Under the pieces are notes generated by a model. It saw nothing but the letters and a program-made list of their open reading frames with translations. It was not told where the DNA came from and did not search any database. This document shows, one piece after another, positions 1 to 64,000 of a stretch of 64,000 bases of DNA. Position 1 is the stretch's first letter; every line of letters starts with the position of its first letter. A program made the position numbers and the translations under genes. The stretch covers positions 1,625,127 through 1,689,126 of the forward strand of contig JBGAFV010000001.1 in assembly GCA_044227095.1 (NCBI GenBank), in the 5' to 3' direction. The stretch comes from Chitinophagaceae bacterium (GTDB taxonomy: Bacteria > Bacteroidota > Bacteroidia > Chitinophagales > Chitinophagaceae).

Positions 1-367
1 ATTATTGCTGGCTGCGGCTTTAATAGCAGTAAAGCTTCATAATTTTAAATTGCACAAAGCGCTGATGATGACAGCTATGGTACTTTCTGTTATCTTCCTG
101 CTTTCTTATGTATGCCATCATTTATTTGCAGGAGATACTAAATACGGTGGCGTTGGCGGCATCCGCTATTTCTATTTCTTCATCCTCATTACACATATTT
201 TTCTTGCAGCGGTTATTATGCCTTTTGTATTGTTTACAGCATATCGGGCACTTATATCAGAATTTCCGCAGCATAAAAAACTGGCACGCATCACCTGGCC
301 AATTTGGTTTTATGTATCCATGACAGGTGTGTTGGTGTATTTATTCATCAGCCCTTATTATCATTAA
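1..367 (+). CDS. DUF420-family integral membrane protein, 5' partial (the reading frame is open to the window edge)
   Basis: Translation LSVIFLLSYVCHHLFAG...ITWPIWFYVSMTGVLVY matches the DUF420/YozB-like membrane family. The first codon in the track is TTG and the frame is open upstream, so the N-terminus lies outside the window. Confidence 0.55.
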   Translation, partial: LLLAAALIAVKLHNFKLHKALMMTAMVLSVIFLLSYVCHHLFAGDTKYGGVGGIRYFYFFILITHIFLAAVIMPFVLFTAYRALISEFPQHKKLARITWPIWFYVSMTGVLVYLFISPYYH

Positions 368-371
368 TATT

Positions 372-833
372 ATGGAACAGGTAAAAGGCAATTACATAAA
401 ATCTCTGAAAATAGTGCACAATGCATTGTTGATTGGCCAATTTTTATTTCTTGCAGTTTCAATATTTATAGTAGCAAAAAATTCTCCGGTAGTTTCTTCT
501 TCATTAGACAAAACACTGCAGGTAGCTGCTTTAGTAATTTCGTTTGCTGCTGTATTTGCATCTGCAAACATTTTTAAAAACAGGTTAGCTGCTATAAGTT
601 CAATAACTGAGGTTACAGATAAAGGCAATCAATACCGTGCAGCAAATATTATAAAATGGTCTTTAATAGAAGGTCCGGCAATCTTTGTAATTATTTGTTT
701 CTTTATAACCGGTAACTATTCTTTTGCGGCATTGGCATTGGCATTGATTATTTATTTTTTCTTATCGGGGCCTTCTAAAATAAAAATGATGCTGCAAACG
801 CAGTTGAGTGAGCAGGAGATAGATGATTTATAA
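372..833 (+). CDS. hypothetical multi-pass membrane protein
   Basis: ATG at 372 follows the upstream stop at 365-367. The product has hydrophobic helices (LLIGQFLFLAVSIFIVA, AIFVIICFFITG) and no recognisable domain. Confidence 0.4.
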   Translation: MEQVKGNYIKSLKIVHNALLIGQFLFLAVSIFIVAKNSPVVSSSLDKTLQVAALVISFAAVFASANIFKNRLAAISSITEVTDKGNQYRAANIIKWSLIEGPAIFVIICFFITGNYSFAALALALIIYFFLSGPSKIKMMLQTQLSEQEIDDL

Positions 834-1220
834 TAATTGTTCCGCAGGATCCCAGAATAGGTTTTTAAAATCTACTACAGTATCGTTTTTTACTTTTATA
901 CCTTCTTTCTTTAAGAGCATTTCCATTTTATTTCCACCAAAATGATGTTTGCCGCTAAGCATGCCATTGCGATTAACCACCCTGTGCGCAGGTACTTTTG
1001 GTTTTGCACTACCGGCACCATTCATTGCCCAGCCCACCATGCGTGCAGATAATTTTGTACCAAGACAATTGGCGATAGCTCCGTAAGATGTTACCCTGCC
1101 TTTTGGTATTTGCCTCGCAACTTCATACACCAGTTCAAAAAAAGAATGTTCTTTTTTACCTGAAGGATTTACCGCCACCAGTTTTTCTTTTACAACTACT
1201 TTCTTTTTTTTGATGGACAT
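828..1220 (-). CDS. MGMT-family DNA-binding protein (methylated-DNA-protein-cysteine methyltransferase C-terminal-like, Atl-like)
   Basis: Motif VARQIPKGRVTSYGAIANCLG...PAHRVVNRNG is typical of the Ada/Ogt C-terminal DNA-binding fold. The product is short (130 aa). Confidence 0.65.
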   Translation of the reverse strand: MSIKKKKVVVKEKLVAVNPSGKKEHSFFELVYEVARQIPKGRVTSYGAIANCLGTKLSARMVGWAMNGAGSAKPKVPAHRVVNRNGMLSGKHHFGGNKMEMLLKKEGIKVKNDTVVDFKNLFWDPAEQLL

Positions 1221-1257
1221 TTCTAAATTATTTTAGTGAATTGCTTATGCAACAAAT

Positions 1258-1310
1258 GGAACGCAGATTTTTATGATTTTTACAACGGGTGCTGATTTTT
1301 TTATGAACTC
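1258..1310. repeat. solo GGAACGCAGATTTTTATGATT module plus degenerate second copy
   Basis: Matches the terminal inverted-repeat module of the 12771 and 37231 elements. Confidence 0.45.
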
Positions 1311-1367
1311 AATTCATTCAACCTGTATTCGACTTATGCCTTTGCCTTTCACCTTATCTTCCACCTT

Positions 1368-1559
1368 TTACCCTCTACCTTTTTTCTTCCCTTTCATTAA
1401 TTCAGTTCTTTTTGGCTCAGGTACATTTTCATAATTATACGGACAATGCCTGCAACCATTACCACAGCAATAACCTTTGGAAAGATGATATTTTTCTGTA
1501 AATACCATCAGCCCGTTTTCGTAGTAAAAATCAATGCCATGTTTCAGCTCCGGTTTCAT
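1368..1559 (-). CDS. small cysteine-rich protein (DUF5522-like)
   Basis: 63-aa product with CCGNGCRHCPY motif. It overlaps the 3' end of trmB by 29 nt. Confidence 0.45.
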   Translation of the reverse strand: MKPELKHGIDFYYENGLMVFTEKYHLSKGYCCGNGCRHCPYNYENVPEPKRTELMKGKKKGRG

Positions 1560-2250
1560 CTTCTTTTAATTGCTCTTGTAATGATTTGTCAATATCAGGA
1601 AGTGGCGTTTCAGGAAGCTTGAATTTTAAGTAATGAATACGGCTGCTTTGCGCAATATCAAGACTTTCATAATAAGTTTTTATCTGCAATTCTGGCGAAA
1701 GATCTATTTGTGCATAAAGGTTGTTGTAATCTTCTGCTACTTCAAGCTTGTACAAAGCAATCACAAGTTTTGTAAAATTGTATAAAACCGGTGAATCTGT
1801 TTTTAAATGAATAAAACCATTGGGTTGTATGATTTGTTGATAAAGCCGCAAAAATTTTGGATGCGTCAATCTTTTTTTTGCTTTTGAAATGCGCAATTGC
1901 GGATCGGGAAATGTAATCCAGATATCTTCTACTTCAGCTTTTTTAAAATAATCTGTTACTTTATCAATATGGGAACGAACAAAAGCAGCGTTGCCTAAAC
2001 CCTCTGCCTGGCATTTTTTGGCACCGGTATAAATGCGATTGCCTTTCAAATCTATACCTATAAAATTCCTTTGCGTGTACATCCTGGCAAGGCCAACCGT
2101 ATATTCTCCCTTGCCGCACGCAAGTTCCAGCGTAACGGGATTATTATTTTTAAAAAAGTTATGCCACTGCCCCTGCATGTTTGCGGGGTACTCCAGCACA
2201 TTTGCAAATCCCTTAATTGCCTCAAAACGAATGAGTTTTTTATGTCCCAT
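1531..2250 (-). CDS. trmB: tRNA (guanine46-N7)-methyltransferase
   Basis: LELACGKGEYTVGLA...IGIDLKGNRI...ITFPDPQ are TrmB SAM-MTase motifs. The start was chosen at internal MGHKK (ATG rc at 2250), and the longer N-terminal extension is unlikely. Confidence 0.8.
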   Translation of the reverse strand: MGHKKLIRFEAIKGFANVLEYPANMQGQWHNFFKNNNPVTLELACGKGEYTVGLARMYTQRNFIGIDLKGNRIYTGAKKCQAEGLGNAAFVRSHIDKVTDYFKKAEVEDIWITFPDPQLRISKAKKRLTHPKFLRLYQQIIQPNGFIHLKTDSPVLYNFTKLVIALYKLEVAEDYNNLYAQIDLSPELQIKTYYESLDIAQSSRIHYLKFKLPETPLPDIDKSLQEQLKEDETGAETWH

Positions 2251-2404
2251 AAGCATGCAAATGTAAAACCCGGAAGCGGTAGGGCGAATTTTTATAGCAA
2301 AAGAATTGTTGCTGTTCGGCATTAACAAGCCAATACGTATTGGTTACAAATAAAATGAGGGGAAATACGTTTAAACTCTGGTAACATGAATTATTCCAAT
2401 ATCC

Positions 2405-3127
2405 GTGCCCTTAAAAACCCATATCAACCAGCTTATCTTCTGGCTTGCAGCAATATTTGTTGCGCAGATAGCTTCCGCACAGGATAAAGTTTCTTCACTT
2501 TCTATTAAGCCTACAACAGATTTTGACCAGCGTTTTTACTACACACCCGGCGATGTACAAAATGTTTGGGGTTATCGCATTGGTGTGCTGATAAAAGATA
2601 AATTCAAAACGGGTATTGGAGCTTATTATATGAATGAAACAAGCAAATTGGCATCGCCTATTAATTTGCTGAATGGTAGCACAACTAATGATGTTTATTC
2701 CATCAATAAAAAATTATACCTCGGCACCGTTTATTACGAGCCCTATCTTATACGCCGCAATTTGTGGGAAGCCAGTCTTGTTTTTGAAACTGGTTATGGA
2801 AGAACTTCCAACACTGTTAGCGACGAAAAAAATATTCAACCGGCGCAAGACATTAACGCATTATTCATTCCAGCCGGTGCAGGCCTTTCTGTAAATCTTA
2901 AACTTCCTGCATTGTTCCATATAGAATGTTTGCGCTGGATTGGCATTAATGCAATGGCAGGATACAGAACTGTAATTTACCAGGGCGATAAACAGTTTGA
3001 TTATAATGGCGCTTACTGGAGCATTAGCGGTGCAATCTTCCTGGATAGAGTGGTAGATGATGTTCACCACTGGAAAAAAGAAAGAGAGATTGCACGCAAC
3101 AAAAGAAAGACGGAGATTACTTTCTAA
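2405..3127 (+). CDS. secreted hypothetical protein with signal peptide (possible outer-membrane beta-barrel)
   Basis: GTG start, with N-terminus LIFWLAAIFVAQIASAQ as signal peptide. The product has alternating beta-strand-like segments rich in Y/G. Confidence 0.45.
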   Translation: MPLKTHINQLIFWLAAIFVAQIASAQDKVSSLSIKPTTDFDQRFYYTPGDVQNVWGYRIGVLIKDKFKTGIGAYYMNETSKLASPINLLNGSTTNDVYSINKKLYLGTVYYEPYLIRRNLWEASLVFETGYGRTSNTVSDEKNIQPAQDINALFIPAGAGLSVNLKLPALFHIECLRWIGINAMAGYRTVIYQGDKQFDYNGAYWSISGAIFLDRVVDDVHHWKKEREIARNKRKTEITF

Positions 3128-3157
3128 ATATTTCCAACTTTAATTCAGAATGTGTTA

Positions 3158-3433
3158 TTATGGAGATACCAATGCATTTTCGTTGATCTCATTCTTTACT
3201 TCTTCAATAATATCATCCAAACCTGCATACCAGTCTAAATGCGGACTGGAAGCTTTACAACCACCGGCATGTTGAATGCATTGTGTATATTCCCATTGTT
3301 TGCCACAGCCGGGGCAACGTGCAGCCGTTGAAAATGTATCCCAAACTGTTCCGCAAGTGCATTGCCAGTATGCTTCCCCATCAGGCTCCCATTTACATTT
3401 TGGGCAGCAAATTTGAATATCATCTAAAGCCAT
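3158..3433 (-). CDS. zinc-ribbon small protein
   Basis: CCPKCKW...CTCG...CPGCGKQW gives multiple CxxC pairs. The start was chosen at MALDD. Confidence 0.4.
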   Translation of the reverse strand: MALDDIQICCPKCKWEPDGEAYWQCTCGTVWDTFSTAARCPGCGKQWEYTQCIQHAGGCKASSPHLDWYAGLDDIIEEVKNEINENALVSP

Positions 3434-3472
3434 AGAAAACGTTTTAATAACGAATTCAAAATTAAACAAAAC

Positions 3473-3928
3473 TTACCAGTTGTTTTCCTGGTCTTTGTTA
3501 GTCCTTTCTAATTTTTTTGGGGGATGTATTTTCCATAACGGATCATACCACACAAAAAATGCCAGCCATCCTGTTCTGGAAATGCGCATCAACCACGGTT
3601 GTACAGCAATCATAAACACTGCATTAATGATTAACCAGTACAACAGGCTGTCTTCATTTTGAAAGCCAATAAATTTCCACCACAACAAAAAAGTAACAGC
3701 ACTTATAGCAACAGTTAATGCATAGCTTACATAACCTGCACCAAAATAAAAACCTACTTCTATATCTAGCGGTTGCTGGCATACGGGGCAGGTTTTATTC
3801 ATCTTTAATGTATTCTTTAGGTGCCAGGGATTTTTATCAATAAACATATTTCCTTTTCTGCACCTCGGGCATTTGCATGCAAGCAATTGCAAGGCGCTTG
3901 CGTTTTCTTTTTCTGTTTGTTGGTTCAT
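3473..3928 (-). CDS. DUF983-family membrane protein
   Basis: CPRCRKG...CPVCQQ zinc-ribbon followed by TM helices (FGAGYVSYALTVAISAVTFLLWW) is the DUF983 architecture. Confidence 0.55.
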   Translation of the reverse strand: MNQQTEKENASALQLLACKCPRCRKGNMFIDKNPWHLKNTLKMNKTCPVCQQPLDIEVGFYFGAGYVSYALTVAISAVTFLLWWKFIGFQNEDSLLYWLIINAVFMIAVQPWLMRISRTGWLAFFVWYDPLWKIHPPKKLERTNKDQENNW

Positions 3929-3971
3929 GTTTGTAGGATTAACCTGGTCTATAGTAATCATTATAATATTT

Positions 3972-4865
3972 TTAGTAGGTAATCATTTGTTTTCTGAATT
4001 CATCTGGCGTACAACCTTGGCTCTTTTTAAAAAAGCGGTTAAAGTAAGAATTGTCCTGGAAGTTGAGTGTGTACGCAATTTCGGTAACCGTCATATCCGC
4101 ATTGGTGAGTAATCTTTTTGCTTCCAATAATATTCTGTCTCGTATTAATTCGCCTGCTGTTTTACCCAGCAGATCTTTACACAGTGCATTAAGGTGGTTG
4201 GGCGTTACATACAACAGGTCTGCATATTCTTTTGGCAGTTTTACAGAGAGATAATGTTGATCTATCAACCGCCTGAAATTCCTAAGCAGCAATTGTTTCT
4301 GCTGCGGAATAATTTTTTTATGATTGTTTTTGCAGGCTTCTTCTACGCTAATAAAAAGATCAAGAAGTAATAACCTTATGGCATCAAGACTAAAATCATT
4401 TTCTTTTTTTTCTGCTGCCAGTATTTCTTCAAACAAGCCAATTATTTTGTTTTGAATAGTTGCAGGCAAATGACAAACACCGTCTTCACTTATTCCACTG
4501 AAAAAAGAAAACCGATCAAGATAGTTTGGGTTTAATAAAAAAGAACGAAAGATGTTTTCAGAAAAGTTAACAATATAGCCATCTGCTTCACCCGTAAAAT
4601 TCCAGCTATGCACCTGGCCGGGAACCATAAAATAAATATCAAAAGGCCTTACTTTAAATTGAGTAAAGTCTATGCTATGTGTTCCCGCACCTTTAGTAAA
4701 TAAAACAAAGTGATAAAACGAATGACGATGCGGTTTGTGCAATGATGGAGAATGACGTTTAAGATAATGGCCAAACCTTTCTGCCAGCAAATCATTTTTT
4801 TGCTGTTGTTTTTCAGACAGGCTGCATATATCGTAAACAGGTATTTTTTCTTTGCGCATAACCAA
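3972..4865 (-). CDS. AraC-family transcriptional regulator
   Basis: C-terminal HTH TVTEIAYTLNFQDNSYFNRFFKKSQGCTPDEFR is the AraC signature. The N-terminal region is a cupin-like sensor domain. Confidence 0.8.
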   Translation of the reverse strand: MVMRKEKIPVYDICSLSEKQQQKNDLLAERFGHYLKRHSPSLHKPHRHSFYHFVLFTKGAGTHSIDFTQFKVRPFDIYFMVPGQVHSWNFTGEADGYIVNFSENIFRSFLLNPNYLDRFSFFSGISEDGVCHLPATIQNKIIGLFEEILAAEKKENDFSLDAIRLLLLDLFISVEEACKNNHKKIIPQQKQLLLRNFRRLIDQHYLSVKLPKEYADLLYVTPNHLNALCKDLLGKTAGELIRDRILLEAKRLLTNADMTVTEIAYTLNFQDNSYFNRFFKKSQGCTPDEFRKQMITY

Positions 4866-4991
4866 CTTTATAACAAGGCAAAGGTAATCCTGCTTGTATA
4901 ATGGCTATAACACCATTTATTGGTTTTATGGTGTTTTTTACTGATCTGCGCTATTGCATATTATATAATTAAACAAGAATAAAGATGTCTT

Positions 4992-5028
4992 AAAAAAAGA
5001 AAACCCATTACATCATGTAATGGGTTTT
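4992..5028 (-). terminator. intrinsic terminator of the minus-strand ncRNA
   Basis: Perfect 14-bp hairpin AAAACCCATTACAT/ATGTAATGGGTTTT, followed on the minus strand by TTTTCTTTTTTT. Confidence 0.6.
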
Positions 5029-5032
5029 TAAA

Positions 5033-5190
5033 GCTGTAGGGGGAGGAGTCGAACCTCCACGGGGCAGTTAGCTATAGCACAAAGTTGAGTGGTCGACCCT
5101 GGTCGAACGAGTATCGCTACCCATTCGGCTCTATGCTACGTTTATCCTGTGACCCCCACCCCCGAGACAAGAGGGCATGTCTGCCAAAGA
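5033..5190 (-). ncRNA. unassigned structured small RNA (~150 nt) with tRNA-like T-arm at its 3' end
   Basis: The 3' end has GGAGG-TTCGACT-CCTCC (canonical T-loop). The 5' region TGTCTCGGGGGTGGGGGTC can pair with the 3' GACTCCTCCCCCTACA. An intrinsic terminator follows immediately, and an AT-rich promoter region lies upstream at 5195-5340. Confidence 0.4.
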
Positions 5191-5343
5191 TTTCATCACC
5201 CCACAGTATTTAAGAACGTTGGAGTGCAATATTAAAGAAAATACCCAATACGTTGAAAATATTTTAAACATTTTTTCAAAAAATTAGATATTTTATACGT
5301 TTTTTGCGTAAATTGTAGAATAATCTTAAAAATCAAACTAAAA

Positions 5344-5817
5344 ATGGGAACAAAATTAAATCTTGACAAACTGGACCTGCAAATCATCCAGGAAATGATG
5401 GAAAATGCAGGCATATCCTATGCAGATTTGGGGAAAAAGCTCTTTGTTTCAGGGGGAACTATACATGTCCGCATCAAAAAACTGCAGGATGTTGGTATAG
5501 TTAAAGGTACGAAACTCAATGTGGATATTAAGCAATTGGGTTATGATGTTATCGCTTTTATTGGAATTTATCTCGAAAAAAGCTCCTTATACGATTTTGT
5601 GGCAAAGGAATTGCGTAATATACCCCAAATTGTAAGGCTTAATTACACCACGGGCAATTACAGCATGTTTGCTGAAATTGTTTGCAAAGACATCAACCAG
5701 CTACGTTTTGTACTGCACGATGAACTGCAAAAAATAAAAGGCATAGAAAGAACAGAAACCTTTATTTCCCTGGAAGAAAGTTTTGTGCGCAATGTGCATG
5801 TGTACGATGAAAAATAA
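5344..5817 (+). CDS. Lrp/AsnC-family transcriptional regulator
   Basis: N-terminal HTH LDKLDLQIIQEMMENAGISYADLGKKLFVSGGTIHVRIKKL, plus a C-terminal RAM domain. Confidence 0.85.
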   Translation: MGTKLNLDKLDLQIIQEMMENAGISYADLGKKLFVSGGTIHVRIKKLQDVGIVKGTKLNVDIKQLGYDVIAFIGIYLEKSSLYDFVAKELRNIPQIVRLNYTTGNYSMFAEIVCKDINQLRFVLHDELQKIKGIERTETFISLEESFVRNVHVYDEK

Positions 5818-5892
5818 ATTAAGTGCCAAAGCGTTTTAAAAGCTGTGGTTAGTGTTAAGCTGTAGTCCAAATCCCTGAAAAATTAAATTGCT

Positions 5893-6300
5893 ATGAAAAA
5901 GTTTGTTCTTGTATTTGCATCTTTCCTGCTGCTTGTATCTGCGATTGTATTGCCTTCCTGCAAAAAAAGCAAAGCACCAACAGAACCTGTTCTAACGGTT
6001 GAAACAACGCCTGCCAATAAATCAAATAATCTAAATGTGCTTGGTCCAGATTTTCCGCTGAAAGTGGAAATTACTTCTGCTATGCCAGCAAGTGGTGTAA
6101 AAATTGAAGTTACTGCCAACACAGACGGTTCTACCGGGCCTGCATTTTTTACAGCTACAAATAATTCAACAGCACCACAGAATAATTATACCATTACAGG
6201 CACTCCCAATGGCGTTACCTGTGTGGTAAATATTACTGTATCTTCTCTTAGCACGCCTACTAATGTTTGGAAAGGAACTTATAAATACTCAAAGAAATAG
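5893..6300 (+). CDS. hypothetical lipoprotein
   Basis: Signal peptide plus lipobox LVSAIVLPSC. The mature part is Thr/Asn-rich. Confidence 0.45.
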   Translation: MKKFVLVFASFLLLVSAIVLPSCKKSKAPTEPVLTVETTPANKSNNLNVLGPDFPLKVEITSAMPASGVKIEVTANTDGSTGPAFFTATNNSTAPQNNYTITGTPNGVTCVVNITVSSLSTPTNVWKGTYKYSKK

Positions 6301-6548
6301 TCGCTAGTCGTTTGATGCAACAGAATTGATTTTTTGGAGCATACATTAGATCTGTATTCAACATCGTTGTGTCACTCACTTGTACTGCGGTAATACTGCT
6401 GATCAATTAATCGACCACTCCGCTTTGTCATGCTGTAATCATCTCGTGAAAATAGAACCGCAAGAATTGTAAGCAATAACATCATTGCCATTCCTTTACT
6501 ACCGACTACGAACTATCGACTCCTTACTCCCGACTGTCGACTCACGTC

Positions 6549-7628
6549 TCACGATTTTACATTCAATGCATCCCTTAAACCATTACCCAATAGATTAAAG
6601 GCAAGTACCAATAACATTATCGCAAAGCCCGGTGCAAGTGCCAGCATGGGGTTATGTGTAATGATAAAATTATAGTTCTCTTTTATCATTAGTCCCCAGC
6701 TTGGTTGTGGCGGTTGTACGCCAACACCCAAAAAGCTAAGACCTGCTTCAATAACAATAGCGGATGCAAAATTAGATGCACCAACTACCAGCACCGGCCC
6801 GGCAATATTGGGAAGTATATGCCGAAAAATAATCCTACCCGGCGCATAACCAAGTGCACGGGCAGCTTCTACATATTCAAGTTCGCGAACAGCAATTACC
6901 TGTCCTCTTACAATTCTTGCTACTGTAACCCACATGGTTAACCCTATTGCTACAAATACCTGCCAGAAACCTTTGCCCAGTAAAAAAGTAACAGCAAAAA
7001 CGAGTAATAAAGTTGGTATGCTCCAGATAACATTAATGAACCACATAATAATGTCGTCTGTTTTGCCACCAAAATAACCAGCCAGTGCACCCAATACAAT
7101 ACCGGTAGTAAGCGAAATAATTACTGCTATTAATCCCACACTTAAACTCACACGTGTACCTATAATAAGCCGGCTTAAAATATCCCTGCCATATTTATCT
7201 GTGCCCAATAAAAATTTTTTGCTAACAATATTCTTTTCCGGTGTTTGTGATGATGCAAATGCCATTCGTTCTTCTACACCATCATCAATAAATTTTTGTA
7301 CAACTATGCTATCCTTTTTTTGAACATAAGAGCTAACGGGCAACCATGTATAAGCATCGGCACGTCCATACAACAAGCGCATAAAAAAATTAGTATTGCC
7401 AGTTTGATTTTCTTTTTTTACCAGCAGGAACTGTTGTGTGTAACCTGGTTTTTTTCCGCCAATTTCTACCGTCATCCTGTTTGCAAAAGGAGAATCATCA
7501 GGCGCTATAAAGTAAGCGAGTATAGCAGTAAGCATAGTTATTGCTATACTCGCCATACCAAAAACAGCAGCTTTGTTTTTCTTAAGCCTTCGCCATGCAG
7601 CCTGTTGTATAGATTCGCTTACGGGCAT
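6549..7628 (-). CDS. ABC transporter permease (DppC/OppC-type), orphan
   Basis: The C-terminal half has the canonical EAA-loop region LEYVEAARALGYAPGRIIFRHILPNIAGPVLVV. The start is at MPVSESIQQ (ATG rc at 7628). No ATPase or substrate-binding partner gene is nearby. Confidence 0.75.
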   Translation of the reverse strand: MPVSESIQQAAWRRLKKNKAAVFGMASIAITMLTAILAYFIAPDDSPFANRMTVEIGGKKPGYTQQFLLVKKENQTGNTNFFMRLLYGRADAYTWLPVSSYVQKKDSIVVQKFIDDGVEERMAFASSQTPEKNIVSKKFLLGTDKYGRDILSRLIIGTRVSLSVGLIAVIISLTTGIVLGALAGYFGGKTDDIIMWFINVIWSIPTLLLVFAVTFLLGKGFWQVFVAIGLTMWVTVARIVRGQVIAVRELEYVEAARALGYAPGRIIFRHILPNIAGPVLVVGASNFASAIVIEAGLSFLGVGVQPPQPSWGLMIKENYNFIITHNPMLALAPGFAIMLLVLAFNLLGNGLRDALNVKS

Positions 7629-7761
7629 TGAAATGATTTTTATCGTGAATCGCCAATTGTGATACATGAGACGACAGTCGTGAGGTCTATCCGAAAATTC
7701 AAGCGGCTTTGCAGTTTTACTCACGTTTGCCGTCTCCCGACTAAAGACTCCTGACTCCCGA

Positions 7762-8895
7762 CTACTTCAACTTCCTTCCCTTCCATTCATAACTTTTAAA
7801 CTGTCCTAAAAAACCAGAAACAACAATATAAAAGATGTGCAATGGTTGTAACAAAAATAACCATGGCACTAATGACTGTTGTCCAAAAAATGCAGCCACA
7901 TCTTTTACAAAAAATACTTCCATAAAAAATTTTGCTACCCACAGCAATGCAAAGAATATTAATGCAAGCTTGCTGAAAATACCCATCAGCAAAAAACAAA
8001 AAATAAAAAGATTGGTGAGGTACACCAGCAATAGCGCAAAGAAAATTGCTTTCTGGTTATAATGCGTTGCTTTGCTTGCCCAGCGTATGCGTTGCTGAAA
8101 AAATGCTGCCCATGTTGCCGCAGGTAATGTTGTTACAATAGCTTCTGGCGATTTTATAAACCCAAGTTGTTCCGGGTATTGTTTTGAAATTTTATTCATC
8201 AGCAACATATCATCGCCACTGGCAATATTGTCAATACCAGTAAAACCATTTACCTGGTGAAACACTTGCTTTTCGTATGCAAGGTTAGCGCCATTGCACA
8301 TGTTGTGAAAGCGTTTAAAAACTGTACCTGCAGTTATGCCCTGCATGGTTAAAAAATCAAGTGCCTGGAATTTAGATAAAACCGAAGATCCATCTTTAAT
8401 TTTTACTGGTGCTGCTATAAAAACGTTGTTTGATTGCTGGTGAAAAGCCGCAATGTTTAATAGCCATGATGGCCCGGCAATACAATCTGCATCAGTAGTT
8501 ACAATTAATGTGCCGCTGGCCATCTCAATCCCTGCTTCTATTGCTCTTTTTTTTGGTGCAGTATTTTTATCAAGCGGAGGAAGTTTTGTACAAATGATTT
8601 GTATCCCTTCATAAGCAATACTATTCGCTATTGCAAAAGTATTATCAATAGAATTATCATCTATTACTATTACCTGGTAAAGATGAGCAGGATAATTTTG
8701 TTTGCAGATACTATGTAAACATGCTGCTATATTTTTTTCTTCATTCCTTGCAGGAACAATAACTGATATTTTTATTGAAGGTGTAAATGAACCAGCGCTA
8801 AAACCAGGAACTTCTTTCCACCAGCTACTATAAAACTGAAACAGAATGCCATACGCCAGCAATAAAAAAACAGCTATGTAAAAAGAAATTATCAT
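7762..8895 (-). CDS. family-2 glycosyltransferase with integral membrane domain
   Basis: VIVPARNEEKNIAACL...VIVIDDNSIDNT...TTDADC (DxD) is the GT-A signature. N- and C-terminal TM helices are present. ATG is at 8895. Confidence 0.8.
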   Translation of the reverse strand: MIISFYIAVFLLLAYGILFQFYSSWWKEVPGFSAGSFTPSIKISVIVPARNEEKNIAACLHSICKQNYPAHLYQVIVIDDNSIDNTFAIANSIAYEGIQIICTKLPPLDKNTAPKKRAIEAGIEMASGTLIVTTDADCIAGPSWLLNIAAFHQQSNNVFIAAPVKIKDGSSVLSKFQALDFLTMQGITAGTVFKRFHNMCNGANLAYEKQVFHQVNGFTGIDNIASGDDMLLMNKISKQYPEQLGFIKSPEAIVTTLPAATWAAFFQQRIRWASKATHYNQKAIFFALLLVYLTNLFIFCFLLMGIFSKLALIFFALLWVAKFFMEVFFVKDVAAFFGQQSLVPWLFLLQPLHIFYIVVSGFLGQFKSYEWKGRKLK

Positions 8896-9013
8896 AGCTG
8901 GCAAGATACCAAAATGAATTTATTATGGTGCGATGATTAGAAAACGATAAAAGCACAGGATATTCCCTGTGCTTAGTCCTGCAAGGACGATGTATTAGAA
9001 CGATGGGCAAATT

Positions 9014-10246
9014 CTATCTAATAAATGAAGCCGTCACTGTTTCGCCAGGTGTTGAAATTTTTACATGATAAATACCGTTGCTTAGTGGAGGGACAGTAAT
9101 ATACAGCATTGTTGTTCCTGCCGTAATTTTCTTAACTGTTTCGGTTACAACCATGCCCAGGTTGTTGAACAATTGTATGTGGGCATTTTGTGCATCTTTG
9201 TTTTCAAGTTCCAGTACAAGTTGTAGCGAAGAGCTTGTGTATGCTTTTAGCAGCGATAATTTTCCTGGATTATTATACAGCTTCATTACAGGCGATGGAT
9301 ATTTTTTTCCGTCTCTGTCTACAATTACAACTTTATAATAATCCCAGCCTTTTATGGGTTGATCGTCTGCGTATTGGTATTGCGTATTAGTTGTGCTGTT
9401 ATTGTTTGCAGGTATAGTTGCAATTTTCCAAAAACTTGCGCCATCTGTGCTGCGTTGAATTTCATAATTAACCACATCGGTTTCTTTGGCCACCAGCCAA
9501 CTGATAATATTCGCATCGTTTTTATAAACAGCATTGAATTGTAAAAAAGTAGCAGGCAATGCAGCAAGGAAAATATTCTTTGCCAATACCCGCTGGTACA
9601 TGGCATCATGCCCTGTTGCGTTCATGTGTATCTGGTCGCCTGAATCATATAATATAGAACTGTCTGCAGGATTAATAAGGCCGGTGTAAAAATCAAGCGC
9701 AAAACTTCCAAATTCCAATAATACACTGTCTTTTATTTCTGCAAGCTTCTTTTTTATTTCGGATGTATTAAAACTGGACGGACTTGTTCTTGGCTGACTT
9801 GTAGTTACAAAACATGGTACACCCTGTTTATTGGCAGAATCTCGCATGGTACGCAGGCAGTACATAATTTCTGGAACAGAAAGTACATCGTAAGCGTTGG
9901 TGGGATAATTTACAATAACTACATCGGGGTGAGCAGCTAAAGCAATGCTGATATTGGCGCCTGTATTGGGCTGGTACATAGGTTCGGGCCTTGGCGGAAC
10001 ATAGGTTGAAGGCATTCCATTATAGCAGTTGGCACCGCCGTAAGCAATGCTGCTAACCGTAGTATCGCCATTGCTATTTTTATCAAAAAAAGATCTTAGC
10101 CGGCCTACATAACATTCCGTAGTAGGATCTACATTATAGCAAGCAGAAGTGGAAGAACCAATAATAATTAATTTTTTTTGGGCGCAAACTGTAGTTGCGG
10201 AAGTAGCCAACGCTGTTAAAAACAGCAGGGCGATAGTGCATCTCAT
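9014..10246 (-). CDS. SGNH/GDSL-like hydrolase with T9SS C-terminal sorting domain
   Basis: Signal peptide. The C-terminal ~80 aa (IQLFNNLGMVV...GIYHVKISTPGETVTASFIR) matches Por secretion C-terminal domain. The N-terminal IIIGSSTS is a GDS-like motif. Confidence 0.65.
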   Translation of the reverse strand: MRCTIALLFLTALATSATTVCAQKKLIIIGSSTSACYNVDPTTECYVGRLRSFFDKNSNGDTTVSSIAYGGANCYNGMPSTYVPPRPEPMYQPNTGANISIALAAHPDVVIVNYPTNAYDVLSVPEIMYCLRTMRDSANKQGVPCFVTTSQPRTSPSSFNTSEIKKKLAEIKDSVLLEFGSFALDFYTGLINPADSSILYDSGDQIHMNATGHDAMYQRVLAKNIFLAALPATFLQFNAVYKNDANIISWLVAKETDVVNYEIQRSTDGASFWKIATIPANNNSTTNTQYQYADDQPIKGWDYYKVVIVDRDGKKYPSPVMKLYNNPGKLSLLKAYTSSSLQLVLELENKDAQNAHIQLFNNLGMVVTETVKKITAGTTMLYITVPPLSNGIYHVKISTPGETVTASFIR

Positions 10247-10442
10247 AAAAGGTGTTTTGGCGGTAAAAGCGAAACTTTACAAAGGGAAGGCGATCGATCA
10301 GTAATGGGTGAGGTTAGGCAAATATAACCCAAAGACCGGGCGGCCATGGTTAACCCATTATGATTTTTTTTAAAAAAGGGCCAGAAATATTTTTAAATCC
10401 GGGAAGGAAGGTATATTTTTATATAGTTGTTTATCTAACTAT

Positions 10443-10883
10443 ATGTCAAACAACCATTTTAAAAAAGGAGAACTATACAGTTTTATTACTGGCAAAGCTT
10501 CCACAGCTATTGCACGTCGGCTGCAGAAGAAATTCAATACAGCAGGCCTCAGTATTACCATAGAACAATGGAGTGTGCTCTATCATTTGTGGAAGGAAGA
10601 CGGTAAAAGTCAGCAGGAACTTTGCAATTATACCTTTAGGGATAAGCCGAGTATTACCAGGCTGGTAGATAATCTTGAAAAATTGAACCTCGTAAAAAGA
10701 GTGTCATCCAAAGAAGACAGGCGCATTAACAGGATATACCTTACGCCAGAAGCACTTACCCTGCAGGAGCAAACGATGGGCCTTGCCGAAGAAACTTTAA
10801 ACGAAGCGCTTCAGCTTGTGCCGCCCGACCAAATAGAAGTATGCAAAGCTGTTTTACAAATTGTGTACGATAACCTTAAATAA
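10443..10883 (+). CDS. MarR-family transcriptional regulator
   Basis: Winged HTH IEQWSVLYHLWKEDGKSQQELCNYTFRDKPSITRLVDNLEKLNLVKR. Confidence 0.8.
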   Translation: MSNNHFKKGELYSFITGKASTAIARRLQKKFNTAGLSITIEQWSVLYHLWKEDGKSQQELCNYTFRDKPSITRLVDNLEKLNLVKRVSSKEDRRINRIYLTPEALTLQEQTMGLAEETLNEALQLVPPDQIEVCKAVLQIVYDNLK

Positions 10884-10945
10884 AATTTCAGTTTACTAAC
10901 CTGTTCTATATAAAATAAAACCGTTCATTTTTTAAAACCATTTTT

Positions 10946-12739
10946 ATGGGTACCACAACACAGAAATCGAATGTATTAAAAGGTGGAGAATGGCTTGTAA
11001 AAGAAAGTACAGCTTTTGATGCCTTTATTCCGGAAGATTACAATGAAGAGCAACAAATGGTAAAAGACATGTGTGCAACATTTCTTGATACCGAAGTTTT
11101 GCCTGTTATTGATCGTATTGATAAACTGGAGCCTGGTTTAATGCCCGGTCTTGTGCAAAAAGCAGGAGAGCAGGGTTTGCTGGGCGTTTCAATTCCGGAA
11201 AGCCTGGGCGGCCTGGGTAAAGATTTTATTACATCCACTTTGGTGAATGAAGCATTGGGCGGAGGTTTTTCATTTTCTGTAGCCGTTGCTGCACATACGG
11301 GCATTGGCACATTGCCTATTCTATATTTTGGTACCGAAGCACAGAAACAAAAATATGTAACAAAGCTTGCTACCGGAGAATGGAAGGGTGCTTATGGTTT
11401 AACAGAACCAAACAGCGGAAGCGATGCGCTGGGTGCAAAAACAACAGCAAAGCTAAGTGCCGATGGCAAGCATTATATTTTGAATGGACAGAAATGCTGG
11501 ATTACCAATGGCGGTTTTGCAGATGTCTACACCGTATTTGCGAAAATAGATGGCGATAAATTTTCTGCGTTTATTGTTGAACGTGGGTTTGAAGGTTTTA
11601 CACAAGGCCCCGAAGAACATAAAATGGGTATTAAAGGATCTTCTACTGTTCAATTGTATTTCCAGGATTGTAAAGTACCTGTTGAAAATTTATTGGGCGA
11701 AGCAGGAAAGGGTCATATAATTGCATTTAACATCCTCAATATTGGCCGTTTAAAATTATGTGCTGCTGCTATGGGTGGTGCAAAAAGGGCCGGCACTACT
11801 TCAATTGAATATGCAAATACCAGGGAACAGTTTAAAACACCAATTGCAAATTTTGGCGCTATTAAAAGTAAAGTGGCTGATATTGGTATAAAAATATGGA
11901 TTGCCGAAACTGCATTGTACCGTACTGCAAAATGGATTGATGACAAAGAGCACGAACTGATGGAAGCTGGCAAACCATTTAACGAAGCATTGCTTGGTGC
12001 TGCAGAAGAATATGCTATTGAATGTGCAATGCTGAAGGTATTTGGCAGCGAAGTATTGGATTTTGTAGTGGATGAAGGTGTACAGATACACGGTGGTAAT
12101 GGTTTTAGCGATGAATATATTATTTCCAAAGCTTACCGCGATAGCCGCATCAACCGCATTTACGAAGGCACTAATGAAATTAACAGGCTGCTTACTGTAG
12201 ACATGGTTTTAAAACGTGCTATGAAGGGAAGACTTGACCTGATGGGTGCTGCTATGAGTGTACAAAAAGAACTAATGGCTATACCAGATTTTGGCAGTGG
12301 CGATGACGCAGCTTTTGCAAAAGAAAAGAAAGCTATTGCAGGATTTAAGAAAGCCATTTTAATGACTGCCGGTGCTGCCGTACAAAAATTAATGGCAAAG
12401 ATTGAAGGTGAGCAGGAAATACTGATGCACATTGCAGATATGGCTATAGAAACATTTAATGCAGAAAGCGCTTTATTGCGTGCAATGAAACTTACCGATC
12501 AGCGTGGCGAAGCAGCCTGCCAGTTTGAACTGGATATAACAAGAACTTATATCTACGATGCAGCTGATAAAATAAATAAGTACGGAAAAGATGCTATCAA
12601 TTCTTTTGCAGAAGGCGATGAACAACGCATGATGCTGCTGGGATTGAAACGTTTTACAAAAGTGGATGCATTTAATACTAAAGAAGCAAGAAGAAGAATT
12701 GCAGCAAAACTTTTAGGCGATAATAAATACCCGTTGTAG
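10946..12739 (+). CDS. acyl-CoA dehydrogenase family protein (long, ~600 aa form)
   Basis: YGLTEPNSGSDA, CWITNGGFADVYTVFA and QIHGGNGFSDEY are ACAD catalytic motifs. There is also a C-terminal extension domain. Confidence 0.85.
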   Translation: MGTTTQKSNVLKGGEWLVKESTAFDAFIPEDYNEEQQMVKDMCATFLDTEVLPVIDRIDKLEPGLMPGLVQKAGEQGLLGVSIPESLGGLGKDFITSTLVNEALGGGFSFSVAVAAHTGIGTLPILYFGTEAQKQKYVTKLATGEWKGAYGLTEPNSGSDALGAKTTAKLSADGKHYILNGQKCWITNGGFADVYTVFAKIDGDKFSAFIVERGFEGFTQGPEEHKMGIKGSSTVQLYFQDCKVPVENLLGEAGKGHIIAFNILNIGRLKLCAAAMGGAKRAGTTSIEYANTREQFKTPIANFGAIKSKVADIGIKIWIAETALYRTAKWIDDKEHELMEAGKPFNEALLGAAEEYAIECAMLKVFGSEVLDFVVDEGVQIHGGNGFSDEYIISKAYRDSRINRIYEGTNEINRLLTVDMVLKRAMKGRLDLMGAAMSVQKELMAIPDFGSGDDAAFAKEKKAIAGFKKAILMTAGAAVQKLMAKIEGEQEILMHIADMAIETFNAESALLRAMKLTDQRGEAACQFELDITRTYIYDAADKINKYGKDAINSFAEGDEQRMMLLGLKRFTKVDAFNTKEARRRIAAKLLGDNKYPL

Positions 12740-12770
12740 TTATATTTCGCTTTCGCGAATAATAATATTT

Positions 12771-12852
12771 GAACGCAGATTTTTATGATGGTTAAGATGA
12801 TTATGGTTCATGTATCATAATCTTTTGGAAACAGTCATAATTATCTGCGTTC
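12771..12852. repeat. MITE-like element with terminal inverted repeats GAACGCAGATTTTTATGAT / ATCATAA(TT)ATCTGCGTTC
   Basis: The ends are reverse complements of each other, and related copies occur at 1258, 24803, 37231/37427, 51577 and 61500. Confidence 0.5.
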
Positions 12853-13039
12853 TTTTTTTATGGATGGATGGGCTGCAGATTCGCAGATTAATTTGTAACC
12901 ATCTCATAAACATATTTATGATAATCAGCGTCCATTAACCTACTTTTTTAACACATAGGCGCAGTAGTAACAATAGAAACATAATAGTTGTAAGCCTATT
13001 TGAAACTATGTTTCTATGGTGCTATGTAGTAAATATTGC

Positions 13040-13201
13040 CTGAACCAGGATTTATGGGATTAATGGATTCTTAGGATGCTATTGAAAACTCCTTAAACGC
13101 TGTAAAAAACTCACACAACTCTGTGGTAAAAGAAATAATCTATGCATCTGCGGCTAAAGTATATCATAAGCTATCATCATACTCATAAAAATCAGTGTTC
13201 C
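13040..13201. repeat. composite intergenic repeat (modules shared with 24803-24925 and 51577-52010)
   Basis: Contains AAAACTCCTTAAACGCTGTAAAAAACTCACACAACTCTGTGGTAAA, AATCTATGCATCTGCGGCTAA and ATCATAAAAATCAGTGTTCC modules. Confidence 0.5.
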
Positions 13202-13258
13202 ACTTTTTTATCAACGCATCTGCTGCCAAAGATTATTTTTTCTTTTACCTTCATTGCA

Positions 13259-14433
13259 TGAAGCCTATTCTTAATTGTATAGCATTGTTATTGTGCATTC
13301 ACGTGGTTGCGCAAGATACCAGCCATAAATATTTTCTTGCAAAAACCACGGGCATGTTTCCCTTTCTTGAATATGGTTTGGGTGATGACAGGCTTGGTGG
13401 CGCAAAAATGACCTATCTCGATTCAAACATTATTGTAAAAGTTGTTGACTCATTTGGCATCGATTACAAAATTCAGCTTTCTAAATACCATACTGCCTAT
13501 ATAGATAAACAAAGTGTACAACGCTTACCAGGAAAAAAACCGCCTCCCTATTATCTTACCGGTAGCTGGAAAGTTTTTGGAGATGACAAGTGCGATTATG
13601 TAACCATTAACCTCGATGAAAAACTTCCTTACCGCAGCATACAACAAATCAATCCATCAAAAATTGTGGTAGATATTTTTGGCGCCACAAGCAATACCAA
13701 TTGGATTACACAATTGAAAACCACTAAAGAGATAAAAAATGTTTTTTATGAACAAACAGAAGATGATGTCTTTAGGGTTACAATTGAGCTGAAACACACG
13801 CAGCACTGGGGCCATAGTTTGTATTACGATACCGTAGGAAAAAAACTTGTAGTACAGGTGAAAAGGCAGCCAGCAGTTATGGACGTAAAAAAAATGAGAA
13901 TAGCTATAGACGCCGGGCATGGCGGTGATAACAGCGGCGCTTCGGGTGTAACATCAAACATTCTTGAAAAAGAGTACACTTTAAAAATTGCAAAGCAATT
14001 GCAACAGGTATTAAACAAAGCCGGAGTGAAAAATATATTTATGACGAGAACAAAAGATACCACACTGGATATGCCGCAAAGGTTGCAAATGCTAAAAGAG
14101 TATAACCCGGATTTTCTCATCAGCATTCATTTAAATTCTGCAGGCATAGACACTGTAAAAGGCACAAGTACCTATTACCGGTATATTGGGTATAAACCTT
14201 TAACAGTTGCTGTGCTAAACCAGATGCTAACCCTTGGTTTAAAGGAATATGGAAATGTGGGTAATTTTAATTTCTCTCTTAATGGGCCAACGGCTTATCC
14301 CAATTGCCTGGTAGAAGTGGCATTTTTAAGCAATAAAGACGATGAGAAAAAAATATTAGATCCAAAATTTCATAAAGCTGTGGCCGGAAAAATATATCTT
14401 GGCATTCAGGATTGGTTAAAAGCGATTAAGTAA
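13259..14433 (+). CDS. N-acetylmuramoyl-L-alanine amidase (Amidase_3 family) with N-terminal domain
   Basis: IAIDAGHGGDNSGASG...TRTKDTTLDMPQR...FLISIHLNS are zinc-amidase motifs. The signal-peptide start is at MKPILNCIALLL. Confidence 0.8.
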
Positions 14434-14450
14434 TTTTTAAAAAACAAAGC

Positions 14451-14753
14451 ATGTTTATACACCACGTTTATTTTTGGTTAAAAAACCCCGATTCGCAGGA
14501 AGATGCAAAAAAATTAAAAGAAGGATTGCAAAAACTTACTGTTATTGAAACCATTGGCATGTACCAGATAGGAACGCCAGCAGCTACCAATCGTGATGTT
14601 ATTGACAGATCTTATGCTGTATCATGGATGCTGATGTTTGATAACCTGGAAGATGAGGAAGTATACCAGCATCACCCATTGCATTTAAAGTTTGTTGAAG
14701 AATGTTCTCACCTGTGGACCAAAGTAATTGTTTACGATTCTGTAGACGAATAA
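14451..14753 (+). CDS. Dabb (stress-responsive dimeric alpha/beta-barrel) family protein
   Basis: HHVYFWLKN...ATNRDVIDRSY...HLKFVEECSHLWTKVIVYD. It is a paralogue of the gene at 15212. Confidence 0.7.
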   Translation: MFIHHVYFWLKNPDSQEDAKKLKEGLQKLTVIETIGMYQIGTPAATNRDVIDRSYAVSWMLMFDNLEDEEVYQHHPLHLKFVEECSHLWTKVIVYDSVDE

Positions 14754-14777
14754 TCATTGCTGTAGCATAAGAATATT

Positions 14778-15188
14778 ATGAAAGGTTATTTGCTGAAAGA
14801 ACAATTATTTACAGCAGGGGAAGAAACTTTTATTGAAAGCGGTTCTTCAGAAAATAATTATGCAGTAGTATTTGAAGATGATACAGAAACTGGTTATTTC
14901 TATGCTATTGAATTGAATAAAGAAACCGGTGAACAAAAAATACTCGATGCTGTTCATATTTACGAAGTAGAGGAGATTGAAGAAAGTAAACGGCCGGGGA
15001 TTATCAATATAATTTGGTCTGAAGACTGGCTAAAGTGCGGGTTGCTTGTAAATAAATATTGCTGCGCTGTTTTCGATTTTGAAAACCAGGGCGGCTATTG
15101 CCGAAATGAATTTCCTCCGCCAAACGATATCTGGACAAAAGGGCAACGAACGCTTACCGATGAAATGGTAACAAAATTCTTTACATAA
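14778..15188 (+). CDS. hypothetical protein (DUF2251-like)
   Basis: 136 aa, acidic, with no TM segments. It is flanked by the two Dabb paralogues. Confidence 0.45.
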   Translation: MKGYLLKEQLFTAGEETFIESGSSENNYAVVFEDDTETGYFYAIELNKETGEQKILDAVHIYEVEEIEESKRPGIINIIWSEDWLKCGLLVNKYCCAVFDFENQGGYCRNEFPPPNDIWTKGQRTLTDEMVTKFFT

Positions 15189-15211
15189 ACTTACCCTCAA
15201 ATTATTCTGCT

Positions 15212-15628
15212 ATGTCAAAACAATCACGCCGCAGTTTTATTACAAATGCTGGTAAAGCAGCTGTTGTTACAACGCTTGCAGCAATGCCTGCTGCGGCTAT
15301 TAATGCAGCATCTCCGGAAAAAAGATTATTTATCCATCATGTTTATTTCTGGCTAAAAAATCATGATAGCAAAGAAGACAAGGATAAGCTGGTTGCCGGC
15401 TTAAGAAAATTATCAACTGTTAAAACCATTCAGCAGTTTCATATTGGTGAGCCCGCCGCTACCAATCGTGATGTGATTGACAGATCTTACAATATATCAT
15501 GGTGCTTGTTTTTTAAAAACAAAGCGGACCAGGATAGTTATCAAACTGATCCTATTCACCTGAACTTTGTAAAAGAATGTTCTGATTTGTGGACGAAAGT
15601 AATTGTATATGATGCGGAGGACATTTAG
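15212..15628 (+). CDS. Dabb-family protein with twin-arginine (Tat) signal peptide
   Basis: N-terminus SRRSFITNAGKAAVVTTLAAMPAAAINAA is a Tat motif. The mature part is ~55% identical by eye to the 14451 product. Confidence 0.7.
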   Translation: MSKQSRRSFITNAGKAAVVTTLAAMPAAAINAASPEKRLFIHHVYFWLKNHDSKEDKDKLVAGLRKLSTVKTIQQFHIGEPAATNRDVIDRSYNISWCLFFKNKADQDSYQTDPIHLNFVKECSDLWTKVIVYDAEDI

Positions 15629-15703
15629 TAATTAGTTGATCTGTTTATTAGTTGCTTAATTAATTGGCCGGGAAACCAATAAACTGATCAACAAATCAAT
15701 TAT

Positions 15704-16435
15704 TTAACTAAGCAAAGCCGCTGCTGCTTCATCTACAAACCAATGCAGCTCTCCTGGTATTGGTTTTATTACCTGCGATGGGTATACATCAGGCTTGTAA
15801 TCTCCTTCAATTACCTGTTGCAATGCAGGCGCTTTGCCCGCACCTGTAGCAAGAAATGCAACACAGGATGCTTTATTTACAATAGGCGCAGTTAATGTAA
15901 CGCGGTACATATTCTGCTGTTTTAAAAATAATGATGTTGTAAGTGTATCTTCAATATGCATGGCATGCGTGCCAGGGAATAATGATAGTGTATGCCCATC
16001 ATCGCCCATACCAAGCAATACAAGATCAAAAGTAGGAGCGGGTGGAACTGCAGGAGGAAAATAAGCTTCTAATATTTTTTCATATTCCAGTGCGGATGCT
16101 TCCGGTGTAATGTCTGTTCTCATACGGTGTATTTGCGTAGCAGGAACAGGAACGTGATCAAGTAGTGTATCAAACGCCATTTTTGCATTGTTACGCTCAT
16201 CAGTATAAGGAACAAAGCGTTCGTCGCCCCAGAAAATATGCAACTTGCTCCAGTCAATTTTCTCTTTATAGGGCGATGTTGCCAGCAATGTATTTAATTT
16301 TTGAGGTGTGCCGCCACCAGATAAAACAAGTGTAAAACGATTTTTCTTTTTTAAAGTAGCAGCAATATAGTCAACCATCCATTCTGCCACTGCAACACTT
16401 AGTTCATCGTTATTCTTATAAATATGCAATTCCAT
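15704..16435 (-). CDS. pgl: 6-phosphogluconolactonase
   Basis: FTLVLSGGGTPQ...IFWGDERFVP...LLGMGDDGHTLSLFPG. Confidence 0.85.
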   Translation of the reverse strand: MELHIYKNNDELSVAVAEWMVDYIAATLKKKNRFTLVLSGGGTPQKLNTLLATSPYKEKIDWSKLHIFWGDERFVPYTDERNNAKMAFDTLLDHVPVPATQIHRMRTDITPEASALEYEKILEAYFPPAVPPAPTFDLVLLGMGDDGHTLSLFPGTHAMHIEDTLTTSLFLKQQNMYRVTLTAPIVNKASCVAFLATGAGKAPALQQVIEGDYKPDVYPSQVIKPIPGELHWFVDEAAAALLS

Positions 16436-16450
16436 ATTTTGTTGTAATTA

Positions 16451-17959
16451 TTATTTTGATGAAGAAAGTGTAATCCAGTTGTGGCCATCTTTTGCTATTA
16501 ATGCTTCAGCATCTTCTGGTCCCCAACTGTCTGGCGCATAGTTTGGAAAATCTATAGCAGCACGGTTTTGCCAGGATTCAAGAATTGGCATTACAATCTT
16601 CCATGCAGCTTCTACCTGGTCTGCACGCATAAACAATGTAGCATTTCCTTCCATCACATCTAGCAGCAATGTTTCATAAGCTTCGGGTTCTTGCCCTTCG
16701 TAAGAGTCTTTATAACTGAAAGCCATATCAACGGGATCGAGTATCAACGATTGACCGGGCTGTTTAGATTGAAAACGCAAGCGTATGTCCATTTCCGGTT
16801 GAATGCTTATTGTAAGCCGGTTAGAACGCCATGTTTCTGCTGCTTCCGGAGGAAATGCATAATTAGGCGCAGCTTTAAACTGAACAGTAATAGTGGTTGC
16901 TTTTTCATGCATGCGTTTGCCGGTGCGTACATAAAACGGCACATCCTGCCAGCGCCAGTTATCAATATAAAATTTTACTGCAGCAAACGTATCGTTTGAT
17001 GATGCAGGCGCTACATTTTTTTCTTTGCGGTATTCATTTACTTTTTCGCCTTTCATCCATCCGTCAGCGTATTGACCCCTTACTGCATATTGCGGTACCT
17101 GCTCAGGTGTTATTTTGCGGATGGCATGCAGCACATCAACTTTTTTATTTCTTATTTCATTGGCATCAAACGATACCGGAGCTTCCATAGCAACCATACA
17201 CATCAATTGCAAAATATGGTTCTGCACCATATCACGCAAAGCGCCGGAAGTTTCATAATAAGCACCCCGGCCTTCCATGCCAACAGTTTCTGATGCGGTT
17301 ATCTGCACATGCTCTATATAATTCCTGTTCCAGATAGGTTCAAACAATGCATTGGCAAAACGCAATGCAAGAATATTTTGAACAGTTTCTTTTCCAAGGT
17401 AATGATCTATGCGGTAGATCTGCTGCTCATCAAACATACTTGCCAGCAATGCATTCAGTTCATGTGCACTCTTAAGATCATGGCCAAATGGTTTTTCTAC
17501 AACAACCCTGGTACATTTTGTATCTGCACAAATGTTTAATGGGCCAAGCTTTTTAAGAATATCGGGCACTAGCCAGGGCGCAACCGCCATATAAAAAATT
17601 ACATTGGGATGCTCTCCGTATTCCTGTTCTTTTGCTTTAACTACCTCTGCAATTTTCTGGTATTCTTCTTCTTTTTCTGCATCCATTTGCAGGTAATGAA
17701 CATGCTTTTTAAACTCATCCCACTTGCCATTTTGTTCACCTTTTCTCCTGCTGAATTGTTTAATGCCATCAAGCAAATGTTCGTGATAAGCTTCCCCTGC
17801 ATATTCTGTGCGGCCAATACCAACAATGTCGAATTTTTCCGGCATCCATTCGTCAATAAATAAATTGAAAAGTGCAGGAGATAATTTTCTGTAATTCAGA
17901 TCGCCGCTGCCACCAAAAATAAATAAGAGTGATGCTGGCGGCCTTTTATGATTTTGCAT
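16451..17959 (-). CDS. zwf: glucose-6-phosphate 1-dehydrogenase
   Basis: IFGGSGDLNYRKL...RIDHYLGKE...VVEKPFGHDL. The start was chosen at MQNHK (ATG rc 17959). Confidence 0.9.
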   Translation of the reverse strand: MQNHKRPPASLLFIFGGSGDLNYRKLSPALFNLFIDEWMPEKFDIVGIGRTEYAGEAYHEHLLDGIKQFSRRKGEQNGKWDEFKKHVHYLQMDAEKEEEYQKIAEVVKAKEQEYGEHPNVIFYMAVAPWLVPDILKKLGPLNICADTKCTRVVVEKPFGHDLKSAHELNALLASMFDEQQIYRIDHYLGKETVQNILALRFANALFEPIWNRNYIEHVQITASETVGMEGRGAYYETSGALRDMVQNHILQLMCMVAMEAPVSFDANEIRNKKVDVLHAIRKITPEQVPQYAVRGQYADGWMKGEKVNEYRKEKNVAPASSNDTFAAVKFYIDNWRWQDVPFYVRTGKRMHEKATTITVQFKAAPNYAFPPEAAETWRSNRLTISIQPEMDIRLRFQSKQPGQSLILDPVDMAFSYKDSYEGQEPEAYETLLLDVMEGNATLFMRADQVEAAWKIVMPILESWQNRAAIDFPNYAPDSWGPEDAEALIAKDGHNWITLSSSK

Positions 17960-18063
17960 GGTTGTAAGTCGTTTATGAAATAATTTTTTGATCGTCAGTC
18001 GTGAGTATAAATCAACGTCGTCGATCACTCACGTCTGACGACTCACGATTGACATCAGGAACC

Positions 18064-19476
18064 TCACGATCCCCATTCAGTATGAAACGTTCCTTCCATA
18101 TCTGTACGCTGATAAGTATGTGCACCAAAATAATCACGTTGCGCCTGTATCAGGTTTACCGGCATAATGGCGCTGGTGTATGCTTCAAAATAACTCAACG
18201 AACTCATTAAAGCACCCGCAGGTATCTTGCTTTGCAACGATAACTTAAGAGCAGCCCTGAGGTTTTTTTCTTTTTTCTTTACCAGCTTAGCAACAGATTT
18301 ATCTGCCAGAATGTTTGGTAACTGTTTGTTCTTTTTAAATGCTTTGTAAAAAGTTTCCAGCGATGCTGAGCGGATAATGCAACCGCCTCTCCATATTTTT
18401 ACCACATCCTGCAATGGTATTTGCATGTCAAGCTCTGTAGATGCAATGTGCAGCATAGCTAATCCCTGCGCATAACACATCAGCGTAGCAAAATAAAGTG
18501 CGTCGTGTGTTTGTTTTATAACTACTTTCTTTTTTGCTTTAATGGGTTTAACCGATGGTTTGTATACATCTGCAGCAACAAGCCGCTCTTCTTTAAAGGA
18601 AGAAATATTTCTCATGGCAACAGCCATATCTATAACAGGAATAGGGGCAGGTAAGTTCATTGCATCCTGCGATGTCCATTTGCCAGTGCCTTTGGAACCT
18701 GCTTTATCAAGAATCATATCAACCAGCCTCTTGCCGGTCTTATCGTCTTTCTGTTTAAAAATATCGGCAGTTATTTCAATTAGGAAAGATTGCATTTCGC
18801 CTTCATTCCATTCTTTAAAAACTTCGTGCAGTTCATCATTGTCTAATCCAAGGCCACGATGCAGTATATCATATGCTTCGCTGATGAGTTGCATAATTGC
18901 ATACTCAATACCGTTATGTACCATTTTTACATAATGACCGGCAGCGCCTTTGCCCATGTATGCCACGCATGGTTCATTATTTACTTTTGCTGAAACTGCT
19001 TCCAGCATTGGTTTTATATGCGGGTAAGCTTCTGCATCGCCGCCGGGCATAATGCTTGGGCCTTTGCGTGCGCCTTCTTCTCCTCCTGAAACACCCATGC
19101 CCGTAAAATGAATGTTTTTGCTTTGTAAATAACTAACACGACGCAGTGTATCTGTAAAATGAGAATTGCCGCCATCTATAATAATATCGCCGGGCTGCAC
19201 CAATGGCAATAAACTTTCTATTACATCATCTACTATTTTTCCTGCGGGAACCAGCATCATAATTTTTCTTGGTGTTTCCAGCAGATCAATCATTTCTTTT
19301 AAAGTGCTTACACCTTTAACTATAGTGCCTTTAGTGGCAGCAGCTTCCAATGCAGCAGACTTCTGGCTATCTTTATCAAACCCAATAACTTTATAACCAT
19401 GGTCGGCCATGTTCAGTAAAAAATTACGACCCATTACGCCGAGACCAATCATTCCAAACTGGTAAGTATTATCCAT
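18064..19476 (-). CDS. gnd: 6-phosphogluconate dehydrogenase (decarboxylating)
   Basis: MIGLGVMGRNFLLNMADHG...IIDGGNSHF...GMGVSGGEEGA. Confidence 0.9.
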   Translation of the reverse strand: MDNTYQFGMIGLGVMGRNFLLNMADHGYKVIGFDKDSQKSAALEAAATKGTIVKGVSTLKEMIDLLETPRKIMMLVPAGKIVDDVIESLLPLVQPGDIIIDGGNSHFTDTLRRVSYLQSKNIHFTGMGVSGGEEGARKGPSIMPGGDAEAYPHIKPMLEAVSAKVNNEPCVAYMGKGAAGHYVKMVHNGIEYAIMQLISEAYDILHRGLGLDNDELHEVFKEWNEGEMQSFLIEITADIFKQKDDKTGKRLVDMILDKAGSKGTGKWTSQDAMNLPAPIPVIDMAVAMRNISSFKEERLVAADVYKPSVKPIKAKKKVVIKQTHDALYFATLMCYAQGLAMLHIASTELDMQIPLQDVVKIWRGGCIIRSASLETFYKAFKKNKQLPNILADKSVAKLVKKKEKNLRAALKLSLQSKIPAGALMSSLSYFEAYTSAIMPVNLIQAQRDYFGAHTYQRTDMEGTFHTEWGS

Positions 19477-19688
19477 ATTGTAAATTGTTAAGGAGGCGTA
19501 AAATTAGGCAATATTTGATAGTCAATAGTCAGTAGTTAAATAGTCTATAGCCAGTATTCAATTGTTAACAGATAAATAATCGTAAAGCGATAGCCAGAAA
19601 TCAGTTTTGACTAAAGACTCACGGCTGTTGGCTACAGACTGCAGACTATCGACTTTTCTCTATTACTTTGCATTAATTCCAAAACATT

Positions 19689-20945
19689 ATGAGAGAAAAA
19701 CGGTCCGCCGCAATAGGATTTATTTTTATTACGGTGCTGGTAGACGTAATAGGCTGGGGATTAATAATACCAGTTATGCCGCGTTTGATTGCAGAGATGA
19801 AGCATATTCCTGTTAACGAAGCAAGTAAATACGGCGGCACTTTGTTAATGGTGTATGCACTAATGCAGTTTGTTTTTGCACCTGTGCTGGGCAACCTTAG
19901 TGATAAATATGGAAGAAGGCCTGTGTTGTTGTTTTCTCTTTTTGGTTTTGGCATTGATTATTTGCTGGTAGCATTTGCGCCAACGTTTGGATGGTTTTTT
20001 GTTGCACGGATTATTTCTGGTATTACAGGCGCAAGCTTTACAACTGCATCAGCCTATATAGCAGATATAAGTTCAGCAGAAACCCGAGCAAAGAATTTTG
20101 GTATGCTTGGTGCCGCTTTCGGGTTAGGTTTTATTATTGGCCCTGCACTTGGTGGTTTGCTTACGGGTTTTGGTATACGCGGACCATTTTATGCAGCAGC
20201 AATTCTTACATTATTAAACTGGTTATACGGTTATTTTGTTTTACCAGAATCATTAAGCAAAGAAAACCGTCGTCCGTTCTCGTGGTCGAGGGCTAATCCA
20301 CTTGGTTCATTACTGCATTTACAAAAATATCCTGCAATAGCAGGATTGGTGTTTTCGCTTGTACTGGTATATCTTGGGGCACATGCAGTACAAAGCAACT
20401 GGAGTTTTTTTACAGTATACCAGTTTAAATGGAGCGAAAAAATGGTAGGTATCTCGCTGGCAGTTGTTGGTGTAATGGTAGCATTGGTACAGGGTGGTCT
20501 TATAAGAGTTATTAATCCTAAACTTGGTAACGAAAAAAGTGTTTATGCAGGCCTTGGCATGTATGCCATAGGAATGTTCCTGTTTGCTTTTGCCACACAA
20601 AGCTGGATGATGTTTGCTTTTTTAATACCGTATTGTATGGGCGGTATTGCAGGCCCGGCATTGCAATCAATTATTGCCGGGCATGTACCAGCTAATGAGC
20701 AGGGAGAATTGCAAGGCGGCCTTACATCATTAATGAGCCTTACTTCTATTATTGGCCCTTATATAATGACACACTTGTTTTATTTTTTTACAAAAGACAA
20801 TGCGCCTGTTCATTTTCCCGGTGTATCGTTTTTATTAGGGGGAATATTAATGCTGGCAAGCGCTGTTATTGCGTATATAGTGCTTCGGAATGAAAAGGCT
20901 GCTACTGAACTGAATACGGCCGTTAACAAAATCTTTGAGAAATAA
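19689..20945 (+). CDS. MFS transporter (TetA/drug-efflux-like, 12 TM)
   Basis: Motif A-like [14 protein letters not shown] and 12 predicted TM segments. Confidence 0.8.
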
Positions 20946-21111
20946 AAGTTTTATTACTGATTTAAAGGGTTACCTTTGCATTGCAATATTTGAGTTAGTC
21001 AGTTAGTAAGTGAACGATTTTTTCTGCTACGCAATTTCTGCTTTTAGTTAGTCTTCTTTATTTACGCTGTTTTTTCTCAGATCTTTTTTAATATTAAAGT
21101 ATTTTACAAAC

Positions 21112-21429
21112 ATGAACATTTATGTTTCAAATTTAAGCTTCAACGTACAGGATGAAGACTTAAGAGAGTTTTTCGCAGAGTACGGAGAAGTTACATCTGC
21201 AAAAGTTATTCTTGACAAATTCACTAACAAAAGCCGTGGCTTTGGTTTTGTTGAAATGTCTGATGACACTGCAGGACAAAAAGCTATCCAGGAACTTGAT
21301 GGTGCACAGGTTGAAGGCCGTGCTATCACAGTTACTGTAGCTAAACCAAGAGAAGAAAGAACAGGCGGCGGCAATGGCGGCGGCAGACGTTCTTTTTCTG
21401 GTTCTAACAATGGTGGAAGCCGTTGGTAA
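21112..21429 (+). CDS. RNA-binding protein with RRM domain and Gly-rich tail
   Basis: RNP2 IYVSNL and RNP1 RGFGFVEM, then GGGNGGGRRSFSGSNNGGSRW. Confidence 0.85.
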   Translation: MNIYVSNLSFNVQDEDLREFFAEYGEVTSAKVILDKFTNKSRGFGFVEMSDDTAGQKAIQELDGAQVEGRAITVTVAKPREERTGGGNGGGRRSFSGSNNGGSRW

Positions 21430-21468
21430 TCCAGTAGCGTATTTAAACAGTTAATTTGTTTCGATACT

Positions 21469-21502
21469 AAAAGAGGGCCTTATGGCCCTCTTTCTTTTTT
21501 TA
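21469..21502 (+). terminator. intrinsic terminator after the RRM gene
   Basis: AAAGAGGGCCTTATGGCCCTCTTT followed by CTTTTTTT. Confidence 0.7.
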
Positions 21503-21589
21503 ATCTAGTTGATCTTAATTGCCTGCATCCAATACTTTTCTTGGCTATTGTATCATTTCAATAAAAACAGTTTTTTATTGGTGCCATTA

Positions 21590-21877
21590 TTATCTCCAGT
21601 GTCCGCGGTTCCAACGGTATCCTTTTCTTGTTTGCGTCCAGCCTCCATCGTGCCATACACGGCCAGGTCTTGGTCTGTCCCATCTTCCTTCACGCCAGGT
21701 ATATCTTCCGCCACTCCAGTACCAGTCGCCACCAATCCATACATAATTAGGTCCGGGTGCTACAGGCCTTGTATAAATTACATCTGCCGGCCTTGATGCC
21801 ACTACTTCTGTTGGGCCACATGAATTGAATGTTAACGCAGTTGCTAATAATGCTATAGCTATCAAATAATTTTTCAT
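21590..21877 (-). CDS. small W/R/G-rich lipoprotein, hypothetical
   Basis: Lipobox LTFNSC. The mature region is VWIGGDWYWSGGRYTWREGRWDRPRPGRVWHDGGW. Confidence 0.5.
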   Translation of the reverse strand: MKNYLIAIALLATALTFNSCGPTEVVASRPADVIYTRPVAPGPNYVWIGGDWYWSGGRYTWREGRWDRPRPGRVWHDGGWTQTRKGYRWNRGHWR

Positions 21878-22055
21878 TGTTGTTTTTTTAATGAAGAATA
21901 ATTACTTCAATAAAAAAACTGTGCCGTTTGCCGAAGCGTTGTATACTATTGATTATGATGTTTAAAATGTTTTCATTACTAGGAATAAAGATGCCGGTTG
22001 TAGACAGATTTCTACAACCGGCATGCTCATTAAAATAGTATTATTAAAATAATTT

Positions 22056-22520
22056 TTATTGTTTTTCCGCAGGAGGTGGCGGCGGAGGATTATGATGCTC
22101 TTCTTCGTTCATTTCCGGCGCTTCCGGATGTGGTTCACCGTGATGGCAGGTGACACATGTTATTTCCAACTGTCCGCCAAATGAAGGATTTTTTACTGCA
22201 AAGAATTTCTTATTGATGTTCAGTGTCATCTTCATCATAGCTCTTGCAATACTTTTTTCTGGTTTATCATCGCTTGCAAAATCGGGCCATTTGGAAACAG
22301 TAGTATCTTTTGAAGGTGCGTGACAAAATCCGCATTTAACACCAAGTGCATTGTTAAACTGTTTCATTACTTTATGAAGATCTTCGTGGCTGATGTCTTT
22401 GGGAAGAATCTTAAGATTTTTATAACCAGGATCATCTGCAGGCGGGGTTGTAAATGCTACTGCTGTTGTAACTACAATGGCCATTGCAACCATTACTATC
22501 ATTTTTCTGTTCATGTGCAT
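22056..22520 (-). CDS. c-type cytochrome (two CxxCH haem-binding motifs), Pro-rich C-terminus
   Basis: CGFCHAP and CVTCHHG. N-terminal TM/signal. Confidence 0.7.
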   Translation of the reverse strand: MHMNRKMIVMVAMAIVVTTAVAFTTPPADDPGYKNLKILPKDISHEDLHKVMKQFNNALGVKCGFCHAPSKDTTVSKWPDFASDDKPEKSIARAMMKMTLNINKKFFAVKNPSFGGQLEITCVTCHHGEPHPEAPEMNEEEHHNPPPPPPAEKQ

Positions 22521-22606
22521 AAGAAGTATTTATGATTCGATAAATTTATAAAATTATCTCTATCGTTTTGTAATTGTACTGGTTGTTTCTTTTTTTCTGA
22601 AGCCAT

Positions 22607-24763
22607 TTATTTTTTTATGTACCTGTCAAAGAACTCCCATGTGCGCAGCATCTGATCTATACGTTGCCTGTTGTTGCCACTGCGTGTAAGTTCATGCGTG
22701 CCGCCGGGGTGCCTCACATATTCAACAGGCCTTCCTAATACTTTTAAACTGCGGTATAACATTTCACTTTGTACAAAACCAGTGCGCCTGTCATTGTCTC
22801 CATGAAAAATAATATACGGCGTTGTTATGTTTTGAACATAATTGATTGGCGATTCCCTTTCAAGATTAGCTTTTGCTGCTTCCTCCCATGGATAACCGCC
22901 AAAATAATTGGGCACCAATCTCCATGCATTGCCTTCACCAAAAAATGTTGCAAGGTCGTATACACCACGCTGGCTGCAGGCTGCTTTAAACCGGTGATCA
23001 TGTGCTATAATCCAAGCCACAAGATAACCAGCATAAGAACCACCGGTAACCACTAACCGAGAAGTATCAGCCCAACCTTCTGCAACTGCTTTGTCAAGCG
23101 CAGTAAGTACATCGCTTGTTGGCCCCGTGCCCCAGTCGTTTATATTGGCACGTAAGAAATCCATGCCATAGCCACCGCTTCCGCGTGGGTTGCAGTATAC
23201 TACACCGTAGCCCTTGCTGCACCAGAATTGAAACTCATGCCACATGCTTGTTTCGCCGGGGCCCCACATAGCAGACGGCCCACCGTGTATGTTTAGCAAC
23301 AATGGAAACTTTTTGCCGGCCTGGTAGTTTAATGGTTTCATTACCCAATACTCAATTGTTTGCCCTTTGCTGTTGGTAAAAGTTTTTTTCTCAGGAAATG
23401 ACAATTGTTTTTTCTGCACCCAGTCAAAATTTATACTGCTGATGCGTTTGGCATTTTTTGCGCTGGCATCTGCTAAGTATACTTCATATGGATCTGCAGG
23501 TTCTGTTTTTGCATAAACAAGTTTATTGTTTACAATATCAAAACTTACAATACCGCTGTTATAGTCTGTAAGCTGTTCTACCTGTTTTGTTTTTACATCA
23601 GCTCTATATATAGGAGCTCCACCATTGCTTTGCGCAGTAAAATAAATATACTTTTCGTCGTTGCTCCATACAAAACCAGCTTTGCTACGATCCATAGGAA
23701 TAACCATTGCATCTGCAGCCGTGCCATTTACCGGCATAACATTAAGTGAAGGTATGTTTACAAAAGAAGTGGTGCCAGATATAAATGCAAGCCATTTACC
23801 AGAAGGAGAGATTTTTGGCGAGCCAAAGCTTTTTCCTTCTTCTCCCAATATTTTTTTTAATTGCGTGCCATCAGTGTTTACAATAAATATTTCGTTTTCC
23901 TGTGAACGATCTGCATTTTGCAATGAATCTACATCGCCTGAAAGCAGCAGTTGTTTTCCATCTGGCGTAAAATCTGCACTGTTGAAACTATAAAAGCCTT
24001 TGCTTACTTCAACAGGTGCAGCACCTTGTTGTGCAGCTACAATAAAAAAATGATTGAAACGAATTTCCGTTGAGACATCCATTTCATCCTGGAAAACAAG
24101 TTTATTAACCACTTTTGCTTTTTTGTCTGTTACATTGTTGTCGAGATAGGCCCTTATCTCATCAATGTTTCCATCAGGATCTGCTTTGGCTGTATTGTTT
24201 TCTAACTGCTGATTTTTTTCAAAACCAGGTTTTTCGAACGGCCATGCAGGTATAGCATGTGTTGGATTTAAAACGGAATCTTTTAAAAGTTCTTTCAAAC
24301 CGATATTAGAAGAAAATAAAATTGATTTTCCATCGGGGCTCCATTTAGGCGTACCTGCACCGTATTTGTATTTGGTAAGCTGAATGGCTTCGCCGCCATC
24401 GAGTGCTATTAAAAAGATCTGTGGCTTTGCATCTGCAATGCGTACAAAAGCAATTTGTTTACCATCTGGGCTGAAAGCAGGTTGCGAAGAACTTTCTTTT
24501 CCTGTAAGCTGCTTCGGCATTGCGGTACCGTCAGTGCCCGTTACCCAAACCTGGTTTACGTATTTGTATTCCCATTTTGTATCGCCATCCGGTTCTATAG
24601 CAGTAACTGTAAAAGCTGCTTTGCTGCCATCGTTGCTAAGTGTAACACCGCTGATGGATTTTATCTTTAGCATGTCTGTTACTTTAACAGGGTCTTTAGC
24701 CGGTTGTGCAAATGCGAAGGAAGTAATTGAAAAAACAATAAGGGTTAAAACAATTTTTCTCAT
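22607..24763 (-). CDS. S9-family serine peptidase (beta-propeller + prolyl-oligopeptidase-type alpha/beta hydrolase)
   Basis: The C-terminal catalytic domain has GGSYAGYL (GxSxGG) and HGDNDRR...HPGGTHEL. The signal-peptide start is at MRKIVLTLIVFS. Confidence 0.85.
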   Translation of the reverse strand: MRKIVLTLIVFSITSFAFAQPAKDPVKVTDMLKIKSISGVTLSNDGSKAAFTVTAIEPDGDTKWEYKYVNQVWVTGTDGTAMPKQLTGKESSSQPAFSPDGKQIAFVRIADAKPQIFLIALDGGEAIQLTKYKYGAGTPKWSPDGKSILFSSNIGLKELLKDSVLNPTHAIPAWPFEKPGFEKNQQLENNTAKADPDGNIDEIRAYLDNNVTDKKAKVVNKLVFQDEMDVSTEIRFNHFFIVAAQQGAAPVEVSKGFYSFNSADFTPDGKQLLLSGDVDSLQNADRSQENEIFIVNTDGTQLKKILGEEGKSFGSPKISPSGKWLAFISGTTSFVNIPSLNVMPVNGTAADAMVIPMDRSKAGFVWSNDEKYIYFTAQSNGGAPIYRADVKTKQVEQLTDYNSGIVSFDIVNNKLVYAKTEPADPYEVYLADASAKNAKRISSINFDWVQKKQLSFPEKKTFTNSKGQTIEYWVMKPLNYQAGKKFPLLLNIHGGPSAMWGPGETSMWHEFQFWCSKGYGVVYCNPRGSGGYGMDFLRANINDWGTGPTSDVLTALDKAVAEGWADTSRLVVTGGSYAGYLVAWIIAHDHRFKAACSQRGVYDLATFFGEGNAWRLVPNYFGGYPWEEAAKANLERESPINYVQNITTPYIIFHGDNDRRTGFVQSEMLYRSLKVLGRPVEYVRHPGGTHELTRSGNNRQRIDQMLRTWEFFDRYIKK

Positions 24764-24802
24764 GACAGTAGTTTGAATACTGAATGTACGAATTGATTGC
24801 AA

Positions 24803-24925
24803 TGGAACGCTGATTTTTATGATTATGATGCTCTCTTTTACCACAGCGTTGTATGAGTTTTTCAAAGCGTTAAAAGAGTTTTTCTTTGCGTTCGCTACAT
24901 CTTTGCGTCCTTGCGTAAAACAATA
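24803..24925. repeat. composite intergenic repeat, inverted copy of the 13084/51660 module
   Basis: GGAACGCTGATTTTTATGATT followed by the reverse complement of CACGCAAAGGACGCAA...AAAAACTCC...CTGTGG. Confidence 0.5.
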
Positions 24926-25005
24926 AGAATTAAACCGCAAGAAATGTTAGCCATAGCATCGTGCCTTAATTATAATCCTATTTTTGAAGCCTAAACAATT
25001 TTACC

Positions 25006-25353
25006 ATGAGCAACTTAGTGCAGGAATTTAATGACTACCGTACAAAAATGAATGAGGTGATATTAAGCAAGGAAAACCTTGTAATGAAACGCCTCTGGAA
25101 CCTTGATACCAACACCTATGCAGAAGGTGCCCTTGATACAAAAACCAAAGAAATGCTAGGCCTTGTAGCCAGCATGGTATTGCGCTGCGATGATTGCATT
25201 AAATATCATCTTGGTAAATGCCATGAACTGGCTATAACTACCGAACAGGTGTATGAAATTTTTGCAGTAGCAAATATTGTAGGCGGTACCATAGTTATTC
25301 CGCATACAAGAAGGGCTGCAGAGTATTGGGAAGAATTGATTGGCAGAAGCTGA
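25006..25353 (+). CDS. carboxymuconolactone decarboxylase (AhpD-like) family protein
   Basis: LDTKTKEMLGLVASMVLRCDDCIKYH is the CMD core helix pair with CxxC. Confidence 0.7.
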   Translation: MSNLVQEFNDYRTKMNEVILSKENLVMKRLWNLDTNTYAEGALDTKTKEMLGLVASMVLRCDDCIKYHLGKCHELAITTEQVYEIFAVANIVGGTIVIPHTRRAAEYWEELIGRS

Positions 25354-25449
25354 TGAGCCGTCTTCTTCGTTAAAAACAATTAAAATACCCATTTAAAGTT
25401 TATAATTATTAGCGAACTTTGTACATTGTAACAATAATGCCTGTTTGAA

Positions 25450-26487
25450 ATGAGTGAAACAACAACGACCCCATTGCCGGCCCTAACCGCAAAAGATTTT
25501 GCTACAGACCAGGAAGTACGCTGGTGCCCTGGTTGCGGAGATTACTCTATACTAGCCCAGGTGCAAAAAATTATGCCCGGCATTGGTGTTCCCAAAGAAA
25601 ACATTGTAATTGTATCGGGTATTGGCTGCAGCAGCCGTTTTCCGTATTACATGAATACATATGGCATGCACTCTATTCACGGTCGTGCTACTGCCATTGC
25701 CAGTGGACTAAAAGCTGCCCGCCCGGAACTGAGTGTTTGGATTGTAACTGGTGATGGCGATAGCCTTAGTATTGGCGGCAACCATACCATTCATTTGCTG
25801 CGCAGAAATTTTGATGTAAACGTATTGCTCTTTAATAACCAGATTTATGGTTTAACAAAAGGACAGTATTCGCCTACTTCCGAAGAAAAGAAAATAACCA
25901 AAAGCACTCCATTTGGAAGCATCGATCATCCGTTTAATCCATTAGCACTTGCTATGGGCGCAGATGCTACTTTTATTGCCCGCAGTATGGACCGAGATCC
26001 AAAACATTTGCAGGAACTTTTAACCCGCAGTCATAAACACAAAGGCGCTTCTTTTCTTGAAATATACCAGAACTGCAACATCTTTAATGATGGTGCTTTT
26101 GAAGTATTTACCGAAAAGAGTAGCAAGCTTGATGAAACATTATTTGTTGAACAAGGAAAGCCACTCATTTTTGGCGCACAAAAAAATAAAGGCATTAAGC
26201 TGGATGGGTTTCGCCCAATAATTGTTGATTTAAACAATGGCGCCAGTGCAGATGATTTATGGGTGCATGACGAAAGGGATTTCTTTAAAGCGCAGATTCT
26301 TACACGTATGTTTGATAACCCGCAGCTTGAAGGTCACATGCCTCGTCCGTTTGGTGTGTTTTATGAAACCGACAGACCTTGCTATGAAGATGTAATGGCT
26401 ATGCAGATTGAAGAAGTGCAGGCTACCAAAGGAAAAGGCAATCTTGATAAATTGCTAAGAGGAAATGAAACATGGACGATTAGCTAA
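25450..26487 (+). CDS. korB: 2-oxoacid:ferredoxin oxidoreductase subunit beta (TPP-binding)
   Basis: WCPGCGDYSI...GIGCSSRF...VTGDGDSLSIGGNH is the TPP/Fe-S beta-subunit signature. No alpha subunit is adjacent. Confidence 0.85.
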   Translation: MSETTTTPLPALTAKDFATDQEVRWCPGCGDYSILAQVQKIMPGIGVPKENIVIVSGIGCSSRFPYYMNTYGMHSIHGRATAIASGLKAARPELSVWIVTGDGDSLSIGGNHTIHLLRRNFDVNVLLFNNQIYGLTKGQYSPTSEEKKITKSTPFGSIDHPFNPLALAMGADATFIARSMDRDPKHLQELLTRSHKHKGASFLEIYQNCNIFNDGAFEVFTEKSSKLDETLFVEQGKPLIFGAQKNKGIKLDGFRPIIVDLNNGASADDLWVHDERDFFKAQILTRMFDNPQLEGHMPRPFGVFYETDRPCYEDVMAMQIEEVQATKGKGNLDKLLRGNETWTIS

Positions 26488-26596
26488 GCCCCCCTGTCCC
26501 CCTAAAGGGGAAACTTAGATCGAACTGCGTATTGTTTATTTAGACATGCTTTATTTGAAAATAATTTAAAGAGCGATTTAGTGTAAATAAATTTAC

Positions 26597-26625
26597 AGGC
26601 CTTCCAATTGGAAGGCTATTTTTTT
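26597..26625 (+). terminator. intrinsic terminator after korB
   Basis: AGGCCTTCCAATTGGAAGGCT followed by ATTTTTTT. Confidence 0.65.
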
Positions 26626-26868
26626 GCAAAGTGAACAAAGAGAAAAGGGAATCAATAGCGGGGAAATAAAAACGCATACTGCAGCTCAATAAATATATCT
26701 TGTACAAGTGTGCGACGCAACAATGTTGATAGCATTTAGGTGGTTGGTTCAAAAAAAAAATTAAGTTTTTGATGAGATGATTATCAAAAAGCGTAAAAGA
26801 TTTTACTTGAGAAATGCTAAAAGAAGATCATAGTAATTAATCCATATCTCCCCTTTAGGGGCGGGGGC

Positions 26869-26900
26869 AAAAAAAAGTGCCGGCGATAGAAATCGCCGGC
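26869..26900 (-). terminator. minus-strand intrinsic terminator ~440 nt downstream of the cupin gene
   Basis: GCCGGCGATTTCTATCGCCGGC followed on the minus strand by ACTTTTTTTT. Confidence 0.5.
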
Positions 26901-27317
26901 CTGTGCTTACCTCTGAAACCACAAAAAGAAAACGTTTATGCTGATGAACAACAATTAATTTTTTGAACCACCTGTTAATTGATTGATTAGTTACTACCAG
27001 AATGGTAGCTGCAAATGGTTAACAGGGTTATTGTTATAAAGGGTGGAAGAAGACGGTTATTGGGGGATATTGAAAACAAATATGACGTTCAGCACAGTAA
27101 AAGCGCTGTAATTGATTACATTATAATAGTGAGGAGATTTGGAAATTAGCGTTCTGCTTATGGAAATTGGATGATAGAAAAGGGGGATCAGGATTATCAA
27201 GCCGGGCTTGAATGCTTACAATATAAATATTTATTATTTGTAAGAGGGCTTAAAAGTAAAGACTGTTAACGTAATAAACAATATTTTTCTATGTTTTTTG
27301 AAAAATAATCTTAAAAT

Positions 27318-28217
27318 CTAATTAAAGCCTTGCTGGTATTGGCTTTGCAGTTTACCTGCCGCTTCAAAGGCTTTCTCTTTTTTGTTTTTATACCACCATT
27401 CCGGGAAGCTTTTCTTCATTAATGTATCAATATTGCGCATGGCAAAAAGGTTCCAGGCGCCCTTTAATTTTCCACTGAAAGTGTTTTGTAAAGCCCTTAG
27501 GCTCATGGCAAAACCGCTTTCTATATACTCCATATGGTGCCAGTAACCTGCGGGCATAAAAAGTGTATCTCCATGTTCCAGTATAATTTCATAACCCTCT
27601 GCCTGCTCTACGGCCGGGAACTGTACAGTATCCAGCTGACTTTTACCCGGGTCTGCATAATTGGCAAAATTGGCAAAGCTTAATACTTCATATGGTTTGC
27701 GGTAAAGCTTATGCTGCTCTTCATAAGGAAAAAGCAGCACTCTTTTTTTGCCGGCAAACTGTGTGTGCAGAATATGAGAAAGGTCAATATCAAAATGCAT
27801 GTGCGTAATAGAACCCTGGCCACCAGTAAACAACATAGGGAAGCGTTTTACAAAACCATGCATCAGATCATCGGGCCATGAAAAATCTTTTACCAGTTCT
27901 GGTGCATGCTGAAAAATATTGAAAAGAAAAATGCGCAGTTCAACAGGGCCTTGCTTAATCATGTCCAGGTATTCTCCAAACTTCATATAACCATCAGCTT
28001 TATTTATTGGTGTATAGGCATCGCTCTTTACATTATCGTATACACCAACTTTTGTGTTGCCGGTTACTTCTTTAAAATAATCCCAGTTCCATTTATGGTA
28101 AGCAGGCCATTGTTTTGCCAGTTCTGTAATTACAACAGGCTTCATAGTGTTGTAATATTTTTCCCTGAAGATTGCAGGTTCAATACTGGAGACTTTATCA
28201 ACCGGTCTTAAATTCAT
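27318..28217 (-). CDS. cupin-like/JmjC-domain protein
   Basis: HxD...H core (ITHMHFDID ... HHMEY) in a double-stranded beta-helix. Typical of Bacteroidota 'cupin-like domain' proteins. Confidence 0.65.
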   Translation of the reverse strand: MNLRPVDKVSSIEPAIFREKYYNTMKPVVITELAKQWPAYHKWNWDYFKEVTGNTKVGVYDNVKSDAYTPINKADGYMKFGEYLDMIKQGPVELRIFLFNIFQHAPELVKDFSWPDDLMHGFVKRFPMLFTGGQGSITHMHFDIDLSHILHTQFAGKKRVLLFPYEEQHKLYRKPYEVLSFANFANYADPGKSQLDTVQFPAVEQAEGYEIILEHGDTLFMPAGYWHHMEYIESGFAMSLRALQNTFSGKLKGAWNLFAMRNIDTLMKKSFPEWWYKNKKEKAFEAAGKLQSQYQQGFN

Positions 28218-28526
28218 GCTTTCAGAATTTAAAGCAAATTTAGTATGAATTGGATGTTAACAGAACCCAGTTTGAATTTTTTAACTACTGCATGTATTGA
28301 ACAGTATAATTTTTAGGTAACCAGCAGTAGTAACGCTATTCAACTTTGCTTGCCCACCCGGATGAACAAACAAAAATATTTTTTTCCGTTCGGACGGGCG
28401 TCGCACACTTCAACTATTGCTGCACACGTGATCTTTTCTTTTTTTAATTAAGCAATATTATCTGTAAAAATTATTTTCTTTAAGAGCATTATCTAACAAC
28501 TGGTATTTTATGTTTAATTTACAAGC

Positions 28527-29150
28527 ATGTTGTTACAGGTTCACCCGGATAATCCGCAACCAAGAAACATAAGAATGATTATAGACTGTTTGCTTAGTGG
28601 CGGTATTATTATTTATCCAACAGATACTATTTACGGTTTGGGTTGCGATATTTTTCAGCATAAAGCTATTGAACGTATTTGCCAGATAAAAAATGTTGAT
28701 CCAAAAAAAGCGCAGCTTTCATTTGTTTGTCACGATTTGAGTGATCTTAGCAAATACACAAAAAGTATTTCAACACCTTTATACCGGATGCTTAAAAATT
28801 ATCTACCCGGTCCGTATACATTTATATTACCTGCCAGTAAAGAAGTGCCTAAAATTTTAAAAAGTAAAAAAGATACTATTGGCCTGCGCATACCAAAAAA
28901 CAATATTGCCTGGACCATTATTAAAGAATTGCAACACCCGGTATTAAGCACATCACTACCCGGGCAAAACGTAGAAGAGTATACAGATCCTGAAATTATT
29001 TATGCTAATTTTAAAAATGTAGCAGACATTGTAGTAGATGGTGGCATAGGAGGGATAGTGCCTTCTACAATTGTAGATTGTACTGCAGAACCGCCATTGC
29101 TGGTAAGACAAGGACTAGGTGTTTGGACGGATGAAGAAGAACACAATTAA
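28527..29150 (+). CDS. tsaC: L-threonylcarbamoyladenylate synthase (YrdC/Sua5 family)
   Basis: YPTDTIYGLGCD...IGLRIP...STS. Confidence 0.8.
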   Translation: MLLQVHPDNPQPRNIRMIIDCLLSGGIIIYPTDTIYGLGCDIFQHKAIERICQIKNVDPKKAQLSFVCHDLSDLSKYTKSISTPLYRMLKNYLPGPYTFILPASKEVPKILKSKKDTIGLRIPKNNIAWTIIKELQHPVLSTSLPGQNVEEYTDPEIIYANFKNVADIVVDGGIGGIVPSTIVDCTAEPPLLVRQGLGVWTDEEEHN

Positions 29151-29159
29151 TTAAATTTT

Positions 29160-29765
29160 ATGCAGAAAGAATACGCAAAATTTTTTAAAGACACATTGGT
29201 ATTGGAAACCACAAGGGTGATGCTGCGCTTAATGCAGCCATCAGATATGGAAGCATTGTTTTCTATTGCAGGCCCCGATGAAATTTGGAAATACTTTACG
29301 TTTGAACTAAATAAAAAAGAAGAGCTGCTGCAATGGATGGATACGGCAATGCGTGAAAGGGAAGAGGGCAAACGCATGCCTTTTGTTATTGTTGATAAAA
29401 GCACTGATAAAGTTTGCGGCTGCACCAGCTTTGGTAATATTTCTTTTTACGACAAAAGAATAGAAATAGGCTGGACATGGCTCGGCACTGCCACTATGGG
29501 CACAGGTATTAACCACCATGCAAAATTTGTTTTGCTCTGTTATGCATTTGATGCCATGGGTTTTGAACGTGTAGAAATAAAAACCGATAACCTTAATGAA
29601 CGTGCAAAAAAAGCACTGGTGCATATTGGCGCAAGAGAAGAAGGTGTGTTGCGCAGCCATATGCTAATGCCGCATGGCCGCCGGAGGGACAGTGTTTATT
29701 ATTCTATATTGAAAGAAGACTGGGAGACGATTAAGATGTTGTATTTTTCTGATGTTGCTGGATAA
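29160..29765 (+). CDS. GNAT-family N-acetyltransferase (RimJ/RimL-like)
   Basis: IGWTWLGTATMGTGINHHAKFVLLCYAFDAMGFERVEIKTD is the acetyl-CoA binding motif A/B region. Confidence 0.7.
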   Translation: MQKEYAKFFKDTLVLETTRVMLRLMQPSDMEALFSIAGPDEIWKYFTFELNKKEELLQWMDTAMREREEGKRMPFVIVDKSTDKVCGCTSFGNISFYDKRIEIGWTWLGTATMGTGINHHAKFVLLCYAFDAMGFERVEIKTDNLNERAKKALVHIGAREEGVLRSHMLMPHGRRRDSVYYSILKEDWETIKMLYFSDVAG

Positions 29766-29821
29766 TAAAAAATTATACCCGTAGTTTTTTAAAACTACGG
29801 GTATGCATGATTAAAACTCAT

Positions 29822-31267
29822 TTATTCACCTTCCACTGCATTTTTTTCTTTCTTCCATGATCTGTGTTTGGCGCCATCCATCTTTACAATTTTTGGCGTA
29901 AACCTTCCTACAATGTCTACCAAGGATTTCTGAGATTGCATTACTACTTCAATATCCTTGTACGCAAAAGGCGATTCGTCTAATCCGCCACCAAGCAGTT
30001 TTACACCAAACTTTTTCAGTTCGTCTTTAAACTGTTTATCTGTTACAGATGCAATGGCACGTGTACGGCTCATTTTTCTTCCTGCACCATGCGATGCAGA
30101 ATTTACAGATGCAGCCTCTCCTTTACCTTTTACAATAAAACCATCTGCCGTCATAGAACCAGGTATAATACCTAATACATCTTTGCCTGCAGGTGTAGCA
30201 CCTTTACGATGAACAATCACATCACGCCCTTCCCATTTTTCTTTCCACGCAAAGTTGTGGTGGTTTTCTACCATCTTCATTGCTTTACGCCCTAATTGTT
30301 TGGCTATCTTGGCATGTATTACATGATGACATGCAGAAGCGTAATCACCCGCAAGGTTCATCGCATTCCAGTATTCTATACCTTCTTCTTCATCTAAACT
30401 TAACCATGCAAGGTTTTTTGCTTCTTGTGGTAAACGTCTTTTGCTAATAGCCAACTTTGTATAGTGGTTAGCAATGTTTGCACCCAATGCCCTGGAACCA
30501 GAATGCGTTAGAAAACCAACATACTTTCCTGCACTAATACCAAGCATTGCATCTTTTTCTGCCACTTCAATAATACCAAACTCAGCAAAGTGGTTACCAG
30601 AACCAGAAGAACCCAATTGTTTCCATACACGGCCATGCATTTTCTTAAGCAATGGCAATTGGTAAAACAGTTCATTGTCCATCACTTCATGATCAGCTGC
30701 TCTATCAAACTGCGCACCGCTTCCAAATAATGTGGCTTCACTTAATTCTCTCGCAAAAAATGCTTCCTTGTCTGTAAGATCTTTTGGGTTGATATCAAAA
30801 ATACTTAAACACATTCTGCAACCAATATCCACGCCTACTCCATAAGGAATAACCGAGTTCTCTGTCGCCAGCACTCCACCTATCGGTAATCCATAGCCGC
30901 TGTGGGCGTCTGGCATTAATGCACCGGCTATACTCACGGGAAGTTTTGCTGCCTGGTACATCTGGTGCATAGCGCCTTCTTCAATATGTTCCTGCCCAAA
31001 TACATTAAACTGTATACCGTTTTGGTTCAGCGATATTTCTGCACCCTCTGTTGCAGCCTTAGGTATTAATTGCTGCGCAATCAAACCCAGCACAGCATCA
31101 TTTTCATATTCTACCGGCGCAGCCAGTATTTTTTTTAATAGTTCCATCACTTCTTCTTTTCCACTGTGTTTATAATTCTTTTCCATCACATTCATAGCAA
31201 TGCTTACTACCGGTCCTTCCGGGAAGCCAATTGCCCTGATTTCTTTTCCTGATATTTTTAGTTTCAT
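29822..31267 (-). CDS. rtcB: RNA-splicing ligase RtcB (3'-phosphate/5'-OH RNA ligase)
   Basis: Full-length 481 aa. Metal and GTP-binding motifs PDAHSGYG, GSGNHF, NHHNFAW, SHGAGR and the catalytic His region are present. Confidence 0.9.
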   Translation of the reverse strand: MKLKISGKEIRAIGFPEGPVVSIAMNVMEKNYKHSGKEEVMELLKKILAAPVEYENDAVLGLIAQQLIPKAATEGAEISLNQNGIQFNVFGQEHIEEGAMHQMYQAAKLPVSIAGALMPDAHSGYGLPIGGVLATENSVIPYGVGVDIGCRMCLSIFDINPKDLTDKEAFFARELSEATLFGSGAQFDRAADHEVMDNELFYQLPLLKKMHGRVWKQLGSSGSGNHFAEFGIIEVAEKDAMLGISAGKYVGFLTHSGSRALGANIANHYTKLAISKRRLPQEAKNLAWLSLDEEEGIEYWNAMNLAGDYASACHHVIHAKIAKQLGRKAMKMVENHHNFAWKEKWEGRDVIVHRKGATPAGKDVLGIIPGSMTADGFIVKGKGEAASVNSASHGAGRKMSRTRAIASVTDKQFKDELKKFGVKLLGGGLDESPFAYKDIEVVMQSQKSLVDIVGRFTPKIVKMDGAKHRSWKKEKNAVEGE

Positions 31268-31410
31268 ACCCCAACCCCTAAAGGGGCTATTTAAGTTTTA
31301 ATAATATTTTTTTTGATACCAGCATTTGTTTTCATGGCGGCATCGTTGTGTCACTCACTTGTATAGTAAATCAATTATCAACGCAGACACTTAAATTAAT
31401 AATCATTTTT

Positions 31411-31447
31411 ATTAACATCCGGCATCCTGTTAATGCCGGATGTTAAT
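31411..31447 (-). promoter_or_regulatory. 14-bp perfect inverted repeat immediately after the SPFH stop codon, upstream of rtcB
   Basis: ATTAACATCCGGCAT-cctgtta-ATGCCGGATGTTAAT. It is not followed by a clean U-tract, so it may be an attenuator or processing/regulatory hairpin between the SPFH gene and rtcB. Confidence 0.4.
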
Positions 31448-32554
31448 TTAACCATTCTTATTTGCCGGTACAAAGATCTGCTTCAACTGTTCTACCAAAG
31501 CACCGTTGCCACTTACACTGATATTACTGATTTTATCTGCAATCTTCTCTACGTATTCCATCTCTTTCAATTTCCACAACATCGCATTTTCTTCCATCAA
31601 TTTAGCAGTGTTTAGCAAACTACGGGTGCTGGCTGTTTCTTCACGGCGCATGATTGTATTTGCCTGCGCTTTCTTTTCTGCAATCAATACCTGGTTCATA
31701 ATCTCTTTCACATCGCCCGGCAAAATAATATCGCGTATACCAAAGCCGGTTACTTCCACACCCAATGCTGCAGCTTCGGCTTTTGCCCGCTGCAATATAT
31801 AAGGTGCGATGGTTTCTTTTTTTTCCAGCAATTCATCAAAGCTGAAACCGGCAATGTATTCACGCAAAGCCAATTGAAAGGCTACATACAATTGCTTGTC
31901 ATAGTCTTTGTTTTGCAACAAAGCTTTTTCAATGTCAGCCACTTTGTATTGCGCCCATGCATTAATACGCAAAGCCGCTTTGTCTTTGGTCAGGATTTCC
32001 TGGCCGTTTACTTCCAGTTGCTGCTGACGGATATCAACTTTGCCTACATGAATAGCGATGCTGTTCTTCCACCATGTATAAATGCCACTTTGCAAGGTTT
32101 GCACATACTTACCGTCTACAAACAATAGTGCTTTTTCATAACTCTCTACACTATAAGTACGCACATAGCCAATTACAGGCCGGCTCAACAAAACAGTGCG
32201 ATCAATGTTTTCAGTGATCTCAATCTTACTGATGTCTGCATGTACAAATTGGTAGTCAATCATTCCCTTCCAATATGTATAACGGCCGGCATTCAATACT
32301 AGCTTCAGCAAACCATTTTCGTATTGCAAAACAATTTCATTGTCTTTTACATCCACTACATGCAATGCATCAGCCAGCATAGTATCTTGCAAAAGAATAT
32401 TCAGTTCTATAGGAGCAACAAATGGTTTATTCAAGTCATAAACGATGGCTGTTTCATTCCACAACCAGTATTTACCTTCTTTCAGCATTCGCTGATAAGT
32501 TCCATTCTTAAACACCAAACCAACCTGGTAGGCATTTACTTTTACCTGTTTCAT
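31448..32554 (-). CDS. SPFH/band-7 (slipin/prohibitin-like) domain protein
   Basis: Band-7 core ...GFGIRDIILPGDVKEIMNQVLIAEKKAQANTIMRREE... plus an N-terminal extension. The start is at MKQVKV. Confidence 0.7.
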   Translation of the reverse strand: MKQVKVNAYQVGLVFKNGTYQRMLKEGKYWLWNETAIVYDLNKPFVAPIELNILLQDTMLADALHVVDVKDNEIVLQYENGLLKLVLNAGRYTYWKGMIDYQFVHADISKIEITENIDRTVLLSRPVIGYVRTYSVESYEKALLFVDGKYVQTLQSGIYTWWKNSIAIHVGKVDIRQQQLEVNGQEILTKDKAALRINAWAQYKVADIEKALLQNKDYDKQLYVAFQLALREYIAGFSFDELLEKKETIAPYILQRAKAEAAALGVEVTGFGIRDIILPGDVKEIMNQVLIAEKKAQANTIMRREETASTRSLLNTAKLMEENAMLWKLKEMEYVEKIADKISNISVSGNGALVEQLKQIFVPANKNG

Positions 32555-32937
32555 TTTCTTATATTTAAAGTTTTCAATTATTTGTAAAAAAGTCAGCACT
32601 GCCTGCACTCCGTAATCACGGAAGCGGGTTTTAGAAAATGTTTTTTGTAACAGTTTACCAGGGAGTGTTCGCCTGATAAAGTGAAACGAGCTGCATTCCT
32701 GCTGCCAGCCTGCAGATGCTTACTGAGTTGCACACTTCCAAAACTTTCCCTGTCAAAAAAGGTACTCGTTCTTTCAAGTCTTTCTTGCTGCATTGATGCA
32801 GCAAAAAAGAGTCATAGGCCGTGTGCCCGCAGGCAGCACCAACTTTTTTTATCTGGTCACCTTTTTTAAGAAGCGGTGGACTTCTCCTTTTGAAGCATTA
32901 TCAGTGCTTTGCTAGACCATTTAGCTTCACCGCCAAA

Positions 32938-33052
32938 GGCGATGACAGGATTCGAACCTGCATATTTCTGTTGCTCTACCACTGAGCTATTCCGTTTGCA
33001 ACGGAAAGAGGAATTGAACCCCTGACCCACAGGTTATGGAGGGCATTGCACC
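32938..33052 (-). ncRNA. candidate tRNA-mimic ncRNA (YrlA/Y-RNA-like tRNA-like module) upstream of the SPFH-rtcB genes
   Basis: The minus strand reads ...AGGGG-TTCAATT-CCTCT (T-arm) TTCCGTT-GCA-AACGGAA (acceptor-like 7-bp stem closed by a 3-nt loop) TA-GCTC-AGTGGTAGA-GAGC (D-arm with G18G19)... The ends GGTGCAATG / CATCGCC can pair. There is no anticodon arm. A second T-arm-like hairpin CAGG-TTCGAAT-CCTG lies near the 3' end. Confidence 0.45.
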
Positions 33053-33230
33053 ATTGAAATAACAGCATACAGAAAGTTTACTAACTCTGCACTATGGTGT
33101 TTTTGAAACACACATCCGGTTTACTGTCAACAGGCAGTTGCCCTTCTTGCCGTTAAGCAAGCTTTTGTGTTGAACTAGTCAACAATTTATTTATCTAAAG
33201 AATTTTCGGAGCATTGTATTATGGAAGAAG

Positions 33231-33962
33231 TTAATCATCCAGCCTATCCAAAATCTGCGGTAGCGGAATATTGTACAATGGATTTCTTTCCCTGTCTCTT
33301 TGTTCCCTGTAGCGCCATTTGTAACTATCACCTAAAATTTTAGCCTGACGTGCGTCATACTTATTCCATTCAAGGTAATTGCTAATTTCTTCGAGGCGTT
33401 TTTCAATGTCCACATCTTTTATCTTGATTTTATCAATTATGTTTGGACTTACACGCAATACAAAACGCCAGGGCTCATTAAAGACATATCTTTTAACCGG
33501 TTGCTTTTTCCAGTCATGCTCCCAAACCTCATGAAAACATTGCATTTCGCTATCAGAAAAGGCAAACCTTTTAAGCTCATATGAATATGGCTTTAGCAAC
33601 TGCTGCCCTTTAATAACATAGATCTTCCTTCCATACTTTCTTTTCCTGATGCGGAAGTCTTTTCTGTAACTCCAGGCGCTGGTATTTATTTTTTTCAAAA
33701 TAGCCTCAAAGAACTCTGCCTGTTTGCTTCTTGCTACGTCATCACGTAAAACAAAACAACGTTTCCATCCTTTTTGTACAGGTGGCAATAAGGGTTCCCA
33801 ACCTAAATTATTTTTTCTTGCCCACAACCCACGTTGTTCTTTCCATAATTGAATCAACTGTTTATCAAAATCTTTATACTGCATTCTTTTTTTCTGCCTG
33901 GCAGTACGCAGGCGGTAGCAGAGAATATCTTCTCCGTGCTGTTGAATAAGTTTTGTGTCCAT
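33231..33962 (-). CDS. hypothetical basic protein (243 aa, R/K-rich), no recognisable domain
   Basis: Clean ORF and ATG start. Its 5' UTR contains a D-arm-like hairpin GGTGCAATGGCACC (33990-34010). Confidence 0.5.
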   Translation of the reverse strand: MDTKLIQQHGEDILCYRLRTARQKKRMQYKDFDKQLIQLWKEQRGLWARKNNLGWEPLLPPVQKGWKRCFVLRDDVARSKQAEFFEAILKKINTSAWSYRKDFRIRKRKYGRKIYVIKGQQLLKPYSYELKRFAFSDSEMQCFHEVWEHDWKKQPVKRYVFNEPWRFVLRVSPNIIDKIKIKDVDIEKRLEEISNYLEWNKYDARQAKILGDSYKWRYREQRDRERNPLYNIPLPQILDRLDD

Positions 33963-34102
33963 AATGATTTATTTGGTTTCGATCGGTAACTCCGGTGCCA
34001 TTGCACCATTCCTTTCCGTATTGTCATTATGAACCCTGAAGTTTTTTTCATTTCGCTAAGGTTATTTTAATAAATTATTTTTAATCTTTCAGAAAGCTCG
34101 TT

Positions 34103-34588
34103 TCACTGCACCACTTTATTAGCACAGCTAGAACTTGCAAATGCTTCTGGCTTGGCTTTAAAAGCAAAACCCATCCCCATTATATAACCCATCGCTTCTT
34201 TCAAAGCATCATTGCTTTTAAAATTTGGATTGGTGTTGATATCGGCATGTACTTCCATTTCTACATCATATAAAGTGAATAGCCTGCACAATTCATAGGC
34301 AATGTCAATACTCTTCGATACTTCCAGCAACATCCTTTGCTTTATGCTCATCTTCTGTTGCGTAACTTCATTGCTGATATACATGAAACCACCTTTTCCT
34401 TTTCTTATAAAAACAATTACGGTTGCAAATTCTGTTTCCCGCCCTTTAACCTGGCTATCGGTACCAATACATACTTTCAAATCATTGCCCAATTGTTTTT
34501 CACGAACAATAGCCGAACGCACTTCATCAACAATAGATTGCTGCAACCTTTGTCCGTTCAGTTTTCTCCATTTTTGTTGCTGTTCCAT
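34103..34588 (-). CDS. YkuK/DUF458-family RNase H-like protein
   Basis: IGTDSQVKGRETEFATVIVF...NTNPNFKSNDAL resembles the DUF458 predicted RNase-H-fold nuclease. The start is at MEQQQKW, and the longer upstream extension overlaps tRNA-Phe. Confidence 0.5.
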   Translation of the reverse strand: MEQQQKWRKLNGQRLQQSIVDEVRSAIVREKQLGNDLKVCIGTDSQVKGRETEFATVIVFIRKGKGGFMYISNEVTQQKMSIKQRMLLEVSKSIDIAYELCRLFTLYDVEMEVHADINTNPNFKSNDALKEAMGYIMGMGFAFKAKPEAFASSSCANKVVQ

Positions 34589-34604
34589 TGTTTTGTTTTT
34601 AATG

Positions 34605-34679
34605 TGGTGCCTTAAGGAATCGAACCTTAATTGCTGGTTCTTCAAACCAGTGCAATAGAACCATCTCTGCCAAAGCACC
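34605..34679 (-). tRNA. tRNA-Phe (GAA)
   Basis: Manual fold: acceptor GGTGCTT/AGGCACC, D-arm GCAG...TTGC, anticodon stem CTGGT/ACCAG with loop TTGAAGA, T-arm TAAGG-TTCGATT-CCTTA, discriminator A. Confidence 0.7.
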
Positions 34680-34684
34680 ATTTT

Positions 34685-34776
34685 GTCTGAACCAGGATTT
34701 TGAAGGATTTTTTGGATTAATAGGATGTACACTTCTCTGCTAAATCTTTTAAATCATTTTAAATCCTGGTTTAGAT
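34685..34776. repeat. ~95-bp palindromic unit immediately 5' of tRNA-Phe (family also at 35110-35204, 35465-35637, 13040-13080)
   Basis: Terminal inverted repeats GTCTGAACCAGGATTTTGAAGGATTT ... AAATCCTGGTTTAGAT. Confidence 0.6.
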
Positions 34777-34876
34777 TTTTTTTGTTATTAACTGTAGTAA
34801 CACTATTAAGCATCGTTGCGTCGCACACTTCAGCTTTTTGTTATTTATTCATCATATCTCCCAATATAGTCTTCTT

Positions 34877-34948
34877 GCGGATGAAGAAAGGTTCGAACTT
34901 TCAACCTGGGGCTTAACAAGCCACTGCTCTGCCATTGAGCTATTCATC
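34877..34948 (-). tRNA. tRNA-Asn (GTT)
   Basis: Manual fold: acceptor GGATGAA/TTCATCC, D-arm GCTC-AATGGCA-GAGC, anticodon loop TTGTTAA (one mismatch in the anticodon stem), T-arm GAAAG-TTCGAAC-CTTTC, discriminator G. Confidence 0.6.
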
Positions 34949-34951
34949 CAT

Positions 34952-35025
34952 GAGTCGCGCAGAAGATTCGAACTTCTTTATTCCGGTTTGCAGCCGGATG
35001 CATACAGCCATGTCTGCCAGCGCGA
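34952..35025 (-). tRNA. tRNA-Cys (GCA), unusual D-arm
   Basis: Acceptor GTCGCGC/GCGCGAC, anticodon stem TCCGG/CCGGA with loop CTGCAAA, T-arm AGAAG-TTCGAAT-CTTCT, discriminator T. The D-region is 21 nt with a non-canonical stem. Confidence 0.55.
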
Positions 35026-35033
35026 CTTTTATT

Positions 35034-35109
35034 GTTGGCCCGGTGAGACTCGAACTCACAACTCCCGGTGTAAAAGACCGGTACTCTGCATCCAATTGAG
35101 TTACGAACC
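35034..35109 (-). tRNA. tRNA-Lys (TTT)
   Basis: Acceptor TGGTTCG/CGGGCCA (two G-U pairs), D-arm ACTC...GAGT, anticodon stem CCGGT/ACCGG with loop CTTTTAC, T-arm GTGAG-TTCGAGT-CTCAC, discriminator A. Confidence 0.65.
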
Positions 35110-35204
35110 AGTGTCTGAACCAGGATTTTGAAGGATTTTTCAGATTAATAAGATGTAAATTTTTCTGACGAATCTTTTTAATCCTTTTAAATCCTGGTTC
35201 AGAT
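35110..35204. repeat. ~95-bp palindromic unit immediately 5' of tRNA-Lys
   Basis: GTGTCTGAACCAGGATTTTGAAGGATTT ... AAATCCTGGTTCAGAT. It is ~85% identical to the 34685-34776 unit. Confidence 0.6.
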
Positions 35205-35211
35205 ATTTTTT

Positions 35212-35306
35212 GTACGACTTTCAGAATCGAACTGAATACGCCAAACTTATGTTTACCTCTCAGAAAGAGCAGGAAGCTTAGCATGTTGCCATTACACCCA
35301 GCCGTA
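35212..35306 (-). ncRNA. 95-nt tRNA-like element with canonical acceptor, D-arm and T-arm but no anticodon stem-loop (tRNA pseudogene or tRNA-mimic RNA)
   Basis: Acceptor TACGGCT/AGTCGTA, D-arm GTGT-AATGGCA-ACAT, T-arm TTCAG-TTCGATT-CTGAA. The 46-nt internal segment contains no 5-bp/7-nt-loop anticodon arm in any register (checked manually). Confidence 0.4.
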
Positions 35307-35309
35307 TTG

Positions 35310-35381
35310 GTTGACTTCGGGACTTGAACCCTGTTCTTCACATTCACAGTGTGACACTTTACCAGTTAAGCTAAAGCCAAC
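35310..35381 (-). tRNA. tRNA-His (GTG)-like, with G-1:C73 and irregular T-arm
   Basis: G-1 + TTGGCTT / AAGTCAA + C73 gives the 8-bp His-type acceptor. D-arm GCTT-AACTGGTA-AAGT, anticodon stem TCACA/TGTGA with loop CTGTGAA. The T-stem has only 3-4 bp (GGG-TTCAAGT-CCC). Confidence 0.5.
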
Positions 35382-35386
35382 GTTTG

Positions 35387-35459
35387 TTGTTAAGGATAGA
35401 TTCGAACTATCATCATCAGTGTCAAAGACTGATATGCTGAGCCATTGCACCACTTAACA
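35387..35459 (-). tRNA. tRNA-Gln (TTG)
   Basis: U1-A72 acceptor TGTTAAG/CTTAACA, D-arm GTGC-AATGGCTCA-GCAT, anticodon stem TCAGT/ACTGA with loop CTTTGAC, T-arm GATAG-TTCGAAT-CTATC. Confidence 0.7.
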
Positions 35460-35464
35460 ATTTG

Positions 35465-35637
35465 TCTTAACCACGATTCATAAGATTTATGGGATTGATA
35501 CGATATGTCTAACTAATCTTTTCAATCATTTTTAATCCCAGTTCAGACATTTTTCATATTTGGTTTAATGGTTCTGCACTCAATTTTTTTATTTAATCCT
35601 GACAATCCGTTTAATCTTACAAATCATGGTTCAGACA
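35465..35637. repeat. two degenerate copies of the tRNA-upstream palindromic unit, 5' of tRNA-Gln
   Basis: ...AATCTTTTCAATCATTTTTAATCCCAGTTCAGACATTTTT... and ...AATCCTGACAATCCGTTTAATCTTACAAATCATGGTTCAGACAATTTT. Confidence 0.45.
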
Positions 35638-35892
35638 ATTTTGGAAAAGCATCCCCGCTGCATCTCGCGGGGAGTGCTTATGTTCCTCCTTTCTGCAACT
35701 AATGATTTAGCCTCCTCCCGACCTCCTCCAATAGAGGAGGCCATCAACGCACAAGGCCAGCTTTTCACAAAGCCATAATTATTTTATTCTTTTTTTATCA
35801 ATTTACTGATCAGTTGAAGGGCAAACCGCATCATAAATACCATCACTATAAATTTCATTATGCCTGTTTTATATTTTTATAAAAGCGGGCAT

Positions 35893-35927
35893 AAAAAAAC
35901 CCGGTCGTTTTTTGCGACCGGGTTTTT
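35893..35927. terminator. bidirectional intrinsic terminator-like hairpin in the 1-kb non-coding region
   Basis: AAAAAAACCCGGTCG-ttttttg-CGACCGGGTTTTT. Confidence 0.5.
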
Positions 35928-36206
35928 ACGTTCAGCTGTGTAACACAGCTAATCATTACAATACCACGGTCGTATATTTTTATTATTTCTTTGCTCACCT
36001 ATGAGCATAAAACTCCTGCCTGTTTGCGCATACCAATAACATCCTGCTAATGTCAGCAGATTGTTGCTTGTCAGAATTATAAATCGTTTATGTTGTTTAT
36101 TTTTCGACATTTATATTTTTAAGTTTATAATTTTTTTATCACAGACCACTAAAAATCCTATCCTTCCAGGATATTTTTTCTCCCTTTCAGGGGTTGGGGT
36201 AACAAA

Positions 36207-36243
36207 TAAAAAACCCCGCAATCTCTTGCGGGGCTTATATTTC
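36207..36243 (-). terminator. intrinsic terminator-like hairpin (stronger on minus strand)
   Basis: CCCCGCAAtctcTTGCGGGG with a T-run on the minus strand. Confidence 0.45.
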
Positions 36244-36499
36244 AGCGATTTTGTTTTTCAACTAATCTGCAGCACTACATGCCCCGCGAACGCTATAGTC
36301 TCCTTTGGGACTAAAGCCATTCAGTGATTCAATATGTATCATTGCGGTGCGCTGCATAAATTTATTTTACATCGCAAAGATGCAATTATTTTTTTGATAC
36401 TGCCAAATGTTTTTATAAAAATTTTTAAAATAAATTTTTTATATGCGTGCAGTAGTATAAAATGAAAGTAGAATTATAAGGAGCGTAAAGAAAAGTTGT

Positions 36500-37216
36500 T
36501 TATGGAAACATAGCTTCTGCTATTGCAACGGATTCTGGTTTTCCTACATCAGAAAATTTATCACCGGTATGATCGTAGCCAAGTATAAGATGATCTTTTG
36601 CAAGGGAAAGATAAGTTTCTACAAGTGAGAACTTTCCGCGTTGTGGGATGAGCGAAAAAATTTTTGGTTCAAAAACAACAACACAGCTGTAAGCTCTTTC
36701 TACCAATTTCTTTTTTGGAATAGCAATAATTTCATCTTCCGTTTTTTTATTGCGCCAGCCACAAAGCCGATCGTATTCATCAAATAAAAAATAACGAGAT
36801 GTTTTTCTGTTGGTTACTGCAAATGAAATAAGTGGTTTGTAATCTTTATGATAGTCTATTAATCTTTTAAGACTAAGATCGGTAAGTATATCTGCATTGA
36901 TGGTTACAAAAGGTTCGTCTCCTTCCAACAAAGGCCTTGCTTTTAATAAGCCGCCACCGGTTTCCAATACTTCATTGGTTTCATCGCTGATTATAATTTT
37001 ACTTCCCCAACCATCATTTTGTTTTACTGCGTCTATAATTTGATCTGCAAAATGATGCACGTTTACTACTACTTCAGTAATTCCATATTTCTGAAGGTAT
37101 TCAATGTTTCTTTGTAATAAGCTTTTTCCGTTTACTAGTGCAAGCGCTTTTGGATGTGTATCTGTCCAGGGTTTAAAACGTGTACCCAGGCCCGCCGCGA
37201 AAATCATTCCTTTCAT
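36500..37216 (-). CDS. sugar-1-phosphate nucleotidyltransferase (MurU-like MurNAc-alpha-1-P uridylyltransferase)
   Basis: MKGMIFAAGLGTRFKPWTDTHPKALALVNGKSLL is the NTP-transferase G-loop. It is adjacent to an anomeric sugar kinase-like gene, as in the amgK-murU recycling pair. Confidence 0.7.
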   Translation of the reverse strand: MKGMIFAAGLGTRFKPWTDTHPKALALVNGKSLLQRNIEYLQKYGITEVVVNVHHFADQIIDAVKQNDGWGSKIIISDETNEVLETGGGLLKARPLLEGDEPFVTINADILTDLSLKRLIDYHKDYKPLISFAVTNRKTSRYFLFDEYDRLCGWRNKKTEDEIIAIPKKKLVERAYSCVVVFEPKIFSLIPQRGKFSLVETYLSLAKDHLILGYDHTGDKFSDVGKPESVAIAEAMFP

Positions 37217-37230
37217 ATTGTTTTATTTAT

Positions 37231-37427
37231 GGAACGCTGATTTTTATGATTGTTAAGATGAACTATGATTTACTTCGTGCCAGTACTTAATTTGCGAATC
37301 TGCGCCCAAGGTTTTTTTCAATAGCGATTTGTTGTACAAGTGAGTGACACAACAATGTTTAATAGCGAACTGCTGCCTGCCAAACAAAAAATCTTACTAA
37401 TCATAATCATCATAAAAATCTGCGTTC
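37231..37427. repeat. MITE-like element with GGAACGCTGATTTTTATGATT / ATCATAAAAATCTGCGTTC terminal inverted repeats enclosing a TTGTTGTACAAGTGAGTGACACAACAA palindrome
   Basis: Located between the MurU-like and kinase genes. Both end modules match the 12771-12852 element. Confidence 0.5.
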
Positions 37428-37452
37428 TATTCTTCAAATGCGAAGCATGCAT

Positions 37453-38958
37453 TTAATTCACCCAGTTTTTTTCATCCTGCACTTTATGGTGCAATGCTAC
37501 TTTTACTTTAAACTTATTTTTTAAATGCCTGGCCAATGCATCTGCGGCATAAACGCTACGGTGCTGTCCGCCAGTGCACCCAAAATTTATAATCAAATGA
37601 CTGAAATCTCTTTTAATGTAGTCGGCTACAGAAATATCCACTATGTCAAAAACACTATTGAGAAAATCTGGCATTTTGGTACGCTGTTCTAAAAAATCTT
37701 TTACTGGTTTATCCCTACCGGTTAATTTTTTGTATTCATCAAAACGACCGGGGTTGAGTATACCACGACAATCAAACACAAAGCCGCCGCCGTTGTCTGT
37801 TTCATCGTGCGGAATTCCTTTGCGGTAAGAAAAACTGTTTATCTCTACTACTAAAGGTGTTTTTTCGGTTGCCTGCAAAGGCTCGAACCTATTAATTACT
37901 TCATCGGTTACACAAAAGCGCAGGCATTTTTCAAAAGTAGGCACGGCTATACCCATGCGTTGGTTTTCTGTAAGCGATTTTAGATTGCGCAAAGCCAACG
38001 GTATGCTGGTAAGAAAGTGCGCCTTTCTTTCAAACAAGCCACGAAACCCGTACGCTCCCATTACTTGTAAAAGCCGTATCAGCACATAGCCATTATACTG
38101 TGCAATAAAAATATTTTTATCTGCAGGGGTTTCCAGTAATTTATTGGCTTCATCAATGTAATATTCAAGTAAACCTGTTTTCCATTCTTCCGGTAATTCT
38201 GCTCTTGCCTGCCATAGCAATGAAGCCACATCGTATTGTAAAGCGCCACGCATACCTCCCTGGTAATCTATAAAATGAACTTTATCGTCCTTCACCATTA
38301 CGTTCCTGCTTTGAAAATCGCGGAACATAAAATGTTTATTCTCTGTATGCGTAAGATAATTGCTCAACGCTTCAAAGTCATCTAGCAATGCCTGTTTATC
38401 ATAAGCATATTTAAGTGTGTCAAGAAAATAATATTTAAAATACAATAGATCGGAAAGGATGGCCTGCTTGCCAAACTCTTTTGCAGTGAGGCTATAGTTA
38501 TAATCAATACCATTGCCGCCTTTAATTTGCAGCCATGCAAGATTTTTCAGGCTTTGCTGAAACAAGCTGTACACATAATCATTATAACCATGTTCTTCCA
38601 GTTTGTTTAATAGTGAAGTATCGCCAAAATCTTCCTGTATATAAATTGTGTGTGCATCGTTTACACAGAATATTTCAGGAACTGAACAACCATTTTTTTT
38701 AAAATACCTGCTGAAGTAGATAAAGGTTTCGTTCTCTTTAATATTGTGTCCGTATGTAGCAATATAAGTTTTTGTGCCTGTGTTGATACGGTAATAAATT
38801 CTGTCGCTGCCCGACTGTGGTATTTTTTCAACGTCAGAAACTGGTTCATTCCTGGTAGTGGCAAACAATGCTTTAATGTCTTCTGTAATCTGCTGCATGA
38901 AAGTAAAAATAAAGTAAATTTTTATGACATTGTGGGCTCGTTTATAATGCCCCTGCAC
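37453..38958 (-). CDS. phosphotransferase (APH/AmgK-like sugar kinase) fused to a RapZ-like C-terminal domain
   Basis: The N-terminal two-thirds has kinase-fold motifs (Brenner-like HRDFQSRNVMV, DxxGG region IDYQGG). The C-terminal ~130 aa has GCTGGQHRSV, which resembles the RapZ/YhbJ C-terminal domain. The start is probably at MQQITED. Confidence 0.6.
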   Translation of the reverse strand: MQGHYKRAHNVIKIYFIFTFMQQITEDIKALFATTRNEPVSDVEKIPQSGSDRIYYRINTGTKTYIATYGHNIKENETFIYFSRYFKKNGCSVPEIFCVNDAHTIYIQEDFGDTSLLNKLEEHGYNDYVYSLFQQSLKNLAWLQIKGGNGIDYNYSLTAKEFGKQAILSDLLYFKYYFLDTLKYAYDKQALLDDFEALSNYLTHTENKHFMFRDFQSRNVMVKDDKVHFIDYQGGMRGALQYDVASLLWQARAELPEEWKTGLLEYYIDEANKLLETPADKNIFIAQYNGYVLIRLLQVMGAYGFRGLFERKAHFLTSIPLALRNLKSLTENQRMGIAVPTFEKCLRFCVTDEVINRFEPLQATEKTPLVVEINSFSYRKGIPHDETDNGGGFVFDCRGILNPGRFDEYKKLTGRDKPVKDFLEQRTKMPDFLNSVFDIVDISVADYIKRDFSHLIINFGCTGGQHRSVYAADALARHLKNKFKVKVALHHKVQDEKNWVN

Positions 38959-39151
38959 CTACTGTAAAGTTTACGGCAGTTAAAAGCGTTCATTTCATTT
39001 ATAGGAGTTATATTTGACAAACAGAGAGCTTCGCCATCACTAAATTGTTACCTTTTTATTACGTCATTTTTAATTTAGGGTACATCCATTTTATTTTTAA
39101 ATGAGCCGGCTGTAATGCAGCTGCCCATATATAATCACCAAAACAGCGTTT

Positions 39152-42022
39152 ATGAAGCTACACAAATCTCTCATGGTTATTGTGATGATGCTTATTTCTT
39201 CACAACTCCTCTTTTCACAAAAACAAACTATTACCGGTAAGGTAACAGATGCCAAAACTGGTGAACCAATCAGTGGTGTATCTGTAAAGATTAGGGCCAC
39301 AAAAACAGGAACAGTTACCAACAAAGAAGGTGTGTTTACTATTTCTGCTGCACCCAATGATGTGCTGGAAATAAGTTCTGTTGGTTTTAAAACAGAAACT
39401 GTAACACCAAATGGCCAAACAAACATTTCAATTAATCTTGCAGCTGCTTCATCGGAATTAACGGAAGTAGTATTTGTGGGCTCTCGTGGTGCTGCAAGGG
39501 CAAAAATTGAAACGCCTGTTCCTGTAGACGTTATTAAAATAAACCAGGTAGGATTGCCAACAGCTAAAATGGATCTTACTTCTGTATTAAATTATGCTGC
39601 CCCTTCTTTTAACTATAACAAACAGAGCGGTGCCGATGGTGCAGACCACGTTGATTTGGGCACACTAAGAGGCCTTGGCCCAGACCAAACATTGGTTCTT
39701 ATTAATGGCAAAAGAAGACATCAAACAGCTTTTGTTGGATTGTTTGGTACAAGAGGCCGTGGAAATTCTGGTGTTGACTTAAATGCTTTTCCTGAAGCCT
39801 CAGTAGATCGCATAGAAATATTAAGAGATGGTGCTTCTGCACAATACGGTTCGGATGCAATGGCCGGCGTTATCAATATCATTCTTAAAAAAGACATTAA
39901 CCACTGGACGATTAATACAGGTTGGAGCGGTTATTACGATACAAAGAATAACGCAAGAAAATACAATGCAGGCAATCAATATTACTCCGGCAATGCTGTT
40001 GATGGCAATACTTTCACATTGTCTGTTAACAATGGATTTGCTATTGGTAAAAATGGCGGGTTTGTAAATATCTCTGCAGATTTTTTAAAACAAGGGAAAA
40101 CATACAGGCAGGCAGATACTACCAATTACCAGCTTAATAAAAATTCATTGCCTTATTTAAATACAGGTCGCAGGGCTTTTGGGGATGGTTCTATTACTAC
40201 TAGTGGTATTATGTACAATATGGAAATACCTTTTAGTGCTTCTGGCAAGACAAGTTTTTATTCTTTTGGCGGATATAATTATAAGTCGTCTGATGCTTAT
40301 GCATATTCCCGTAATTACAGCGCCAAGCCAGAACGTTTTCCTGTAAATTCTAATGGTACTTTAATAAATGCCCCTGACATTTTACGTACAGCAAATGATG
40401 GTGAAATTTATTACAACCCGCATATACAAACACATATACAGGACATATCATTAGCACTGGGTGTAAAAGGAGATGCAGGTAATGGATGGGGTTGGGATTT
40501 GAGCAATACAATTGGAAGAAATGATTTTCATTATTATGGTGATAAAACATTCAATGCTTCTAATGTAGGAAAAGCAACACCTAACCATTTTGATGATGGT
40601 GGTTTCAATTTTTTACAAAATACTACCAACTTAGATTTTAATAAAACATTTAAATCTGTTGGACAGGGTTTGAATCTTGGACTTGGAGCAGAATTCAGGT
40701 ATGAAAGATATTCAATTTACCAGGGGGAAGATGCTTCTTACAAAAGCCTTACCAATCAGCAAATCATTTATCCCAACCAGGTAGGAACGGGTAATTATGA
40801 TTCATTGAGATCCCCAGCAGCGGGATCGCAAGGGTTTCCTGGTTTTAGCAATACAGATGCTGTAGCAGCAAACCGTACCAACTTTGCATTATATGCAGAT
40901 GCGGCGCTTGATGTAACAAAAGAATGGTTGCTTGATGGAGCTGTTCGCTTTGAAAACTATTCAGACTTTGGTTCTGTATTAACCGGCAAACTGGCTACAC
41001 GTTATAAAGTTGCCGACAACTTTAATATAAGAGGTTCTGTAAGCACTGGCTTTAGGGCGCCATCTTTACAGCAAATACATTTTAGCAACACACTTACATC
41101 ATTTAGCGGTGGTAAACTTGTGCAATCTCTTATTGCACCAAATACCAGCAGCATTGCAAAAGCTGCGGGCATCCCGGATTTAAAAGAAGAAACATCAATA
41201 AACGGAAGCCTTGGTTTTTCTTGGAAAGTAACAAAAGAATTTACACTTACACTTGATGGCTATATTGTTAAAGTAAAAGACAGGATTGTGCTTTCTGGTT
41301 TGTTTAGCAAAGACGATCCAACACTGCCTCCTTCATTTACTTCGCAATTCCCATCAGATGTAGCTACTGCACAATTCTTTGCTAATGCAGTAAGCACAAC
41401 CAATTATGGACTTGACATTGTGGCCGACTACACACACAGGTGGAACAAAAACACTATCAAAATTTTATTAGCCGGAAACCTCCAGCATGTAAATATTGAT
41501 GACATTCATATTCCATCTGCGTTAAGCGATAGCAAACTTCATCAGAAAACATTTTATAGCGACAGGGAAGAAGCTTTCTTAAAAGCATCAGCACCTAAAG
41601 CTAAATTCTCTCTTGGTATTGATTATACAAAAGATAAATTAGGCTTTGGCGCACACTTTACCTACTATGGAAAAATTGTGTTACTTGGCTTTGGTGATTC
41701 TAATGCACCTTCTGGCGATAACCCTAATGGTTCTGGTATAAACCCGCAGGTGCCCAGTGATGCAGATGGAAATGTGTATGTTCCGGAAGTGTTTAATTAC
41801 AATGCTAAAGTAACTACAGACATTTATGCATCATACAAACTCTGCAAAAGAGCAACGTTGTTTATTGGTGCAGATAATATATTTAATGTGCACCCTAACC
41901 TTGGTGTAAACCCGCTTGCAAAAGGATGGGCTGGTGATAATGAAAGTGGTGGCCCATGGGATTCTGTACAAATGGGTTTTAATGGAAGAAGATTGTTTGG
42001 CAAACTTGCATTTAGTTTCTAA
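39152..42022 (+). CDS. TonB-dependent outer-membrane receptor (CarboxypepD_reg + plug + 22-strand barrel)
   Basis: Signal peptide. ITGKVTDAKTGEPISGVSVKI is CarboxypepD_reg. The TonB box/plug region is EVVFVGSRG...DRIEILRDGASAQYGSDAMAGVINIILK. C-terminal aromatic ...LAFSF. No SusD partner. Confidence 0.85.
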   Translation: MKLHKSLMVIVMMLISSQLLFSQKQTITGKVTDAKTGEPISGVSVKIRATKTGTVTNKEGVFTISAAPNDVLEISSVGFKTETVTPNGQTNISINLAAASSELTEVVFVGSRGAARAKIETPVPVDVIKINQVGLPTAKMDLTSVLNYAAPSFNYNKQSGADGADHVDLGTLRGLGPDQTLVLINGKRRHQTAFVGLFGTRGRGNSGVDLNAFPEASVDRIEILRDGASAQYGSDAMAGVINIILKKDINHWTINTGWSGYYDTKNNARKYNAGNQYYSGNAVDGNTFTLSVNNGFAIGKNGGFVNISADFLKQGKTYRQADTTNYQLNKNSLPYLNTGRRAFGDGSITTSGIMYNMEIPFSASGKTSFYSFGGYNYKSSDAYAYSRNYSAKPERFPVNSNGTLINAPDILRTANDGEIYYNPHIQTHIQDISLALGVKGDAGNGWGWDLSNTIGRNDFHYYGDKTFNASNVGKATPNHFDDGGFNFLQNTTNLDFNKTFKSVGQGLNLGLGAEFRYERYSIYQGEDASYKSLTNQQIIYPNQVGTGNYDSLRSPAAGSQGFPGFSNTDAVAANRTNFALYADAALDVTKEWLLDGAVRFENYSDFGSVLTGKLATRYKVADNFNIRGSVSTGFRAPSLQQIHFSNTLTSFSGGKLVQSLIAPNTSSIAKAAGIPDLKEETSINGSLGFSWKVTKEFTLTLDGYIVKVKDRIVLSGLFSKDDPTLPPSFTSQFPSDVATAQFFANAVSTTNYGLDIVADYTHRWNKNTIKILLAGNLQHVNIDDIHIPSALSDSKLHQKTFYSDREEAFLKASAPKAKFSLGIDYTKDKLGFGAHFTYYGKIVLLGFGDSNAPSGDNPNGSGINPQVPSDADGNVYVPEVFNYNAKVTTDIYASYKLCKRATLFIGADNIFNVHPNLGVNPLAKGWAGDNESGGPWDSVQMGFNGRRLFGKLAFSF

Positions 42023-42040
42023 GATTATTTTGCAATAATA

Positions 42041-42077
42041 AAGAAGCCTCCTTATTGAAAGGAGGCTTCTTTGTTTT
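42041..42077 (+). terminator. intrinsic terminator after the TonB-dependent receptor gene
   Basis: AAGAAGCCTCCtTATTGAAAGGAGGCTTCTT followed by TGTTTT. Confidence 0.65.
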
Positions 42078-42093
42078 ATGGCTATGGTTAGTA

Positions 42094-42771
42094 TTATTTT
42101 ATTGTTGCAGAATACAAATCGTTTTTAATAGCATAGATAATTATGCCGGCAGTGTTTTTTGCATTCATCTTCTCCAGCATTTTCATACGCAGGCCTTCTA
42201 CTGTACGCACACTTAAAAATACTTTTGCTGCAATTTCTTTGTTGGTAAGCCCATCGCAGATATAAACAATCATTTCTTTTTCCCTATCTGTAAATTCTGG
42301 TTTTACCTGGTGTTTATATGGATTGAATTTGCTTCTCGCCACCATTTGCGCCAGTTTGTGCGATGTGTGTTTGCAATAATAAGGTTCGTCTTTATAAACA
42401 GCTTTTACGGCTTCTATCATTTCATTTTTGTCTGCATTTTTAAGAAGATATCCTTTGGCGCCTGCTTCAAGCATATCTATTATAAGATCATCTTCATCAA
42501 ACATGGTAAGCGCAATAATGCCAATAGTAGGGTAGTGCTCTGCAATATGTTTGGCAGCAGAAGCCCCATCCATACGTGGCATTTTAATATCTGTTATTAC
42601 AACATCGGGCTTTAGCTGTTTAATCTGCTCAATCAGTTCTTTTCCATCTTCTGCTTCGCCAAGCAAATCAATCTCTGGTTGTTTTTGCAGCATTAGGCGC
42701 AAACCATCCCTGAAGATCTCATGATCATCTGCAATAACAACTTTAATAGTACCATATCTGTCCATAAACAA
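42094..42771 (-). CDS. LuxR/NarL-family response regulator
   Basis: The receiver has VVIADDHEIFRDGL...DVVITDIKMPRMDG. C-terminal HTH LTNKEIAAKVFLSVRTVEGLR. Confidence 0.85.
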   Translation of the reverse strand: MFMDRYGTIKVVIADDHEIFRDGLRLMLQKQPEIDLLGEAEDGKELIEQIKQLKPDVVITDIKMPRMDGASAAKHIAEHYPTIGIIALTMFDEDDLIIDMLEAGAKGYLLKNADKNEMIEAVKAVYKDEPYYCKHTSHKLAQMVARSKFNPYKHQVKPEFTDREKEMIVYICDGLTNKEIAAKVFLSVRTVEGLRMKMLEKMNAKNTAGIIIYAIKNDLYSATIK

Positions 42772-42778
42772 ACAATTT

Positions 42779-43525
42779 CTAAAGAGGAATTTCTATGGTA
42801 TAGGCAGTTCCTTTCTCTGGGGTTGAAGTGCAATTGAATTCGCCGCCCATTACTTCTGTACGGCTCTGCAAATTACGAAGTCCGAGGCCTGAATTGTCAC
42901 GAATCTTGGAAAAATAATCAAAACCTATTCCATTATCCGCTGTCATAAGAAAAAGACGCTCATCTTGTATGCTGATTTTAATGATTAGCATACTGGCTTT
43001 TGCATGTTTGAGTGTATTGTGGGTTATTTCTTGTACAATGCGGTAGAGATTGATTTCTTTATCCAGCGACAGGTGAAGATCCTGCTCGCAGATAAATTTT
43101 ACGGGTAGTTTATACGTATCCTGGCTATTGTCTATAAATTCTACAATAGCATTTTTTAAACCTTTGCGCAAAAGTGTATTGGGCATCAGGTCGTTTGATA
43201 TTTCGCGGAGTTTTGTAATTATACTGTCTATATAATTGCTGGATTTATTAATGATCTGCAAATCCTGCGGATCTTTTGTATCGAGGTTGTTTATCTGCAG
43301 TTTAACTGCTGATAGTAATGGGCCCAATTCATCGTGCAAATCTGCTGCAATACGTTTACGTTCATTTTCAAGTGTATCAATTTCAGCCTGTATTTTTTCT
43401 TTGTGCATGCGCAGGCTTCTCCGCTGGTAGCGGATTGCTGTTATAATAAAGTAGAGCAGCACTAGTGCTACTATTACTACTACTATTATAAGAGACTCGT
43501 AATATTCTTTTTCTTTGGGATCCAT
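42779..43525 (-). CDS. sensor histidine kinase (HisKA_3 + HATPase_c), single TM
   Basis: H-box AADLHDELGPLLSAVK. N, G1 and G2 boxes ...DNGIGF...GLGLRNLQSRTEVMGGEF. Confidence 0.8.
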   Translation of the reverse strand: MDPKEKEYYESLIIVVVIVALVLLYFIITAIRYQRRSLRMHKEKIQAEIDTLENERKRIAADLHDELGPLLSAVKLQINNLDTKDPQDLQIINKSSNYIDSIITKLREISNDLMPNTLLRKGLKNAIVEFIDNSQDTYKLPVKFICEQDLHLSLDKEINLYRIVQEITHNTLKHAKASMLIIKISIQDERLFLMTADNGIGFDYFSKIRDNSGLGLRNLQSRTEVMGGEFNCTSTPEKGTAYTIEIPL

Positions 43526-44145
43526 ATTACTGCAGCTGCATACAACAGGTTAACCAATACATTTGAATAGTTATTTATTTTTTGCAAACTCCGTAAGAAT
43601 GGCTGGCTTATTTGGAGTAGCATATGTGCAGACAAATCTGTTGCACGGGTTACTATGAAAAATGAATAGAAAATGATGATGCCAATGCATATCCAGAATT
43701 TTGCGTTTGTAAAAATGTTTATTCTTTCCTGCACTACTATTTTATTAAAAGTGGTTACGCTGAAAATAATAAGCGCAAAAGAATAAATAAGGAGAAATGG
43801 GTTATTGATTTTTGTAAAACCTGTTATAAAAAAAGTGATGACAAACCAGGTAACACAAAACGAGACGATAAGTATAGAAAATTGTTTTTTATTATGGTTA
43901 AAAAGCCCCCAGTTGTGAAAAAGCCACGCAAAAGTGCAAAAATCAATAATAGAAAATATGTTGAGTACTTCATTGGTAAGTGCCGAATACTCGTGAGTGG
44001 CATTTATAATTTCAACCAGCAAAACAACAATAACGTTGTATATAAAGGGATAGTAGGCGGCGTCTATTACACGCCACCTTACTATACCAATAATAACAGA
44101 AAAGATAATACTCATACTGAGTACGAACCTTAATAAATCGTGCAT
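43486..44145 (-). CDS. multi-pass membrane protein, possible detached sensor domain of the downstream kinase
   Basis: ~6 TM helices. It overlaps the kinase ORF by 40 nt in a different frame. Confidence 0.45.
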   Translation of the reverse strand: MHDLLRFVLSMSIIFSVIIGIVRWRVIDAAYYPFIYNVIVVLLVEIINATHEYSALTNEVLNIFSIIDFCTFAWLFHNWGLFNHNKKQFSILIVSFCVTWFVITFFITGFTKINNPFLLIYSFALIIFSVTTFNKIVVQERINIFTNAKFWICIGIIIFYSFFIVTRATDLSAHMLLQISQPFLRSLQKINNYSNVLVNLLYAAAVIWIPKKKNITSLL

Positions 44146-44183
44146 GTGTTGCTGATGAAGCTGTTATTGTAATTTGTTAGGGT

Positions 44184-44678
44184 TTATTGGTCATTGTTAG
44201 AACCAACGCAACATTGGCCGTATTCAAGTCCATAACCTTCCTGTGTTACATCGGCGGCAGCTGCAGATTTTTCAATCAAAAGATCTTTGCCCTGGCTGTC
44301 GGTTCCTACAATAATCATTTTTAGTTCTTTTTGGTTTGCACCTTTGGTAACGCCATAATAAATGCGTAAGCCAACACATTTAGGATCTTTCAATAGTTCA
44401 AGCAAAGCAGGTTTATTAAATCCTTCAGATTCGGTTATAAAAAGATCGGGGTATTTTATTTTCAGGCTATCCCTTTCTGTGTTAAAAGAACGCCTGAATT
44501 GTTTTATCTGCGCAGCGTTGATGTGGTGATCAATTTTGCTGAGTGCAGAAGTGTCTTTTGGAACTGGAATAAGTACGCCATCTTTTGGCGTACCACATGA
44601 TGTGATTGCCACAGTTATGACAAACAGGATAAGCAAAATAGCAGCAGCAGAGGCAAATGGTTTTGTAATCTTTGACAT
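44184..44678 (-). CDS. hypothetical lipoprotein
   Basis: Signal peptide plus lipobox ITSCG. Confidence 0.45.
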   Translation of the reverse strand: MSKITKPFASAAAILLILFVITVAITSCGTPKDGVLIPVPKDTSALSKIDHHINAAQIKQFRRSFNTERDSLKIKYPDLFITESEGFNKPALLELLKDPKCVGLRIYYGVTKGANQKELKMIIVGTDSQGKDLLIEKSAAAADVTQEGYGLEYGQCCVGSNNDQ

Positions 44679-44914
44679 AAAAGTAGTTTTAAAAGTTATT
44701 AGTCATTAAAAATACCCATATGCCTTTGGGTTATCATGCGTAGAACTACGTTAATTAAACGGTGTCAATACGTCTCAATTTCAGTAATACCAGCCTAGCA
44801 GGAGAAATTTTAAAACTTCAATTTTGAAAAAGCATAGCAGCACTACGTTTGCTGATGTGTTTTAAACCCAACAACTGGCAGAAGGCCTGTAACTTTTTCT
44901 ACAAACTTTTAAAT

Positions 44915-45193
44915 TTCTTTTTTATGAGACAGCAACCTGCTACAGCAACACAAAGAATTAGTGTAAAAGAAACAACACCAGATTATCTCCGTACGTTGGT
45001 AAAACCAGTTTTGGCAGATTCTGTTGAAGTAAAAGAATTGTATTATAAAGAACGCATCCAATCGTTTAAAAGCATGCTTGATCATCTCAATCTGCTGGAA
45101 GATGCCTCGGAAATAGAATTTCTTTGCCGTGAAATTGTAGAGGGCAGGGCCATATTAATTAAACTTGCTGCGCAGAAAAGATATTCAGCCTGA
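44915..45193 (+). CDS. hypothetical protein
   Basis: ORF from MRQQPATA, no domain recognised, followed by a strong terminator. Confidence 0.35.
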   Translation, partial: FFFMRQQPATATQRISVKETTPDYLRTLVKPVLADSVEVKELYYKERIQSFKSMLDHLNLLEDASEIEFLCREIVEGRAILIKLAAQKRYSA

Positions 45194-45257
45194 TTAAATA
45201 TTCCGTTACCAGTTTTAAACATACTGTACTTACTATGATACTTGTTGGTCTTACACA

Positions 45258-45293
45258 AATACGCCCCGTTTTTTAAACGGGGCGTATTTTTTA
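45258..45293. terminator. bidirectional intrinsic terminator
   Basis: AAATACGCCCCGTTTttttAAACGGGGCGTATTTTTT. Confidence 0.7.
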
Positions 45294-45308
45294 TTATAGG
45301 AACTAACA

Positions 45309-46022
45309 TTAAAAACTAATTGACGGCATTTCGTCGTAAGTTCTTCCGCCTAACTCACGTCCTGCTTTCTTTTTATTTATGCCGCCCCATTGTTTAAAGA
45401 AAAAAGCAACACCTTGTTCGGAACATTGCTGGCGAATGTCCCAAACCCACCACTCTTGCATGGGTCTGGCTTTACGTCCACTTTCACCGCCAGTAATTAC
45501 CCAATCAATATTTTCAAGGTTCATGTTCATTAAAGGGCCTATCAGTGGTTCACAGGAAAGAAATTTTGTTTTGGCATTAGTCTTTCTCAAAAAATCAATT
45601 CTTCCTGCCACCCTTTGGTCTTCAACGGAAACACCCATCCATATGTTCTTAGTCCATGTAAGTTGTTCATGTAATTCAAAAAGTCGTTCTGCTCTTTTAG
45701 TTAATACCTGGTAAGTATGCTGTGGCGTATCATTCATCACTGCAAATACTTTTTTGATAAACTCCAGAGGAACCTCGGGATGAAATAAATCACTCATAGA
45801 ATTTACAAAAACAATTTTTGAACCTTTCCAACCATAAGGAATATCTATTGCATCATCATGCGTCCTTACAGCAAAACCATCTTTGTATTTTTCTATTCCC
45901 ATTGCTTCAAGACGCCGTGTCATTACTTCGGCATAACAATACTTACAACCTGCAGATATTTTAGAGCAGCCTGTTGTAGGATTCCAGGTCATTTCGGTCC
46001 ATTCTATGGAAGATTGTGACAT
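45309..46022 (-). CDS. phage Gp37/Gp68-family (DUF5131) three-Cys-motif protein
   Basis: N-terminus MSQSSIEWTEMTWNPTTGCSKISAGCKYCYAE is the Cx6CxxC three-Cys motif characteristic of PF07505. Confidence 0.65.
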   Translation of the reverse strand: MSQSSIEWTEMTWNPTTGCSKISAGCKYCYAEVMTRRLEAMGIEKYKDGFAVRTHDDAIDIPYGWKGSKIVFVNSMSDLFHPEVPLEFIKKVFAVMNDTPQHTYQVLTKRAERLFELHEQLTWTKNIWMGVSVEDQRVAGRIDFLRKTNAKTKFLSCEPLIGPLMNMNLENIDWVITGGESGRKARPMQEWWVWDIRQQCSEQGVAFFFKQWGGINKKKAGRELGGRTYDEMPSISF

Positions 46023-46024
46023 GA

Positions 46025-46303
46025 TTATTTAATTTTAATTTCAGAAGCGTTTTTAATTTTATGAATATCGGAACCTGTGAGTTTGAAATCTATAATTATT
46101 TTCCCTTCTTTATTTAAGTCCTTTAGAATGGTATTTGCATCTTTTAATAAAAACCCTTCTGATAAAGTGAATAAGTAAACTTCCACATCAGTTTTTAAAT
46201 TTCTGTTTAATATATCTTCTTTTAAAGTATTAGTGAATACCTGCTTTTGTTGGAACATTATATTCCTCAAAAAAACTTGGTTGATTAATATTGATTTTTT
46301 CAT
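46025..46303 (-). CDS. small hypothetical ORF between the TcmP-like and Gp37/Gp68 genes
   Basis: It ends 3 nt before the Gp37/Gp68 start and overlaps the 3' end of the upstream gene. Coding status is uncertain. Confidence 0.25.
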   Translation of the reverse strand: MKKSILINQVFLRNIMFQQKQVFTNTLKEDILNRNLKTDVEVYLFTLSEGFLLKDANTILKDLNKEGKIIIDFKLTGSDIHKIKNASEIKIK

Positions 46304-47108
46304 TGTCTATATCGAAATTTGCTTCGCCTGTTAATTTGTCGTGTTTCCAGCATACATGTAGAAATTTTTCAATTCCCAATGTGTGATTTGTTCCAAAAAT
46401 TAAACCATAAATACCACTAGGTTTTTTTATTGAAAATGGAGCTAAGAAATAGCTCTTTCGATCAGCTATTTTTGATCTATAGTAGTCTAAAACAAACCTA
46501 TGAATATGATAATAACTTTTTCCTTCTAGATCCTGCTTGTTGATTTTCAAATATTTTTTAAACTCCTCAACTTCCGAGAATCTTTTTATGTAAGACGATG
46601 AGATGAAGAATAAAAAATCTGTTTGCTTTAAACTAATTAATTTACTAAATACCTCTTCAGTTATTTGTTTTATGCCATTCTGGTCTAAGAATAAAAAATT
46701 AGCTGTTCTTTTCATTGTATCAAAATACTTATTGAATATTACTATGAAATCATCATTGTAGTATTCAATAACATATAGTGAATTGTCTGCAATTGAATTC
46801 AAATTATCAGTAAGTATGGTAAATTTATCACTGTCAAATTCATTGATTACTATTCGAATTTTTACTCTACTTTTTTTAATCAATTCTTTATTTTCATTGA
46901 GGATTGATATAATTCGCATAGGGCTACCGAAAGTGCCGTTAATATCTTTGCCTTCTCCAGCAAATAAGTCAAAAATTTGAATTTCAGACCATATGATTTC
47001 CTTTCTTGCAATAAATACCGGTAGCCATTCCTTAAAATAGTCTTCAAAAATTTTAAGTTTATCAATAGTCCCGTCATCAAACGGTTTTCGGAATAGGTTT
47101 CTTCCCAT
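46230..47108 (-). CDS. putative three-Cys-motif partner protein (TcmP-like)
   Basis: 292-aa product immediately upstream of the Gp37/Gp68-family gene, which is the conserved pairing. The call is by context and size only, since no diagnostic motif could be verified by eye. Confidence 0.4.
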   Translation of the reverse strand: MGRNLFRKPFDDGTIDKLKIFEDYFKEWLPVFIARKEIIWSEIQIFDLFAGEGKDINGTFGSPMRIISILNENKELIKKSRVKIRIVINEFDSDKFTILTDNLNSIADNSLYVIEYYNDDFIVIFNKYFDTMKRTANFLFLDQNGIKQITEEVFSKLISLKQTDFLFFISSSYIKRFSEVEEFKKYLKINKQDLEGKSYYHIHRFVLDYYRSKIADRKSYFLAPFSIKKPSGIYGLIFGTNHTLGIEKFLHVCWKHDKLTGEANFDIDNEKININQPSFFEEYNVPTKAGIH

Positions 47109-47150
47109 GGCAAGGTTTATAAGTTTATGCTAAGATAGAAACAATGTCCC

Positions 47151-48260
47151 TTAAAACAACTTCCCCTGCCCGCCCGGCACCCTGAATATGCTTGTATTCA
47201 AACTCCAGTCTTCTGCATTCATACCATAGAGCTTGCCGTATTTTTTATACTGCTGTGCTACCATTTGCGCAATATTCCCTTCACCCCGCATGCGTACGCC
47301 CCAGCGGGTATCGTTTACTTTTCCATCATGACTTTGTTCTATTAAATGCCACACCTTATCTGCACGGTCTGGAAAATTTTTATACAGCCAATCGTGAAAC
47401 AGTAATTTAATAGCACCATTTAAACGGATAAATGTATAAGCGGTAAACGTAGCACCATTATCTCGTGCGGCTTTCATAATGCGCTGCATCTCGTGTTCGT
47501 TTAGTCCGGGAATCATTGGCCCCATCATAATACCCATACGCACACCAGCATTGCTTAGTTCTTCAATTACTTTTAATTTTTGCTTTGCGGTAGTAGTGCG
47601 TGGCTCCATAACCCTGCGCAGATCTTCATTAAAAGAAGTAATAGATACCATGGCAGATACCAGTCGCTTCTTTGCCATTTCCTGCAATACATCTTTGTCT
47701 TTTAGTATCCAAGAGTTTTTAGTGAGTATGCCTACAGGCTGATTAAATTCGTTGCAAACTTCCAGCAGGCCTCTTGTAAGCCGGTATTTCTGTTCTGCAG
47801 GCTGGTAACAATCTGTGTTGCCGCTAAGCATTATAGGATAGCATTCATACTTCGGGTGCATCAGGTATTTGCGCAATAGCTGTGGTGCATTTTTTTTCAC
47901 TATTATTTTTTGCTCAAAATCCATTCCTGCACTGTAGCCCCAGTACTCGTGCACATTGCGTGCATAGCAATAAATGCAGCCATGCTCACAACCGGCGTAT
48001 GGGTTCATGCTAAAGCCCATGCCAACATCAGGGCTTTCTACTTTGTTTACTATCGTTTTAGATTCCTGTTCTATGTATTGTGTAGGCAATGCTGTTTCTT
48101 CCCATTCGTCAATGCCTTCAATATGTTCTTTTGTTACTTCGGTTTTTAAAAAACGGTTGCGTGTGTTTATTTGAGCGCCGCGGCCAGCATGGTATTGGGT
48201 TTGTTCGTCCTGGTTTTTTACAGCTACTTTATAGTGGTCTTGTTGCAGTTTGTCTGACAT
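47151..48260 (-). CDS. radical SAM protein, SplB-like DNA-repair-photolyase (PA0069) family
   Basis: CEHGCIYCYA is the CxxxCxxC motif with the family architecture. The start is at MSDKLQQD. Confidence 0.8.
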   Translation of the reverse strand: MSDKLQQDHYKVAVKNQDEQTQYHAGRGAQINTRNRFLKTEVTKEHIEGIDEWEETALPTQYIEQESKTIVNKVESPDVGMGFSMNPYAGCEHGCIYCYARNVHEYWGYSAGMDFEQKIIVKKNAPQLLRKYLMHPKYECYPIMLSGNTDCYQPAEQKYRLTRGLLEVCNEFNQPVGILTKNSWILKDKDVLQEMAKKRLVSAMVSITSFNEDLRRVMEPRTTTAKQKLKVIEELSNAGVRMGIMMGPMIPGLNEHEMQRIMKAARDNGATFTAYTFIRLNGAIKLLFHDWLYKNFPDRADKVWHLIEQSHDGKVNDTRWGVRMRGEGNIAQMVAQQYKKYGKLYGMNAEDWSLNTSIFRVPGGQGKLF

Positions 48261-48285
48261 GATTTCTAATTTTTTGTTTTTACAA

Positions 48286-48856
48286 CCACGGAGACAGGGA
48301 GGACACAAAGATGCACAGCGATTTTTTATACAGACCCGGAGGGGAGAAAAGTACACGGAGTTAGCATTAATTGAAGATCATTCGTTTGATTCCATCTTTC
48401 ATTAATGGAGTATGAAAGTTTAAAATATAGCCTAGGCGCTTGCCTGTTAATCTTAAATAACTTAATAATTGCGCTTCCCAAAGAATACAATAATCTTCCT
48501 GGGCTTTTAATTCAATAATAATTAAGTTGTCTATAAGAATACCAACCCGCAATCCACCTTCTATTATCATTGTTTCATAAACTATATTCACGCACTTTTG
48601 TTTTTCAAAAGGGATATTTCTTTTAGCCAGTTCGTAACAAAAACATTTCTCATAAATGCTTTCCAATAAACCAGCGCCTAATTTTTTGTGAACTGTAATG
48701 GCAATGTTTACAATTTGTCCTGTTAACCATCTTTCTCTTTCAGTAATAGGTTTAAAACCATTTTGCTGAATTTCATTTGTATCAGTTTTTAGCGTCATTT
48801 TCTAATAAAGTTTTATCATCTCCCTTTGCATCTTTGTGTCCTCTCTGTCTCTGTGG
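48286..48856. mobile_element. GxxExxY-gene cassette bounded by ~30-bp inverted repeats
   Basis: 48286-48315 CCACGGAGACAGGGAGGACACAAAGATGCA versus the reverse complement of 48827-48856, CCACAGAGACAGAGAGGACACAAAGATGCA (27/30 identical). A related fragment is at 50150-50190. Confidence 0.5.
48367..48798 (-). CDS. GxxExxY-family (PDDEXK_3-like) protein
   Basis: GAGLLESIYEKC contains GxxExxY. ~140 aa, which is typical of this family. Confidence 0.7.
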   Translation of the reverse strand: MTLKTDTNEIQQNGFKPITERERWLTGQIVNIAITVHKKLGAGLLESIYEKCFCYELAKRNIPFEKQKCVNIVYETMIIEGGLRVGILIDNLIIIELKAQEDYCILWEAQLLSYLRLTGKRLGYILNFHTPLMKDGIKRMIFN

Positions 48857-48864
48857 TTATGTCT

Positions 48865-49476
48865 TCACCCAAATAACTCACCCTGCTTTGTACTCACCGG
48901 CAAATTCATAAATTCAAAACGCCTTAATATCTGGTAAGGATTATCGCCCACCTGCCTTCTTAGCAAAAGCATACTGTCTGCAATAAAGCGACCGGTAAAA
49001 TGTTTCTGGCTGTATTCCAACCAGCCTTTTTCATATTGCCAGGGCAGCAGTTTACGTGCTACAGTAAGGTGCGGCTCGTCTATAAAATGTGGTTTGTTGT
49101 CTTTGTTCAGTTTCATTAACTGTTGAAAAGGGCGCATTTCTTTTACCAGGTTGCGTATAGGATCTTTGGTAGTTACATTTATAAAAATGGTGTGCGATGG
49201 AAAGCTGCCAAAATCTTTTAGTTCTACTTTAAAAGGATGATAGCCCATACCCACCGTTTTTAAGCGGTTAATAATGCGTTCTTCCATCATTGCGTACTGT
49301 AGAAAATTAACCAGTGTAATATGCGGCTTCCCCCAGCGGGCATTAGGTGCTTTATACGTTTCGTAAAAATCTTCTTTTACTTCTTTTATTTTATTGCGCA
49401 ATTCCTCATGCGGGTTTAGTACAAGCAGGTATTCATTTATTTTATAGCCGGGCAACGTAAGCGCTGATGGTTTCAT
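48865..49476 (-). CDS. 2H phosphoesterase superfamily protein (LigT-like RNA 2',3'-cyclic phosphodiesterase / 2'-5' RNA ligase family)
   Basis: Two H-x-T-x motifs (PHITLV and PHLTVA) spaced as in LigT. Confidence 0.6.
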   Translation of the reverse strand: MKPSALTLPGYKINEYLLVLNPHEELRNKIKEVKEDFYETYKAPNARWGKPHITLVNFLQYAMMEERIINRLKTVGMGYHPFKVELKDFGSFPSHTIFINVTTKDPIRNLVKEMRPFQQLMKLNKDNKPHFIDEPHLTVARKLLPWQYEKGWLEYSQKHFTGRFIADSMLLLRRQVGDNPYQILRRFEFMNLPVSTKQGELFG

Positions 49477-49521
49477 AACTGTATTTTTTTATTTCATTAA
49501 AAATTGTCATTGATTAAATAT

Positions 49522-49550
49522 TTAGTATAAATTTACTAAATAATTTAGTA
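49522..49550. promoter_or_regulatory. candidate operator: palindrome TTAGTA-N6-TACTAA plus a third TTAGTA half-site in the divergent LigT/umuD promoter
   Basis: TTAGTATAAATTTACTAAATAATTTAGTA, located 70-100 nt upstream of umuD. Confidence 0.3.
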
Positions 49551-49620
49551 TTTCAAAAAATAATTTTTCACCTTCTTTTTGGCATCATTAGCGACGCCTG
49601 AATGAAATAAAAACTATACT

Positions 49621-50055
49621 ATGGATGGAGAAATGTTTTACGGGGCCGCTTATAAAGGCTCTAAACAATACGGACAGCAAAATATAAGAACTGCCGATGC
49701 AACAGGCTTTGGTGCCGCTGCCGACGATTATGCAGAACGCGGCATTGATTTAAATGAACAACTGGTGCGCAACAAACCCGCTACATTTTTTATGCGTGTA
49801 CGCGGTGATGCCATGATTGGCGCCGGCATACACGATGGCGATATTGTAATTGTAGACAGATCATTAAAAGTTGCAAGCGGCAAAGTGGTAATTGCTATTT
49901 TAAATGGAGAAATGCTAATCCGAAGACTGGAAAAAACATTCAACAAAATTCGGTTGCTGCCAGAAACCAATAAACTATCGCCAATAGAGGTGGATACATC
50001 CAGTACTGAGTTTGCTATTTGGGGAATAGTAACTTATGTCATTCATACTGTATAA
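49621..50055 (+). CDS. umuD: UmuD-like S24 peptidase (LexA-like autoprotease)
   Basis: RVRGDAMIGAGIHDGDIVIVDRSLKVASGKVVIA contains the Ser-Lys dyad region (GDAM...K). Confidence 0.75.
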   Translation: MDGEMFYGAAYKGSKQYGQQNIRTADATGFGAAADDYAERGIDLNEQLVRNKPATFFMRVRGDAMIGAGIHDGDIVIVDRSLKVASGKVVIAILNGEMLIRRLEKTFNKIRLLPETNKLSPIEVDTSSTEFAIWGIVTYVIHTV

Positions 50056-50266
50056 AGAAGCGAGCAATATTTTTTTAGCCAAACAGTTGCGCACTATTCA
50101 GCATTGTTGCGTCGCACACTTGTACAGTATATCAGCAGGCGAGTTTTTTTGAACCACAGCGACACAGAAAACACAGAGAAGCACGGAGCTTTGATCAACG
50201 CATTGTATCATATAAGCAAATGCTATGTGCTTATATTTTTCTATGATTCTATGTGGTAAATAATTT

Positions 50267-51562
50267 TTGTACAGATTTATGAAAGCCATTATTGATTGCA
50301 ATAGTTTTTATTGTTCTGCAGAACGGGTGTTCCGCCCCGATTTGTTGAGTAAACCTGTTGTTGTACTAAGCAATAATGATGGTTGTATAATTTCCCGCAG
50401 CGATGAAGCAAAAGCTTTTGGCGTAGGCATGGCCGGTCCTTATTTTATGGCAAAGCCATTAATAGATAAACATGGTATTGAAGCTTTTTCTTCCAATTAT
50501 AATTTATATGGCGATATGAGCATGCGGGTAATGGATACTTTGCGTGCACTTTCTCCTTCGCCATCACTGGTAGAAGTATATTCTGTTGATGAAGCTTTTA
50601 TGGATCTCAGCCATATTAGTGCAAAAGATCTTCCTGAGTTTAGCAAGCATATAAAAGAAACAGTAGAGCAATGGACAGGTATTTCTGTTTCGGTTGGTGT
50701 GGCGCCTACAAAAACGCTGGCTAAGCTGGCCAATAATCTTGCTAAAAAAAATAAAAAAGAAAGCAATTGCGTGTACGTTATTGCTACTGAAGAAGAGCAG
50801 CGCATTGCATTGCAGCAAACCCGTGTTGGCAATATATGGGGTGTGGGTGGTGCATATGCAAACAAGTTGCTGAACCTTGGCATCATCAGCGCCTGGGAGC
50901 TACGCAATATGAGCGAAGAATGGGCACATAAACATTTAGGTGGCGTGGTAGGCGTACGCCTTATAAAAGAATTGCGGGGAGAGCCGTGTATAGAAATGAA
51001 AGATCCGCTGGAAACAAAAAAGATGATTGCTACTACGCGGATGTTTGGCGATCCTGTAAGTGATATAACTTCTATAAAAGAAGCAGTGGCTACTTATACT
51101 TCACGGGCGGCAGAAAAATTGCGCAGACAGTATAGTGCTGCTACTATGGTGAGTGTGTTTATTGTGGCAAAAGAACAAAACCATAATATAGATTTCAGGC
51201 ATGGGCCAAATATTGGCACTTATACTACATTGCCTGCTGCCACTTCTATTACCAATGAATTGATAAAGCCAGCCGTAAAGCTAATAGATCGGTTATACGA
51301 GCCCGGTACCTGGTATAAAAAAGCCGGTGTTATGCTTAGCGGACTTGTGCCCGATGCTTCTGTACAGGCCAATATGTTTTTACCTGATGTGAAAAATAGC
51401 GGCCGAAAGCTAATGGGCATGATAGACAATGTAAACTTTAGCATGCGTGATGATGTATTGAAGTTTGCAGCTTCTGGTACCACCCGCGACTGGAAAATGC
51501 GCCAGGAACTGCGCAGTCCACGCTATACCACACGTTGGGATGAATTGTATGAAGTGAAATAA
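50267..51562 (+). CDS. umuC: Y-family translesion DNA polymerase (UmuC-like)
   Basis: N-terminus IIDCNSFYCSAERVFRPDL...VVVLSNNDGC, the palm/fingers signature of UmuC/DinB. Confidence 0.85.
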   Translation: MYRFMKAIIDCNSFYCSAERVFRPDLLSKPVVVLSNNDGCIISRSDEAKAFGVGMAGPYFMAKPLIDKHGIEAFSSNYNLYGDMSMRVMDTLRALSPSPSLVEVYSVDEAFMDLSHISAKDLPEFSKHIKETVEQWTGISVSVGVAPTKTLAKLANNLAKKNKKESNCVYVIATEEEQRIALQQTRVGNIWGVGGAYANKLLNLGIISAWELRNMSEEWAHKHLGGVVGVRLIKELRGEPCIEMKDPLETKKMIATTRMFGDPVSDITSIKEAVATYTSRAAEKLRRQYSAATMVSVFIVAKEQNHNIDFRHGPNIGTYTTLPAATSITNELIKPAVKLIDRLYEPGTWYKKAGVMLSGLVPDASVQANMFLPDVKNSGRKLMGMIDNVNFSMRDDVLKFAASGTTRDWKMRQELRSPRYTTRWDELYEVK

Positions 51563-51576
51563 TTTTTAGAAGACAT

Positions 51577-52010
51577 GGAACGCAGATTTTTATGATTGTT
51601 ATGATTGACGCGGATTGCATTTATAATCTGCGCATTTGCGGCTAATTTTTATAGTTTCACGCAAAGGACGCAACAAAGCAGCGAACGCAAAGAAAAACTC
51701 CTTAAACTCTGTGAAAAAACTCACACAACTCTGTGGTAAATTAAATTGTCGCGCAGGGCTAGCAGAGTAAAAGAGGTAATCTGCGCATTTGCGGCTAATT
51801 TTTATAGTTTCACGCAAAGGACGCAACAAAGCAGCGAACGCAAAGAAAAACTCCTTAAGCTCTGTAAAAAAACTCATACGACTCTATGGTAAATTAAATT
51901 GTCGCGTAGATCTAGCAGAGTAAAAAAGGTAATCTGCGCATCTGCGGCTAAGATCATTTTCCGCAAAAAAATCATAGCTAATCAGCTTAATCCTAAGAAT
52001 CTGTGTTCCA
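51577..52010. repeat. tandem array (2 x ~145 bp plus flanking modules) of the modular intergenic repeat family
   Basis: Unit AATCTGCGCATTTGCGGCTAATTTTTATAGTTTCACGCAAAGGACGCAACAAAGCAGCGAACGCAAAGAAAAACTCCTTAAACTCTGTGAAAAAACTCACACAACTCTGTGGTAAATTAAATTGTCGCG... repeated at 51638 and 51778. Bounded by GGAACGCAGATTTTTATGATT and ATCCTAAGAATCTGTGTTCC. Confidence 0.7.
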
Positions 52011-52066
52011 TTATTAACCTGCAGTTATTAAAACGTATATTTATATACTACCAAAAAACAACGGAC

Positions 52067-53359
52067 ATGAGAAAGATTTTCCTCTTTTCAGCATTTCTCC
52101 TATTTGCAATTGTAACATTAGCACAAAAAACAATTGCTATTAAATGCGGAAAGTTGCTGGATACACGTAGCGGACAAACACTCAGTAACCAGGTGATTGT
52201 TGTAAAAGTAAACATTATTGAAAGCATTACACCTGCTGCAAACTTTACACAAAAAACAGACAGTGTTATTGATCTTTCTGCTTATTACGTATTGCCTGGT
52301 TTAATAGATTGTCACACGCATGTATTGTTGCAGGGAGATATTACCAGTGAAGATTATGACGTGCAATTACTAAAAGAATCTATTCCTTACCGTACACTGC
52401 GGGCATCTCGCAGTGCAAAGATTGCATTGGAAAATGGTTTTACCAGTATCCGCGATTTAGAAACAGAAGGAGCATTATATGCAGATGTAGATGTAAAAAG
52501 AGCAATCAACAATCATGTTATACCTGGTCCGCGTATGCAAGTGGCTACACGTTCAATCAATTCGTATGGGCATTACCCCATTCTTCCTAAAGAAACCAAT
52601 TGGGAATTGGATTGGCCAAAAGGTGTACAGGAAATTAATGGTGCAGATGAAGCAAGAAAAGCAGTACGTGAACAATTGGCGCATGGCGCCGACTGGATAA
52701 AAATTTATGCAGACCGCGGTTATTATCGTTTGCCTGATGGTAGTTACAGAAGCCGCCCAAATTTTACTGCTGAAGAAATTAATGCTATTGGCGATGAAAC
52801 CATTCGTTCCGGAAAAAAGATGGCAGCACATGCTGTTACAAGAGACGGTATCATTGCTTCTATTAATGCTGGTGTTAGTACTATTGAGCATGGCTTTGGT
52901 ATGGATGATGAATGCATGCAACTAATGGTTAAGAGAAATATTTTCTGGTGCCCTACCATTTATGTTTGCGATTATGTAGCAGAGGGGAGGGCCAAAGCAG
53001 GATCGCCTATCAATAAATACTTTATGGAGAGTATGCCAGCTTTGTTTAAAAAAGCAATGAATGCAGGGATAAAAATTGCCTACGGCACAGATATCGGCGG
53101 CTATAGTTGGGATGAGCCACAGGCAAAAGATTTTGAATACATGGTAAAATATGGAATGACGAACATACAGGCTATTCAAACAGCTACAACAGTTGCTGCA
53201 CAATTGTTTGATATGGAAGGAAAGATTGGCGAAATAAAAACCGGTGCTTTTGCAGACATTATTGCAGTAAAACAAGATCCATTAAAAGATATAAAAGCAT
53301 TACAGCACGTACAATGGGTAATGAAAGATGGAGTAGTATATAAAGTTGCGGGGTATTAA
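52067..53359 (+). CDS. amidohydrolase-family metallohydrolase (secreted)
   Basis: LIDCHTHV is the metal-binding HxH, then ...HAV...TIEHGF...GTDIG. The signal-peptide start is at MRKIFLFSAF. Confidence 0.8.
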   Translation: MRKIFLFSAFLLFAIVTLAQKTIAIKCGKLLDTRSGQTLSNQVIVVKVNIIESITPAANFTQKTDSVIDLSAYYVLPGLIDCHTHVLLQGDITSEDYDVQLLKESIPYRTLRASRSAKIALENGFTSIRDLETEGALYADVDVKRAINNHVIPGPRMQVATRSINSYGHYPILPKETNWELDWPKGVQEINGADEARKAVREQLAHGADWIKIYADRGYYRLPDGSYRSRPNFTAEEINAIGDETIRSGKKMAAHAVTRDGIIASINAGVSTIEHGFGMDDECMQLMVKRNIFWCPTIYVCDYVAEGRAKAGSPINKYFMESMPALFKKAMNAGIKIAYGTDIGGYSWDEPQAKDFEYMVKYGMTNIQAIQTATTVAAQLFDMEGKIGEIKTGAFADIIAVKQDPLKDIKALQHVQWVMKDGVVYKVAGY

Positions 53360-53391
53360 TAGCATTGCATCAAAAATTCCCCTGCATTATT

Positions 53392-53765
53392 AATCTGCGC
53401 ATCTACGGCTAAGATTATTTTCTGCCAAAAAATCATACCTATCTGCTCAATCATAAATCAGCGTTCTATTCCTGTCTGCGCATCTGCGGCTAAGATTATT
53501 TTCTACAAAAAATCATAGCTAATCAGCTTAATCATAAAAATCTGCGTTCTATTCCTATCCGCACATCTGCGGCTAAGATTATTTTCTGCAAAAAAATCAT
53601 AGCTATCTGCTCAATCATAAAAATCTGCGTTCTATTCCTATCTGCGCATCTGCGGCTAAGAATTTCCCCGCGGATTTATACGGGCTTAAAATGCAGATGA
53701 ATTGCAAAAGACAATCATAGCTTATCTTAATAATCATGACAATCTGTGTTCTATCTCACTATTCA
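53392..53765. repeat. tandem array of ~80-bp units (about 4 copies) of the same repeat family
   Basis: Unit TCTGCGCATCTGCGGCTAAGATTATTTTCTGCAAAAAAATCATAGCTATCTGCTCAATCATAAAAATCTGCGTTCTATTCCTATC at ~53389, 53470, 53552 and 53632. Copies are contiguous, with no unique spacers. Confidence 0.7.
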
Positions 53766-53845
53766 CCGGTCGCCACAGGCATTCTGCCGGAAAAAATCAG
53801 CCTCCTTAAAATATAATACCTTGCCACCCGTCTACCTCCTTATAC

Positions 53846-54424
53846 ATGGAGGAGTTACTGACGATACCGGCACAAATGACAACAGAGCAGAAAAGCAATA
53901 TCACACGTGTAATTAACGACTACAGCAGGCGCCTGCTGGGTTTTATACGCAAGCGGGTGACCAATGAGGCTGATGCTGAAGATATTCTGCAGGATGTTTT
54001 CTACCAGTTTATTGGTAATACCCAGCCGATTGAGCAGTTAACTGCCTGGTTGTTTACAGTAGCCCGCAATAAAATTACCGACAAACAACGCAAAAAGAAA
54101 CCCGAAGCCATTGAAGACTTGTATGCTTCCACAGAAGAAGAAATAGCTTTCGACTGGACGGAAATATTCTTTGATGATACAGGCAATCCTGAAACAGCTT
54201 ACCTGCGGAATTTATTTTGGGAAGCCCTTGATAATGCATTGAACGAATTACCACAGGAGCAAAGGGAAGTGTTTGTAATGAATGAAATTGAAGGTATCCC
54301 TTTTAAGGAAATTGCCGAAAAAACAGGACAGTCAGTAAATACATTATTGTCGAGAAAAAGATACGCAGTATTGCACCTCCGCGACAGGCTTAGTGTATTA
54401 AAAGATGAATTACTAAATTATTAA
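53846..54424 (+). CDS. ECF-subfamily RNA polymerase sigma-70 factor
   Basis: Region 2 DAEDILQDVFYQF, and region 4 HTH FKEIAEKTGQSVNTLLSRKRYAVLHLR. Confidence 0.85.
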   Translation: MEELLTIPAQMTTEQKSNITRVINDYSRRLLGFIRKRVTNEADAEDILQDVFYQFIGNTQPIEQLTAWLFTVARNKITDKQRKKKPEAIEDLYASTEEEIAFDWTEIFFDDTGNPETAYLRNLFWEALDNALNELPQEQREVFVMNEIEGIPFKEIAEKTGQSVNTLLSRKRYAVLHLRDRLSVLKDELLNY

Positions 54425-54434
54425 AATAAAAAAA

Positions 54435-54809
54435 ATGAGAAAGCAGTTTTTTGTGAAGAAGGCAATTGCCATACTTGTATTTGTATCTGCCTTTATTGTG
54501 GGATTGAGTTTTGCAGTAATGGCATTATGGAACAATATACTGGTTCAGGTGTTACACGTAAGTACAATTAGTTTCTGGCAGGCACTTGGCATTTTTGGCC
54601 TTGCTAAAATATTATTCGGAGGTTTTCCTGGTCCGCGTGGAAGATGGGGTGGTGGCCACGGAAGGTGGAAACAAATGGGTGAAGGAATGAAAGAAAAATG
54701 GATGAACATGACACCGGAAGAAAGAGAAAAGTTTAAACACGAGTGGAAAGCCCGCTGTGGCGGATGGAAAAGACCATCTGCGAGTGAAACAAACAAGACC
54801 TCTGAGTAA
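54435..54809 (+). CDS. small membrane protein co-transcribed with the ECF sigma factor (possible anti-sigma-like partner)
   Basis: It starts 10 nt after the sigma stop. Two TM helices, then a G/W/R/K-rich tail GGFPGPRGRWGGGHGRWKQMGEGMKEKW. Confidence 0.4.
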   Translation: MRKQFFVKKAIAILVFVSAFIVGLSFAVMALWNNILVQVLHVSTISFWQALGIFGLAKILFGGFPGPRGRWGGGHGRWKQMGEGMKEKWMNMTPEEREKFKHEWKARCGGWKRPSASETNKTSE

Positions 54810-55380
54810 ATTATCTGAAGTTGCTGCAAATAATTGCAGCAACTTTTTTATTTCACGCTAATGTATACGTATAGCCAAAAGATTCATTTAGTTCTTTGTC
54901 CTGCCAGCTGAAAACGTTAGACATTACCCGACTTTTTACCAATCAAAACCTTTATATGGAAATTCTCGTTTTTAAAACAGACGCACGAAACAAAAAACGT
55001 GTAAACGCTTTATCTAAGCATCTTGCAAACATACAGGGCATTATTAAGTGGAATGTAGATCTAAAAGATATTGATAATGTGCTGCGCATTGAAAGCGCAA
55101 GCCTTGCACCTGCCTTTATAGAAGAAAGTTTACAACACGCAGGATATTATTGTAAAGAATTGCAGGGATAAAGTATTTAAAAATTGGTTAGGTTTTTTAA
55201 CTGAATTCTTTTTGAGGTGCAAGCATTTGTTCTTTGTACATCATTGTTGCCCGTCCGAATGCCAGCCCGAAAGATTCATTCTGGCGGGGCTTAGCCGGGC
55301 GGACGTCGCACTCCTATAGTGCGAATCTTCACTGAGCCGTATTCGTCATGCAAAGGAGCAGCTCAAATAAGAAAACTCCT

Positions 55381-55425
55381 TTTACTCTGTGATAAAAAAT
55401 AATCTGCGAATCTGCGGCTAAAAAG
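55381..55425. repeat. solo copy of the AATCTGCG(A/C)ATCTGCGGCTAA module
   Basis: TACTCTGTGATAAAAAATAATCTGCGAATCTGCGGCTAAAAAG. Confidence 0.5.
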
Positions 55426-55449
55426 TTGACATTGGTATTTACGAGTCAA

Positions 55450-58128
55450 TTATTTTACAGTTCCCACTATCATTGCCGGATCTTGTTTTACTGACTCGCT
55501 TTCAGCTACTTTTTTGTTTCCATACTCGCTAATCAATTCTGCTACCAGCGCTGTCCAACCGGTTTGGTGATTTGCGCCAAGACCCTTGCCGCTGTCTCCA
55601 TGAAAATATTCATAAAACAATACAAGATGTTCATTGCCCGGTTGCTGATAAAACCAATTATATTCACCATATAAGCGACGTTTGCCGTTTGCATCTTTTT
55701 CAAACAAAGAAATAACACGCCTTGTTAGCTCATCTGCCACAGAATCTAAATTCATTTTATTGCCAGAGCCAGTTGGATATTCTACCAGTAAGTTATCGCC
55801 ATAAAACTCACCGTATTTGCGAATAGACTGTATAATTAAAAAATTGATGGGTATCCAAACTGGTCCACGCCAGTTGCTGTTGCCGCCAAACATATCGGAG
55901 GTAGAATCACCCGGGTCGTAATGAATGCTGTACACAATTCCATCAACAGTTACAGAGTAAGGATGTTCTTCGTGGTATTTTGATAAAGCACGTACGCCGC
56001 CTTCAGACAAAAACCCTTTTTCATCCAGTATCCTTACCAGCAATGCTTCCAGCCTGTCTTTTGGTACCAGCGATAGTAATAGTTCTTCGCCATCACCTCT
56101 TTCTTCATTGGGCCAGAACTTTTTATTTTTTTTGCGGTATTGCTCAAACCAGGTAATACGTTTTTTAAAATCCTGTAGTTTATTAAGCGTTTTTTTACTG
56201 ATGGTAGACACTGCATACAATGAGGTAAGTCCTACAATAGATTGTATACGTAATGAAATAGGGTCTGCGCCTGTTATACAAAGTACATCGTAAAAGAATT
56301 TGTCTTCATCGTTCCATAGACCATGTTCGTTTAATGCTTCTGCTACCAGTACAAAGTGTTCAAAAAATTTAGTTGCAGTATCTTCAAAAGCTTCATCGTG
56401 CATAGCAATCTCCAGTGCAATATCCATCATGTCTAACGCATAAGTTCCCATCCAACTGGTACCATCAGCCTGCTCAAGTTGCATCTCACCAGAAAAATGA
56501 AAACTGCGGTTGAACACACCAATATTATCAAGGCCGAGGAAGCCACCTTCAAATATATTGTTGCCGTTTACATCTTTACGGTTTATCCACCATGTAAAAT
56601 TGATAAGCAATTTCTGAAAAACTTTTTTCAGGAATACAATATCACCTACACCACCTTTTTGTTTCTTTTCAATATTATATACCTGCATAGCAGCCCATGC
56701 TTGTACCGGTGGATTTACGTCGCTAAAATTCCATTCGTATGCAGGCAACTGGCCATCAGGCTTCATATACCATTCACGCATTATCAGTAGCAACTGGTGT
56801 TTGGCAAATGTTGGATCTGCTACAGCCATCGATATACATTGAAAAGCAAGATCCCATGCTGCATACCAGGGATATTCCCATTTGTCTGGCATGGAAATAA
56901 TATCCTGGTTTTTCAGGTGTTTCCAATCATTATTGCGGCCGGTTTGTTTGCCCACACTTATTTGCGTTATACCATCATCTGTAGAAAGCCAGCGCTCCAC
57001 ATCAAAATGATAATATTGTTTGCTCCATAGCAAACCGGCCAATGCCTGCCGTTGAATATTGGCCATATCATCGCTCATGCCTTTTGGTAAGATGGCTGCA
57101 TAATAATCGTTGGCTTCTTCTTTTCTTGTAACAAATATTTTTTCAAAACCAGTAACAAAAGCATTGTCTATATCTTTATTGCTGAGGCGGCAATAGATGG
57201 TTTTGGTTTCGCCACCTGCAATTTTCATTTTATATGCAGCGGCAAATTTTGTCCCGGTTTTTTTCTCACGCAAAGCTGCCAGGTTTTTGCCCTGTATAAT
57301 AGCATCGTGAAAAGCATCTTTTACAAAAATGCTCTGGTTGGGCGTATTGGTTATTTTTTCTGTATTGGTTTCATTCTCCGTAAAAAAGCGGTCGCTTGGT
57401 GGCTGAAAATAAAAAAAATAATTTTCAAGTCGTTCGTGTTCTGCCCTTACAGATGTTTTGCCAACAGAAGTAAGAATTGGTTTTTTGTCAACACCACCAT
57501 AATTCCAGCGATTATAAAACCATAGCGTAGGCAGCACCGTTATATCTGCCGCCCTTGTATATCGATTGGTGACGTTTATCCTTATAAATATATCCTGTAC
57601 ACCCTGCTTTGCATAGGTAACATGCACATCAAAATACTGGTTGTTGTCAAACACACCGGTATCCAGCAATTCATATTCAGGATCGTTCTTTCCGCGTTTG
57701 CGATTTTCGTCTTTTAGTTTATCGTATGGAAAAGCCTGCTGGGGATACTTATACAATATTTCCATATAAGAATGCGTGGGAATATTGTCTAAATAATAGT
57801 ACAACTCTTTTACATCCTCACCATGGTTTCCCTGGCTATTGCCCAGGCCAAACAAGCGTTCTTTAAGAATAGGGTCTTTGCCATTCCATAATGCAACGGC
57901 AAAGCAAAGATTTTGAAAAAAGTCTGAAATGCCGGCCAGTCCGTCCTCGCCCCAGCGGTATACGCGGCTATGTGCATGATCAAAAGGGAAATAATGCCAT
58001 GCATCGCCGTTAGAACTGTAGTCTTCACGAACGGTTCCCCATTGGCGTTCACTAAGATAAGGTCCCCATTGTACAAGAGGTATATCACGGGTTGCGTTAA
58101 CCGCAAGTCGCTGATGTTCTGCTGTCAT
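55450..58128 (-). CDS. large cytoplasmic glycoside hydrolase, GH63-like (glucosidase/mannosylglycerate-hydrolase-like) (alpha/alpha)6-barrel protein
   Basis: 892 aa with no signal peptide. Conserved acidic segments (YPWYAAWDLAF, FHGDSGKGLGANHQTGWT) resemble GH63/GH37-type toroid domains. Family assignment is tentative. Confidence 0.5.
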   Translation of the reverse strand: MTAEHQRLAVNATRDIPLVQWGPYLSERQWGTVREDYSSNGDAWHYFPFDHAHSRVYRWGEDGLAGISDFFQNLCFAVALWNGKDPILKERLFGLGNSQGNHGEDVKELYYYLDNIPTHSYMEILYKYPQQAFPYDKLKDENRKRGKNDPEYELLDTGVFDNNQYFDVHVTYAKQGVQDIFIRINVTNRYTRAADITVLPTLWFYNRWNYGGVDKKPILTSVGKTSVRAEHERLENYFFYFQPPSDRFFTENETNTEKITNTPNQSIFVKDAFHDAIIQGKNLAALREKKTGTKFAAAYKMKIAGGETKTIYCRLSNKDIDNAFVTGFEKIFVTRKEEANDYYAAILPKGMSDDMANIQRQALAGLLWSKQYYHFDVERWLSTDDGITQISVGKQTGRNNDWKHLKNQDIISMPDKWEYPWYAAWDLAFQCISMAVADPTFAKHQLLLIMREWYMKPDGQLPAYEWNFSDVNPPVQAWAAMQVYNIEKKQKGGVGDIVFLKKVFQKLLINFTWWINRKDVNGNNIFEGGFLGLDNIGVFNRSFHFSGEMQLEQADGTSWMGTYALDMMDIALEIAMHDEAFEDTATKFFEHFVLVAEALNEHGLWNDEDKFFYDVLCITGADPISLRIQSIVGLTSLYAVSTISKKTLNKLQDFKKRITWFEQYRKKNKKFWPNEERGDGEELLLSLVPKDRLEALLVRILDEKGFLSEGGVRALSKYHEEHPYSVTVDGIVYSIHYDPGDSTSDMFGGNSNWRGPVWIPINFLIIQSIRKYGEFYGDNLLVEYPTGSGNKMNLDSVADELTRRVISLFEKDANGKRRLYGEYNWFYQQPGNEHLVLFYEYFHGDSGKGLGANHQTGWTALVAELISEYGNKKVAESESVKQDPAMIVGTVK

Positions 58129-58361
58129 GCTGTTGATTTAGTACAAACATTGTCGTAAAAAGGCAGGCAATCGTTTCAATCTGCAATATCTTCAATATAG
58201 CATTATTGCGGTAAAGAACCAATAATAAAACTCTGGTCTTTATTATTGTGGGTACAAATTATACATAGCCTGGAACTTTTACGGCATTTGTTTATATAGA
58301 AAATGTAAACCGGTATTAAGCGGAATGCGCAAATTTAATTAATACAGGTCATAGAGATATG

Positions 58362-59189
58362 TTATTGATATTTTTTCATCAGCTCAAATAGTATTTTTTT
58401 ATCTGTGTCTGCAATCATTTTTGATGAGTCTGATTGTACAAAATGTAATTTGAATGAATATACAGCTGAAGCACTGTCCTGTACATTGTATCCAATAATC
58501 CGCAAAGCCTGCATGGCATTAAAGTTGCCGGGCACTTGCGTATAGGTTGTATCGTACCAATAGCCATAACCATTTATTGCCAGTTGCTGCCAGGGAAAAT
58601 TTCTGTTGGGATCTACTTTACGGCCTGGGGCAATATCTGCATGACCAACAAAATTAGCCGCAGGTATATTGTATTCTTTTTTTAATACTGAAAGTAAGTG
58701 GAGCAAACTGTTTATCTGGAGATCTGTAAATGCTTCGTAACCGTTGTTGTCTATTTCTATGCCGATGCTGTTGCTGTTAATATCTGTACTGTTTCCCCAT
58801 TTGCCGGCACCTCCATGCCATGCACGCAGGTAATCGTTAAGCATGTGATGAACAGTACCATCTTTACAAATAACATAATGGGCACTTACCTGTGTTTGAG
58901 GATTGGTAAATGTTTTCAATGTTTGTTCGCAACTATTTTGTGCAGTGTGATGAATGACAACAAAGTTTGGTTTTCTTAAATTAAAATTTGTTGTGCCAAC
59001 TGCATAGGGTGGTGGTTGTACAGAATCTAAACCGGGTAAGGCCCGCAACTGCTTTGTAAGATCTTTTGCCTGTTGTTTGTATAATTTATTGGAGCTTTTA
59101 TATGGATTGCCTGCACAAGACCAAACAAGGCAAATGATTGCAAAGTACAACCCAACTTTGCCCCTAGTTTTGTTTAAAGCCAACCGCAT
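58362..59189 (-). CDS. N-acetylmuramoyl-L-alanine amidase (Amidase_2/PGRP family), secreted
   Basis: VVIHHTAQ...AHYVICKDGTVHHM...WHGG...GIEIDNNG...GHADIAPGRKVDP are zinc-binding His/Cys positions. The signal-peptide start is at MRLALNK. Confidence 0.8.
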   Translation of the reverse strand: MRLALNKTRGKVGLYFAIICLVWSCAGNPYKSSNKLYKQQAKDLTKQLRALPGLDSVQPPPYAVGTTNFNLRKPNFVVIHHTAQNSCEQTLKTFTNPQTQVSAHYVICKDGTVHHMLNDYLRAWHGGAGKWGNSTDINSNSIGIEIDNNGYEAFTDLQINSLLHLLSVLKKEYNIPAANFVGHADIAPGRKVDPNRNFPWQQLAINGYGYWYDTTYTQVPGNFNAMQALRIIGYNVQDSASAVYSFKLHFVQSDSSKMIADTDKKILFELMKKYQ

Positions 59190-59293
59190 GCTAATAATAT
59201 TTTTGTAAATATAATTAAAGCTGTTTGCAAGCAGATTGTTAATTAGTGCGGTCATCAACATACATACTGCTACCTTTGATTAAATTACCTTTT

Positions 59294-59626
59294 ATGAAAA
59301 AGATATTTTTATTGCTTGCGCTGATATGCGTTACGGCAATTGGTTTTTCACAACAATCGCCAACTACAGATACTGCAAAAACCGTAAAGCAAAAACAAAA
59401 TTCTGCAGCATGGGCTTGCCCGGCATGTTTTAAAATAACCAAAGAGGGTGGTAAATGTGCAGATGATAAATCTGAGAAAATACAATTGGGTACATACTAT
59501 TGCCAGCATTGTATGAAAGCAACAGGCGATAAACCCGGCACCTGTTCTATGTGCAAGGGGGCTACTACACAAATGACACGTAAACTTTGTAAAGAACATA
59601 CCAGTAATGTGAAAAAGATAGCATAA
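59294..59626 (+). CDS. secreted cysteine-rich small protein (CxxC x3), hypothetical
   Basis: Signal peptide MKKIFLLLALICVTAIGFSQ. CPAC, CQHC and CSMC pairs. Confidence 0.45.
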   Translation: MKKIFLLLALICVTAIGFSQQSPTTDTAKTVKQKQNSAAWACPACFKITKEGGKCADDKSEKIQLGTYYCQHCMKATGDKPGTCSMCKGATTQMTRKLCKEHTSNVKKIA

Positions 59627-59650
59627 TAAAGTTTTCTTTCAATTTATTTA

Positions 59651-59672
59651 CCCCGCATAGCGGGGTTTTTTA
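59651..59672 (+). terminator. intrinsic terminator
   Basis: CCCCGCatagCGGGG followed by TTTTTTA. Confidence 0.65.
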
Positions 59673-59872
59673 TTGCTGGTGCACATTGTAACCACTGCCG
59701 GTATTGTTTATAAAACCATCGCGTAGCAACACTTATTTTTTCCAAAAAAACATAAAATCTTCCCGATGCGGGAATAATTCCACTGCGCTTCCTCTCTTAA
59801 TTCCCTGCATTTCAACTATCTGCAAATTGGTATTATGATTGAAAAACTATTTCAGATTAGAATAACATACCC

Positions 59873-61402
59873 ATGAAAAAATTTTACTTATTAATAAAAC
59901 AGGTAATTATTATTGAGACAGCAATTTTGCTGAGTTTATCTAATGATGGTAACGCACAATCATGTACACCGCAGGGTAACCAAACAGCCTATGGCACAAG
60001 CAATACATGGATTGGATATGTATACCAGGGTAAAAATTTTGACACCTATAAAGGATATATTAATGAAGGCGGCAGCACGGCAAATTTTGATGAAAGCTTT
60101 ACAGGGGCGCAGGTAAATTTTGCTACCAATGGTTGCCCGGTGTATACAGACAACTTCAGCGTTCGTTTCAAACTTACAAAAACATTTACGGCAGCAAATT
60201 ATACAATAACAGTTGGTGGAGATGATGGTTATCGTTTAAGCCTTGATGGCGGCGCTACATGGGCAATCAATAACTGGAACGATCATTCTTATACTACTTC
60301 TTCTTATACTGCTAATTTAAGTGGCTCTTATAATATGGTGCTTGAGTTTTATGAGAACGGCGGAGATAACAGGGTTTCATTTACTGCAGTTGCCAATTGT
60401 ACAGGAAACGGAGATCCTTCAGCGTATGGTACCAATAATGTATGGATTGGTTATTTATACCAGGGAATGAATTTTGATGCCTACAAAGGATATGTAAACA
60501 AAGGAACTGCCAGCAATTCAAATTTCGATGACAACTTTGGTGGTGGTAGTTCGCCTGTTACAGTAAATACAAGTAACTGTTCTATTCAAACGCAGGCTTT
60601 CAGTGCTCGTTATCGTTTGAAAAAAACACTTGCTGCCGGTAAATATGTAATTACAGTTGGTGGCGATGATGGTTACCGTTTAAGTATTGATGGCGGTGCT
60701 ACATGGGTTATTAACAAATGGGGTGACCAATCTTATAATGCTACCACCATTACACCCACACTCAGCGCTGGCACTTACAATTTTGTACTGGAGTATTACC
60801 AGAATGGCGGTTATTCACGTGTTAGCTTTGATATGAGCGTTACTTCTTTGCTTCCTGTAAAATTAACCAGCTTTACTGCTGCTTTTACTGCGCCTTCAAA
60901 AGCACAGCTTAACTGGACAAGCAGTGAAACAAGCGGGTTTAAAAACTTTACCGTGCAACGCAGTAATGATGGAAACAATTTCAGCAACTTAGAAGTGATA
61001 GCGGCACAAAACAGCAACAGCAGCTTACCACAATCGTATGCTTATACCGATGCGCAGGCTGCAGGTAATGATCTTTATTATCGTTTAGCTATGACCGATA
61101 TAGACGGAACAGTTACATATTCTTCTGTAATCCATTTGCAGAATACGGTTGTTAGCGGAATAAAAATTTATCCAACATTAGTAGAGAGCAACAATGTTTA
61201 TATAGAATCAGGTAAATCAATCAATCATTCAAAAGCCATTGTTTATGACATGAATGGTAAAAAGCTAACCGAAAAATTGCTGGAAAATATTCAGGGCCGC
61301 CAGGCGATTACGCTGAATGGCGTTGTAAAAAGCGGTTCTTATATAGTTAGTGTAACAGATGGCAACAACCTGCTTGCAAAACAAATTATCATCGTAAAAT
61401 AA
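59873..61402 (+). CDS. secreted protein with two tandem PA14-like domains and T9SS C-terminal sorting domain
   Basis: Two ~160-aa internal repeats (AYGTSNTWIGYVYQGKNFDTYKGYINEG / AYGTNNVWIGYLYQGMNFDAYKGYVNKG...VITVGGDDGYRLS). The C-terminus is KIYPTLVESNNVYIE...GSYIVSVTDGNNLLAKQIIIVK. Confidence 0.65.
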   Translation: MKKFYLLIKQVIIIETAILLSLSNDGNAQSCTPQGNQTAYGTSNTWIGYVYQGKNFDTYKGYINEGGSTANFDESFTGAQVNFATNGCPVYTDNFSVRFKLTKTFTAANYTITVGGDDGYRLSLDGGATWAINNWNDHSYTTSSYTANLSGSYNMVLEFYENGGDNRVSFTAVANCTGNGDPSAYGTNNVWIGYLYQGMNFDAYKGYVNKGTASNSNFDDNFGGGSSPVTVNTSNCSIQTQAFSARYRLKKTLAAGKYVITVGGDDGYRLSIDGGATWVINKWGDQSYNATTITPTLSAGTYNFVLEYYQNGGYSRVSFDMSVTSLLPVKLTSFTAAFTAPSKAQLNWTSSETSGFKNFTVQRSNDGNNFSNLEVIAAQNSNSSLPQSYAYTDAQAAGNDLYYRLAMTDIDGTVTYSSVIHLQNTVVSGIKIYPTLVESNNVYIESGKSINHSKAIVYDMNGKKLTEKLLENIQGRQAITLNGVVKSGSYIVSVTDGNNLLAKQIIIVK

Positions 61403-61485
61403 TAAACTTTTTTTCGTACAGTTTGAGAACCTCTAATCCCGGGGCCACGCTATTAAAAGAATAGCTGGCCCTTTTTGTAAGGAGA

Positions 61486-61900
61486 TAGCCGCAGATTTGC
61501 AGATTAATATTGAACGCAGATTTTTATGATGGAGCAGATAGCTATGATTTTTTAGGTGCTTTTAGCTGCAGATGCGCAAATTATTCTTTTACCATATAGA
61601 ACATAGTTTCACATAGGCTTAAACTATTGTGTTTCTATCTTTCCTATTGTTTCTATGTGGTGAAAAAATAGATTTAAATTGAACGCAGATTTTTTATGAT
61701 GGAGCAGAGAGCTATGATTTTTTAGGTACTTTTTAGCTGCAGATGCGCAAATTATTCTTTTACCATATGGAAATATAGTTTCACATAGGCTTCAGCTATT
61801 GTGTTTCTATCTTTCCTATTGTTTCTATGTGGTGAAAAAATAGATTTACATTGAACGCAGATTTTTATGAGTAAGTAGATAGTTATCAGCCGCAAATTAA
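61486..61900. repeat. tandem array (2 x ~185 bp + partial third) of the modular repeat family
   Basis: Unit TTGAACGCAGATTTTTATGATGGAGCAGATAGCTATGATTTTTTAGGTGCTTTTAGCTGCAGATGCGCAAATTATTC...TTTCACATAGGCTT...GTGGTGAAAAAATAGATTTA at 61500 and 61683. Flanked by TAGCCGCAGATTTGCAGATT-type modules. Confidence 0.7.
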
Positions 61901-62019
61901 TATATCAGTAAGGAAATATTTGCGTCGAAATCTTAAAACAATACCGTACGTCACGTTCTTTATACATTTCTTCAAATCTTCAACATTTATTCAGAATTCT
62001 GTCCCATTTTTGCAGCCTC

Positions 62020-64000
62020 ATGCGAAAACAACCAACTGCCGGATTTATTGCAATATTCAGTATAGCATTGCTAACTATTTTTTCTGTTTCGGCACAAACA
62101 AAAACGCCATCAGGCAGAACAGGAAGTATTTCCGGCAAAGTTGCAGACCTGGCTTCCAAATCTGCTGTAGAGTATGCCAGCATTGCGGTATTTGTATATG
62201 GCAATAAGAAACCTGTACATGGAACTACCACAGATGCAAAAGGCAATTTTTTAATTGATGGTCTCGATACAGGCAGTTATCGTATTGTAATAGATTTTAT
62301 TGGCTACCAACCAGATACTGTTATTGCCCGCCTTAGCACTAAACAATTACAATTAAAGCTTGACGAGATATTGCTCACAAAAAAATCGCAGACACTCCAG
62401 GGCGTAGTAGTGGTAGCACAAAAACCACTTATAGAAAACAAGATTGATAAAATGGTATACAATGCAGAGAAAGATGTAACTGCGCAGGGCGGCGTAGCTA
62501 CAGATTTGCTAAAGAAAATACCACAGGTATCTGTAGACGCAGATGGAAACGTAGAACTGCAGGGTAATGCCAACATCCGCTTTCTTATTAATGGAAAGCC
62601 CAGCAGCATATTCGGTAATTCGCTTGCAGAAGCACTGCAATCTATACCCGCCAGCCAGATAAAAACCATTGAAGTAATTACCAGCCCCGGTGCCAAATAT
62701 GATGCAGAAGGAACCGGTGGCATAATTAATATTATTTTAAAAGACAGCAGGGTGCGTGGCATTAATGGCAATGTAAATTTATCTGTTGGCAGCCGTCTTG
62801 AAAACGGATCGCTTAACCTGCATGCCCGCAAAGGAAAATTTGGATTGAATGGATACTTCAGCGCAAATGGGCAGCTTACTTCTACTACACTAAAAACCCT
62901 CAACCGCGATGCTATTGATACTGCACAGAAAATGCACAGCAAATTATTGCAGGATGGCTATAGCAAATTTCACCGCAGTGGTATGGATGCAGGTCTTGGT
63001 TTTGAATGGGAGATCAACAAAAAAAATAATCTTTCTGCCAGTTTTGGGTATGATAATTTCGGCAACCAGGGTACAGGCATAAACCAGCAGCAACAACTTA
63101 CAGAAAGTTTGCCGCTTCCTGGTTCGTTATTAAGTGACGTACAAAACAGGTTTGTTCCCAATAACCGTTTTAGAATAAGTTCTTACGATTATAGCCTTGC
63201 CTATAAAAAGACTTTTGTTAAAGAAGGGCAGGAGTTCTCTGCGCAGTACAATACCAGCTATGCAATTTCTAATCAGAACTATACACAGGATCAATATAAC
63301 GCTGCCGGCGATACGCTTTTCAGTTCATTAAAAACCGGAAACCCTGGCAGGGAACATACAGGAGAAATTCTTTTGGATTATGTGCAGCCACTTGCCAGTA
63401 ATGTAAAACTGGAAACTGGTGCAAAATGGGGCTTCCGCGATATCAGGAGCACTTCCGATGTGTATTGGCAAAGGCCGCCGGCTACGGATTATACATTCGA
63501 TAGTTTGCAATCGAGCTCATTGCACTACAAACGCCAGGTGTATGCAGCATACGCATCTGTAACATTTCCCATAGGCAAATGGCTGGAAGTAAAAACAGGA
63601 TTGCGTTATGAAAGAACAGCAACCCAGCCCGATTTTTCTAAAACAGGCCCAACACATGTTCCCGGCTACGGTACATTTGCGCCTTCATTATTACTCGCCC
63701 ATCATTTTGATGAGAGGCAAACTATAAAACTGAGTTATACACGCCGTATTCAAAGACCAGGTTACCAGTTTTTAAATCCATTCATAAATGCGCTAGATCC
63801 AAAAAATATTACACAAGGTAATCCTGCACTGCAACCCGAACTGGGCGATAATGCTGAACTTGGTTACAGCCGCAATTTTGAGAAAGGCGGATCGCTGAAC
63901 GTGAATTTATTTTATCGTGGCAGTCACGGTGATATACAACCGTATATTATTTATTATCCGTCCTTTAAAATTGGCGATTCTGTTTACACTAATGTTTCTG
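62020..64000 (+). CDS. TonB-dependent outer-membrane receptor (CarboxypepD_reg-like N-terminus), 3' partial at window edge
   Basis: ATG at 62020 and the frame is open to 64000. It was not in the ORF track because no stop lies in the window. Signal peptide FIAIFSIALLTIFSVSAQ, CarboxypepD_reg SISGKVADLASKSAVEYASIAVFV, and plug region DGNVELQGNANIRFLINGKPS...GTGGIINIILK. Confidence 0.8.
   Translation, partial: MRKQPTAGFIAIFSIALLTIFSVSAQTKTPSGRTGSISGKVADLASKSAVEYASIAVFVYGNKKPVHGTTTDAKGNFLIDGLDTGSYRIVIDFIGYQPDTVIARLSTKQLQLKLDEILLTKKSQTLQGVVVVAQKPLIENKIDKMVYNAEKDVTAQGGVATDLLKKIPQVSVDADGNVELQGNANIRFLINGKPSSIFGNSLAEALQSIPASQIKTIEVITSPGAKYDAEGTGGIINIILKDSRVRGINGNVNLSVGSRLENGSLNLHARKGKFGLNGYFSANGQLTSTTLKTLNRDAIDTAQKMHSKLLQDGYSKFHRSGMDAGLGFEWEINKKNNLSASFGYDNFGNQGTGINQQQQLTESLPLPGSLLSDVQNRFVPNNRFRISSYDYSLAYKKTFVKEGQEFSAQYNTSYAISNQNYTQDQYNAAGDTLFSSLKTGNPGREHTGEILLDYVQPLASNVKLETGAKWGFRDIRSTSDVYWQRPPATDYTFDSLQSSSLHYKRQVYAAYASVTFPIGKWLEVKTGLRYERTATQPDFSKTGPTHVPGYGTFAPSLLLAHHFDERQTIKLSYTRRIQRPGYQFLNPFINALDPKNITQGNPALQPELGDNAELGYSRNFEKGGSLNVNLFYRGSHGDIQPYIIYYPSFKIGDSVYTNVS

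What the first reader, a model, noticed from the sequence alone, without database searches (positions are those of the whole stretch)
34605..35640. tRNA array in which each transcription unit is preceded by a ~95-bp palindromic repeat, and several tRNAs are non-canonical
Units bounded by inverted repeats GTCTGAACCAGGATTTTGAAGGATTT...AAATCCTGGTT(C/T)AGAT sit immediately 5' of tRNA-Phe (34685-34776), tRNA-Lys (35110-35204) and, in degenerate form, tRNA-Gln (35465-35637). A related fragment is at 13040-13080. They could be tRNA promoter/UP elements or MITEs that target tRNA upstream regions. Within the array, tRNA-His has a 3-4 bp T-stem, tRNA-Cys has a 21-nt D-region and tRNA-Asn has a mismatched anticodon stem. 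Such irregularities are unusual for essential tRNAs, so this may be a redundant or accessory tRNA island.
Basis: seen in the sequence. Interest (0 to 1): 0.5.

Follow-up and report, generated by a model that had tools for sequence, protein, structure and literature searches.

The report
Palindromic mobile-type repeats inside accessory tRNA array
The ~95-bp palindromes are copies of a widespread, apparently undescribed hairpin-forming repeat family that has settled in the spacers of an accessory tRNA gene cluster attached to an RNA-repair operon; they do not look like tRNA promoters.

Summary
Six tRNA genes (Gln-His-…-Lys-Cys-Asn-…-Phe) lie on the minus strand. Two ~92-102-nt palindromes (87% identical), one degenerate copy and one solo half-copy sit in their spacers. 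A further half-copy is at 13035-13078.

The palindromes belong to a large dispersed family. Each arm is TTGTCTGAAC followed by 3-4 tandem ~9-nt (C)AGGATT units, around a variable core. I found it in more than 119 loci from Poribacteria, Chitinophagaceae, Sphingobacteriaceae, Cytophagales, Ignavibacteria and Chloroflexi. About 95% of copies are intergenic and nearly all fold as hairpins. None of 119 outside loci has a tRNA within 400 nt. No Rfam family, paper or partner transposase was found.

Most orthologous arrays lack the elements, and no Bacteroidota -7 promoter box lies in them. They therefore behave as MITE/REP-like insertions. The spacer 5' of tRNA-Lys is filled in 4 of 10 arrays that carry tRNA-Lys, by different subfamilies.

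The array is conserved and variable in content across Chitinophagaceae. It always sits upstream of YkuK-(AAA)-SPFH-RtcB, which resembles the stress-induced tRNA arrays of cyanobacteria. The short tRNA-His T-stem is conserved in all seven arrays with tRNA-His. The tRNA-Asn mismatch is specific to this genome.

The array also contains an undetected, covarying ~95-nt tRNA-like RNA at 35212-35306.

The parts
34604..34679 (-). tRNA-Phe(GAA), last gene of the array. The YkuK start codon follows 14 nt downstream.
   Evidence: ARAGORN; Rfam tRNA 58.5 bits
34683..34785 (.). Palindromic element copy A (core 34685-34776). It ends 5 nt before the 5' end of tRNA-Phe.
   Evidence: Direct repeat D1 and inverted repeat I5. 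Sense-strand hairpin -21.3 kcal/mol, z -5.0. Family-profile hits E 4e-10 and 0.0078. Present in two independent assemblies of the same species, L121 and L122.
34877..34949 (-). tRNA-Asn(GUU) with a U.C mismatch at 28:42. The mismatch is specific to this genome.
   Evidence: alignment with six orthologues
34952..35026 (-). tRNA-Cys(GCA) with an irregular D-stem. It is present in this array only.
   Evidence: (50.1 bits); no tRNA-Cys in the other arrays
35034..35110 (-). tRNA-Lys(UUU)
35111..35211 (.). Palindromic element copy B (core 35113-35204). It fills the spacer between the X RNA and tRNA-Lys, ending 2 nt from tRNA-Lys.
   Evidence: D1 and I1, 40-nt arms. Sense-strand hairpin -36.4 kcal/mol, z -8.3. 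Profile hits E 3.8e-08 and 1.6e-05. The same spacer is filled in L124, L142 and L145 and empty in L123, L125, L126, L128, L129 and L144.
35212..35306 (-). X RNA: an undetected ~95-nt tRNA-shaped RNA. It has a 7-bp acceptor stem, D arm and T arm, and an extended 'anticodon' arm with the near-invariant core CTTTCTGAGAGG.
   Evidence: Fold. Conserved after tRNA-His (after tRNA-Ile in L123) in 8 other arrays. 28 pairs, 10 with compensatory changes, in a 5-sequence alignment. Missed by ARAGORN and Rfam.
35309..35381 (-). tRNA-His(GUG) with G-1 and a 3-4-bp T-stem
   Evidence: (50.5 bits). The same short T-stem occurs in all 7 arrays that have tRNA-His; their Rfam scores are 38.7-42.2 bits.
35386..35459 (-). 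tRNA-Gln(UUG), first gene of the array
35464..35548 (.). Degenerate palindromic element copy C, 4 nt upstream of tRNA-Gln
   Evidence: Profile hits E 0.0029 and 0.14. Weak hairpin, z -2.2.
35594..35644 (-). Solo arm module D (TTGTCTGAACCATGATTTGTAAGATTAAACGGATTGTCAGGATT)
   Evidence: Best profile hit in the window, E 1.3e-10. No partner arm, and it does not fold. By eye, a degenerate counterpart sits at the same place in L124.
35652..35673 (-). Conserved terminator-like hairpin (CCCCGCGAGATGCAGCGGGG + TGCTTTTCC) upstream of the array
   Evidence: The same sequence precedes the arrays in L123, L124, L125, L128 and L129.
13035..13078 (+). Solo arm module of the same family, in the intergenic region upstream of an amidase gene
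   Evidence: profile hit E 2e-09
12762..12861 (.). ~100-nt palindrome of similar build (GAACGCAGATT..GATG..). It may be a diverged relative.
   Evidence: Inverted repeat I2; sequence. Not detected by the family profile.
29822..34591 (-). Downstream genes on the same strand: YkuK/RNaseH_like (34103-34591), a 243-aa protein with no Pfam match, SPFH/Band_7 and RtcB
   Evidence: Pfam; synteny in L123-L130 and L142-L144

Best explanation
The ~95-bp units are non-autonomous, MITE/REP-like 'foldback' repeats that have inserted into the short spacers of a tRNA operon. They are not tRNA promoters.

Each arm is a module: TTGTCTGAAC plus 3-4 tandem ~9-11-nt (C)AGGATT units. Two inverted arms flank a short, lineage-specific core.

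The host locus is an accessory tRNA array of variable content: Gln-His-X-Lys-Cys-Asn-Phe. It is probably co-transcribed on the minus strand with a YkuK-hyp-SPFH-RtcB RNA-repair/translational-stress operon.

In a dense array an insertion survives only in a spacer, so every copy necessarily abuts a tRNA.

Shown: family membership, dispersal, intergenic restriction, hairpin potential, presence/absence among orthologous arrays, and conservation and synteny of the array.

Inferred: when transcribed, the units form long hairpins in the precursor (-21 to -36 kcal/mol) that are removed during tRNA processing with little cost. They spread by an unidentified enzyme acting in trans that recognises the conserved end and the GGATT iterons. 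The array supplements housekeeping tRNAs under translational stress or tRNA damage.
For: 1. A profile built from 237 outside arms recovers exactly the window's eight modules.

One genome can hold several loci: 8 in Poribacteria OZ242381.1 and 6 in Chitinophaga niastensis.

3. Bases that were not part of the search pattern are conserved: TT before GTCTGAAC at 77-83%, and a periodic CAGGATT.

4. Of 242 arms, 231 lie outside ORFs of >=110 aa. Their distribution follows the amount of intergenic space.

5. Among 58 full elements the median fold z-score is -9.1, and 97% are below -3.

6. No tRNA lies within 400 nt of an element in 119 loci totalling 887 kb.

7. Among 12 other syntenic arrays, the elements occur inside the array only in L124, L142 and L145. 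In L125 and L130 they sit in other spacers of the same operon, 0-5 nt after stop codons. L123, L126-L129, L143 and L144 have none.

8. No TAnnTTTG box lies in any unit on the sense strand.

9. Array content varies from 6 to about 17 tRNAs around a fixed order, always upstream of YkuK and with SPFH and RtcB downstream.

10. Published accessory tRNA arrays are linked to and co-regulated with rtcB (PMC8421152). The Anabaena TrcR regulon also contains an AAA ATPase, a slipin and GNATs (PMC10272220).
Against: No target-site duplication could be recognised.

No transposase or RAYT gene was found between or beside arms, so mobility rests on comparative patterns only.

Seven of the eight modules in 64 kb sit within about 1 kb.

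The spacer 5' of tRNA-Lys is filled in 4 of the 10 arrays that carry tRNA-Lys, by elements with different arm spacers (AAAA/TGAA in the window, GGGG in L142/L145). This points to a hot spot or to selection for a hairpin there, which a purely neutral insertion model does not predict.

An 18-nt end conserved across phyla is unusual for REP-type repeats.

Redundancy of the array tRNAs was not tested.
Confidence: 0.7

Rival explanations
1. The hairpins have been co-opted as RNA-level signals within the operon. They could act as RNase III/E processing sites that split the precursor into Gln-His-X, Lys-Cys-Asn and Phe+mRNA segments. They could also act as stabilisers or pause sites that set the relative dosage of those segments. 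They would still be repeat-derived.
For: The sense-strand hairpins are strong (z -8.3 and -5.0).

An element recurs exactly 5' of tRNA-Lys in 4 of the 10 arrays that carry tRNA-Lys. These come from different subfamilies, and their arms stay complementary.

Elements recur in other spacers of the same operon in L125 and L130.

From my own knowledge, Correia and REP elements in other bacteria are known to act in this way.
Against: Most orthologous arrays work without any element.

Copy C and module D are decaying.

The family at large shows no operon or tRNA preference.

In Poribacteria the two arms share the motif but are poorly complementary in their spacers: 0.58 identity within an element against 0.45 between elements. 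That fits constraint at the DNA or protein-binding level better than constraint on an RNA stem.
Confidence: 0.18
2. The units are promoters or UP/regulator-binding elements that define separate tRNA transcription units, with the tandem GGATT iterons bound by a transcription factor.
For: The units lie immediately 5' of three tRNAs.

Iterons with a ~9-11-nt period look like protein-binding arrays.

Anabaena tRNA arrays are controlled through short repeats in their promoters (PMC8421152).
Against: There is no TAnnTTTG -7 box in any unit on the sense strand, and sigma-70-type matches are not enriched.

Only 2-5 nt separate the unit from the mature tRNA end.

The units are absent from most orthologous arrays.

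The family is dispersed in all intergenic classes, including between convergent genes.

The Anabaena TrcR site (TGTAGTAT-like) is unrelated in sequence.
Confidence: 0.04
3. The units are site-specific recombination sites (integron attC-like) or ends of larger cargo-carrying elements, so that the tRNA segments between them are mobile cassettes.
For: The ends GTCTGAAC...GTTCAGAC resemble attC R''/R' boxes (RYYYAAC/GTTRRRY).

The elements are imperfect palindromes of variable length (58-295 nt).

In L031 a GNAT gene is flanked by stacks of modules.

tRNA content differs between arrays.
Against: The core has an extra base compared with the attC boxes.

No integrase and no one-site-per-cassette array is present.

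Genes lying between distant arms are unrelated housekeeping or repeat proteins.

Most loci carry a single element.
Confidence: 0.05

Closest known systems
REP/BIME elements and REPINs (Enterobacteria, Pseudomonas)
   Same: Multi-copy, intergenic, hairpin-forming palindromes of about 100 nt when paired. They are often found inside operons just after stop codons. They tend to cluster and nest.
   Different: REPs are GC-rich, about 35 nt long, begin with GTAG, are species-specific and are tied to RAYT genes. The elements here are AT-rich. Their arms are built from TTGTCTGAAC plus tandem GGATT iterons. The end is conserved across phyla, and no RAYT was seen.
Correia elements (Neisseria MITEs)
   Same: 100-150-nt inverted-repeat elements. 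They are co-transcribed within operons and form hairpins that can be processed. Their presence varies between strains at the same locus.
   Different: Correia elements make a TA duplication, are confined to Neisseria and have different terminal repeats. No duplication was recognisable here.
Foldback (FB) transposons of eukaryotes
   Same: The inverted arms are themselves made of tandem short subrepeats. Arms vary in length through changes in module number, as in the stacked F-F-F...R-R-R copies in L031 and L041.
   Different: FB transposons are eukaryotic and much larger, and some carry transposase genes. The resemblance is in structure only.
Long/accessory tRNA arrays (L-arrays; Anabaena trn operon, PMC8421152 and PMC10272220)
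   Same: A dense tRNA cluster with roughly one gene per amino acid. Content is fluid between relatives and some tRNAs are sub-canonical. The neighbourhood is rich in RNA-repair and translation genes (rtcB, AAA ATPase, slipin/SPFH, GNAT).
   Different: There are only 6 tRNAs plus X here (up to about 17 in relatives), against 20-43 in L-arrays. The locus is chromosomal and syntenic within one family. YkuK lies directly downstream. The TrcR-type site (ATACTACACTTGTATTAC / TGTAGTAT) was not looked for here and differs from the repeat motif described here.
Bacterial Y RNAs with tRNA-like domains (YrlA; PMC4201824)
   Same: The X RNA has tRNA-like acceptor, D and T arms plus a long conserved helix. 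It lies in an RtcB locus, and in L124 it is near a Ro60 (TROVE) gene.
   Different: In YrlA the RNA termini lie in the Ro-binding stem and the 'acceptor' is closed by a loop. X has normal tRNA topology. No Rfam match was found.

Membership tests
MITE (miniature inverted-repeat transposable element) | Small, non-coding, with terminal inverted repeats | tested here: met
   Units are 92-102 nt with 25-40-nt inverted arms. Family elements range from 58 to 295 nt.
MITE (miniature inverted-repeat transposable element) | Many dispersed copies per genome | tested here: met
   More than 119 loci. There are 8 loci in one Poribacteria chromosome, 6 in C. niastensis, and 8 arm modules at 2 places in this window. 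The copy number in the source genome as a whole was not measurable.
MITE (miniature inverted-repeat transposable element) | Target-site duplication flanking each copy | tested here: inconclusive
   No consistent direct repeat at the flanks. Flanks are TT...AA or extend the palindrome.
MITE (miniature inverted-repeat transposable element) | A parent insertion sequence with the same ends that encodes a transposase | tested here: not met
   Neighbours of solo arms share no transposase. The recurring families are sequences rich in TPR-like or WD40-like repeats, as read by eye and not Pfam-scanned. Regions between distant arms encode unrelated genes. Only 8-kb windows were searched, not whole genomes.
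MITE (miniature inverted-repeat transposable element) | Filled versus empty orthologous sites | tested here: met
   The X|Lys or Met|Lys spacer is filled in the window, L124, L142 and L145. It is empty in L123, L125, L126, L128, L129 and L144.
REP/REPIN | Conserved 5' GTAG and an associated RAYT (Y1 transposase) gene flanked by repeats | tested here: not met
   The ends are TTGTCTGAAC. No Y1-like ORF lies between arm pairs 0.6-3 kb apart.
tRNA promoter / UP element | Promoter consensus at the correct distance from the start, on the sense strand | tested here: not met
   No TAnnTTTG in any unit on the minus strand. Sigma-70-type matches are not above shuffles.
tRNA promoter / UP element | Conserved presence upstream of the orthologous genes | tested here: not met
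   Absent from the arrays of L123, L125, L126-L130, L143 and L144.
tRNA promoter / UP element | Primary transcript 5' ends at the unit | not testable with these tools
   Requires dRNA-seq or 5'-RACE.
Accessory tRNA array (tRNA array unit / L-array) | High tRNA density with many genes (>=20 genes at >=2 per kb in the definition of PMC4758250) | tested here: not met
   Density is met: 6 tRNAs plus X in 856 nt. Number is not: 6-7 here and at most about 17 in L124.
Accessory tRNA array (tRNA array unit / L-array) | Content fluid between relatives; linkage to RNA-repair/translation genes such as rtcB | tested here: met
   literature.
Accessory tRNA array (tRNA array unit / L-array) | Redundant with housekeeping tRNA genes elsewhere; induced under stress | not testable with these tools
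   Only 64 kb of the 5.18-Mb source contig is available.
Integron attC site | R''/R' boxes RYYYAAC...GTTRRRY, one site per cassette in a co-oriented array next to intI | tested here: not met
   The ends are GTCTGAAC/GTTCAGAC, with one extra base. Most loci have a single element. No integrase is seen in the neighbourhoods.
Any Rfam family | Covariance-model match at the gathering score | tested here: not met
   Only tRNA hits in the window. At the E-value threshold there were only spurious miRNA-hairpin hits. No hits on elements in 18 outside loci.
YrlA-type Y RNA (for the X RNA) | Termini paired in the Ro60-binding stem; order T arm - acceptor-like loop - D arm; GNCGAAN0-1G motif | tested here: not met
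   X has the order acceptor-D-long arm-T-acceptor. The family description is from PMC4201824. No Rfam hit.

The most novel reading that the evidence does not exclude
Two things here could be new.

(a) The TTGTCTGAAC-(CAGGATTnn)n foldback family. Its ~18-nt end and iteron array are conserved from Poribacteria to Bacteroidota and Chloroflexi without any visible transposase. It may be moved or maintained by an unrecognised, widely shared DNA-binding or recombination system, and it may have a hot spot 5' of tRNA-Lys.

(b) The host locus may be a Bacteroidota translational-stress module. Its parts would be a leader peptide with a terminator, an accessory tRNA array, a new tRNA-shaped RNA (X) with an extended conserved 'anticodon' arm, and YkuK-AAA-SPFH-RtcB (with Ro60 in some relatives). 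X could be the RNA partner or decoy of the repair machinery.
Probability: 0.3. Interest if true: 0.7.

Novelty: new member of a known kind. Interest (0 to 1): 0.45.

Why it matters
The finding splits into two ordinary kinds of thing, each with an undescribed example.

First, the palindromes are dispersed hairpin repeats. The family has no Rfam entry and no match in the searchable literature. Its ends are conserved across phyla, which raises the question of what recognises them.

Second, the tRNA cluster extends the 'stress-induced accessory tRNA array plus RtcB' idea from cyanobacteria to Chitinophagaceae. Here the operon is compact and syntenic. It also carries a covarying tRNA-like RNA that standard tRNA finders miss. 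That makes the link between spare tRNAs and RNA repair directly testable in culturable soil Bacteroidota such as Lacibacter luteus.

Practically, these repeats break short-read assemblies (contigs L121 and L122 end near them) and can be mistaken for regulatory sites.

Tried and rejected
- **Rfam.** I searched at gathering and E-value thresholds on the window and on 22 outside loci. Only tRNAs, one SRP RNA and spurious miRNA-hairpin hits came back.
- **Literature.** A search for the motif sequence found only two chance hits, and a search for MITE/REP papers on these taxa found nothing relevant.
- **Partner transposase.** I clustered ORFs beside 66 solo arms and listed ORFs between arm pairs 0.6-3 kb apart. 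They are metabolic enzymes, sequences that by eye are rich in TPR-like or WD40-like repeats, and other ORFs with no obvious transposase. None was scanned against Pfam.
- **Viral contigs.** Only 3 of 11 hits are true family members, so phages are not an obvious vehicle.
- **tRNA targeting as a family trait.** Rejected: no tRNA lies within 400 nt of an element in 119 loci.
- **Promoter reading.** Rejected.
- **attC reading.** Rejected on core sequence and context.
- **Intrinsic terminators for the tRNA operon.** The T-runs follow the hairpins on the plus (antisense) strand only. Across the family the flanks are T-rich on the 5' side and A-rich on the 3' side.
- **X as an ordinary tRNA with an intron.** ARAGORN with intron and pseudogene options does not call it in the window. 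In L143 it is called as an odd 94-nt tRNA with a 4-base anticodon.
- **Source genome.** It could not be retrieved beyond short Logan contigs, and its name is not on record. A genome-wide tRNA and repeat census was therefore impossible.
Full report
**What is in the sequence**

The region 34604-35459 holds six tRNA genes, all on the minus strand. In order of transcription they are Gln(UUG), His(GUG), Lys(UUU), Cys(GCA), Asn(GUU) and Phe(GAA) (ARAGORN; Rfam tRNA 50-65 bits).

Two 102-nt stretches, 34684-34785 and 35112-35213, are 87% identical. Each is an imperfect palindrome. A degenerate palindrome lies at 35464-35548 and a solo arm at about 35594-35644.

The 15-mer at the arm tip occurs 12 times at <=3 mismatches against 2.1 expected. 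All six near-exact copies are in the array or at 13039. The 'tRNA' coordinates in the finding are the coordinates of the repeats.

**The tRNA irregularities**

- tRNA-His has G-1 and C73, but its T-stem has only three G-C pairs plus an A.G pair. The same short T-stem is present in all seven arrays that carry tRNA-His, and their Rfam scores are low (38.7-42.2 bits). It is an inherited feature of the array copy, not random decay.
- tRNA-Asn carries a U.C mismatch at 28:42. The six orthologues lack it, so it is a change specific to this lineage.
- tRNA-Cys has an irregular D-stem and occurs in this array only. By my own reading of the sequence, its 21-nt D region is not abnormal in length.

**The palindromes belong to a large family**

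Most come from Candidatus Poribacteria. Others come from Chitinophagaceae, Mucilaginibacter and Daejeonella, Pontibacter and Spirosoma, Haliscomenobacter, Ignavibacteria, Caldilinea, a Dehalococcoidia MAG and a Bacillota MAG. A few hits, in Prochlorococcus, Pseudoxanthomonas, Ottowia and Lentimicrobiaceae, look like chance matches.

Bases outside the search pattern are conserved. TT precedes GTCTGAAC in 77-83% of arms. After the tip come three or four (C)AGGATT units with a period of about 9-11 nt.

- About half of the arms have an inverted partner within 450 nt. Elements are 58-295 nt long with a mode near 142 nt.
- Cores are lineage-specific and shared within a genome, for example in C. niastensis and in Poribacteria.
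- In L041, L010 and L031 the arms are stacks of modules (F-F-F...R-R-R), like foldback elements.
- Of 58 full elements, 97% fold far better than shuffled sequence, with a median z of -9.1.
- A profile made only from outside arms finds exactly eight modules in the window, at E from 1e-10 to 0.14.

**What the family is not**

- No Rfam family matches it.
- No paper in the searchable library contains the motif in a relevant context.
- It is not tied to tRNAs. In 119 loci totalling 887 kb the nearest tRNA is 435 nt from an element.
- It is about 95% intergenic and spread roughly in proportion to intergenic space. It lies between tandem, divergent and convergent genes alike.
- I found no target-site duplication.
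- I found no partner transposase or RAYT gene.
- In Poribacteria the two arms share the motif more than they complement each other in the spacers: 0.58 identity within an element against 0.45 between elements. This suggests the iterons are constrained as binding sites on DNA. In Chitinophaga the arms are nearly perfect complements.

**The host locus**

The protein just downstream of tRNA-Phe is a YkuK/RNaseH_like protein (PF04308). It is followed by a 243-aa protein with no Pfam match, an SPFH protein and RtcB.

Homologues of YkuK led to syntenic loci. The X-RNA scan added four more. In every one a tRNA array lies directly upstream of YkuK. The arrays share a backbone order, (Asp/Glu)-Gln-His-...-Lys-Asn-...-Phe. 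Their content varies from 6 to about 17 tRNAs.

Downstream genes vary among AAA ATPase, SPFH, RlaP, PcfJ, WYL, RtcB and, in L124, a Ro60 (TROVE) gene.

This matches published accessory tRNA arrays. Those have neighbourhoods enriched in RNA-processing genes and are co-regulated with rtcB under translational stress (PMC8421152). The Anabaena TrcR regulon lists the trn array, RtcB, an AAA ATPase, a slipin with a hypothetical protein, and GNATs (PMC10272220). That is nearly the same gene set as is clustered here.

Variable content among close relatives implies that housekeeping copies exist elsewhere. That is an inference, and I could not test it from 64 kb.

**Elements within orthologous arrays**

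- Inside the arrays, elements occur in the window (three sites), in L124 (between tRNA-Met and tRNA-Lys) and in L142 and L145 (between X and tRNA-Lys).
- L123, L125, L126-L130, L143 and L144 have none inside the array.
- L125 and L130 carry elements in other spacers of the same operon, starting 0-5 nt after stop codons.
- Copy A is present in two independent assemblies of the same species.

So the units are dispensable for the array. A promoter should be conserved in place, and these are not. The sense strand of the units contains no Bacteroidota -7 box.

The tight abutment to tRNA 5' ends has a simple cause. Array spacers are only 2-10 nt long, so any tolerated insertion touches tRNAs on one or both sides. 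In L124 the element lies 5 nt from tRNA-Met and 6 nt from tRNA-Lys.

Two points are not explained by neutral insertion. Seven of the window's eight modules sit within about 1 kb. The site 5' of tRNA-Lys is filled in four of the ten arrays that carry tRNA-Lys, by elements whose arm spacers differ (AAAA/TGAA against GGGG). This suggests repeated insertion at a hot spot or selection for a hairpin there.

**Most likely mechanism**

The units are non-autonomous foldback/MITE-like repeats. They are probably spread in trans by something that recognises TTGTCTGAAC and the GGATT iterons. They survive only in spacers. Within this operon they are most likely transcribed as part of the tRNA precursor. There they fold (-36 and -21 kcal/mol in the sense strand) and are trimmed away during tRNA maturation.

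A co-opted role in processing or in setting dosage between segments is possible; I give it 0.18. A promoter role is unlikely (0.04), as is a recombination-site role (0.05).

**Other findings inside the flagged interval**

The 95-nt gap between tRNA-His and copy B is not empty. It encodes a tRNA-shaped RNA, which I call X (35212-35306, minus strand). X has a 7-bp acceptor stem, a D arm, a T arm, and a 10-11-bp 'anticodon' stem. That stem is extended by a second helix whose core, CTTTCTGAGAGG, is nearly invariant.

X follows tRNA-His in seven other arrays and follows tRNA-Ile in L123. Of its 28 pairs, 10 show compensatory changes among five sequences. Its topology differs from that of YrlA Y RNAs.

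Upstream of the arrays lie a conserved small hydrophobic ORF (MKFIVMVFM.RF...) and a conserved terminator-like hairpin. In L125 the first tRNA-like gene (Rfam tRNA hit, L125 2417-2489) starts only a few nucleotides after that hairpin. The array is therefore probably read from further upstream, through a regulated terminator. This is a lead, not a result.

**Verdict**

Both components are new members of known kinds. Interest is moderate. The cross-phylum conservation of the repeat end and the X RNA are the parts most worth following up.

Noticed in passing
window 35212-35306 (-); L123 2311-2412; L124 1374-1472; L125 2691-2792; L130 3614-3714; L142 ~2730-2830; L143 3556-3649; L144 ~1100-1200; L145 ~3300-3400: X RNA, a conserved ~95-nt tRNA-shaped RNA. 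It has an extended 'anticodon' arm with the near-invariant core CTTTCTGAGAGG. In seven of the eight other arrays it lies right after tRNA-His; in L123 it follows tRNA-Ile. 10 of its 28 pairs covary among five sequences. ARAGORN and Rfam miss it in the window, and ARAGORN calls it an odd tRNA with anticodon 'ttct' in L143. It may be a partner or decoy RNA of the RtcB/Ro60 locus.
   Followed up: partly
window 35783-35857 (-); L123 1706-1798; L128 2364-2456; L129 2313-2402; L125 2201-2329: A conserved small hydrophobic ORF (MKFIVMVFM(I/M)RFA.(E/Q)LISK..., 24-42 aa) lies upstream of the tRNA arrays. A strong terminator precedes it, and the conserved hairpin at window 35652-35673 follows it. The GGAGG...CTCC segment could form an alternative pairing, so this may be a leader-peptide attenuator controlling the array. 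A small membrane toxin is another possibility.
   Followed up: partly
window 36264-36356 (-); L130 2604-2696; L123 ~1270-1365: A second conserved ~30-aa ORF or small RNA (..IHIE..N.FSPKGDY.V.GA..). It is followed by the terminator CCCCGCAAGAGATTGCGGGG (window 36211-36236).
   Followed up: no
L123 2682-2752; L143 4162-4235: tRNAs with four-base anticodons (tcaa, ccaa) occupy the last position of related arrays, right after tRNA-Phe. These are candidates for frameshift-suppressor or non-decoding tRNAs.
   Followed up: no
L123 1966-2037; L124 905-977; L125 2417-2489: An extra low-scoring tRNA-like gene (Rfam 47-51 bits, not called by ARAGORN) opens the arrays in relatives. In the window its place is taken by the degenerate palindromes at 35464-35644.
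   Followed up: no
L041 345-763; L010 7053-7413; L031 3402-3854 and 4557-4940: Super-palindromes in which each arm is a stack of 3-5 diverged modules (F-F-F...R-R-R). In L031 two such stacks flank an ORF that looks GNAT-like by eye (not Pfam-tested). They could arise by nested insertion into hairpin tips or by tandem growth of the arms.
   Followed up: partly
L124 4594-8486; L129 5139-6948: Relatives add PcfJ, a WYL-WCX regulator and Ro60 (TROVE, weak vWA match) in L124, or two RlaP genes (L129), to the same tRNA-YkuK-RtcB locus. This marks the locus as a variable RNA-repair island.
   Followed up: no
window 12762-12861: A ~100-nt palindrome lies 23 nt after the acyl-CoA dehydrogenase stop codon. 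Its build is similar (GAACGCAGATT, then GATG/GATT units), but the family profile does not detect it. It may belong to a sister family.
   Followed up: no
L052 7067-7983: A Poribacteria variant whose arms carry tandem CAGGAAAGA 9-mers instead of CAGGATTnn. This suggests that CAGGA is the constrained core of the iteron.
   Followed up: no

Follow-up and report, generated by a model that had tools for sequence, protein, structure and literature searches.

YrlA (RF02553) is a tRNA mimic with D- and T-arms, an L-shape and no anticodon loop; its "anticodon stem" is extended and kinked, and its gene lies beside RtcB RNA-repair genes (bioRxiv 10.1101/312249; PMC4201824). The molecule is circularly permuted, with an acceptor stem closed by a loop and with both the 5′ and 3′ ends in the extended stem that binds Rsr/Ro60. 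The predicted b7a-tRNA (Burroughs & Aravind 2016, via bioRxiv 10.1101/312249) is cited there as a tRNA-like noncoding RNA associated with Band-7 and linked to Band-7 and RtcB genes. L-arrays of tRNA genes are present in Bacteroidetes and, in Anabaena, are induced by translational stress; in the passages of PMC8421152 found by keyword, their tRNAs are proposed as sponges for toxin RNases, co-regulated with rtcB. Those same passages describe array members as decoding tRNAs or undetected pseudogenes and do not mention any conserved member in which the anticodon is missing and a selected arm takes its place.

Archaeal and eukaryotic pre-tRNAs (EndA/Sen plus RtcB) carry an insertion in the anticodon loop of a tRNA body. 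To our knowledge, no tRNA-splicing endonuclease is known in bacteria. The tRNA-like domain of tmRNA and Bacillus cereus tRNA-Other have an acceptor/T-arm module and are processed by tRNA enzymes, with no ordinary decoding. In the "tRNA scaffolds" of Ponchon and Dardel, the anticodon arm is reportedly swapped for a cargo RNA, with the anticodon stem running on into a foreign structured hairpin, and the tRNA body is said to give processing and stability.

Here, we analyzed a 95-nt element in a 64,000-nucleotide stretch of Chitinophagaceae DNA, referred to below as the window. The element had been noticed in a sequence-only reading as a tRNA-like sequence between tRNA-His and tRNA-Lys, with acceptor stem, D-arm and T-arm but, in the 46 nt that separate the last two, no register allowing an anticodon arm. 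All three arms are indeed present on the minus strand, in an RNA encoded from 35306 to 35212; the distance of 46 nt is exact and contains no anticodon loop, and ARAGORN places the two flanking tRNAs as described. The features are as follows.

35212..35306, minus strand: whole 95-nt element, a putative anticodon-less, long-armed tRNA mimic (sequence read; 97 bits with covariance model R1; homologs).
35300..35306, minus strand: acceptor stem, 5′ strand UACGGCU, U1 invariant; pairs with 35213-35219, compensatory changes in 5/7 pairs.
35213..35219, minus strand: acceptor stem, 3′ strand AGUCGUA; pairs with 35300-35306 (covariation analysis).
35283..35297, minus strand: D-arm GUGU-AAUGGCA-ACAU, G18 and G19 invariant; stem nearly invariant, 93.8% paired.
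35274..35281, minus strand: 5′ strand CUAAGCUU of the proximal stem in the arm that stands in for the anticodon arm; pairs with 35241-35248, compensatory changes in 6/8 pairs, sequence varies freely.
35241..35248, minus strand: proximal stem, 3′ strand AAGUUUGG (covariation and RNAalifold).
35256..35273, minus strand: distal hairpin CCU(G)CUC-UUUCU-GAGAGG; CCU/AGG invariant in 17/17 genome copies, three inner pairs covary.
35249..35255, minus strand: asymmetric 3′-side bulge UAAACAU, consensus N-A-A-R-Y-A-K; two A's invariant, holds a CAU relic.
35237..35240, minus strand: short variable loop CGUA; its G-U is invariant in the element family, not in tRNA-Met.
35220..35236, minus strand: canonical T-arm UUCAG-UUCGAUU-CUGAA; compensatory changes in 3/5 pairs, T-loop UUCRA conserved.
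35212, minus strand: discriminator C; C in 17/17 copies from genomes and 44/44 aligned copies from metagenomes, where tRNA-Met of the arrays has A.
35309..35381, minus strand: tRNA-His(GUG) with G-1 and C73 (ARAGORN 35381-35309; Rfam 50.5 bits), 3 nt (CAA) upstream of the element.
35110-35034, minus strand: tRNA-Lys(UUU) (ARAGORN), on the other flank.
35114..35204, minus strand: imperfect palindrome of ~90 nt in the spacer from the element to tRNA-Lys, belonging to a 102-nt repeat that occurs twice (repeat search).

Like a canonical tRNA, the element has an acceptor stem of 7 bp, G18G19 in its D-arm and a UUCRA T-loop, and its acceptor and T stems covary, but it lacks the 5-bp stem and 7-nt loop with U33, the conserved anticodon and the purine at position 37. 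The claim that no register yields an anticodon arm holds across the whole family: the would-be loop positions form covarying Watson-Crick pairs, and U33 is found in no register. A long, probably kinked hairpin stands in place of the anticodon loop, so the element appears unable to decode, as had been suggested. This replacement arm consists of a covarying stem of 6–8 bp, an A-rich 3′ bulge of 6–7 nt, the 6-bp CCU/AGG stem and a U-rich pentaloop, which reads YUUUCUR when its closing pair is included. The bulged G of the distal hairpin is specific to the window copy.

These features set the element apart from the systems above. Unlike YrlA, it has a free acceptor end of the tRNA type and a closed distal hairpin, and it is a member of a tRNA array. 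Unlike archaeal and eukaryotic pre-tRNAs, it has no bulge-helix-bulge motif, because its 5′ strand has no bulge, and it has neither a conserved anticodon nor the canonical 37/38 position. tmRNA differs in having no D-stem and in carrying an mRNA module, tRNA-Other keeps an anticodon-type arm, and the CCU/AGG hairpin and A-bulge are absent from both.

We searched the element against all 4,227 Rfam models and found nothing at E ≤ 10, including tRNA, tRNA-Sec, tmRNA and YrlA; the sole overlaps were spurious microRNA and small RNA matches centred on the neighbouring palindrome. The tRNA model (RF00005) gave no match to the element at its gathering score or at E ≤ 10, and none to the orthologs at E ≤ 0.001. 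No match was found at E ≤ 10 to RF02553 (YrlA), the acceptor end being free and the topology not permuted, or to RF01852 (tRNA-Sec), the acceptor/T geometry being 7/5. No tmRNA was detected by the ARAGORN tmRNA search or by Rfam. ARAGORN at default settings made no call at the element within the window, and thus recognised no valid long-arm tRNA there.

An nhmmer search with the 95-nt query returned full-length matches in 16 independent related Chitinophagaceae loci (E 3.6e-13 to 4.3e-6), so the element is present in the arrays of relatives. At least 71 metagenome contigs have full-length copies, and at least 88 copies are known from genomes and metagenomes together. A covariance model scores the 17 family members at 84.7–106.7 bits, against 48.9 bits or less for ordinary tRNAs. 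With the hand-drawn cloverleaf and long arm, 94.4% of cells in the alignment of genome copies are paired, compared with 36–46% when the partners are slid; compensatory changes occur in 17/30 pairs, and the observed values were reached by 0/500 shuffles. The 44 metagenome copies give 95.9% paired cells and 17 compensatory pairs, for overall values of 94–96% against 36–49% with slid partners. Compensatory support is found in every helix except the near-invariant D-stem, and it includes three pairs inside the insertion. RNAalifold arrives independently at the same fold, and the bulge at 35249..35255 is unpaired in both structures. The folding thermodynamics of the single sequence are unremarkable (z = −1.93). 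The feature as a whole far exceeds chance.

The pentaloop is not strictly invariant, as relatives have UUAUU, UUUCC or UUUUU. Its closing pair covaries from C-G to U-A, which favours a closed 5-nt loop over an open, anticodon-like loop of 7 nt. The proximal stem varies freely in sequence, whereas CCU/AGG, two A's of the bulge, the GU of the variable loop and the discriminator C are invariant and probably mark a selected recognition surface, a point that we count in favour of function. We consider it very probable that this tRNA mimic is structured and functional, and that it is not a tRNA or a pseudogene.

The backbone of the element most resembles tRNA-Met(CAU) of the same arrays, which is elongator-type and class I, and half of the element family keeps a CU...CAUAA relic. 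Features new relative to this parent are C73, the GU in the variable loop, the CCU/AGG pairs and the AA of the bulge. The element may have arisen by an insertion of 21–22 nt at the former anticodon of a tRNA-Met body, with the old loop zipped into an arm of ~14 bp. A phage origin was also considered and rejected: neither a megablast search with the array nor a blastn search with the element matched any of 50,697 phage records, and a motif scan of IMG/VR viral contigs was likewise negative.

The window array is an L-array of six tRNAs plus the element, arranged head-to-tail on the same strand; the arrays of relatives hold up to 16 tRNA genes. In genome and metagenome copies alike, the element is always packed within a tRNA array, usually straight after tRNA-His, and in relatives the next tRNA begins about 5 nt past it, with spacers of 3–6 nt. 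This tight packing, 3 nt after tRNA-His in the window, fits the processing by RNase P and RNase Z that the sequence-only reading had proposed. The element is present in ~16/26 long arrays, and it comes and goes like other array members without tracking the linked proteins. Of 46 loci with genes for the linked proteins, 29 are without the element, among them all four from Niastella, and it is thus not an obligatory cofactor of these proteins. Its presence showed no correlation with particular neighbour genes or with tRNA-Met or tRNA-Glu in the array.

Neighbours of the array include the genes for a 243-aa protein (no Pfam match and no PDB fold match), a DUF458 protein, a Band-7 protein and RtcB, as well as a YrlA-like Y RNA and a T-arm-less tRNA-like RNA. 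Both RNAs lie 2.2 kb downstream of the element, which bears out the idea that the element is a second tRNA mimic in the window. The T-arm-less RNA at 32934-32871 adjoins the Band-7 gene and has an anticodon arm; it is likely the b7a-tRNA of the window and distinct from the element, which keeps its T-arm, has no anticodon loop and lies 2.6 kb from Band-7. No TROVE/Ro60 (Rsr) gene was found among the ten neighbouring ORFs that we scanned with Pfam.

We give a probability of roughly 0.45 to the reading that the element encodes a conserved tRNA mimic that does not decode, is processed like a tRNA and acts as a decoy or adaptor. Four alternatives were weighed against this reading. The element could instead be an intron-containing pre-tRNA, with a bulged hairpin of 21–23 nt that is excised by an endonuclease, perhaps the DUF458 RNase H-like protein, before RtcB joins the halves into a decoding tRNA, which would be tRNA-Met(CAU) in the class of the window. 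RtcB (Pfam PF01139) is the tRNA-splicing ligase of archaea and animals, the backbone is tRNA-Met-like, and when class A members are shortened by 21 nt, a perfect UUCAUAA loop remains on a stem of 5 bp; for loci L042 and L028, the intron mode of ARAGORN reports "tRNA-Met(cat) with a 21-nt intron." However, the "anticodons" of the orthologs are inconsistent (CAU, UAU, AAU, CUU, AGC, CGC, UGC, AGA and AGU), the ARAGORN calls vary between Met, Ala, Gly, Arg and none with differing, non-canonical intron sites, and nothing is called for the window at the default threshold. Fixed cut sites leave class B without U33 and with C37, its loops after excision being non-canonical or different, and the would-be 32:38 and 33:37 positions covary as Watson-Crick pairs. 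The discriminator is C rather than the A73 expected by MetRS, a normal tRNA-Met(CAU) is also present in 12/17 element-bearing arrays, and RtcB is often more than 4 kb off or beyond the fetched flank. We tried all splits of the loop region by hand and ran the ARAGORN intron and relaxed modes; only class A yields a sensible loop, and splicing was therefore rejected as the conserved function. We give this alternative a slim chance. A related proposal, in which an endonuclease of the cluster (DUF458 or the 243-aa protein) and RtcB gate an extra tRNA supply through a protein-spliced bacterial pre-tRNA, seems slightly slimmer. If this proposal is true, RtcB-dependent tRNA splicing would be described for the first time in Bacteria.

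As slim as for the intron-containing pre-tRNA is the chance that the element is a base-pairing regulatory RNA, with CUUCCUYYYUUUCU pairing to purine-rich targets, or a tRNA-shaped signalling RNA that is deliberately cleaved to signal damage. The conserved pyrimidine tract and the U-rich loop would suit such a role, and damaged tRNA fragments are reported to activate an rtcBA operon in Salmonella (PMC7790460). The tract is, however, locked in a covarying helix, a second copy or complementary motif is absent from the window and from 167 loci, and a Pfam scan of the ten ORFs in 27318-42022 found no RtcR-like regulator.

Several more specific ideas were tried and rejected. Three likenesses to rRNA were dropped because the positions covary or differ in orthologs: that of the 3′ acceptor strand of the window copy, GAAAGUCGUAC, to 16S rRNA 1491-1501, that of the pyrimidine strand to the 3′ tail of 16S rRNA, and that of GAGAGG to the sarcin-ricin loop. 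A pseudoknot between the pentaloop and the A-bulge was rejected for geometric reasons, as a stem of 6 bp would have to be bridged by a linker of 1 nt. Complementarity to the purine tract of the T-arm-less tRNA-like RNA is not contiguous. A second copy of the hairpin serving as an mRNA-leader operator was also sought; in 167 loci the motif was found a single time per locus, as it was in the window, and five extra motif matches were unrelated sequences.

The element might also be a dead gene, a tRNA-Met broken by one of the small palindromic insertions that are common in these arrays, and retained by linkage alone. Array tRNAs of relatives do have GC-rich hairpin insertions in their D- or T-loops, locus L006 has a tRNA-Met-like gene at 3181-3272 with an unrelated insertion in the anticodon loop, and many arrays are without the element. 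Against this stand the at least 88 known copies, the positions that are invariant in the element and absent from the parent tRNA (C73, GU, CCU/AGG and the AA bulge), and an end-to-end alignment that works across genera in which the flanking spacers are unalignable and the linked 243-aa proteins are 50–60% identical. The same conservation, together with compensatory changes in all helices but the near-invariant D-stem and in three pairs within the insertion itself, speaks against the "degenerate pseudogene" first suggested. Inheritance as a dead gene thus appears quite improbable, being largely refuted by the covariation. That the element is a genuine class II tRNA or tRNA-Sec, mis-folded earlier, is hardly credible, even though 95 nt is within range and ARAGORN calls ortholog L035 a 94-nt "tRNA-Arg(tct)": RF00005 and RF01852 do not match at E ≤ 10, ARAGORN makes no call in the window, the geometry is 7/5 rather than 8/5, no register gives a 7-nt loop with conserved U33 across the family, and the "class II" label fails on a variable loop of 4–5 nt, with the extra nucleotides 5′ of it inside the anticodon arm of a class I tRNA-Met(CAU) backbone.

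Returning to a non-decoding mimic that acts as decoy or adaptor, we hold this mechanism itself more tentatively than the mimic as a whole. The element would be co-transcribed with the array, cut by RNase P at its 5′ end and by RNase Z at its 3′ end, and then given a CCA tail. The missing CAU loop and the discriminator C in place of A would keep MetRS from charging it, and the replacement arm would be ~9 bp too long to reach the decoding centre. Most likely, the product would then be a stable, trans-acting, tRNA-shaped carrier that presents the distal hairpin and A-bulge to a protein. In the version that we prefer, a factor directed at U-rich anticodon loops, a candidate being a nuclease or a modification enzyme, would meet it as a pseudo-substrate, decoy or sponge when translation is under stress or RNA is damaged. 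For the decoy we count the likeness of the distal loop C-UUUCU-G to the anticodon loop CUUUCUA of the arrays' tRNA-Glu, and the proposal that array tRNAs are sponges for toxin RNases (PMC8421152). Against it we count that the invariant CCU/AGG stem is unlike the tRNA-Glu anticodon stem, that the closing pair of the pentaloop covaries and that the loop sequence has variants.

Alternatively, the element might serve the repair proteins encoded nearby as an adaptor, as Y RNAs do. The linkage of tRNA-like RNAs (YrlA and the predicted b7a-tRNA) to Band-7/RtcB loci (bioRxiv 10.1101/312249) counts for this version. Two side observations are divided between the versions: in-and-out presence across arrays, not tied to the linked proteins, was counted in favour of the decoy, and the YrlA-like and T-arm-less tRNA-like RNAs in the same cluster were counted in favour of the adaptor.

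The locus joins three questions, namely the role of long tRNA arrays, the substrate of bacterial RtcB and the function of tRNA-shaped noncoding RNAs near repair genes. The element is a third, architecturally distinct kind of tRNA mimic in this neighbourhood, abundant and clearly under selection. Standard tRNA finders and Rfam overlook it or give its orthologs differing, wrong isotypes. With its free acceptor end and an invariant hairpin in place of the anticodon, it appears to be a natural, evolutionarily maintained equivalent of the engineered "tRNA scaffold," which is a laboratory design. The invariant hairpin is a ready bait for seeking the putative bound protein. If a toxin directed at tRNA, or a repair factor, proves to be that partner, the role of these arrays, possibly as decoy, replacement pool or cofactor, would become testable in cultivable Chitinophagaceae.

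The 95-nt tRNA-like gene occupies the gap between tRNA-His and tRNA-Lys in the array of the window. Read on the minus strand (35306->35212), it is UACGGCU GG GUGU-AAUGGCA-ACAU G CUAAGCUU CCUGCUC-UUUCU-GAGAGG UAAACAU AAGUUUGG CGUA UUCAG-UUCGAUU-CUGAA AGUCGUA C, and its 7-bp acceptor stem, D-arm, T-arm, and the 46-nt interval between the arms are as the sequence-only reading had described them. ARAGORN called six same-strand tRNAs (Gln, His, gap, Lys, Cys, Asn, Phe) and made no call in the gap, and Rfam at gathering thresholds returned the same six. Across all 4227 Rfam families, no tRNA, tRNA-Sec, tmRNA, or YrlA match was found on the element at E <= 10, and neither tool recognised the valid long-variable-arm tRNA or tRNA-Sec that the eye might have mis-folded. 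Folding of the sequence by itself reproduces the acceptor stem, the T-arm, and a long helix in the centre, with an energy just 1.9 standard deviations below shuffles; therefore, thermodynamics alone proves nothing for the element.

Relatives were collected through a 243-aa protein encoded beside the array; its homologs number about 450, virtually all of them in Chitinophagaceae-like sources. Twenty-six of these homologs were aligned and 45 genome loci retrieved, in most of which the gene for the 243-aa protein is immediately preceded by an array of up to 16 tRNA genes on the same strand. An nhmmer search with the 95-nt query gave full-length matches in 16 of these loci (E 3.6e-13 to 4.3e-6), so the element, which might have been private to this strain, is present in related genomes. 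The resulting 17-sequence alignment has a mean column identity of 81% and 30 invariant columns. A covariance model built from it scores the 17 members at 84.7-106.7 bits, versus at most 48.9 bits for every ordinary tRNA in 46 sources. Using a motif scan with this model, we found at least 71 full-length members (44 + 27; 78-108 bits) among at least 120 motif stretches in metagenome contigs; the remaining matches inspected, among those listed, were unrelated sequence. The family thus counts at least 88 copies, across genera. The element lies inside a tRNA array in every contig examined, directly downstream of tRNA-His usually and tRNA-Ile(UAU) sometimes, and among the element loci compared the flanks beyond the neighbouring tRNAs are not conserved. 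About 16 of 26 long arrays contain it, Niastella lacks it, and no copies were found in phage records or viral contigs.

Anatomy of the element family (alignment columns, which are window positions counted from 35306, minus strand)
Columns 1-7/88-94: acceptor stem, U1-A72 almost invariant
Columns 10-24: D-arm, with G18G19
Columns 26-33/59-66: proximal stem, sequence free, pairing kept
Columns 34-51: distal hairpin, CCU/AGG invariant, the three inner pairs covarying, pentaloop U-rich, mostly UUUCU
Columns 52-58: 3'-side bulge N-A-A-R-Y-A-K, two A's invariant
Columns 67-70: variable loop of 4 nt, invariant GU
Columns 71-87: T-arm, loop UUCRAnU
Column 95: discriminator position, invariant C

The hand-drawn structure on the 17-sequence alignment has standard pairs in 94.4% of cells, versus 36-46% with partners slid 1-3 columns, and 17 of its 30 pairs show compensatory double changes; none of 500 shuffles reached the observed pairing and compensation values. 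Compensatory pairs occur in the acceptor (5/7), proximal (6/8), distal (3/6), and T (3/5) stems, the remaining three distal pairs being the invariant CCU/AGG, and the D-stem hardly varies. The proximal stem, for example, is CUAAGCUU/AAGUUUGG in the window versus UUCACUC/GGGUGAA in the related locus L009. RNAalifold, unguided, predicts the same fold. The 44 aligned metagenome copies are 95.9% paired, again with 17 compensatory pairs; this alignment was model-fitted with the hairpin as part of the search pattern, and therefore only the backbone and proximal stem are independent evidence there. Individual copies deviate: a single additional G is bulged out of the distal stem of the window copy, a 13-nt hairpin is inserted in the D-loop of the L010 copy (5027-5133), and two metagenome copies (L062, L067) carry T-loop insertions of about 20 nt. 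We conclude that the element represents a genuine family of tRNA-derived non-coding RNA, conserved and hitherto unannotated, with a probability of roughly 0.85 that it is a functional structured RNA. No description of the family was found in Rfam 15 or in the full-text literature searched, which did not include Burroughs & Aravind 2016.

That the element is instead an intron-containing tRNA, matured by splicing, is highly improbable. ARAGORN in intron mode does call class A, about half of the family, as "Met(cat) + 21-nt intron," but class B becomes "Ala(agc) + 23-nt intron"; other members are called as Gly or Arg or receive no call, and at the default threshold none is made for the window copy. 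The would-be anticodon differs among orthologs (CAU, UAU, AAU, CUU, AGC, CGC, UGC, AGA, AGU). Watson-Crick covariation is seen at what would be positions 32:38 and 33:37, and a bulge-helix-bulge motif is absent. Furthermore, a normal tRNA-Met(CAU) is also encoded in 12 of the 17 element-bearing arrays. Covariation, newly invariant positions, and at least 88 copies spread across genera all contradict the degenerate pseudogene first suggested. A class-II tRNA, also suggested, fails on the 4-5 nt variable loop, the 7/5 acceptor/T geometry, and the lack of a model match, as does tRNA-Sec.

The next-best matches of the covariance model are the arrays' tRNA-Met(CAU) genes. In L011, the T-arm of the element is identical to that of tRNA-Met, with two differences in the D-arm and two in each acceptor strand. 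When 53 backbone positions were compared without gaps, tRNA-Met scored highest in 8 of the 12 arrays having one (mean 32.3/53), and Val, Gln, and Trp came near it; descent of the backbone from tRNA-Met(CAU) is therefore probable, not certain. In class A, which includes the window copy, CU...CAUAA flanks the insertion, as would be expected of the remnant if 21-22 nt had entered beside C34 of a CUCAUAA loop; the corresponding sequence in class B is UAGCRG. Small hairpin insertions are readily accepted by the relatives' arrays, and the element probably began as one. Unlike the one-off insertions, it appears to have been later fixed and refined.

The arrays hold other oddities. In relatives, a GC-rich palindrome sits in a tRNA-His D-loop and a tRNA-Trp T-loop (L013 5091-5190; L006 5806-5898), and a tRNA-Met-like gene (L006 3181-3272) has lost its anticodon loop to an unrelated insertion. 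A 102-nt spacer unit occurs twice in the window array (34684-34785 and 35112-35213, 87% identity), with partial copies at 35515-35554 and 35616-35642. It folds as an imperfect palindrome of ~90 nt (UCUGAACCAGGAUU...AAUCCUGGUUCAGA) whose half-sites recur upstream of the first array tRNA, and could be an operator, processing site, or small mobile element; other long palindromes take its place in L003 and L018. Nearly every array tRNA has CAA or CAU, not CCA, right after the discriminator (window 35307-35309, 35031-35033, 34874-34876, and equivalents): His ...C-CAA, Lys ...A-CAA, Asn ...G-CAA, and in relatives also Met, Gln, Val, and Asp. This may be related to 3' processing. Further irregular tRNAs seem to be held in the arrays, as ARAGORN reports 2- or 4-base "anticodons" (tRNA-???) in several members and a "tRNA-Tyr(ata)" at the usual tRNA-His position (L007 3929-4001, L037 5824-5897, L103 911-983, L027 1572-1657, L038 4960-5032).

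The source of the window is a member of Bacteroidota whose closest relatives are Chitinophagaceae, and a SusC-type TonB receptor is encoded nearby. An APH-type kinase fused to a RapZ C-terminal domain (37453-38958, minus), followed by an NTP-transferase (36500-37216, minus), resembles an AmgK/MurU-like cell-wall recycling pair; a terminator-like hairpin (36236-36211) separates these genes from the array, and therefore they are probably unrelated to it. Downstream of the array lie:

34588-34103, minus: DUF458/RNase H-like gene (PF04308)
33962-33231, minus: gene for the 243-aa protein, no Pfam match
33054-32936, minus: YrlA-like Y RNA (RF02553, 40.2 bits, E 2.5e-7, below the gathering score of 69)
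32934-32871, minus: tRNA-like RNA without T-arm, immediately after the YrlA-like RNA
Downstream of that RNA, minus: SPFH/Band-7 protein, then RtcB

YrlA-like matches were found in all 5 related loci scanned. The T-arm-less RNA has an acceptor stem, D-arm, and anticodon arm with loop CUGAUAA, and 11 nt in place of the T-arm. Band-7 and RtcB with a predicted "b7a-tRNA," interchangeable with YrlA, were proposed by Burroughs & Aravind 2016, as cited in bioRxiv 10.1101/312249, and the T-arm-less RNA is probably this molecule. As far as that citation allows a judgment, the element is not b7a-tRNA, the Band-7-adjacent RNA being a different molecule. Like YrlA, the element is a tRNA mimic with RtcB in its neighbourhood, and its "anticodon" helix is likewise extended and probably kinked. 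However, it is not permuted, its acceptor end is free, and it fails the RF02553 model, so we reject membership in that family.

The element has a tRNA body with a free acceptor end, under selection, no anticodon, and head-to-tail packing in the array; its distal hairpin and A-bulge are selected sequence-specifically. From established tRNA biology, the array would be co-transcribed, RNase P would cut at U1 and RNase Z after the discriminator C, and a CCA tail would be added. MetRS relies mainly on the CAU anticodon and A73, and with both lost it should be unable to charge the RNA. To our knowledge, C73 is compatible with HisRS only, among bacterial synthetases; HisRS requires G-1 as well, and of the 17 copies 16 carry A at position -1 and one carries C. 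The arm, about 9 bp over normal length, would be out of reach of the decoding centre. The invariant CCU/AGG stem, AA bulge, variable-loop GU, and C73 look like a putative protein recognition surface on a stable tRNA scaffold, the same design as the laboratory "tRNA scaffold."

How such a surface might act is tentative, with two versions considered. The element could be a decoy or pseudo-substrate for a factor targeting U-rich anticodon loops, or a Y-RNA-like adaptor for the neighbouring repair proteins. We slightly prefer the decoy. Taken with its closing pair (C-UUUCU-G), the distal loop resembles the anticodon loop of the arrays' tRNA-Glu(UUC), CUUUCUA in 3 of 7 examined, and the gains and losses of the element match those of an ordinary array member (about 16/26 long arrays) and do not track the protein genes. 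However, covariation of the loop-closing pair points to a closed pentaloop, the loop sequence shows some variation, and the invariant stem does not resemble the anticodon stem of tRNA-Glu. The three CUUUCUA tRNA-Glu genes (L015 4105-4178, L042 4343-4417, L023 3345-3418) have a pyrimidine at 37, unusual for a functional tRNA, and their loop recalls variants of the anticodon loop that escape tRNA nucleases. The adaptor has a precedent in YrlA/b7a-tRNA (bioRxiv 10.1101/312249), but the element is dispensable in most loci with the same proteins.

Long tRNA arrays (L-arrays) are present in Bacteroidetes; those of Anabaena are induced together with rtcB under translational stress, and a sponge role for toxin RNases, which would suit the decoy, has been proposed for array tRNAs (PMC8421152). 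The element is a member of such an array, yet non-decoding, and it adds to the tRNA mimics that are associated with RNA-repair loci and tRNA arrays in bacteria.

What the first reader, a model, noticed from the sequence alone, without database searches (positions are those of the whole stretch)
45309..51562. DNA-damage/modification island: Gp37/Gp68 three-Cys protein, TcmP-like partner, SplB-like radical-SAM, GxxExxY cassette, 2H phosphoesterase and umuDC
The PF07505 three-Cys protein (Cx6CxxC at its N-terminus) is adjacent to a ~290-aa partner, which is the 'TcmP' pairing of unknown function. It is immediately followed by a PA0069/SplB-like radical-SAM DNA-repair-photolyase homologue. Beyond that, an inverted-repeat-bounded GxxExxY gene is inserted between that rSAM gene and a LigT-like 2H phosphoesterase. 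Diverging from LigT are umuD-umuC, with a palindromic candidate operator (TTAGTA-N6-TACTAA, 49522-49539, plus a third half-site) between them. Co-localising these poorly characterised nucleic-acid enzymes with SOS translesion polymerase genes suggests a co-regulated damage-response or anti-phage DNA-processing module. A tiny ORF (46025-46303) is wedged between TcmP-like and Gp37/Gp68 with a 3-nt spacing.
Basis: partly seen in the sequence, partly recalled or inferred. Interest (0 to 1): 0.65.

Follow-up and report, generated by a model that had tools for sequence, protein, structure and literature searches.

The report
SOS repair operon with TcmP–DUF5131 add-on
This is a DNA-damage (SOS) gene cluster of a Chitinophagaceae bacterium, controlled by an already published operator, and it carries at its tail an uncharacterised, widely mobile pair of SAM-type enzymes (TcmP and DUF5131), so a DNA-damage experiment could give a first handle on what that pair does.

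Summary
The core is ordinary: umuD-umuC diverges from a 2H phosphoesterase and a PA0069 ('SplB-like') radical-SAM gene, across the published Bacteroidetes LexA-type box CTAA-N5-TTAG. This box is the only copy in the 64 kb window, and it sits in the same intergenic region in 68 of 68 related loci. The working site is TACTAA-N5-TTAGTA (49534-49550), and the extra half-site is the remnant of a second tandem box.

The 'tiny ORF' is not a gene. It is the C-terminal winged-helix of TcmP, cut off by a 2-nt deletion in an A-run, and the same allele occurs on five contigs. GxxExxY is a variable insert, present in 21 of 61 loci.

TcmP-DUF5131 equals the untested PADLOC candidates PDC-M30/M41. It lies between the rSAM stop codon and the operon terminator, in 15 of 63 species and in all 8 sampled close homologues. 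DUF5131 is conserved there, while the partner gene is swapped and low in GC. TcmP has a methyltransferase fold. DUF5131 shares the SplB cluster motif and occurs fused to TcmP or to ParB.

The SOS wiring is well supported. The function of the pair is still inferred.

The parts
45257..45289 (.). Perfect 15-bp-stem hairpin that acts as a two-way terminator. It ends the minus-strand operon after DUF5131, and also ends the convergent ORF 44849-45193.
   Evidence: terminator scan; sequence. A similarly placed hairpin with a related stem follows the rSAM gene directly in L001, which lacks the pair, and follows DUF5131 in L003.
45309..46022 (-). DUF5131 / 'phage Gp37/Gp68' protein, 237 aa. It is related to radical-SAM enzymes and has invariant C19-x6-C26-x2-C29.
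46025..46303 (-). C-terminal winged-helix (GMT-wHTH) part of TcmP, now in the +1 frame. It is not an independent gene.
   Evidence: It matches positions 286-364 of the 368-position PDC-M30A profile. PF22560 scores 25.4 bits. It aligns with the C-termini of intact 361-aa orthologues.
46245..46248 (-). Frameshift site: an A4 run where intact orthologues have A6 (a 2-nt deletion).
   Evidence: DNA alignment with L081 and L082. The identical 292-aa product is found on 5 contigs, including an independent Logan assembly.
46230..47108 (-). TcmP core, 292 aa. It has a class I SAM-methyltransferase fold, with motif I DLFAGEG and motif IV LDQNG. It is truncated before the wHTH.
   Evidence: TIGR04474, 141.8 bits against a cutoff of 53. 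PDC-M30A profile positions 1-292, E 1e-114. AF2 model of orthologue P0007, pLDDT 86. Foldseek against PDB: methyltransferases 3lpm, HNMT, Trm1 and Trm5a, E from 4e-6. Motif counts. GC 28.6% against 38.4% for the window.
47151..48260 (-). PA0069-family ('SplB-like', COG1533) radical-SAM protein, 369 aa, with CxxxCxxC in GCEHGCIYCYA.
   Evidence: NF033668, 471 bits against a cutoff of 360. Orthologues are 84-95% identical in 80 Chitinophagaceae loci. The family is listed as a member of the CTAA-N5-TTAG regulon in PMC8565304.
48284..48321 (.). Arm of the inverted repeat on the rSAM side of the GxxExxY insert.
   Evidence: 38 nt, 89% complementary, 499 nt between the arms.
48367..48798 (-). GxxExxY / PD-(D/E)XK_3 protein, 143 aa. 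It is a variable insert between the 2H phosphoesterase and rSAM genes.
   Evidence: TIGR04256, 121.5 bits; PF13366, 117.4 bits. It is present at this position in 21 of 61 related loci. GC 30.8%.
48821..48858 (.). Arm of the inverted repeat on the LigT side of the GxxExxY insert.
   Evidence: Long flanking repeats are found only here and in L001, out of 28 loci with the insert.
48865..49476 (-). 2H phosphoesterase (LigT-like superfamily member), 203 aa. It is the first gene of the minus-strand unit.
   Evidence: PF13563, 62.8 bits. TIGR02258 scores only 42 against a cutoff of 65.7. It lies directly upstream of the rSAM gene in 60 of 61 loci.
49516..49567 (.). Conserved promoter/operator block of about 52 nt, shared by the two divergent units.
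   Evidence: Anchored alignment of 69 sequences, with information content per position. It contains TTTG - 18/19 nt - TAAATTTA, which I read as Bacteroidetes -33/-7-like elements. That reading is my inference.
49534..49550 (.). SOS box TACTAA-N5-TTAGTA. Its core, CTAA-N5-TTAG, is at 49536-49548.
   Evidence: It is the only exact match in the 64 kb window. The motif was published and shown by EMSA for the non-canonical LexA of Bacteroidetes (PMC8565304). It is present in the same intergenic region in 68 of 68 loci and in the rearranged locus L091.
49513..49525 (.). Degenerate second box, ATTA-N5-TTAG (2 mismatches), 23 nt from the first.
   Evidence: The consensus has a second conserved CTAA 23 nt after the first. 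Some loci have 2-3 exact tandem boxes. Tandem boxes 21-22 nt apart are listed in the paper's supplement.
49621..50055 (+). UmuD homologue, 144 aa, with Ala and Arg at the positions of the catalytic Ser60 and Lys97 of E. coli UmuD.
   Evidence: NF007621, 130.9 bits against a cutoff of 110. BLASTP against the E. coli UmuD sequence. Motif counts across loci.
50267..51562 (+). UmuC-type Y-family polymerase, 431 aa.
   Evidence: PF00817, PF11799 and PF13438. NF002955 scores 373 bits, below its curated cutoff of 431.

Best explanation
The region is a divergent SOS unit of a Chitinophagaceae chromosome. One conserved promoter/operator block (49516-49567) carries the CTAA-N5-TTAG box of the Bacteroidetes non-canonical LexA, plus a degenerate second box. 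From it, umuD-umuC runs one way. The other way runs 2H phosphoesterase, then a GxxExxY insert, then the PA0069/SplB-like radical-SAM gene, then tcmP, then DUF5131, ending at the hairpin 45257-45289.

Shown:
- the family memberships;
- the box and its conservation;
- the conserved core gene order;
- that the TcmP-DUF5131 pair sits between the rSAM stop codon and the operon's terminator hairpin;
- that the pair is present in only about a quarter of related species;
- that the partner gene is exchanged while DUF5131 stays;
- that TcmP here has lost its winged-helix through a 2-nt deletion.

Inferred:
- Repression by the LexA-type protein and release after DNA damage.
- Co-transcription of the pair with the repair genes.
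- That the pair acts on DNA. In this reading TcmP, a SAM-methyltransferase-fold protein that usually carries a wHTH, finds or binds the target. DUF5131, a relative of SplB-type radical-SAM enzymes, does the Fe-S/SAM chemistry.

My leaning is that in this family the pair serves as a damage-induced accessory that processes or modifies DNA. It would have been captured from mobile elements, where it works on its own, rather than being a constitutive defence system. In this genome it may be partly disabled, or reduced to the short, wHTH-less form that exists naturally elsewhere.
For: Family scores.

Operator:
- The motif was published with EMSA and regulon data, and the regulon includes splB/PA0069 (PMC8565304).
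- There is one exact match in the window, and it lies in the 144-nt umuD/LigT spacer. About 1.5 matches are expected by chance over the whole 64 kb.
- The box is in the same place in 68 of 68 loci, inside a conserved block of about 52 nt, and also in the rearranged locus L091.

Core synteny: LigT directly upstream of the rSAM gene in 60 of 61 loci, and a divergent umuD within 3 kb in 60 of 61.

The pair lies inside the operon:
- Only 42 nt separate the rSAM stop from the tcmP start, with no terminator-like site between them.
- A similarly placed hairpin with a related stem ends the unit whether the pair is present or absent.
- The indel spans about 45203-47152 when compared with L001 and L002.

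Recurrence:
- 15 of 63 species-representative loci.
- All 8 sampled close homologues lie in the same array. Sometimes other genes that the paper counts as SOS-regulated are interposed: SRAP, or the UDG-linked rSAM plus DUF4130.
- In L091 the rSAM gene, the partner and DUF5131 have moved together to the umuDC side.

DNA as the target:
- TcmP has a methyltransferase fold plus a wHTH.
- Its motifs are DxFAGxG and DP[YWF]G or DQNG.
- DUF5131 occurs fused to TcmP (P0316) and to ParB_N+HTH_ParB (P0358, P0385).
- The DUF5131 Cys motif aligns with that of the SplB-like protein. [quoted passage not shown]

Frameshift.
Against: - No expression data exist, so co-transcription and damage induction are inferred from layout and from the conserved box only.
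- The cognate regulator gene is not in the window; there is no second S24 peptidase.
- The pair is self-sufficient elsewhere. None of 80 viral loci has an SplB-like, LigT or UmuC gene nearby.
- A plasmid copy in Hymenobacter, whose DUF5131 is 70% identical, has no exact box upstream.
- PADLOC lists the pair as a defence candidate.
- The low GC of TcmP (26-32% in every locus examined), its replacement between close relatives, and the patchy presence of the pair all fit a selfish or defence cassette at least as well as a repair function.
- Pairwise identities of DUF5131 and the rSAM protein are uncorrelated (rho 0.05), so vertical co-inheritance is not shown.
- Fold matches of DUF5131 to radical-SAM enzymes are no better than those to generic TIM barrels. 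The Cys region of the model has low confidence.
Confidence: 0.7

Rival explanations
1. TcmP-DUF5131 is an autonomous anti-phage defence (or anti-restriction DNA-modification) cassette. It merely landed in a permissive spot at the 3' end of the SOS operon, and its function has nothing to do with DNA damage or with the SplB-like enzyme.
For: - Both proteins match the PADLOC candidates PDC-M30 (window) or PDC-M41 (L003, L089, L091, L173).
- Those candidates were defined by being embedded in BREX, DISARM or type I R-M loci.
- The pair occurs on mobile elements: 178 phage records and 439 plasmids have DUF5131. It lies between the integrase and the immunity repressor in Gordonia phage Angelique, next to an integrase and an IS4 on a Hymenobacter plasmid, and near Abi, TIR and HNH genes in Leptospira.
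- TcmP is next to the Hna defence gene in S. meliloti.
- The partner is hypervariable and low in GC.
- The pair is present in only 24% of species.
- Other small mobile genes also land in this array: GxxExxY, and an IS200-type Y1_Tnp.
Against: - All 8 sampled close homologues, and all 15 species loci, have the pair in the same orientation and upstream of the operon terminator. None was seen elsewhere.
- The pair stays at the end of the array when other SOS genes are interposed or when the array is rearranged.
- No anti-phage test of PDC-M30 or PDC-M41 was found in the literature searches.
Confidence: 0.3
2. DUF5131 (with TcmP) is a third radical-SAM DNA-repair enzyme of the SOS array. It would repair a specific lesion, alongside or downstream of the SplB-like enzyme, with TcmP acting as a base-flipping lesion or target recogniser.
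For: - The array collects radical-SAM proteins with DNA-repair annotations: PA0069, TIGR03916 with its partner, and DUF5131.
- DUF5131 shares the NP..GC..GC.YCYA cluster motif with the SplB-like protein, and the two are neighbouring groups in RadicalSAM.org.
- NCBIfam defines an analogous 'radical SAM mobile pair' of a DUF5131-like and an SplB-like protein.
- DUF5131 is conserved: 73-90% identity here, and 50-57% to the phage copies.
Against: - A repair recogniser would not be expected to be swapped for partners that share only 11-39% identity, or for unrelated proteins (L018, L025, L076).
- Three quarters of related species do without it.
- In phages it occurs without any SplB-like gene.
- The window's proteins fall far below the cutoffs of the 'mobile pair' models: 83 against 355, and 90 against 410.
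Confidence: 0.3
3. In this particular genome the pair is a decaying remnant. The frameshift has inactivated TcmP, so the cassette does nothing here.
For: - There is a 2-nt deletion relative to the 361-aa orthologues, which are up to 84% identical.
- The allele is real, being found on 5 contigs.
- Close relatives L001 and L002 have lost the pair, or never had it.
Against: - The whole TIGR04474 core (residues 14-257) is intact.
- Natural short TcmPs of about 280 aa lack the wHTH.
- DUF5131 is intact and 90% identical to its closest relatives.
- The wHTH frame stays open for 92 codons and could be made separately.
Confidence: 0.35
4. The co-location is chance adjacency of unrelated genes, and the palindrome is an AT-rich accident.
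For: One exact CTAA-N5-TTAG match in 64 kb is within chance expectation for the window as a whole (mean 1.52).
Against: - The match lies in the 144-nt spacer upstream of umuD. It is conserved in 68 of 68 loci, inside a block of about 52 nt.
- The gene order is conserved in 60 of 61 loci.
- The motif has experimental support in the phylum.
Confidence: 0.03

Closest known systems
SOS regulon of the Bacteroidetes non-canonical LexA, CTAA-N5-TTAG class (Sanchez-Osuna et al. 2021, PMC8565304)
   Same: The same box sequence lies upstream of umuDC. PA0069/splB is in the regulon, tandem boxes about 21-23 nt apart occur, and Chitinophagaceae are named as a family with large regulons.
   Different: The paper text and the supplements I searched do not mention a 2H phosphoesterase (COG1514) or PF07505. 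Here the 2H gene leads the SplB-like operon in 60 of 61 loci, and TcmP-DUF5131 closes it in about a quarter of them. The regulator gene itself is outside the window.
TcmP / three-Cys-motif protein pair (NCBIfam TIGR04474 with Pfam PF07505), equal to PADLOC candidates PDC-M30 and PDC-M41
   Same: Both proteins pass the models. They are adjacent and on the same strand, as in other genomes, phages and plasmids.
   Different: Here the pair is embedded inside an SOS repair operon rather than in a mobile element or defence island, and TcmP is split by a frameshift. No function has been shown for the family.
Radical SAM mobile pair A/B (TIGR04471 and TIGR04470)
   Same: It is a DUF5131-like protein next to an SplB-like radical-SAM protein. 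The window's two proteins hit these models at E 2e-23 and 2e-25. An example lies on a Bacteroides plasmid.
   Different: The scores are far below the curated cutoffs: 83 against 355, and 90 against 410. Here a TcmP gene lies between the two, and the SplB-like gene is a conserved chromosomal SOS gene, not a mobile one.
Spore photoproduct lyase and the COG1533 'DNA repair photolyase' radical-SAM proteins
   Different: Neither protein was shown to be an SPL. No SPL model was hit, and the substrates are unknown.
E. coli umuDC (DNA polymerase V)
   Same: The gene pair, the S24 fold and Y-family polymerase domains, and the SOS control are shared.
   Different: The UmuD homologue has Ala and Arg at the catalytic Ser and Lys positions, so RecA-stimulated self-cleavage is unlikely. 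UmuC scores below the NF002955 cutoff.

Membership tests
Bacteroidetes non-canonical-LexA SOS regulon (CTAA-N5-TTAG class) | An exact CTAA-N5-TTAG palindrome in the promoter region of the regulated operon | tested here: met
   49536-49548 is the only match in the window. The box is present in 68 of 68 related loci.
Bacteroidetes non-canonical-LexA SOS regulon (CTAA-N5-TTAG class) | Core regulon genes (umuDC, splB/PA0069) attached to the box | tested here: met
.
Bacteroidetes non-canonical-LexA SOS regulon (CTAA-N5-TTAG class) | A cognate HTH+S24 repressor in the genome that binds the box | not testable with these tools
   No second S24 protein is in the 64 kb window, and the rest of the genome is not available.
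Bacteroidetes non-canonical-LexA SOS regulon (CTAA-N5-TTAG class) | Induction by DNA damage | not testable with these tools
   This needs expression data.
TcmP (TIGR04474) | Score above the curated cutoff | tested here: met
   141.8 bits against a cutoff of 53, covering residues 14-257.
TcmP (TIGR04474) | Adjacent to a PF07505 three-Cys protein | tested here: met
   DUF5131 starts 2 nt after the end of the TcmP reading frames.
TcmP, long form (PADLOC PDC-M30A, about 361-370 aa with wHTH) | One continuous polypeptide that includes the C-terminal wHTH | tested here: not met
   A 2-nt deletion splits it into a 292-aa product and a separate wHTH frame.
DUF5131 / PF07505 | Pfam gathering score and the three-Cys motif | tested here: met
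   332.8 bits against a cutoff of 28.9. C19, C26 and C29 are invariant in A3.
Radical SAM superfamily (for DUF5131) | A [4Fe-4S]-binding Cys triad homologous to CxxxCxxC on a partial TIM barrel | tested here: inconclusive
   hhalign gives E 7e-5 over 22 columns at the motif. The model is a beta/alpha barrel, but the Cys loop has pLDDT below 50. Radical-SAM enzymes score no better than generic barrels. RadicalSAM.org lists DUF5131 as a subgroup.
Radical SAM superfamily (for DUF5131) | Reductive cleavage of SAM | not testable with these tools
   This needs biochemistry.
PADLOC PDC-M30 (candidate defence system) | Both component HMMs matched and the genes adjacent | tested here: met
   Component A at E 1e-114 and component B at E 5e-124.
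PADLOC PDC-M30 (candidate defence system) | Protection against phage | not tested
   The source describes the PDC systems as untested, and no later test was found.
PA0069 family radical SAM (NF033668) | Curated cutoff and CxxxCxxC | tested here: met
   471 bits against a cutoff of 360. The motif GCEHGCIYC is in the translation.
RNA 2',3'-cyclic phosphodiesterase ThpR/LigT (TIGR02258) | Curated equivalog cutoff | tested here: not met
   42 bits against a cutoff of 65.7. It is a member of the 2H superfamily (PF13563, 62.8 against 27; two HxT motifs) but not LigT in the strict sense.
GxxExxY (TIGR04256 / PF13366) | Curated cutoffs | tested here: met
   121.5 bits against a cutoff of 35, and 117.4 against 22.
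UmuD (self-cleaving S24 subunit of Pol V) | Model score | tested here: met
   NF007621, 130.9 bits against a cutoff of 110.
UmuD (self-cleaving S24 subunit of Pol V) | The catalytic Ser/Lys dyad | tested here: not met
   GDAM and IRRL stand where E. coli has GDSM and VKKL. Ala is at this position in 54 of 77 loci. The E. coli sequence was typed from my own knowledge.
Radical SAM mobile pair A/B (TIGR04471/TIGR04470) | Curated equivalog cutoffs | tested here: not met
   83 bits against a cutoff of 355, and 89.8 against 410.

The most novel reading that the evidence does not exclude
TcmP-DUF5131 would be a damage-induced system that acts on DNA. It would have a conserved radical-SAM-type catalytic subunit and an exchangeable methyltransferase-fold subunit that sets the target. 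It would be spread by phages and plasmids, and in Chitinophagaceae it would be hard-wired into the LexA-controlled repair operon. This would give a first function to a family of about 38,000 sequence clusters. It would also add a new chemistry, either to the SOS response or, if it targets foreign DNA, to SOS-triggered defence.
Probability: 0.3. Interest if true: 0.7.

Novelty: new member of a known kind. Interest (0 to 1): 0.45.

Why it matters
DUF5131 is a very large protein family with no known function. It has 38,380 clusters at 50% identity with E <= 1e-3. It is found in 178 phage records and on 439 plasmids. I found no functional study of it.

In one bacterial family it is consistently placed inside a LexA-type SOS repair operon, downstream of other radical-SAM repair genes. 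That turns 'unknown' into a concrete experiment: damage induction, a junction RT-PCR, knock-out phenotypes, and nucleoside analysis, all in a culturable host. The same data would show whether PADLOC's PDC-M30/M41 candidates are defence, repair or DNA-modification systems.

The rest of the locus is already explained: umuDC, PA0069 and the operator.

Tried and rejected
- Sequence searches of PDB with DUF5131 (single sequence and profile) and with TcmP found nothing meaningful.
- A test of vertical co-inheritance, using the correlation of pairwise identities, was uninformative: rSAM against DUF5131 rho 0.05, and rSAM against UmuC only 0.24.
- I looked for an SOS box upstream of a plasmid-borne tcmP in Hymenobacter. 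There were only 1-mismatch hits, at chance frequency.
- I looked for an SplB-like rSAM, LigT or UmuC gene next to DUF5131 in 80 viral loci and found none. One locus had a weak match to UmuD.
- I tested whether the inverted repeat around GxxExxY is a conserved element end. It is found only in the window and in L001, out of 28 loci. The arm occurs nowhere else in the window.
- Rfam found nothing in 43-53 kb. No tRNA lies near the cluster.
- Literature searches for DUF5131, TcmP, PF07505, Gp37Gp68, GxxExxY, PF22560 and PDC-M30 returned only listings, with no functional work.
- I rejected the frameshift being an assembly error, because the same truncated product is on 5 contigs.
- I rejected the GTG start at 48356 for the rSAM gene. 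The family model starts at residue 58, orthologues align from the ATG at 48260, and the extension would overlap the repeat arm.

Full report
**What is in the sequence**

All the following lie on the minus strand.
- DUF5131/PF07505 at 45309-46022 scores 332.8 bits.
- A 292-aa protein at 46230-47108 passes the TcmP model TIGR04474 (141.8 bits against a cutoff of 53).
- A PA0069-family radical-SAM protein scores 471 bits on NF033668 against a cutoff of 360.
- A GxxExxY protein is at 48367-48798.
- A 2H phosphoesterase is at 48865-49476.

On the plus strand are umuD (49621-50055) and umuC (50267-51562).

The rSAM gene starts at the ATG at 48260, not at the GTG at 48356 of the mechanical ORF call. 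The family model begins at residue 58, orthologues align from that ATG, and the extension would run into a repeat arm. The GxxExxY gene is bounded by a 38-nt, 89% complementary inverted repeat at 48284-48321 and 48821-48858. The window comes from a Chitinophagaceae genome. The rSAM protein has orthologues of 84-95% identity in 80 species-representative loci of that family.

**The operator**

However, the SOS box of the non-canonical LexA of Bacteroidetes has been published as CTAA-N5-TTAG. [quoted passage not shown]

- The window holds exactly one such site, at 49536-49548.
- One match in 64 kb is what chance gives (mean 1.52), but its position is not chance. The box lies in the umuD/LigT spacer in 68 of 68 related loci that have both genes.
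- It sits inside a conserved block of about 52 nt, aAAAataatTTTtgtaaaaCTAAaTaaTTTAGTAAATTtaTgCTAAaaaAaT.
- The block also holds TTTG, a spacer of 18-19 nt and TAAATTTA. I read these as the -33/-7 elements of Bacteroidetes promoters. This is an inference from established knowledge of that promoter type. Because TAAATTTA is its own reverse complement, the direction cannot be read from the sequence.
- A second conserved CTAA lies 23 nt after the first. In some loci it is part of a second or third exact box. In the window it is degenerate (ATTA-N5-TTAG, 49513-49525).
- The paper's supplement lists tandem boxes 21-22 nt apart, including upstream of the PA0069 gene of Chitinophaga caeni.

**Conserved core and variable parts**

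Among species-representative loci with enough flanking sequence, 60 of 61 have the 2H phosphoesterase directly upstream of the rSAM gene on the same strand, and 60 of 61 have a divergent umuD within 3 kb. This core is therefore a conserved divergent SOS unit.

Two parts are variable.
- GxxExxY lies between the 2H and rSAM genes in 21 of 61 loci. Long flanking repeats are seen only in the window and in L001. In some relatives a GxxExxY gene or an IS200-type transposase gene sits between umuD and umuC.
- DUF5131 lies within 4 kb downstream of the rSAM gene, on the same strand, in 15 of 63 species loci.

**How the pair is placed**

- Compared with L001 and L002, which are 95% and 92% identical in the rSAM protein, the window has an extra segment of about 1.95 kb (roughly 45203-47152). 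It begins right after the rSAM stop codon.
- Only 42 nt separate the rSAM stop from the tcmP start, and there is no terminator-like site there.
- DUF5131 is followed by a perfect 15-bp-stem hairpin at 45257-45289.
- A similarly placed hairpin with a related stem follows the rSAM gene directly in L001, and follows DUF5131 in L003. The pair therefore lies upstream of the operon's terminator.
- Between the window and L003, DUF5131 and everything downstream are collinear (74% nt identity; DUF5131 protein 89%). The partner segment cannot be aligned at all, at 17% protein identity.
- Across loci the partner is one of three things. It can be a TcmP of about 370 aa with a wHTH (PADLOC PDC-M30A). It can be a TcmP of about 280 aa without one (PDC-M41A). 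In three loci it is a protein that matches nothing.
- TcmP has 26-32% GC in every locus examined, against 36-44% for its neighbours.

I then sampled close homologues from the large protein collection: six DUF5131 clusters and two TcmP clusters on long contigs. All eight lie in the same array.
- In L174 an SRAP gene lies between the rSAM gene and tcmP.
- In L175 and L066 the UDG-linked radical-SAM gene and its DUF4130/TIGR03915 partner are interposed.
- In L089 the same two genes lie just downstream of the pair. The paper counts SRAP and the UDG-linked system as SOS-regulated.
- In L091 the array is rearranged so that the rSAM gene, the partner and DUF5131 follow umuDC. The box is still in the spacer.

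**The tiny ORF**

The 92-codon ORF 46025-46303 matches positions 286-364 of the 368-position PDC-M30A profile. The 292-aa ORF matches positions 1-292. Intact orthologues are 361-362 aa, up to 84% identical, and carry the PF22560 wHTH. A DNA alignment shows a 2-nt gap in an A-run: A6 in L081 and L082, A4 at window 46245-46248.

The exact truncated product is recorded on five contigs, including an independent assembly of run SRR28480385. The mutation is therefore real and not an assembly error. The whole TIGR04474 core is retained, and natural short TcmPs lack the wHTH, so loss of function is possible but not certain.

**What the two proteins are**

TcmP:
- An AlphaFold model of the intact orthologue P0007 (pLDDT 86) has a class I SAM-methyltransferase fold followed by a winged helix.
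- The best PDB matches are methyltransferases: 3lpm, histamine methyltransferase, Trm1 and Trm5a, with E from 4e-6.
- The family has DxFAGxG as motif I and DP[Y/W/F]G as motif IV. The window's subfamily has DQNG at motif IV.

DUF5131:
- It is unusually conserved, at 50-57% identity between this bacterium and Gordonia or cyanobacterial phages. C19, C26 and C29 are invariant.
- A profile comparison aligns mTWNPttGCtkisAGCkyCYA with FSMNPYAGCE---HGCIYCYA of the neighbouring SplB-like protein (E 7e-5, 22 columns).
- NCBIfam's 'radical SAM mobile pair protein A' model is hit at E 2e-23, far below its cutoff.

Distribution and fusions:
- The family has 38,380 clusters at 50% identity with E <= 1e-3.
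- Among the representatives are a DUF5131-TcmP fusion (P0316) and ParB_N+HTH_ParB-DUF5131 fusions (P0358, P0385). These point to joint action of the two proteins and to DNA as the target.
- DUF5131 is in 178 phage records and on 439 plasmids.
- TcmP is adjacent in 38 of 79 viral loci in which a DUF5131 ORF was found, in three different arrangements.
- None of the 80 viral loci has an SplB-like, LigT or UmuC gene.
- In Gordonia phage Angelique the pair lies between the integrase and the immunity repressor.

**Explanation and rivals**

The best-supported reading is a LexA-type controlled divergent SOS unit, whose minus-strand operon has taken up two kinds of insert. The regulation and the co-transcription are inferred from the conserved box, the gene order, the short spacers and the shared terminator. 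They are not shown by expression data.

For the pair, I commit to a function that acts on DNA and uses SAM. In this family it would be expressed with the damage response. Whether it serves repair, DNA modification or defence is open.
- For defence or selfish modification: the PADLOC listing (an untested candidate), carriage on mobile elements, partner exchange, low GC and patchy presence.
- For a damage-linked role: the invariable position and orientation inside arrays of SOS repair genes, and the kinship with SplB-type enzymes.

Chance adjacency is excluded.

**Comparison with what is known, and novelty**

The operator, umuDC and PA0069 are already described for this phylum. The TcmP/three-Cys pair is catalogued by NCBIfam and PADLOC but has no known function, and I found no paper that studies it.

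What I did not find described is the following.
- The 2H phosphoesterase leads the SplB-like operon.
- TcmP-DUF5131 is recurrently embedded at the end of that operon, with a constant DUF5131 and an exchangeable partner.

This is a new member and a new context of known kinds, not a new kind of system. Its value is that it makes the function of a very large unknown family testable.

**Seen in passing**

The UmuD homologue has Ala and Arg where E. coli UmuD has the catalytic Ser60 and Lys97 (the E. coli sequence is from my own knowledge). Ala is found at this position in 54 of 77 loci.

Noticed in passing
window 49621-50055 (+): The UmuD homologue has GDAM and IRRL where E. coli UmuD has GDSM (Ser60) and VKKL (Lys97). 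Ala is at the Ser position in 54 of 77 Chitinophagaceae loci, while 10 keep GNSM. This suggests a UmuD that does not cleave itself.
   Followed up: partly
window 51624-51951: A tandem repeat of 153 bp, 2.1 copies, 94% matching, lies immediately downstream of umuC. It produces spurious repeated ORFs on the minus strand (51599-51877).
   Followed up: partly
P0316, P0358, P0385, P0343, P0361 (representative library): DUF5131 occurs fused to TcmP (P0316, 558 aa) and to ParB_N + HTH_ParB domains (P0358 and P0385 N-terminal; P0343 and P0361 have weaker, below-cutoff ParB-like matches at the C-terminal end). Other long forms (P0275, 736 aa; P0321, 711 aa) have unassigned extensions.
   Followed up: partly
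L018:11146-12090, L025:11205-12044, L076:11149-12072: In three loci the gene between the rSAM gene and DUF5131 is not a TcmP. It matches no NCBIfam or PADLOC model and not my own TcmP profile. These are further, unrecognised partners of DUF5131.
   Followed up: partly
L066:2587-4594, L089:8629-10682, L175:2859-4874, L174:3888-4679: Other genes that the paper counts as SOS-regulated lie in the same array, either between the SplB-like gene and the pair or just after it. They are TIGR03916 radical SAM with TIGR03915/DUF4130, and SRAP.
   Followed up: partly
L001-L004, L011, L029-L031, L053, L089, L090, L174, L175 (upstream of the LigT orthologue): Many relatives have two tandem 2H phosphoesterase genes, the second only 26-48% identical to the window's. 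The window has one.
   Followed up: no
L003:6920-7273, L004:6849-7217, L083:4834-5277: Small mobile-type genes are also inserted between umuD and umuC in relatives: GxxExxY in L003 and L004, and an IS200-type Y1 transposase in L083. The SOS unit seems to attract such inserts.
   Followed up: no
window 44849-45193 (+): A 114-aa ORF with no family match is conserved (56-64% identity) at the same position in L001-L004, L027 and L033. It converges on the shared hairpin terminator.
   Followed up: no
L173:3994-5106: In one metagenome contig the SplB-like gene is called as two fragments (115 and 166 aa), while the PDC-M41-type pair downstream is intact. This is either decay of the rSAM gene or an assembly error.
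   Followed up: no
window 34604-35459 (-): A cluster of six tRNA genes (Phe, Asn, Cys, Lys, His, Gln). It is unrelated to the finding and about 10 kb away.
   Followed up: no
L084 (Gordonia phage Angelique, 32816-34668 of MH651167.1): The phage gene annotated 'methyltransferase' (gp43) is a TcmP (125 bits). It converges on the DUF5131 gene gp42, inside the integrase/immunity-repressor cassette.
   Followed up: partly
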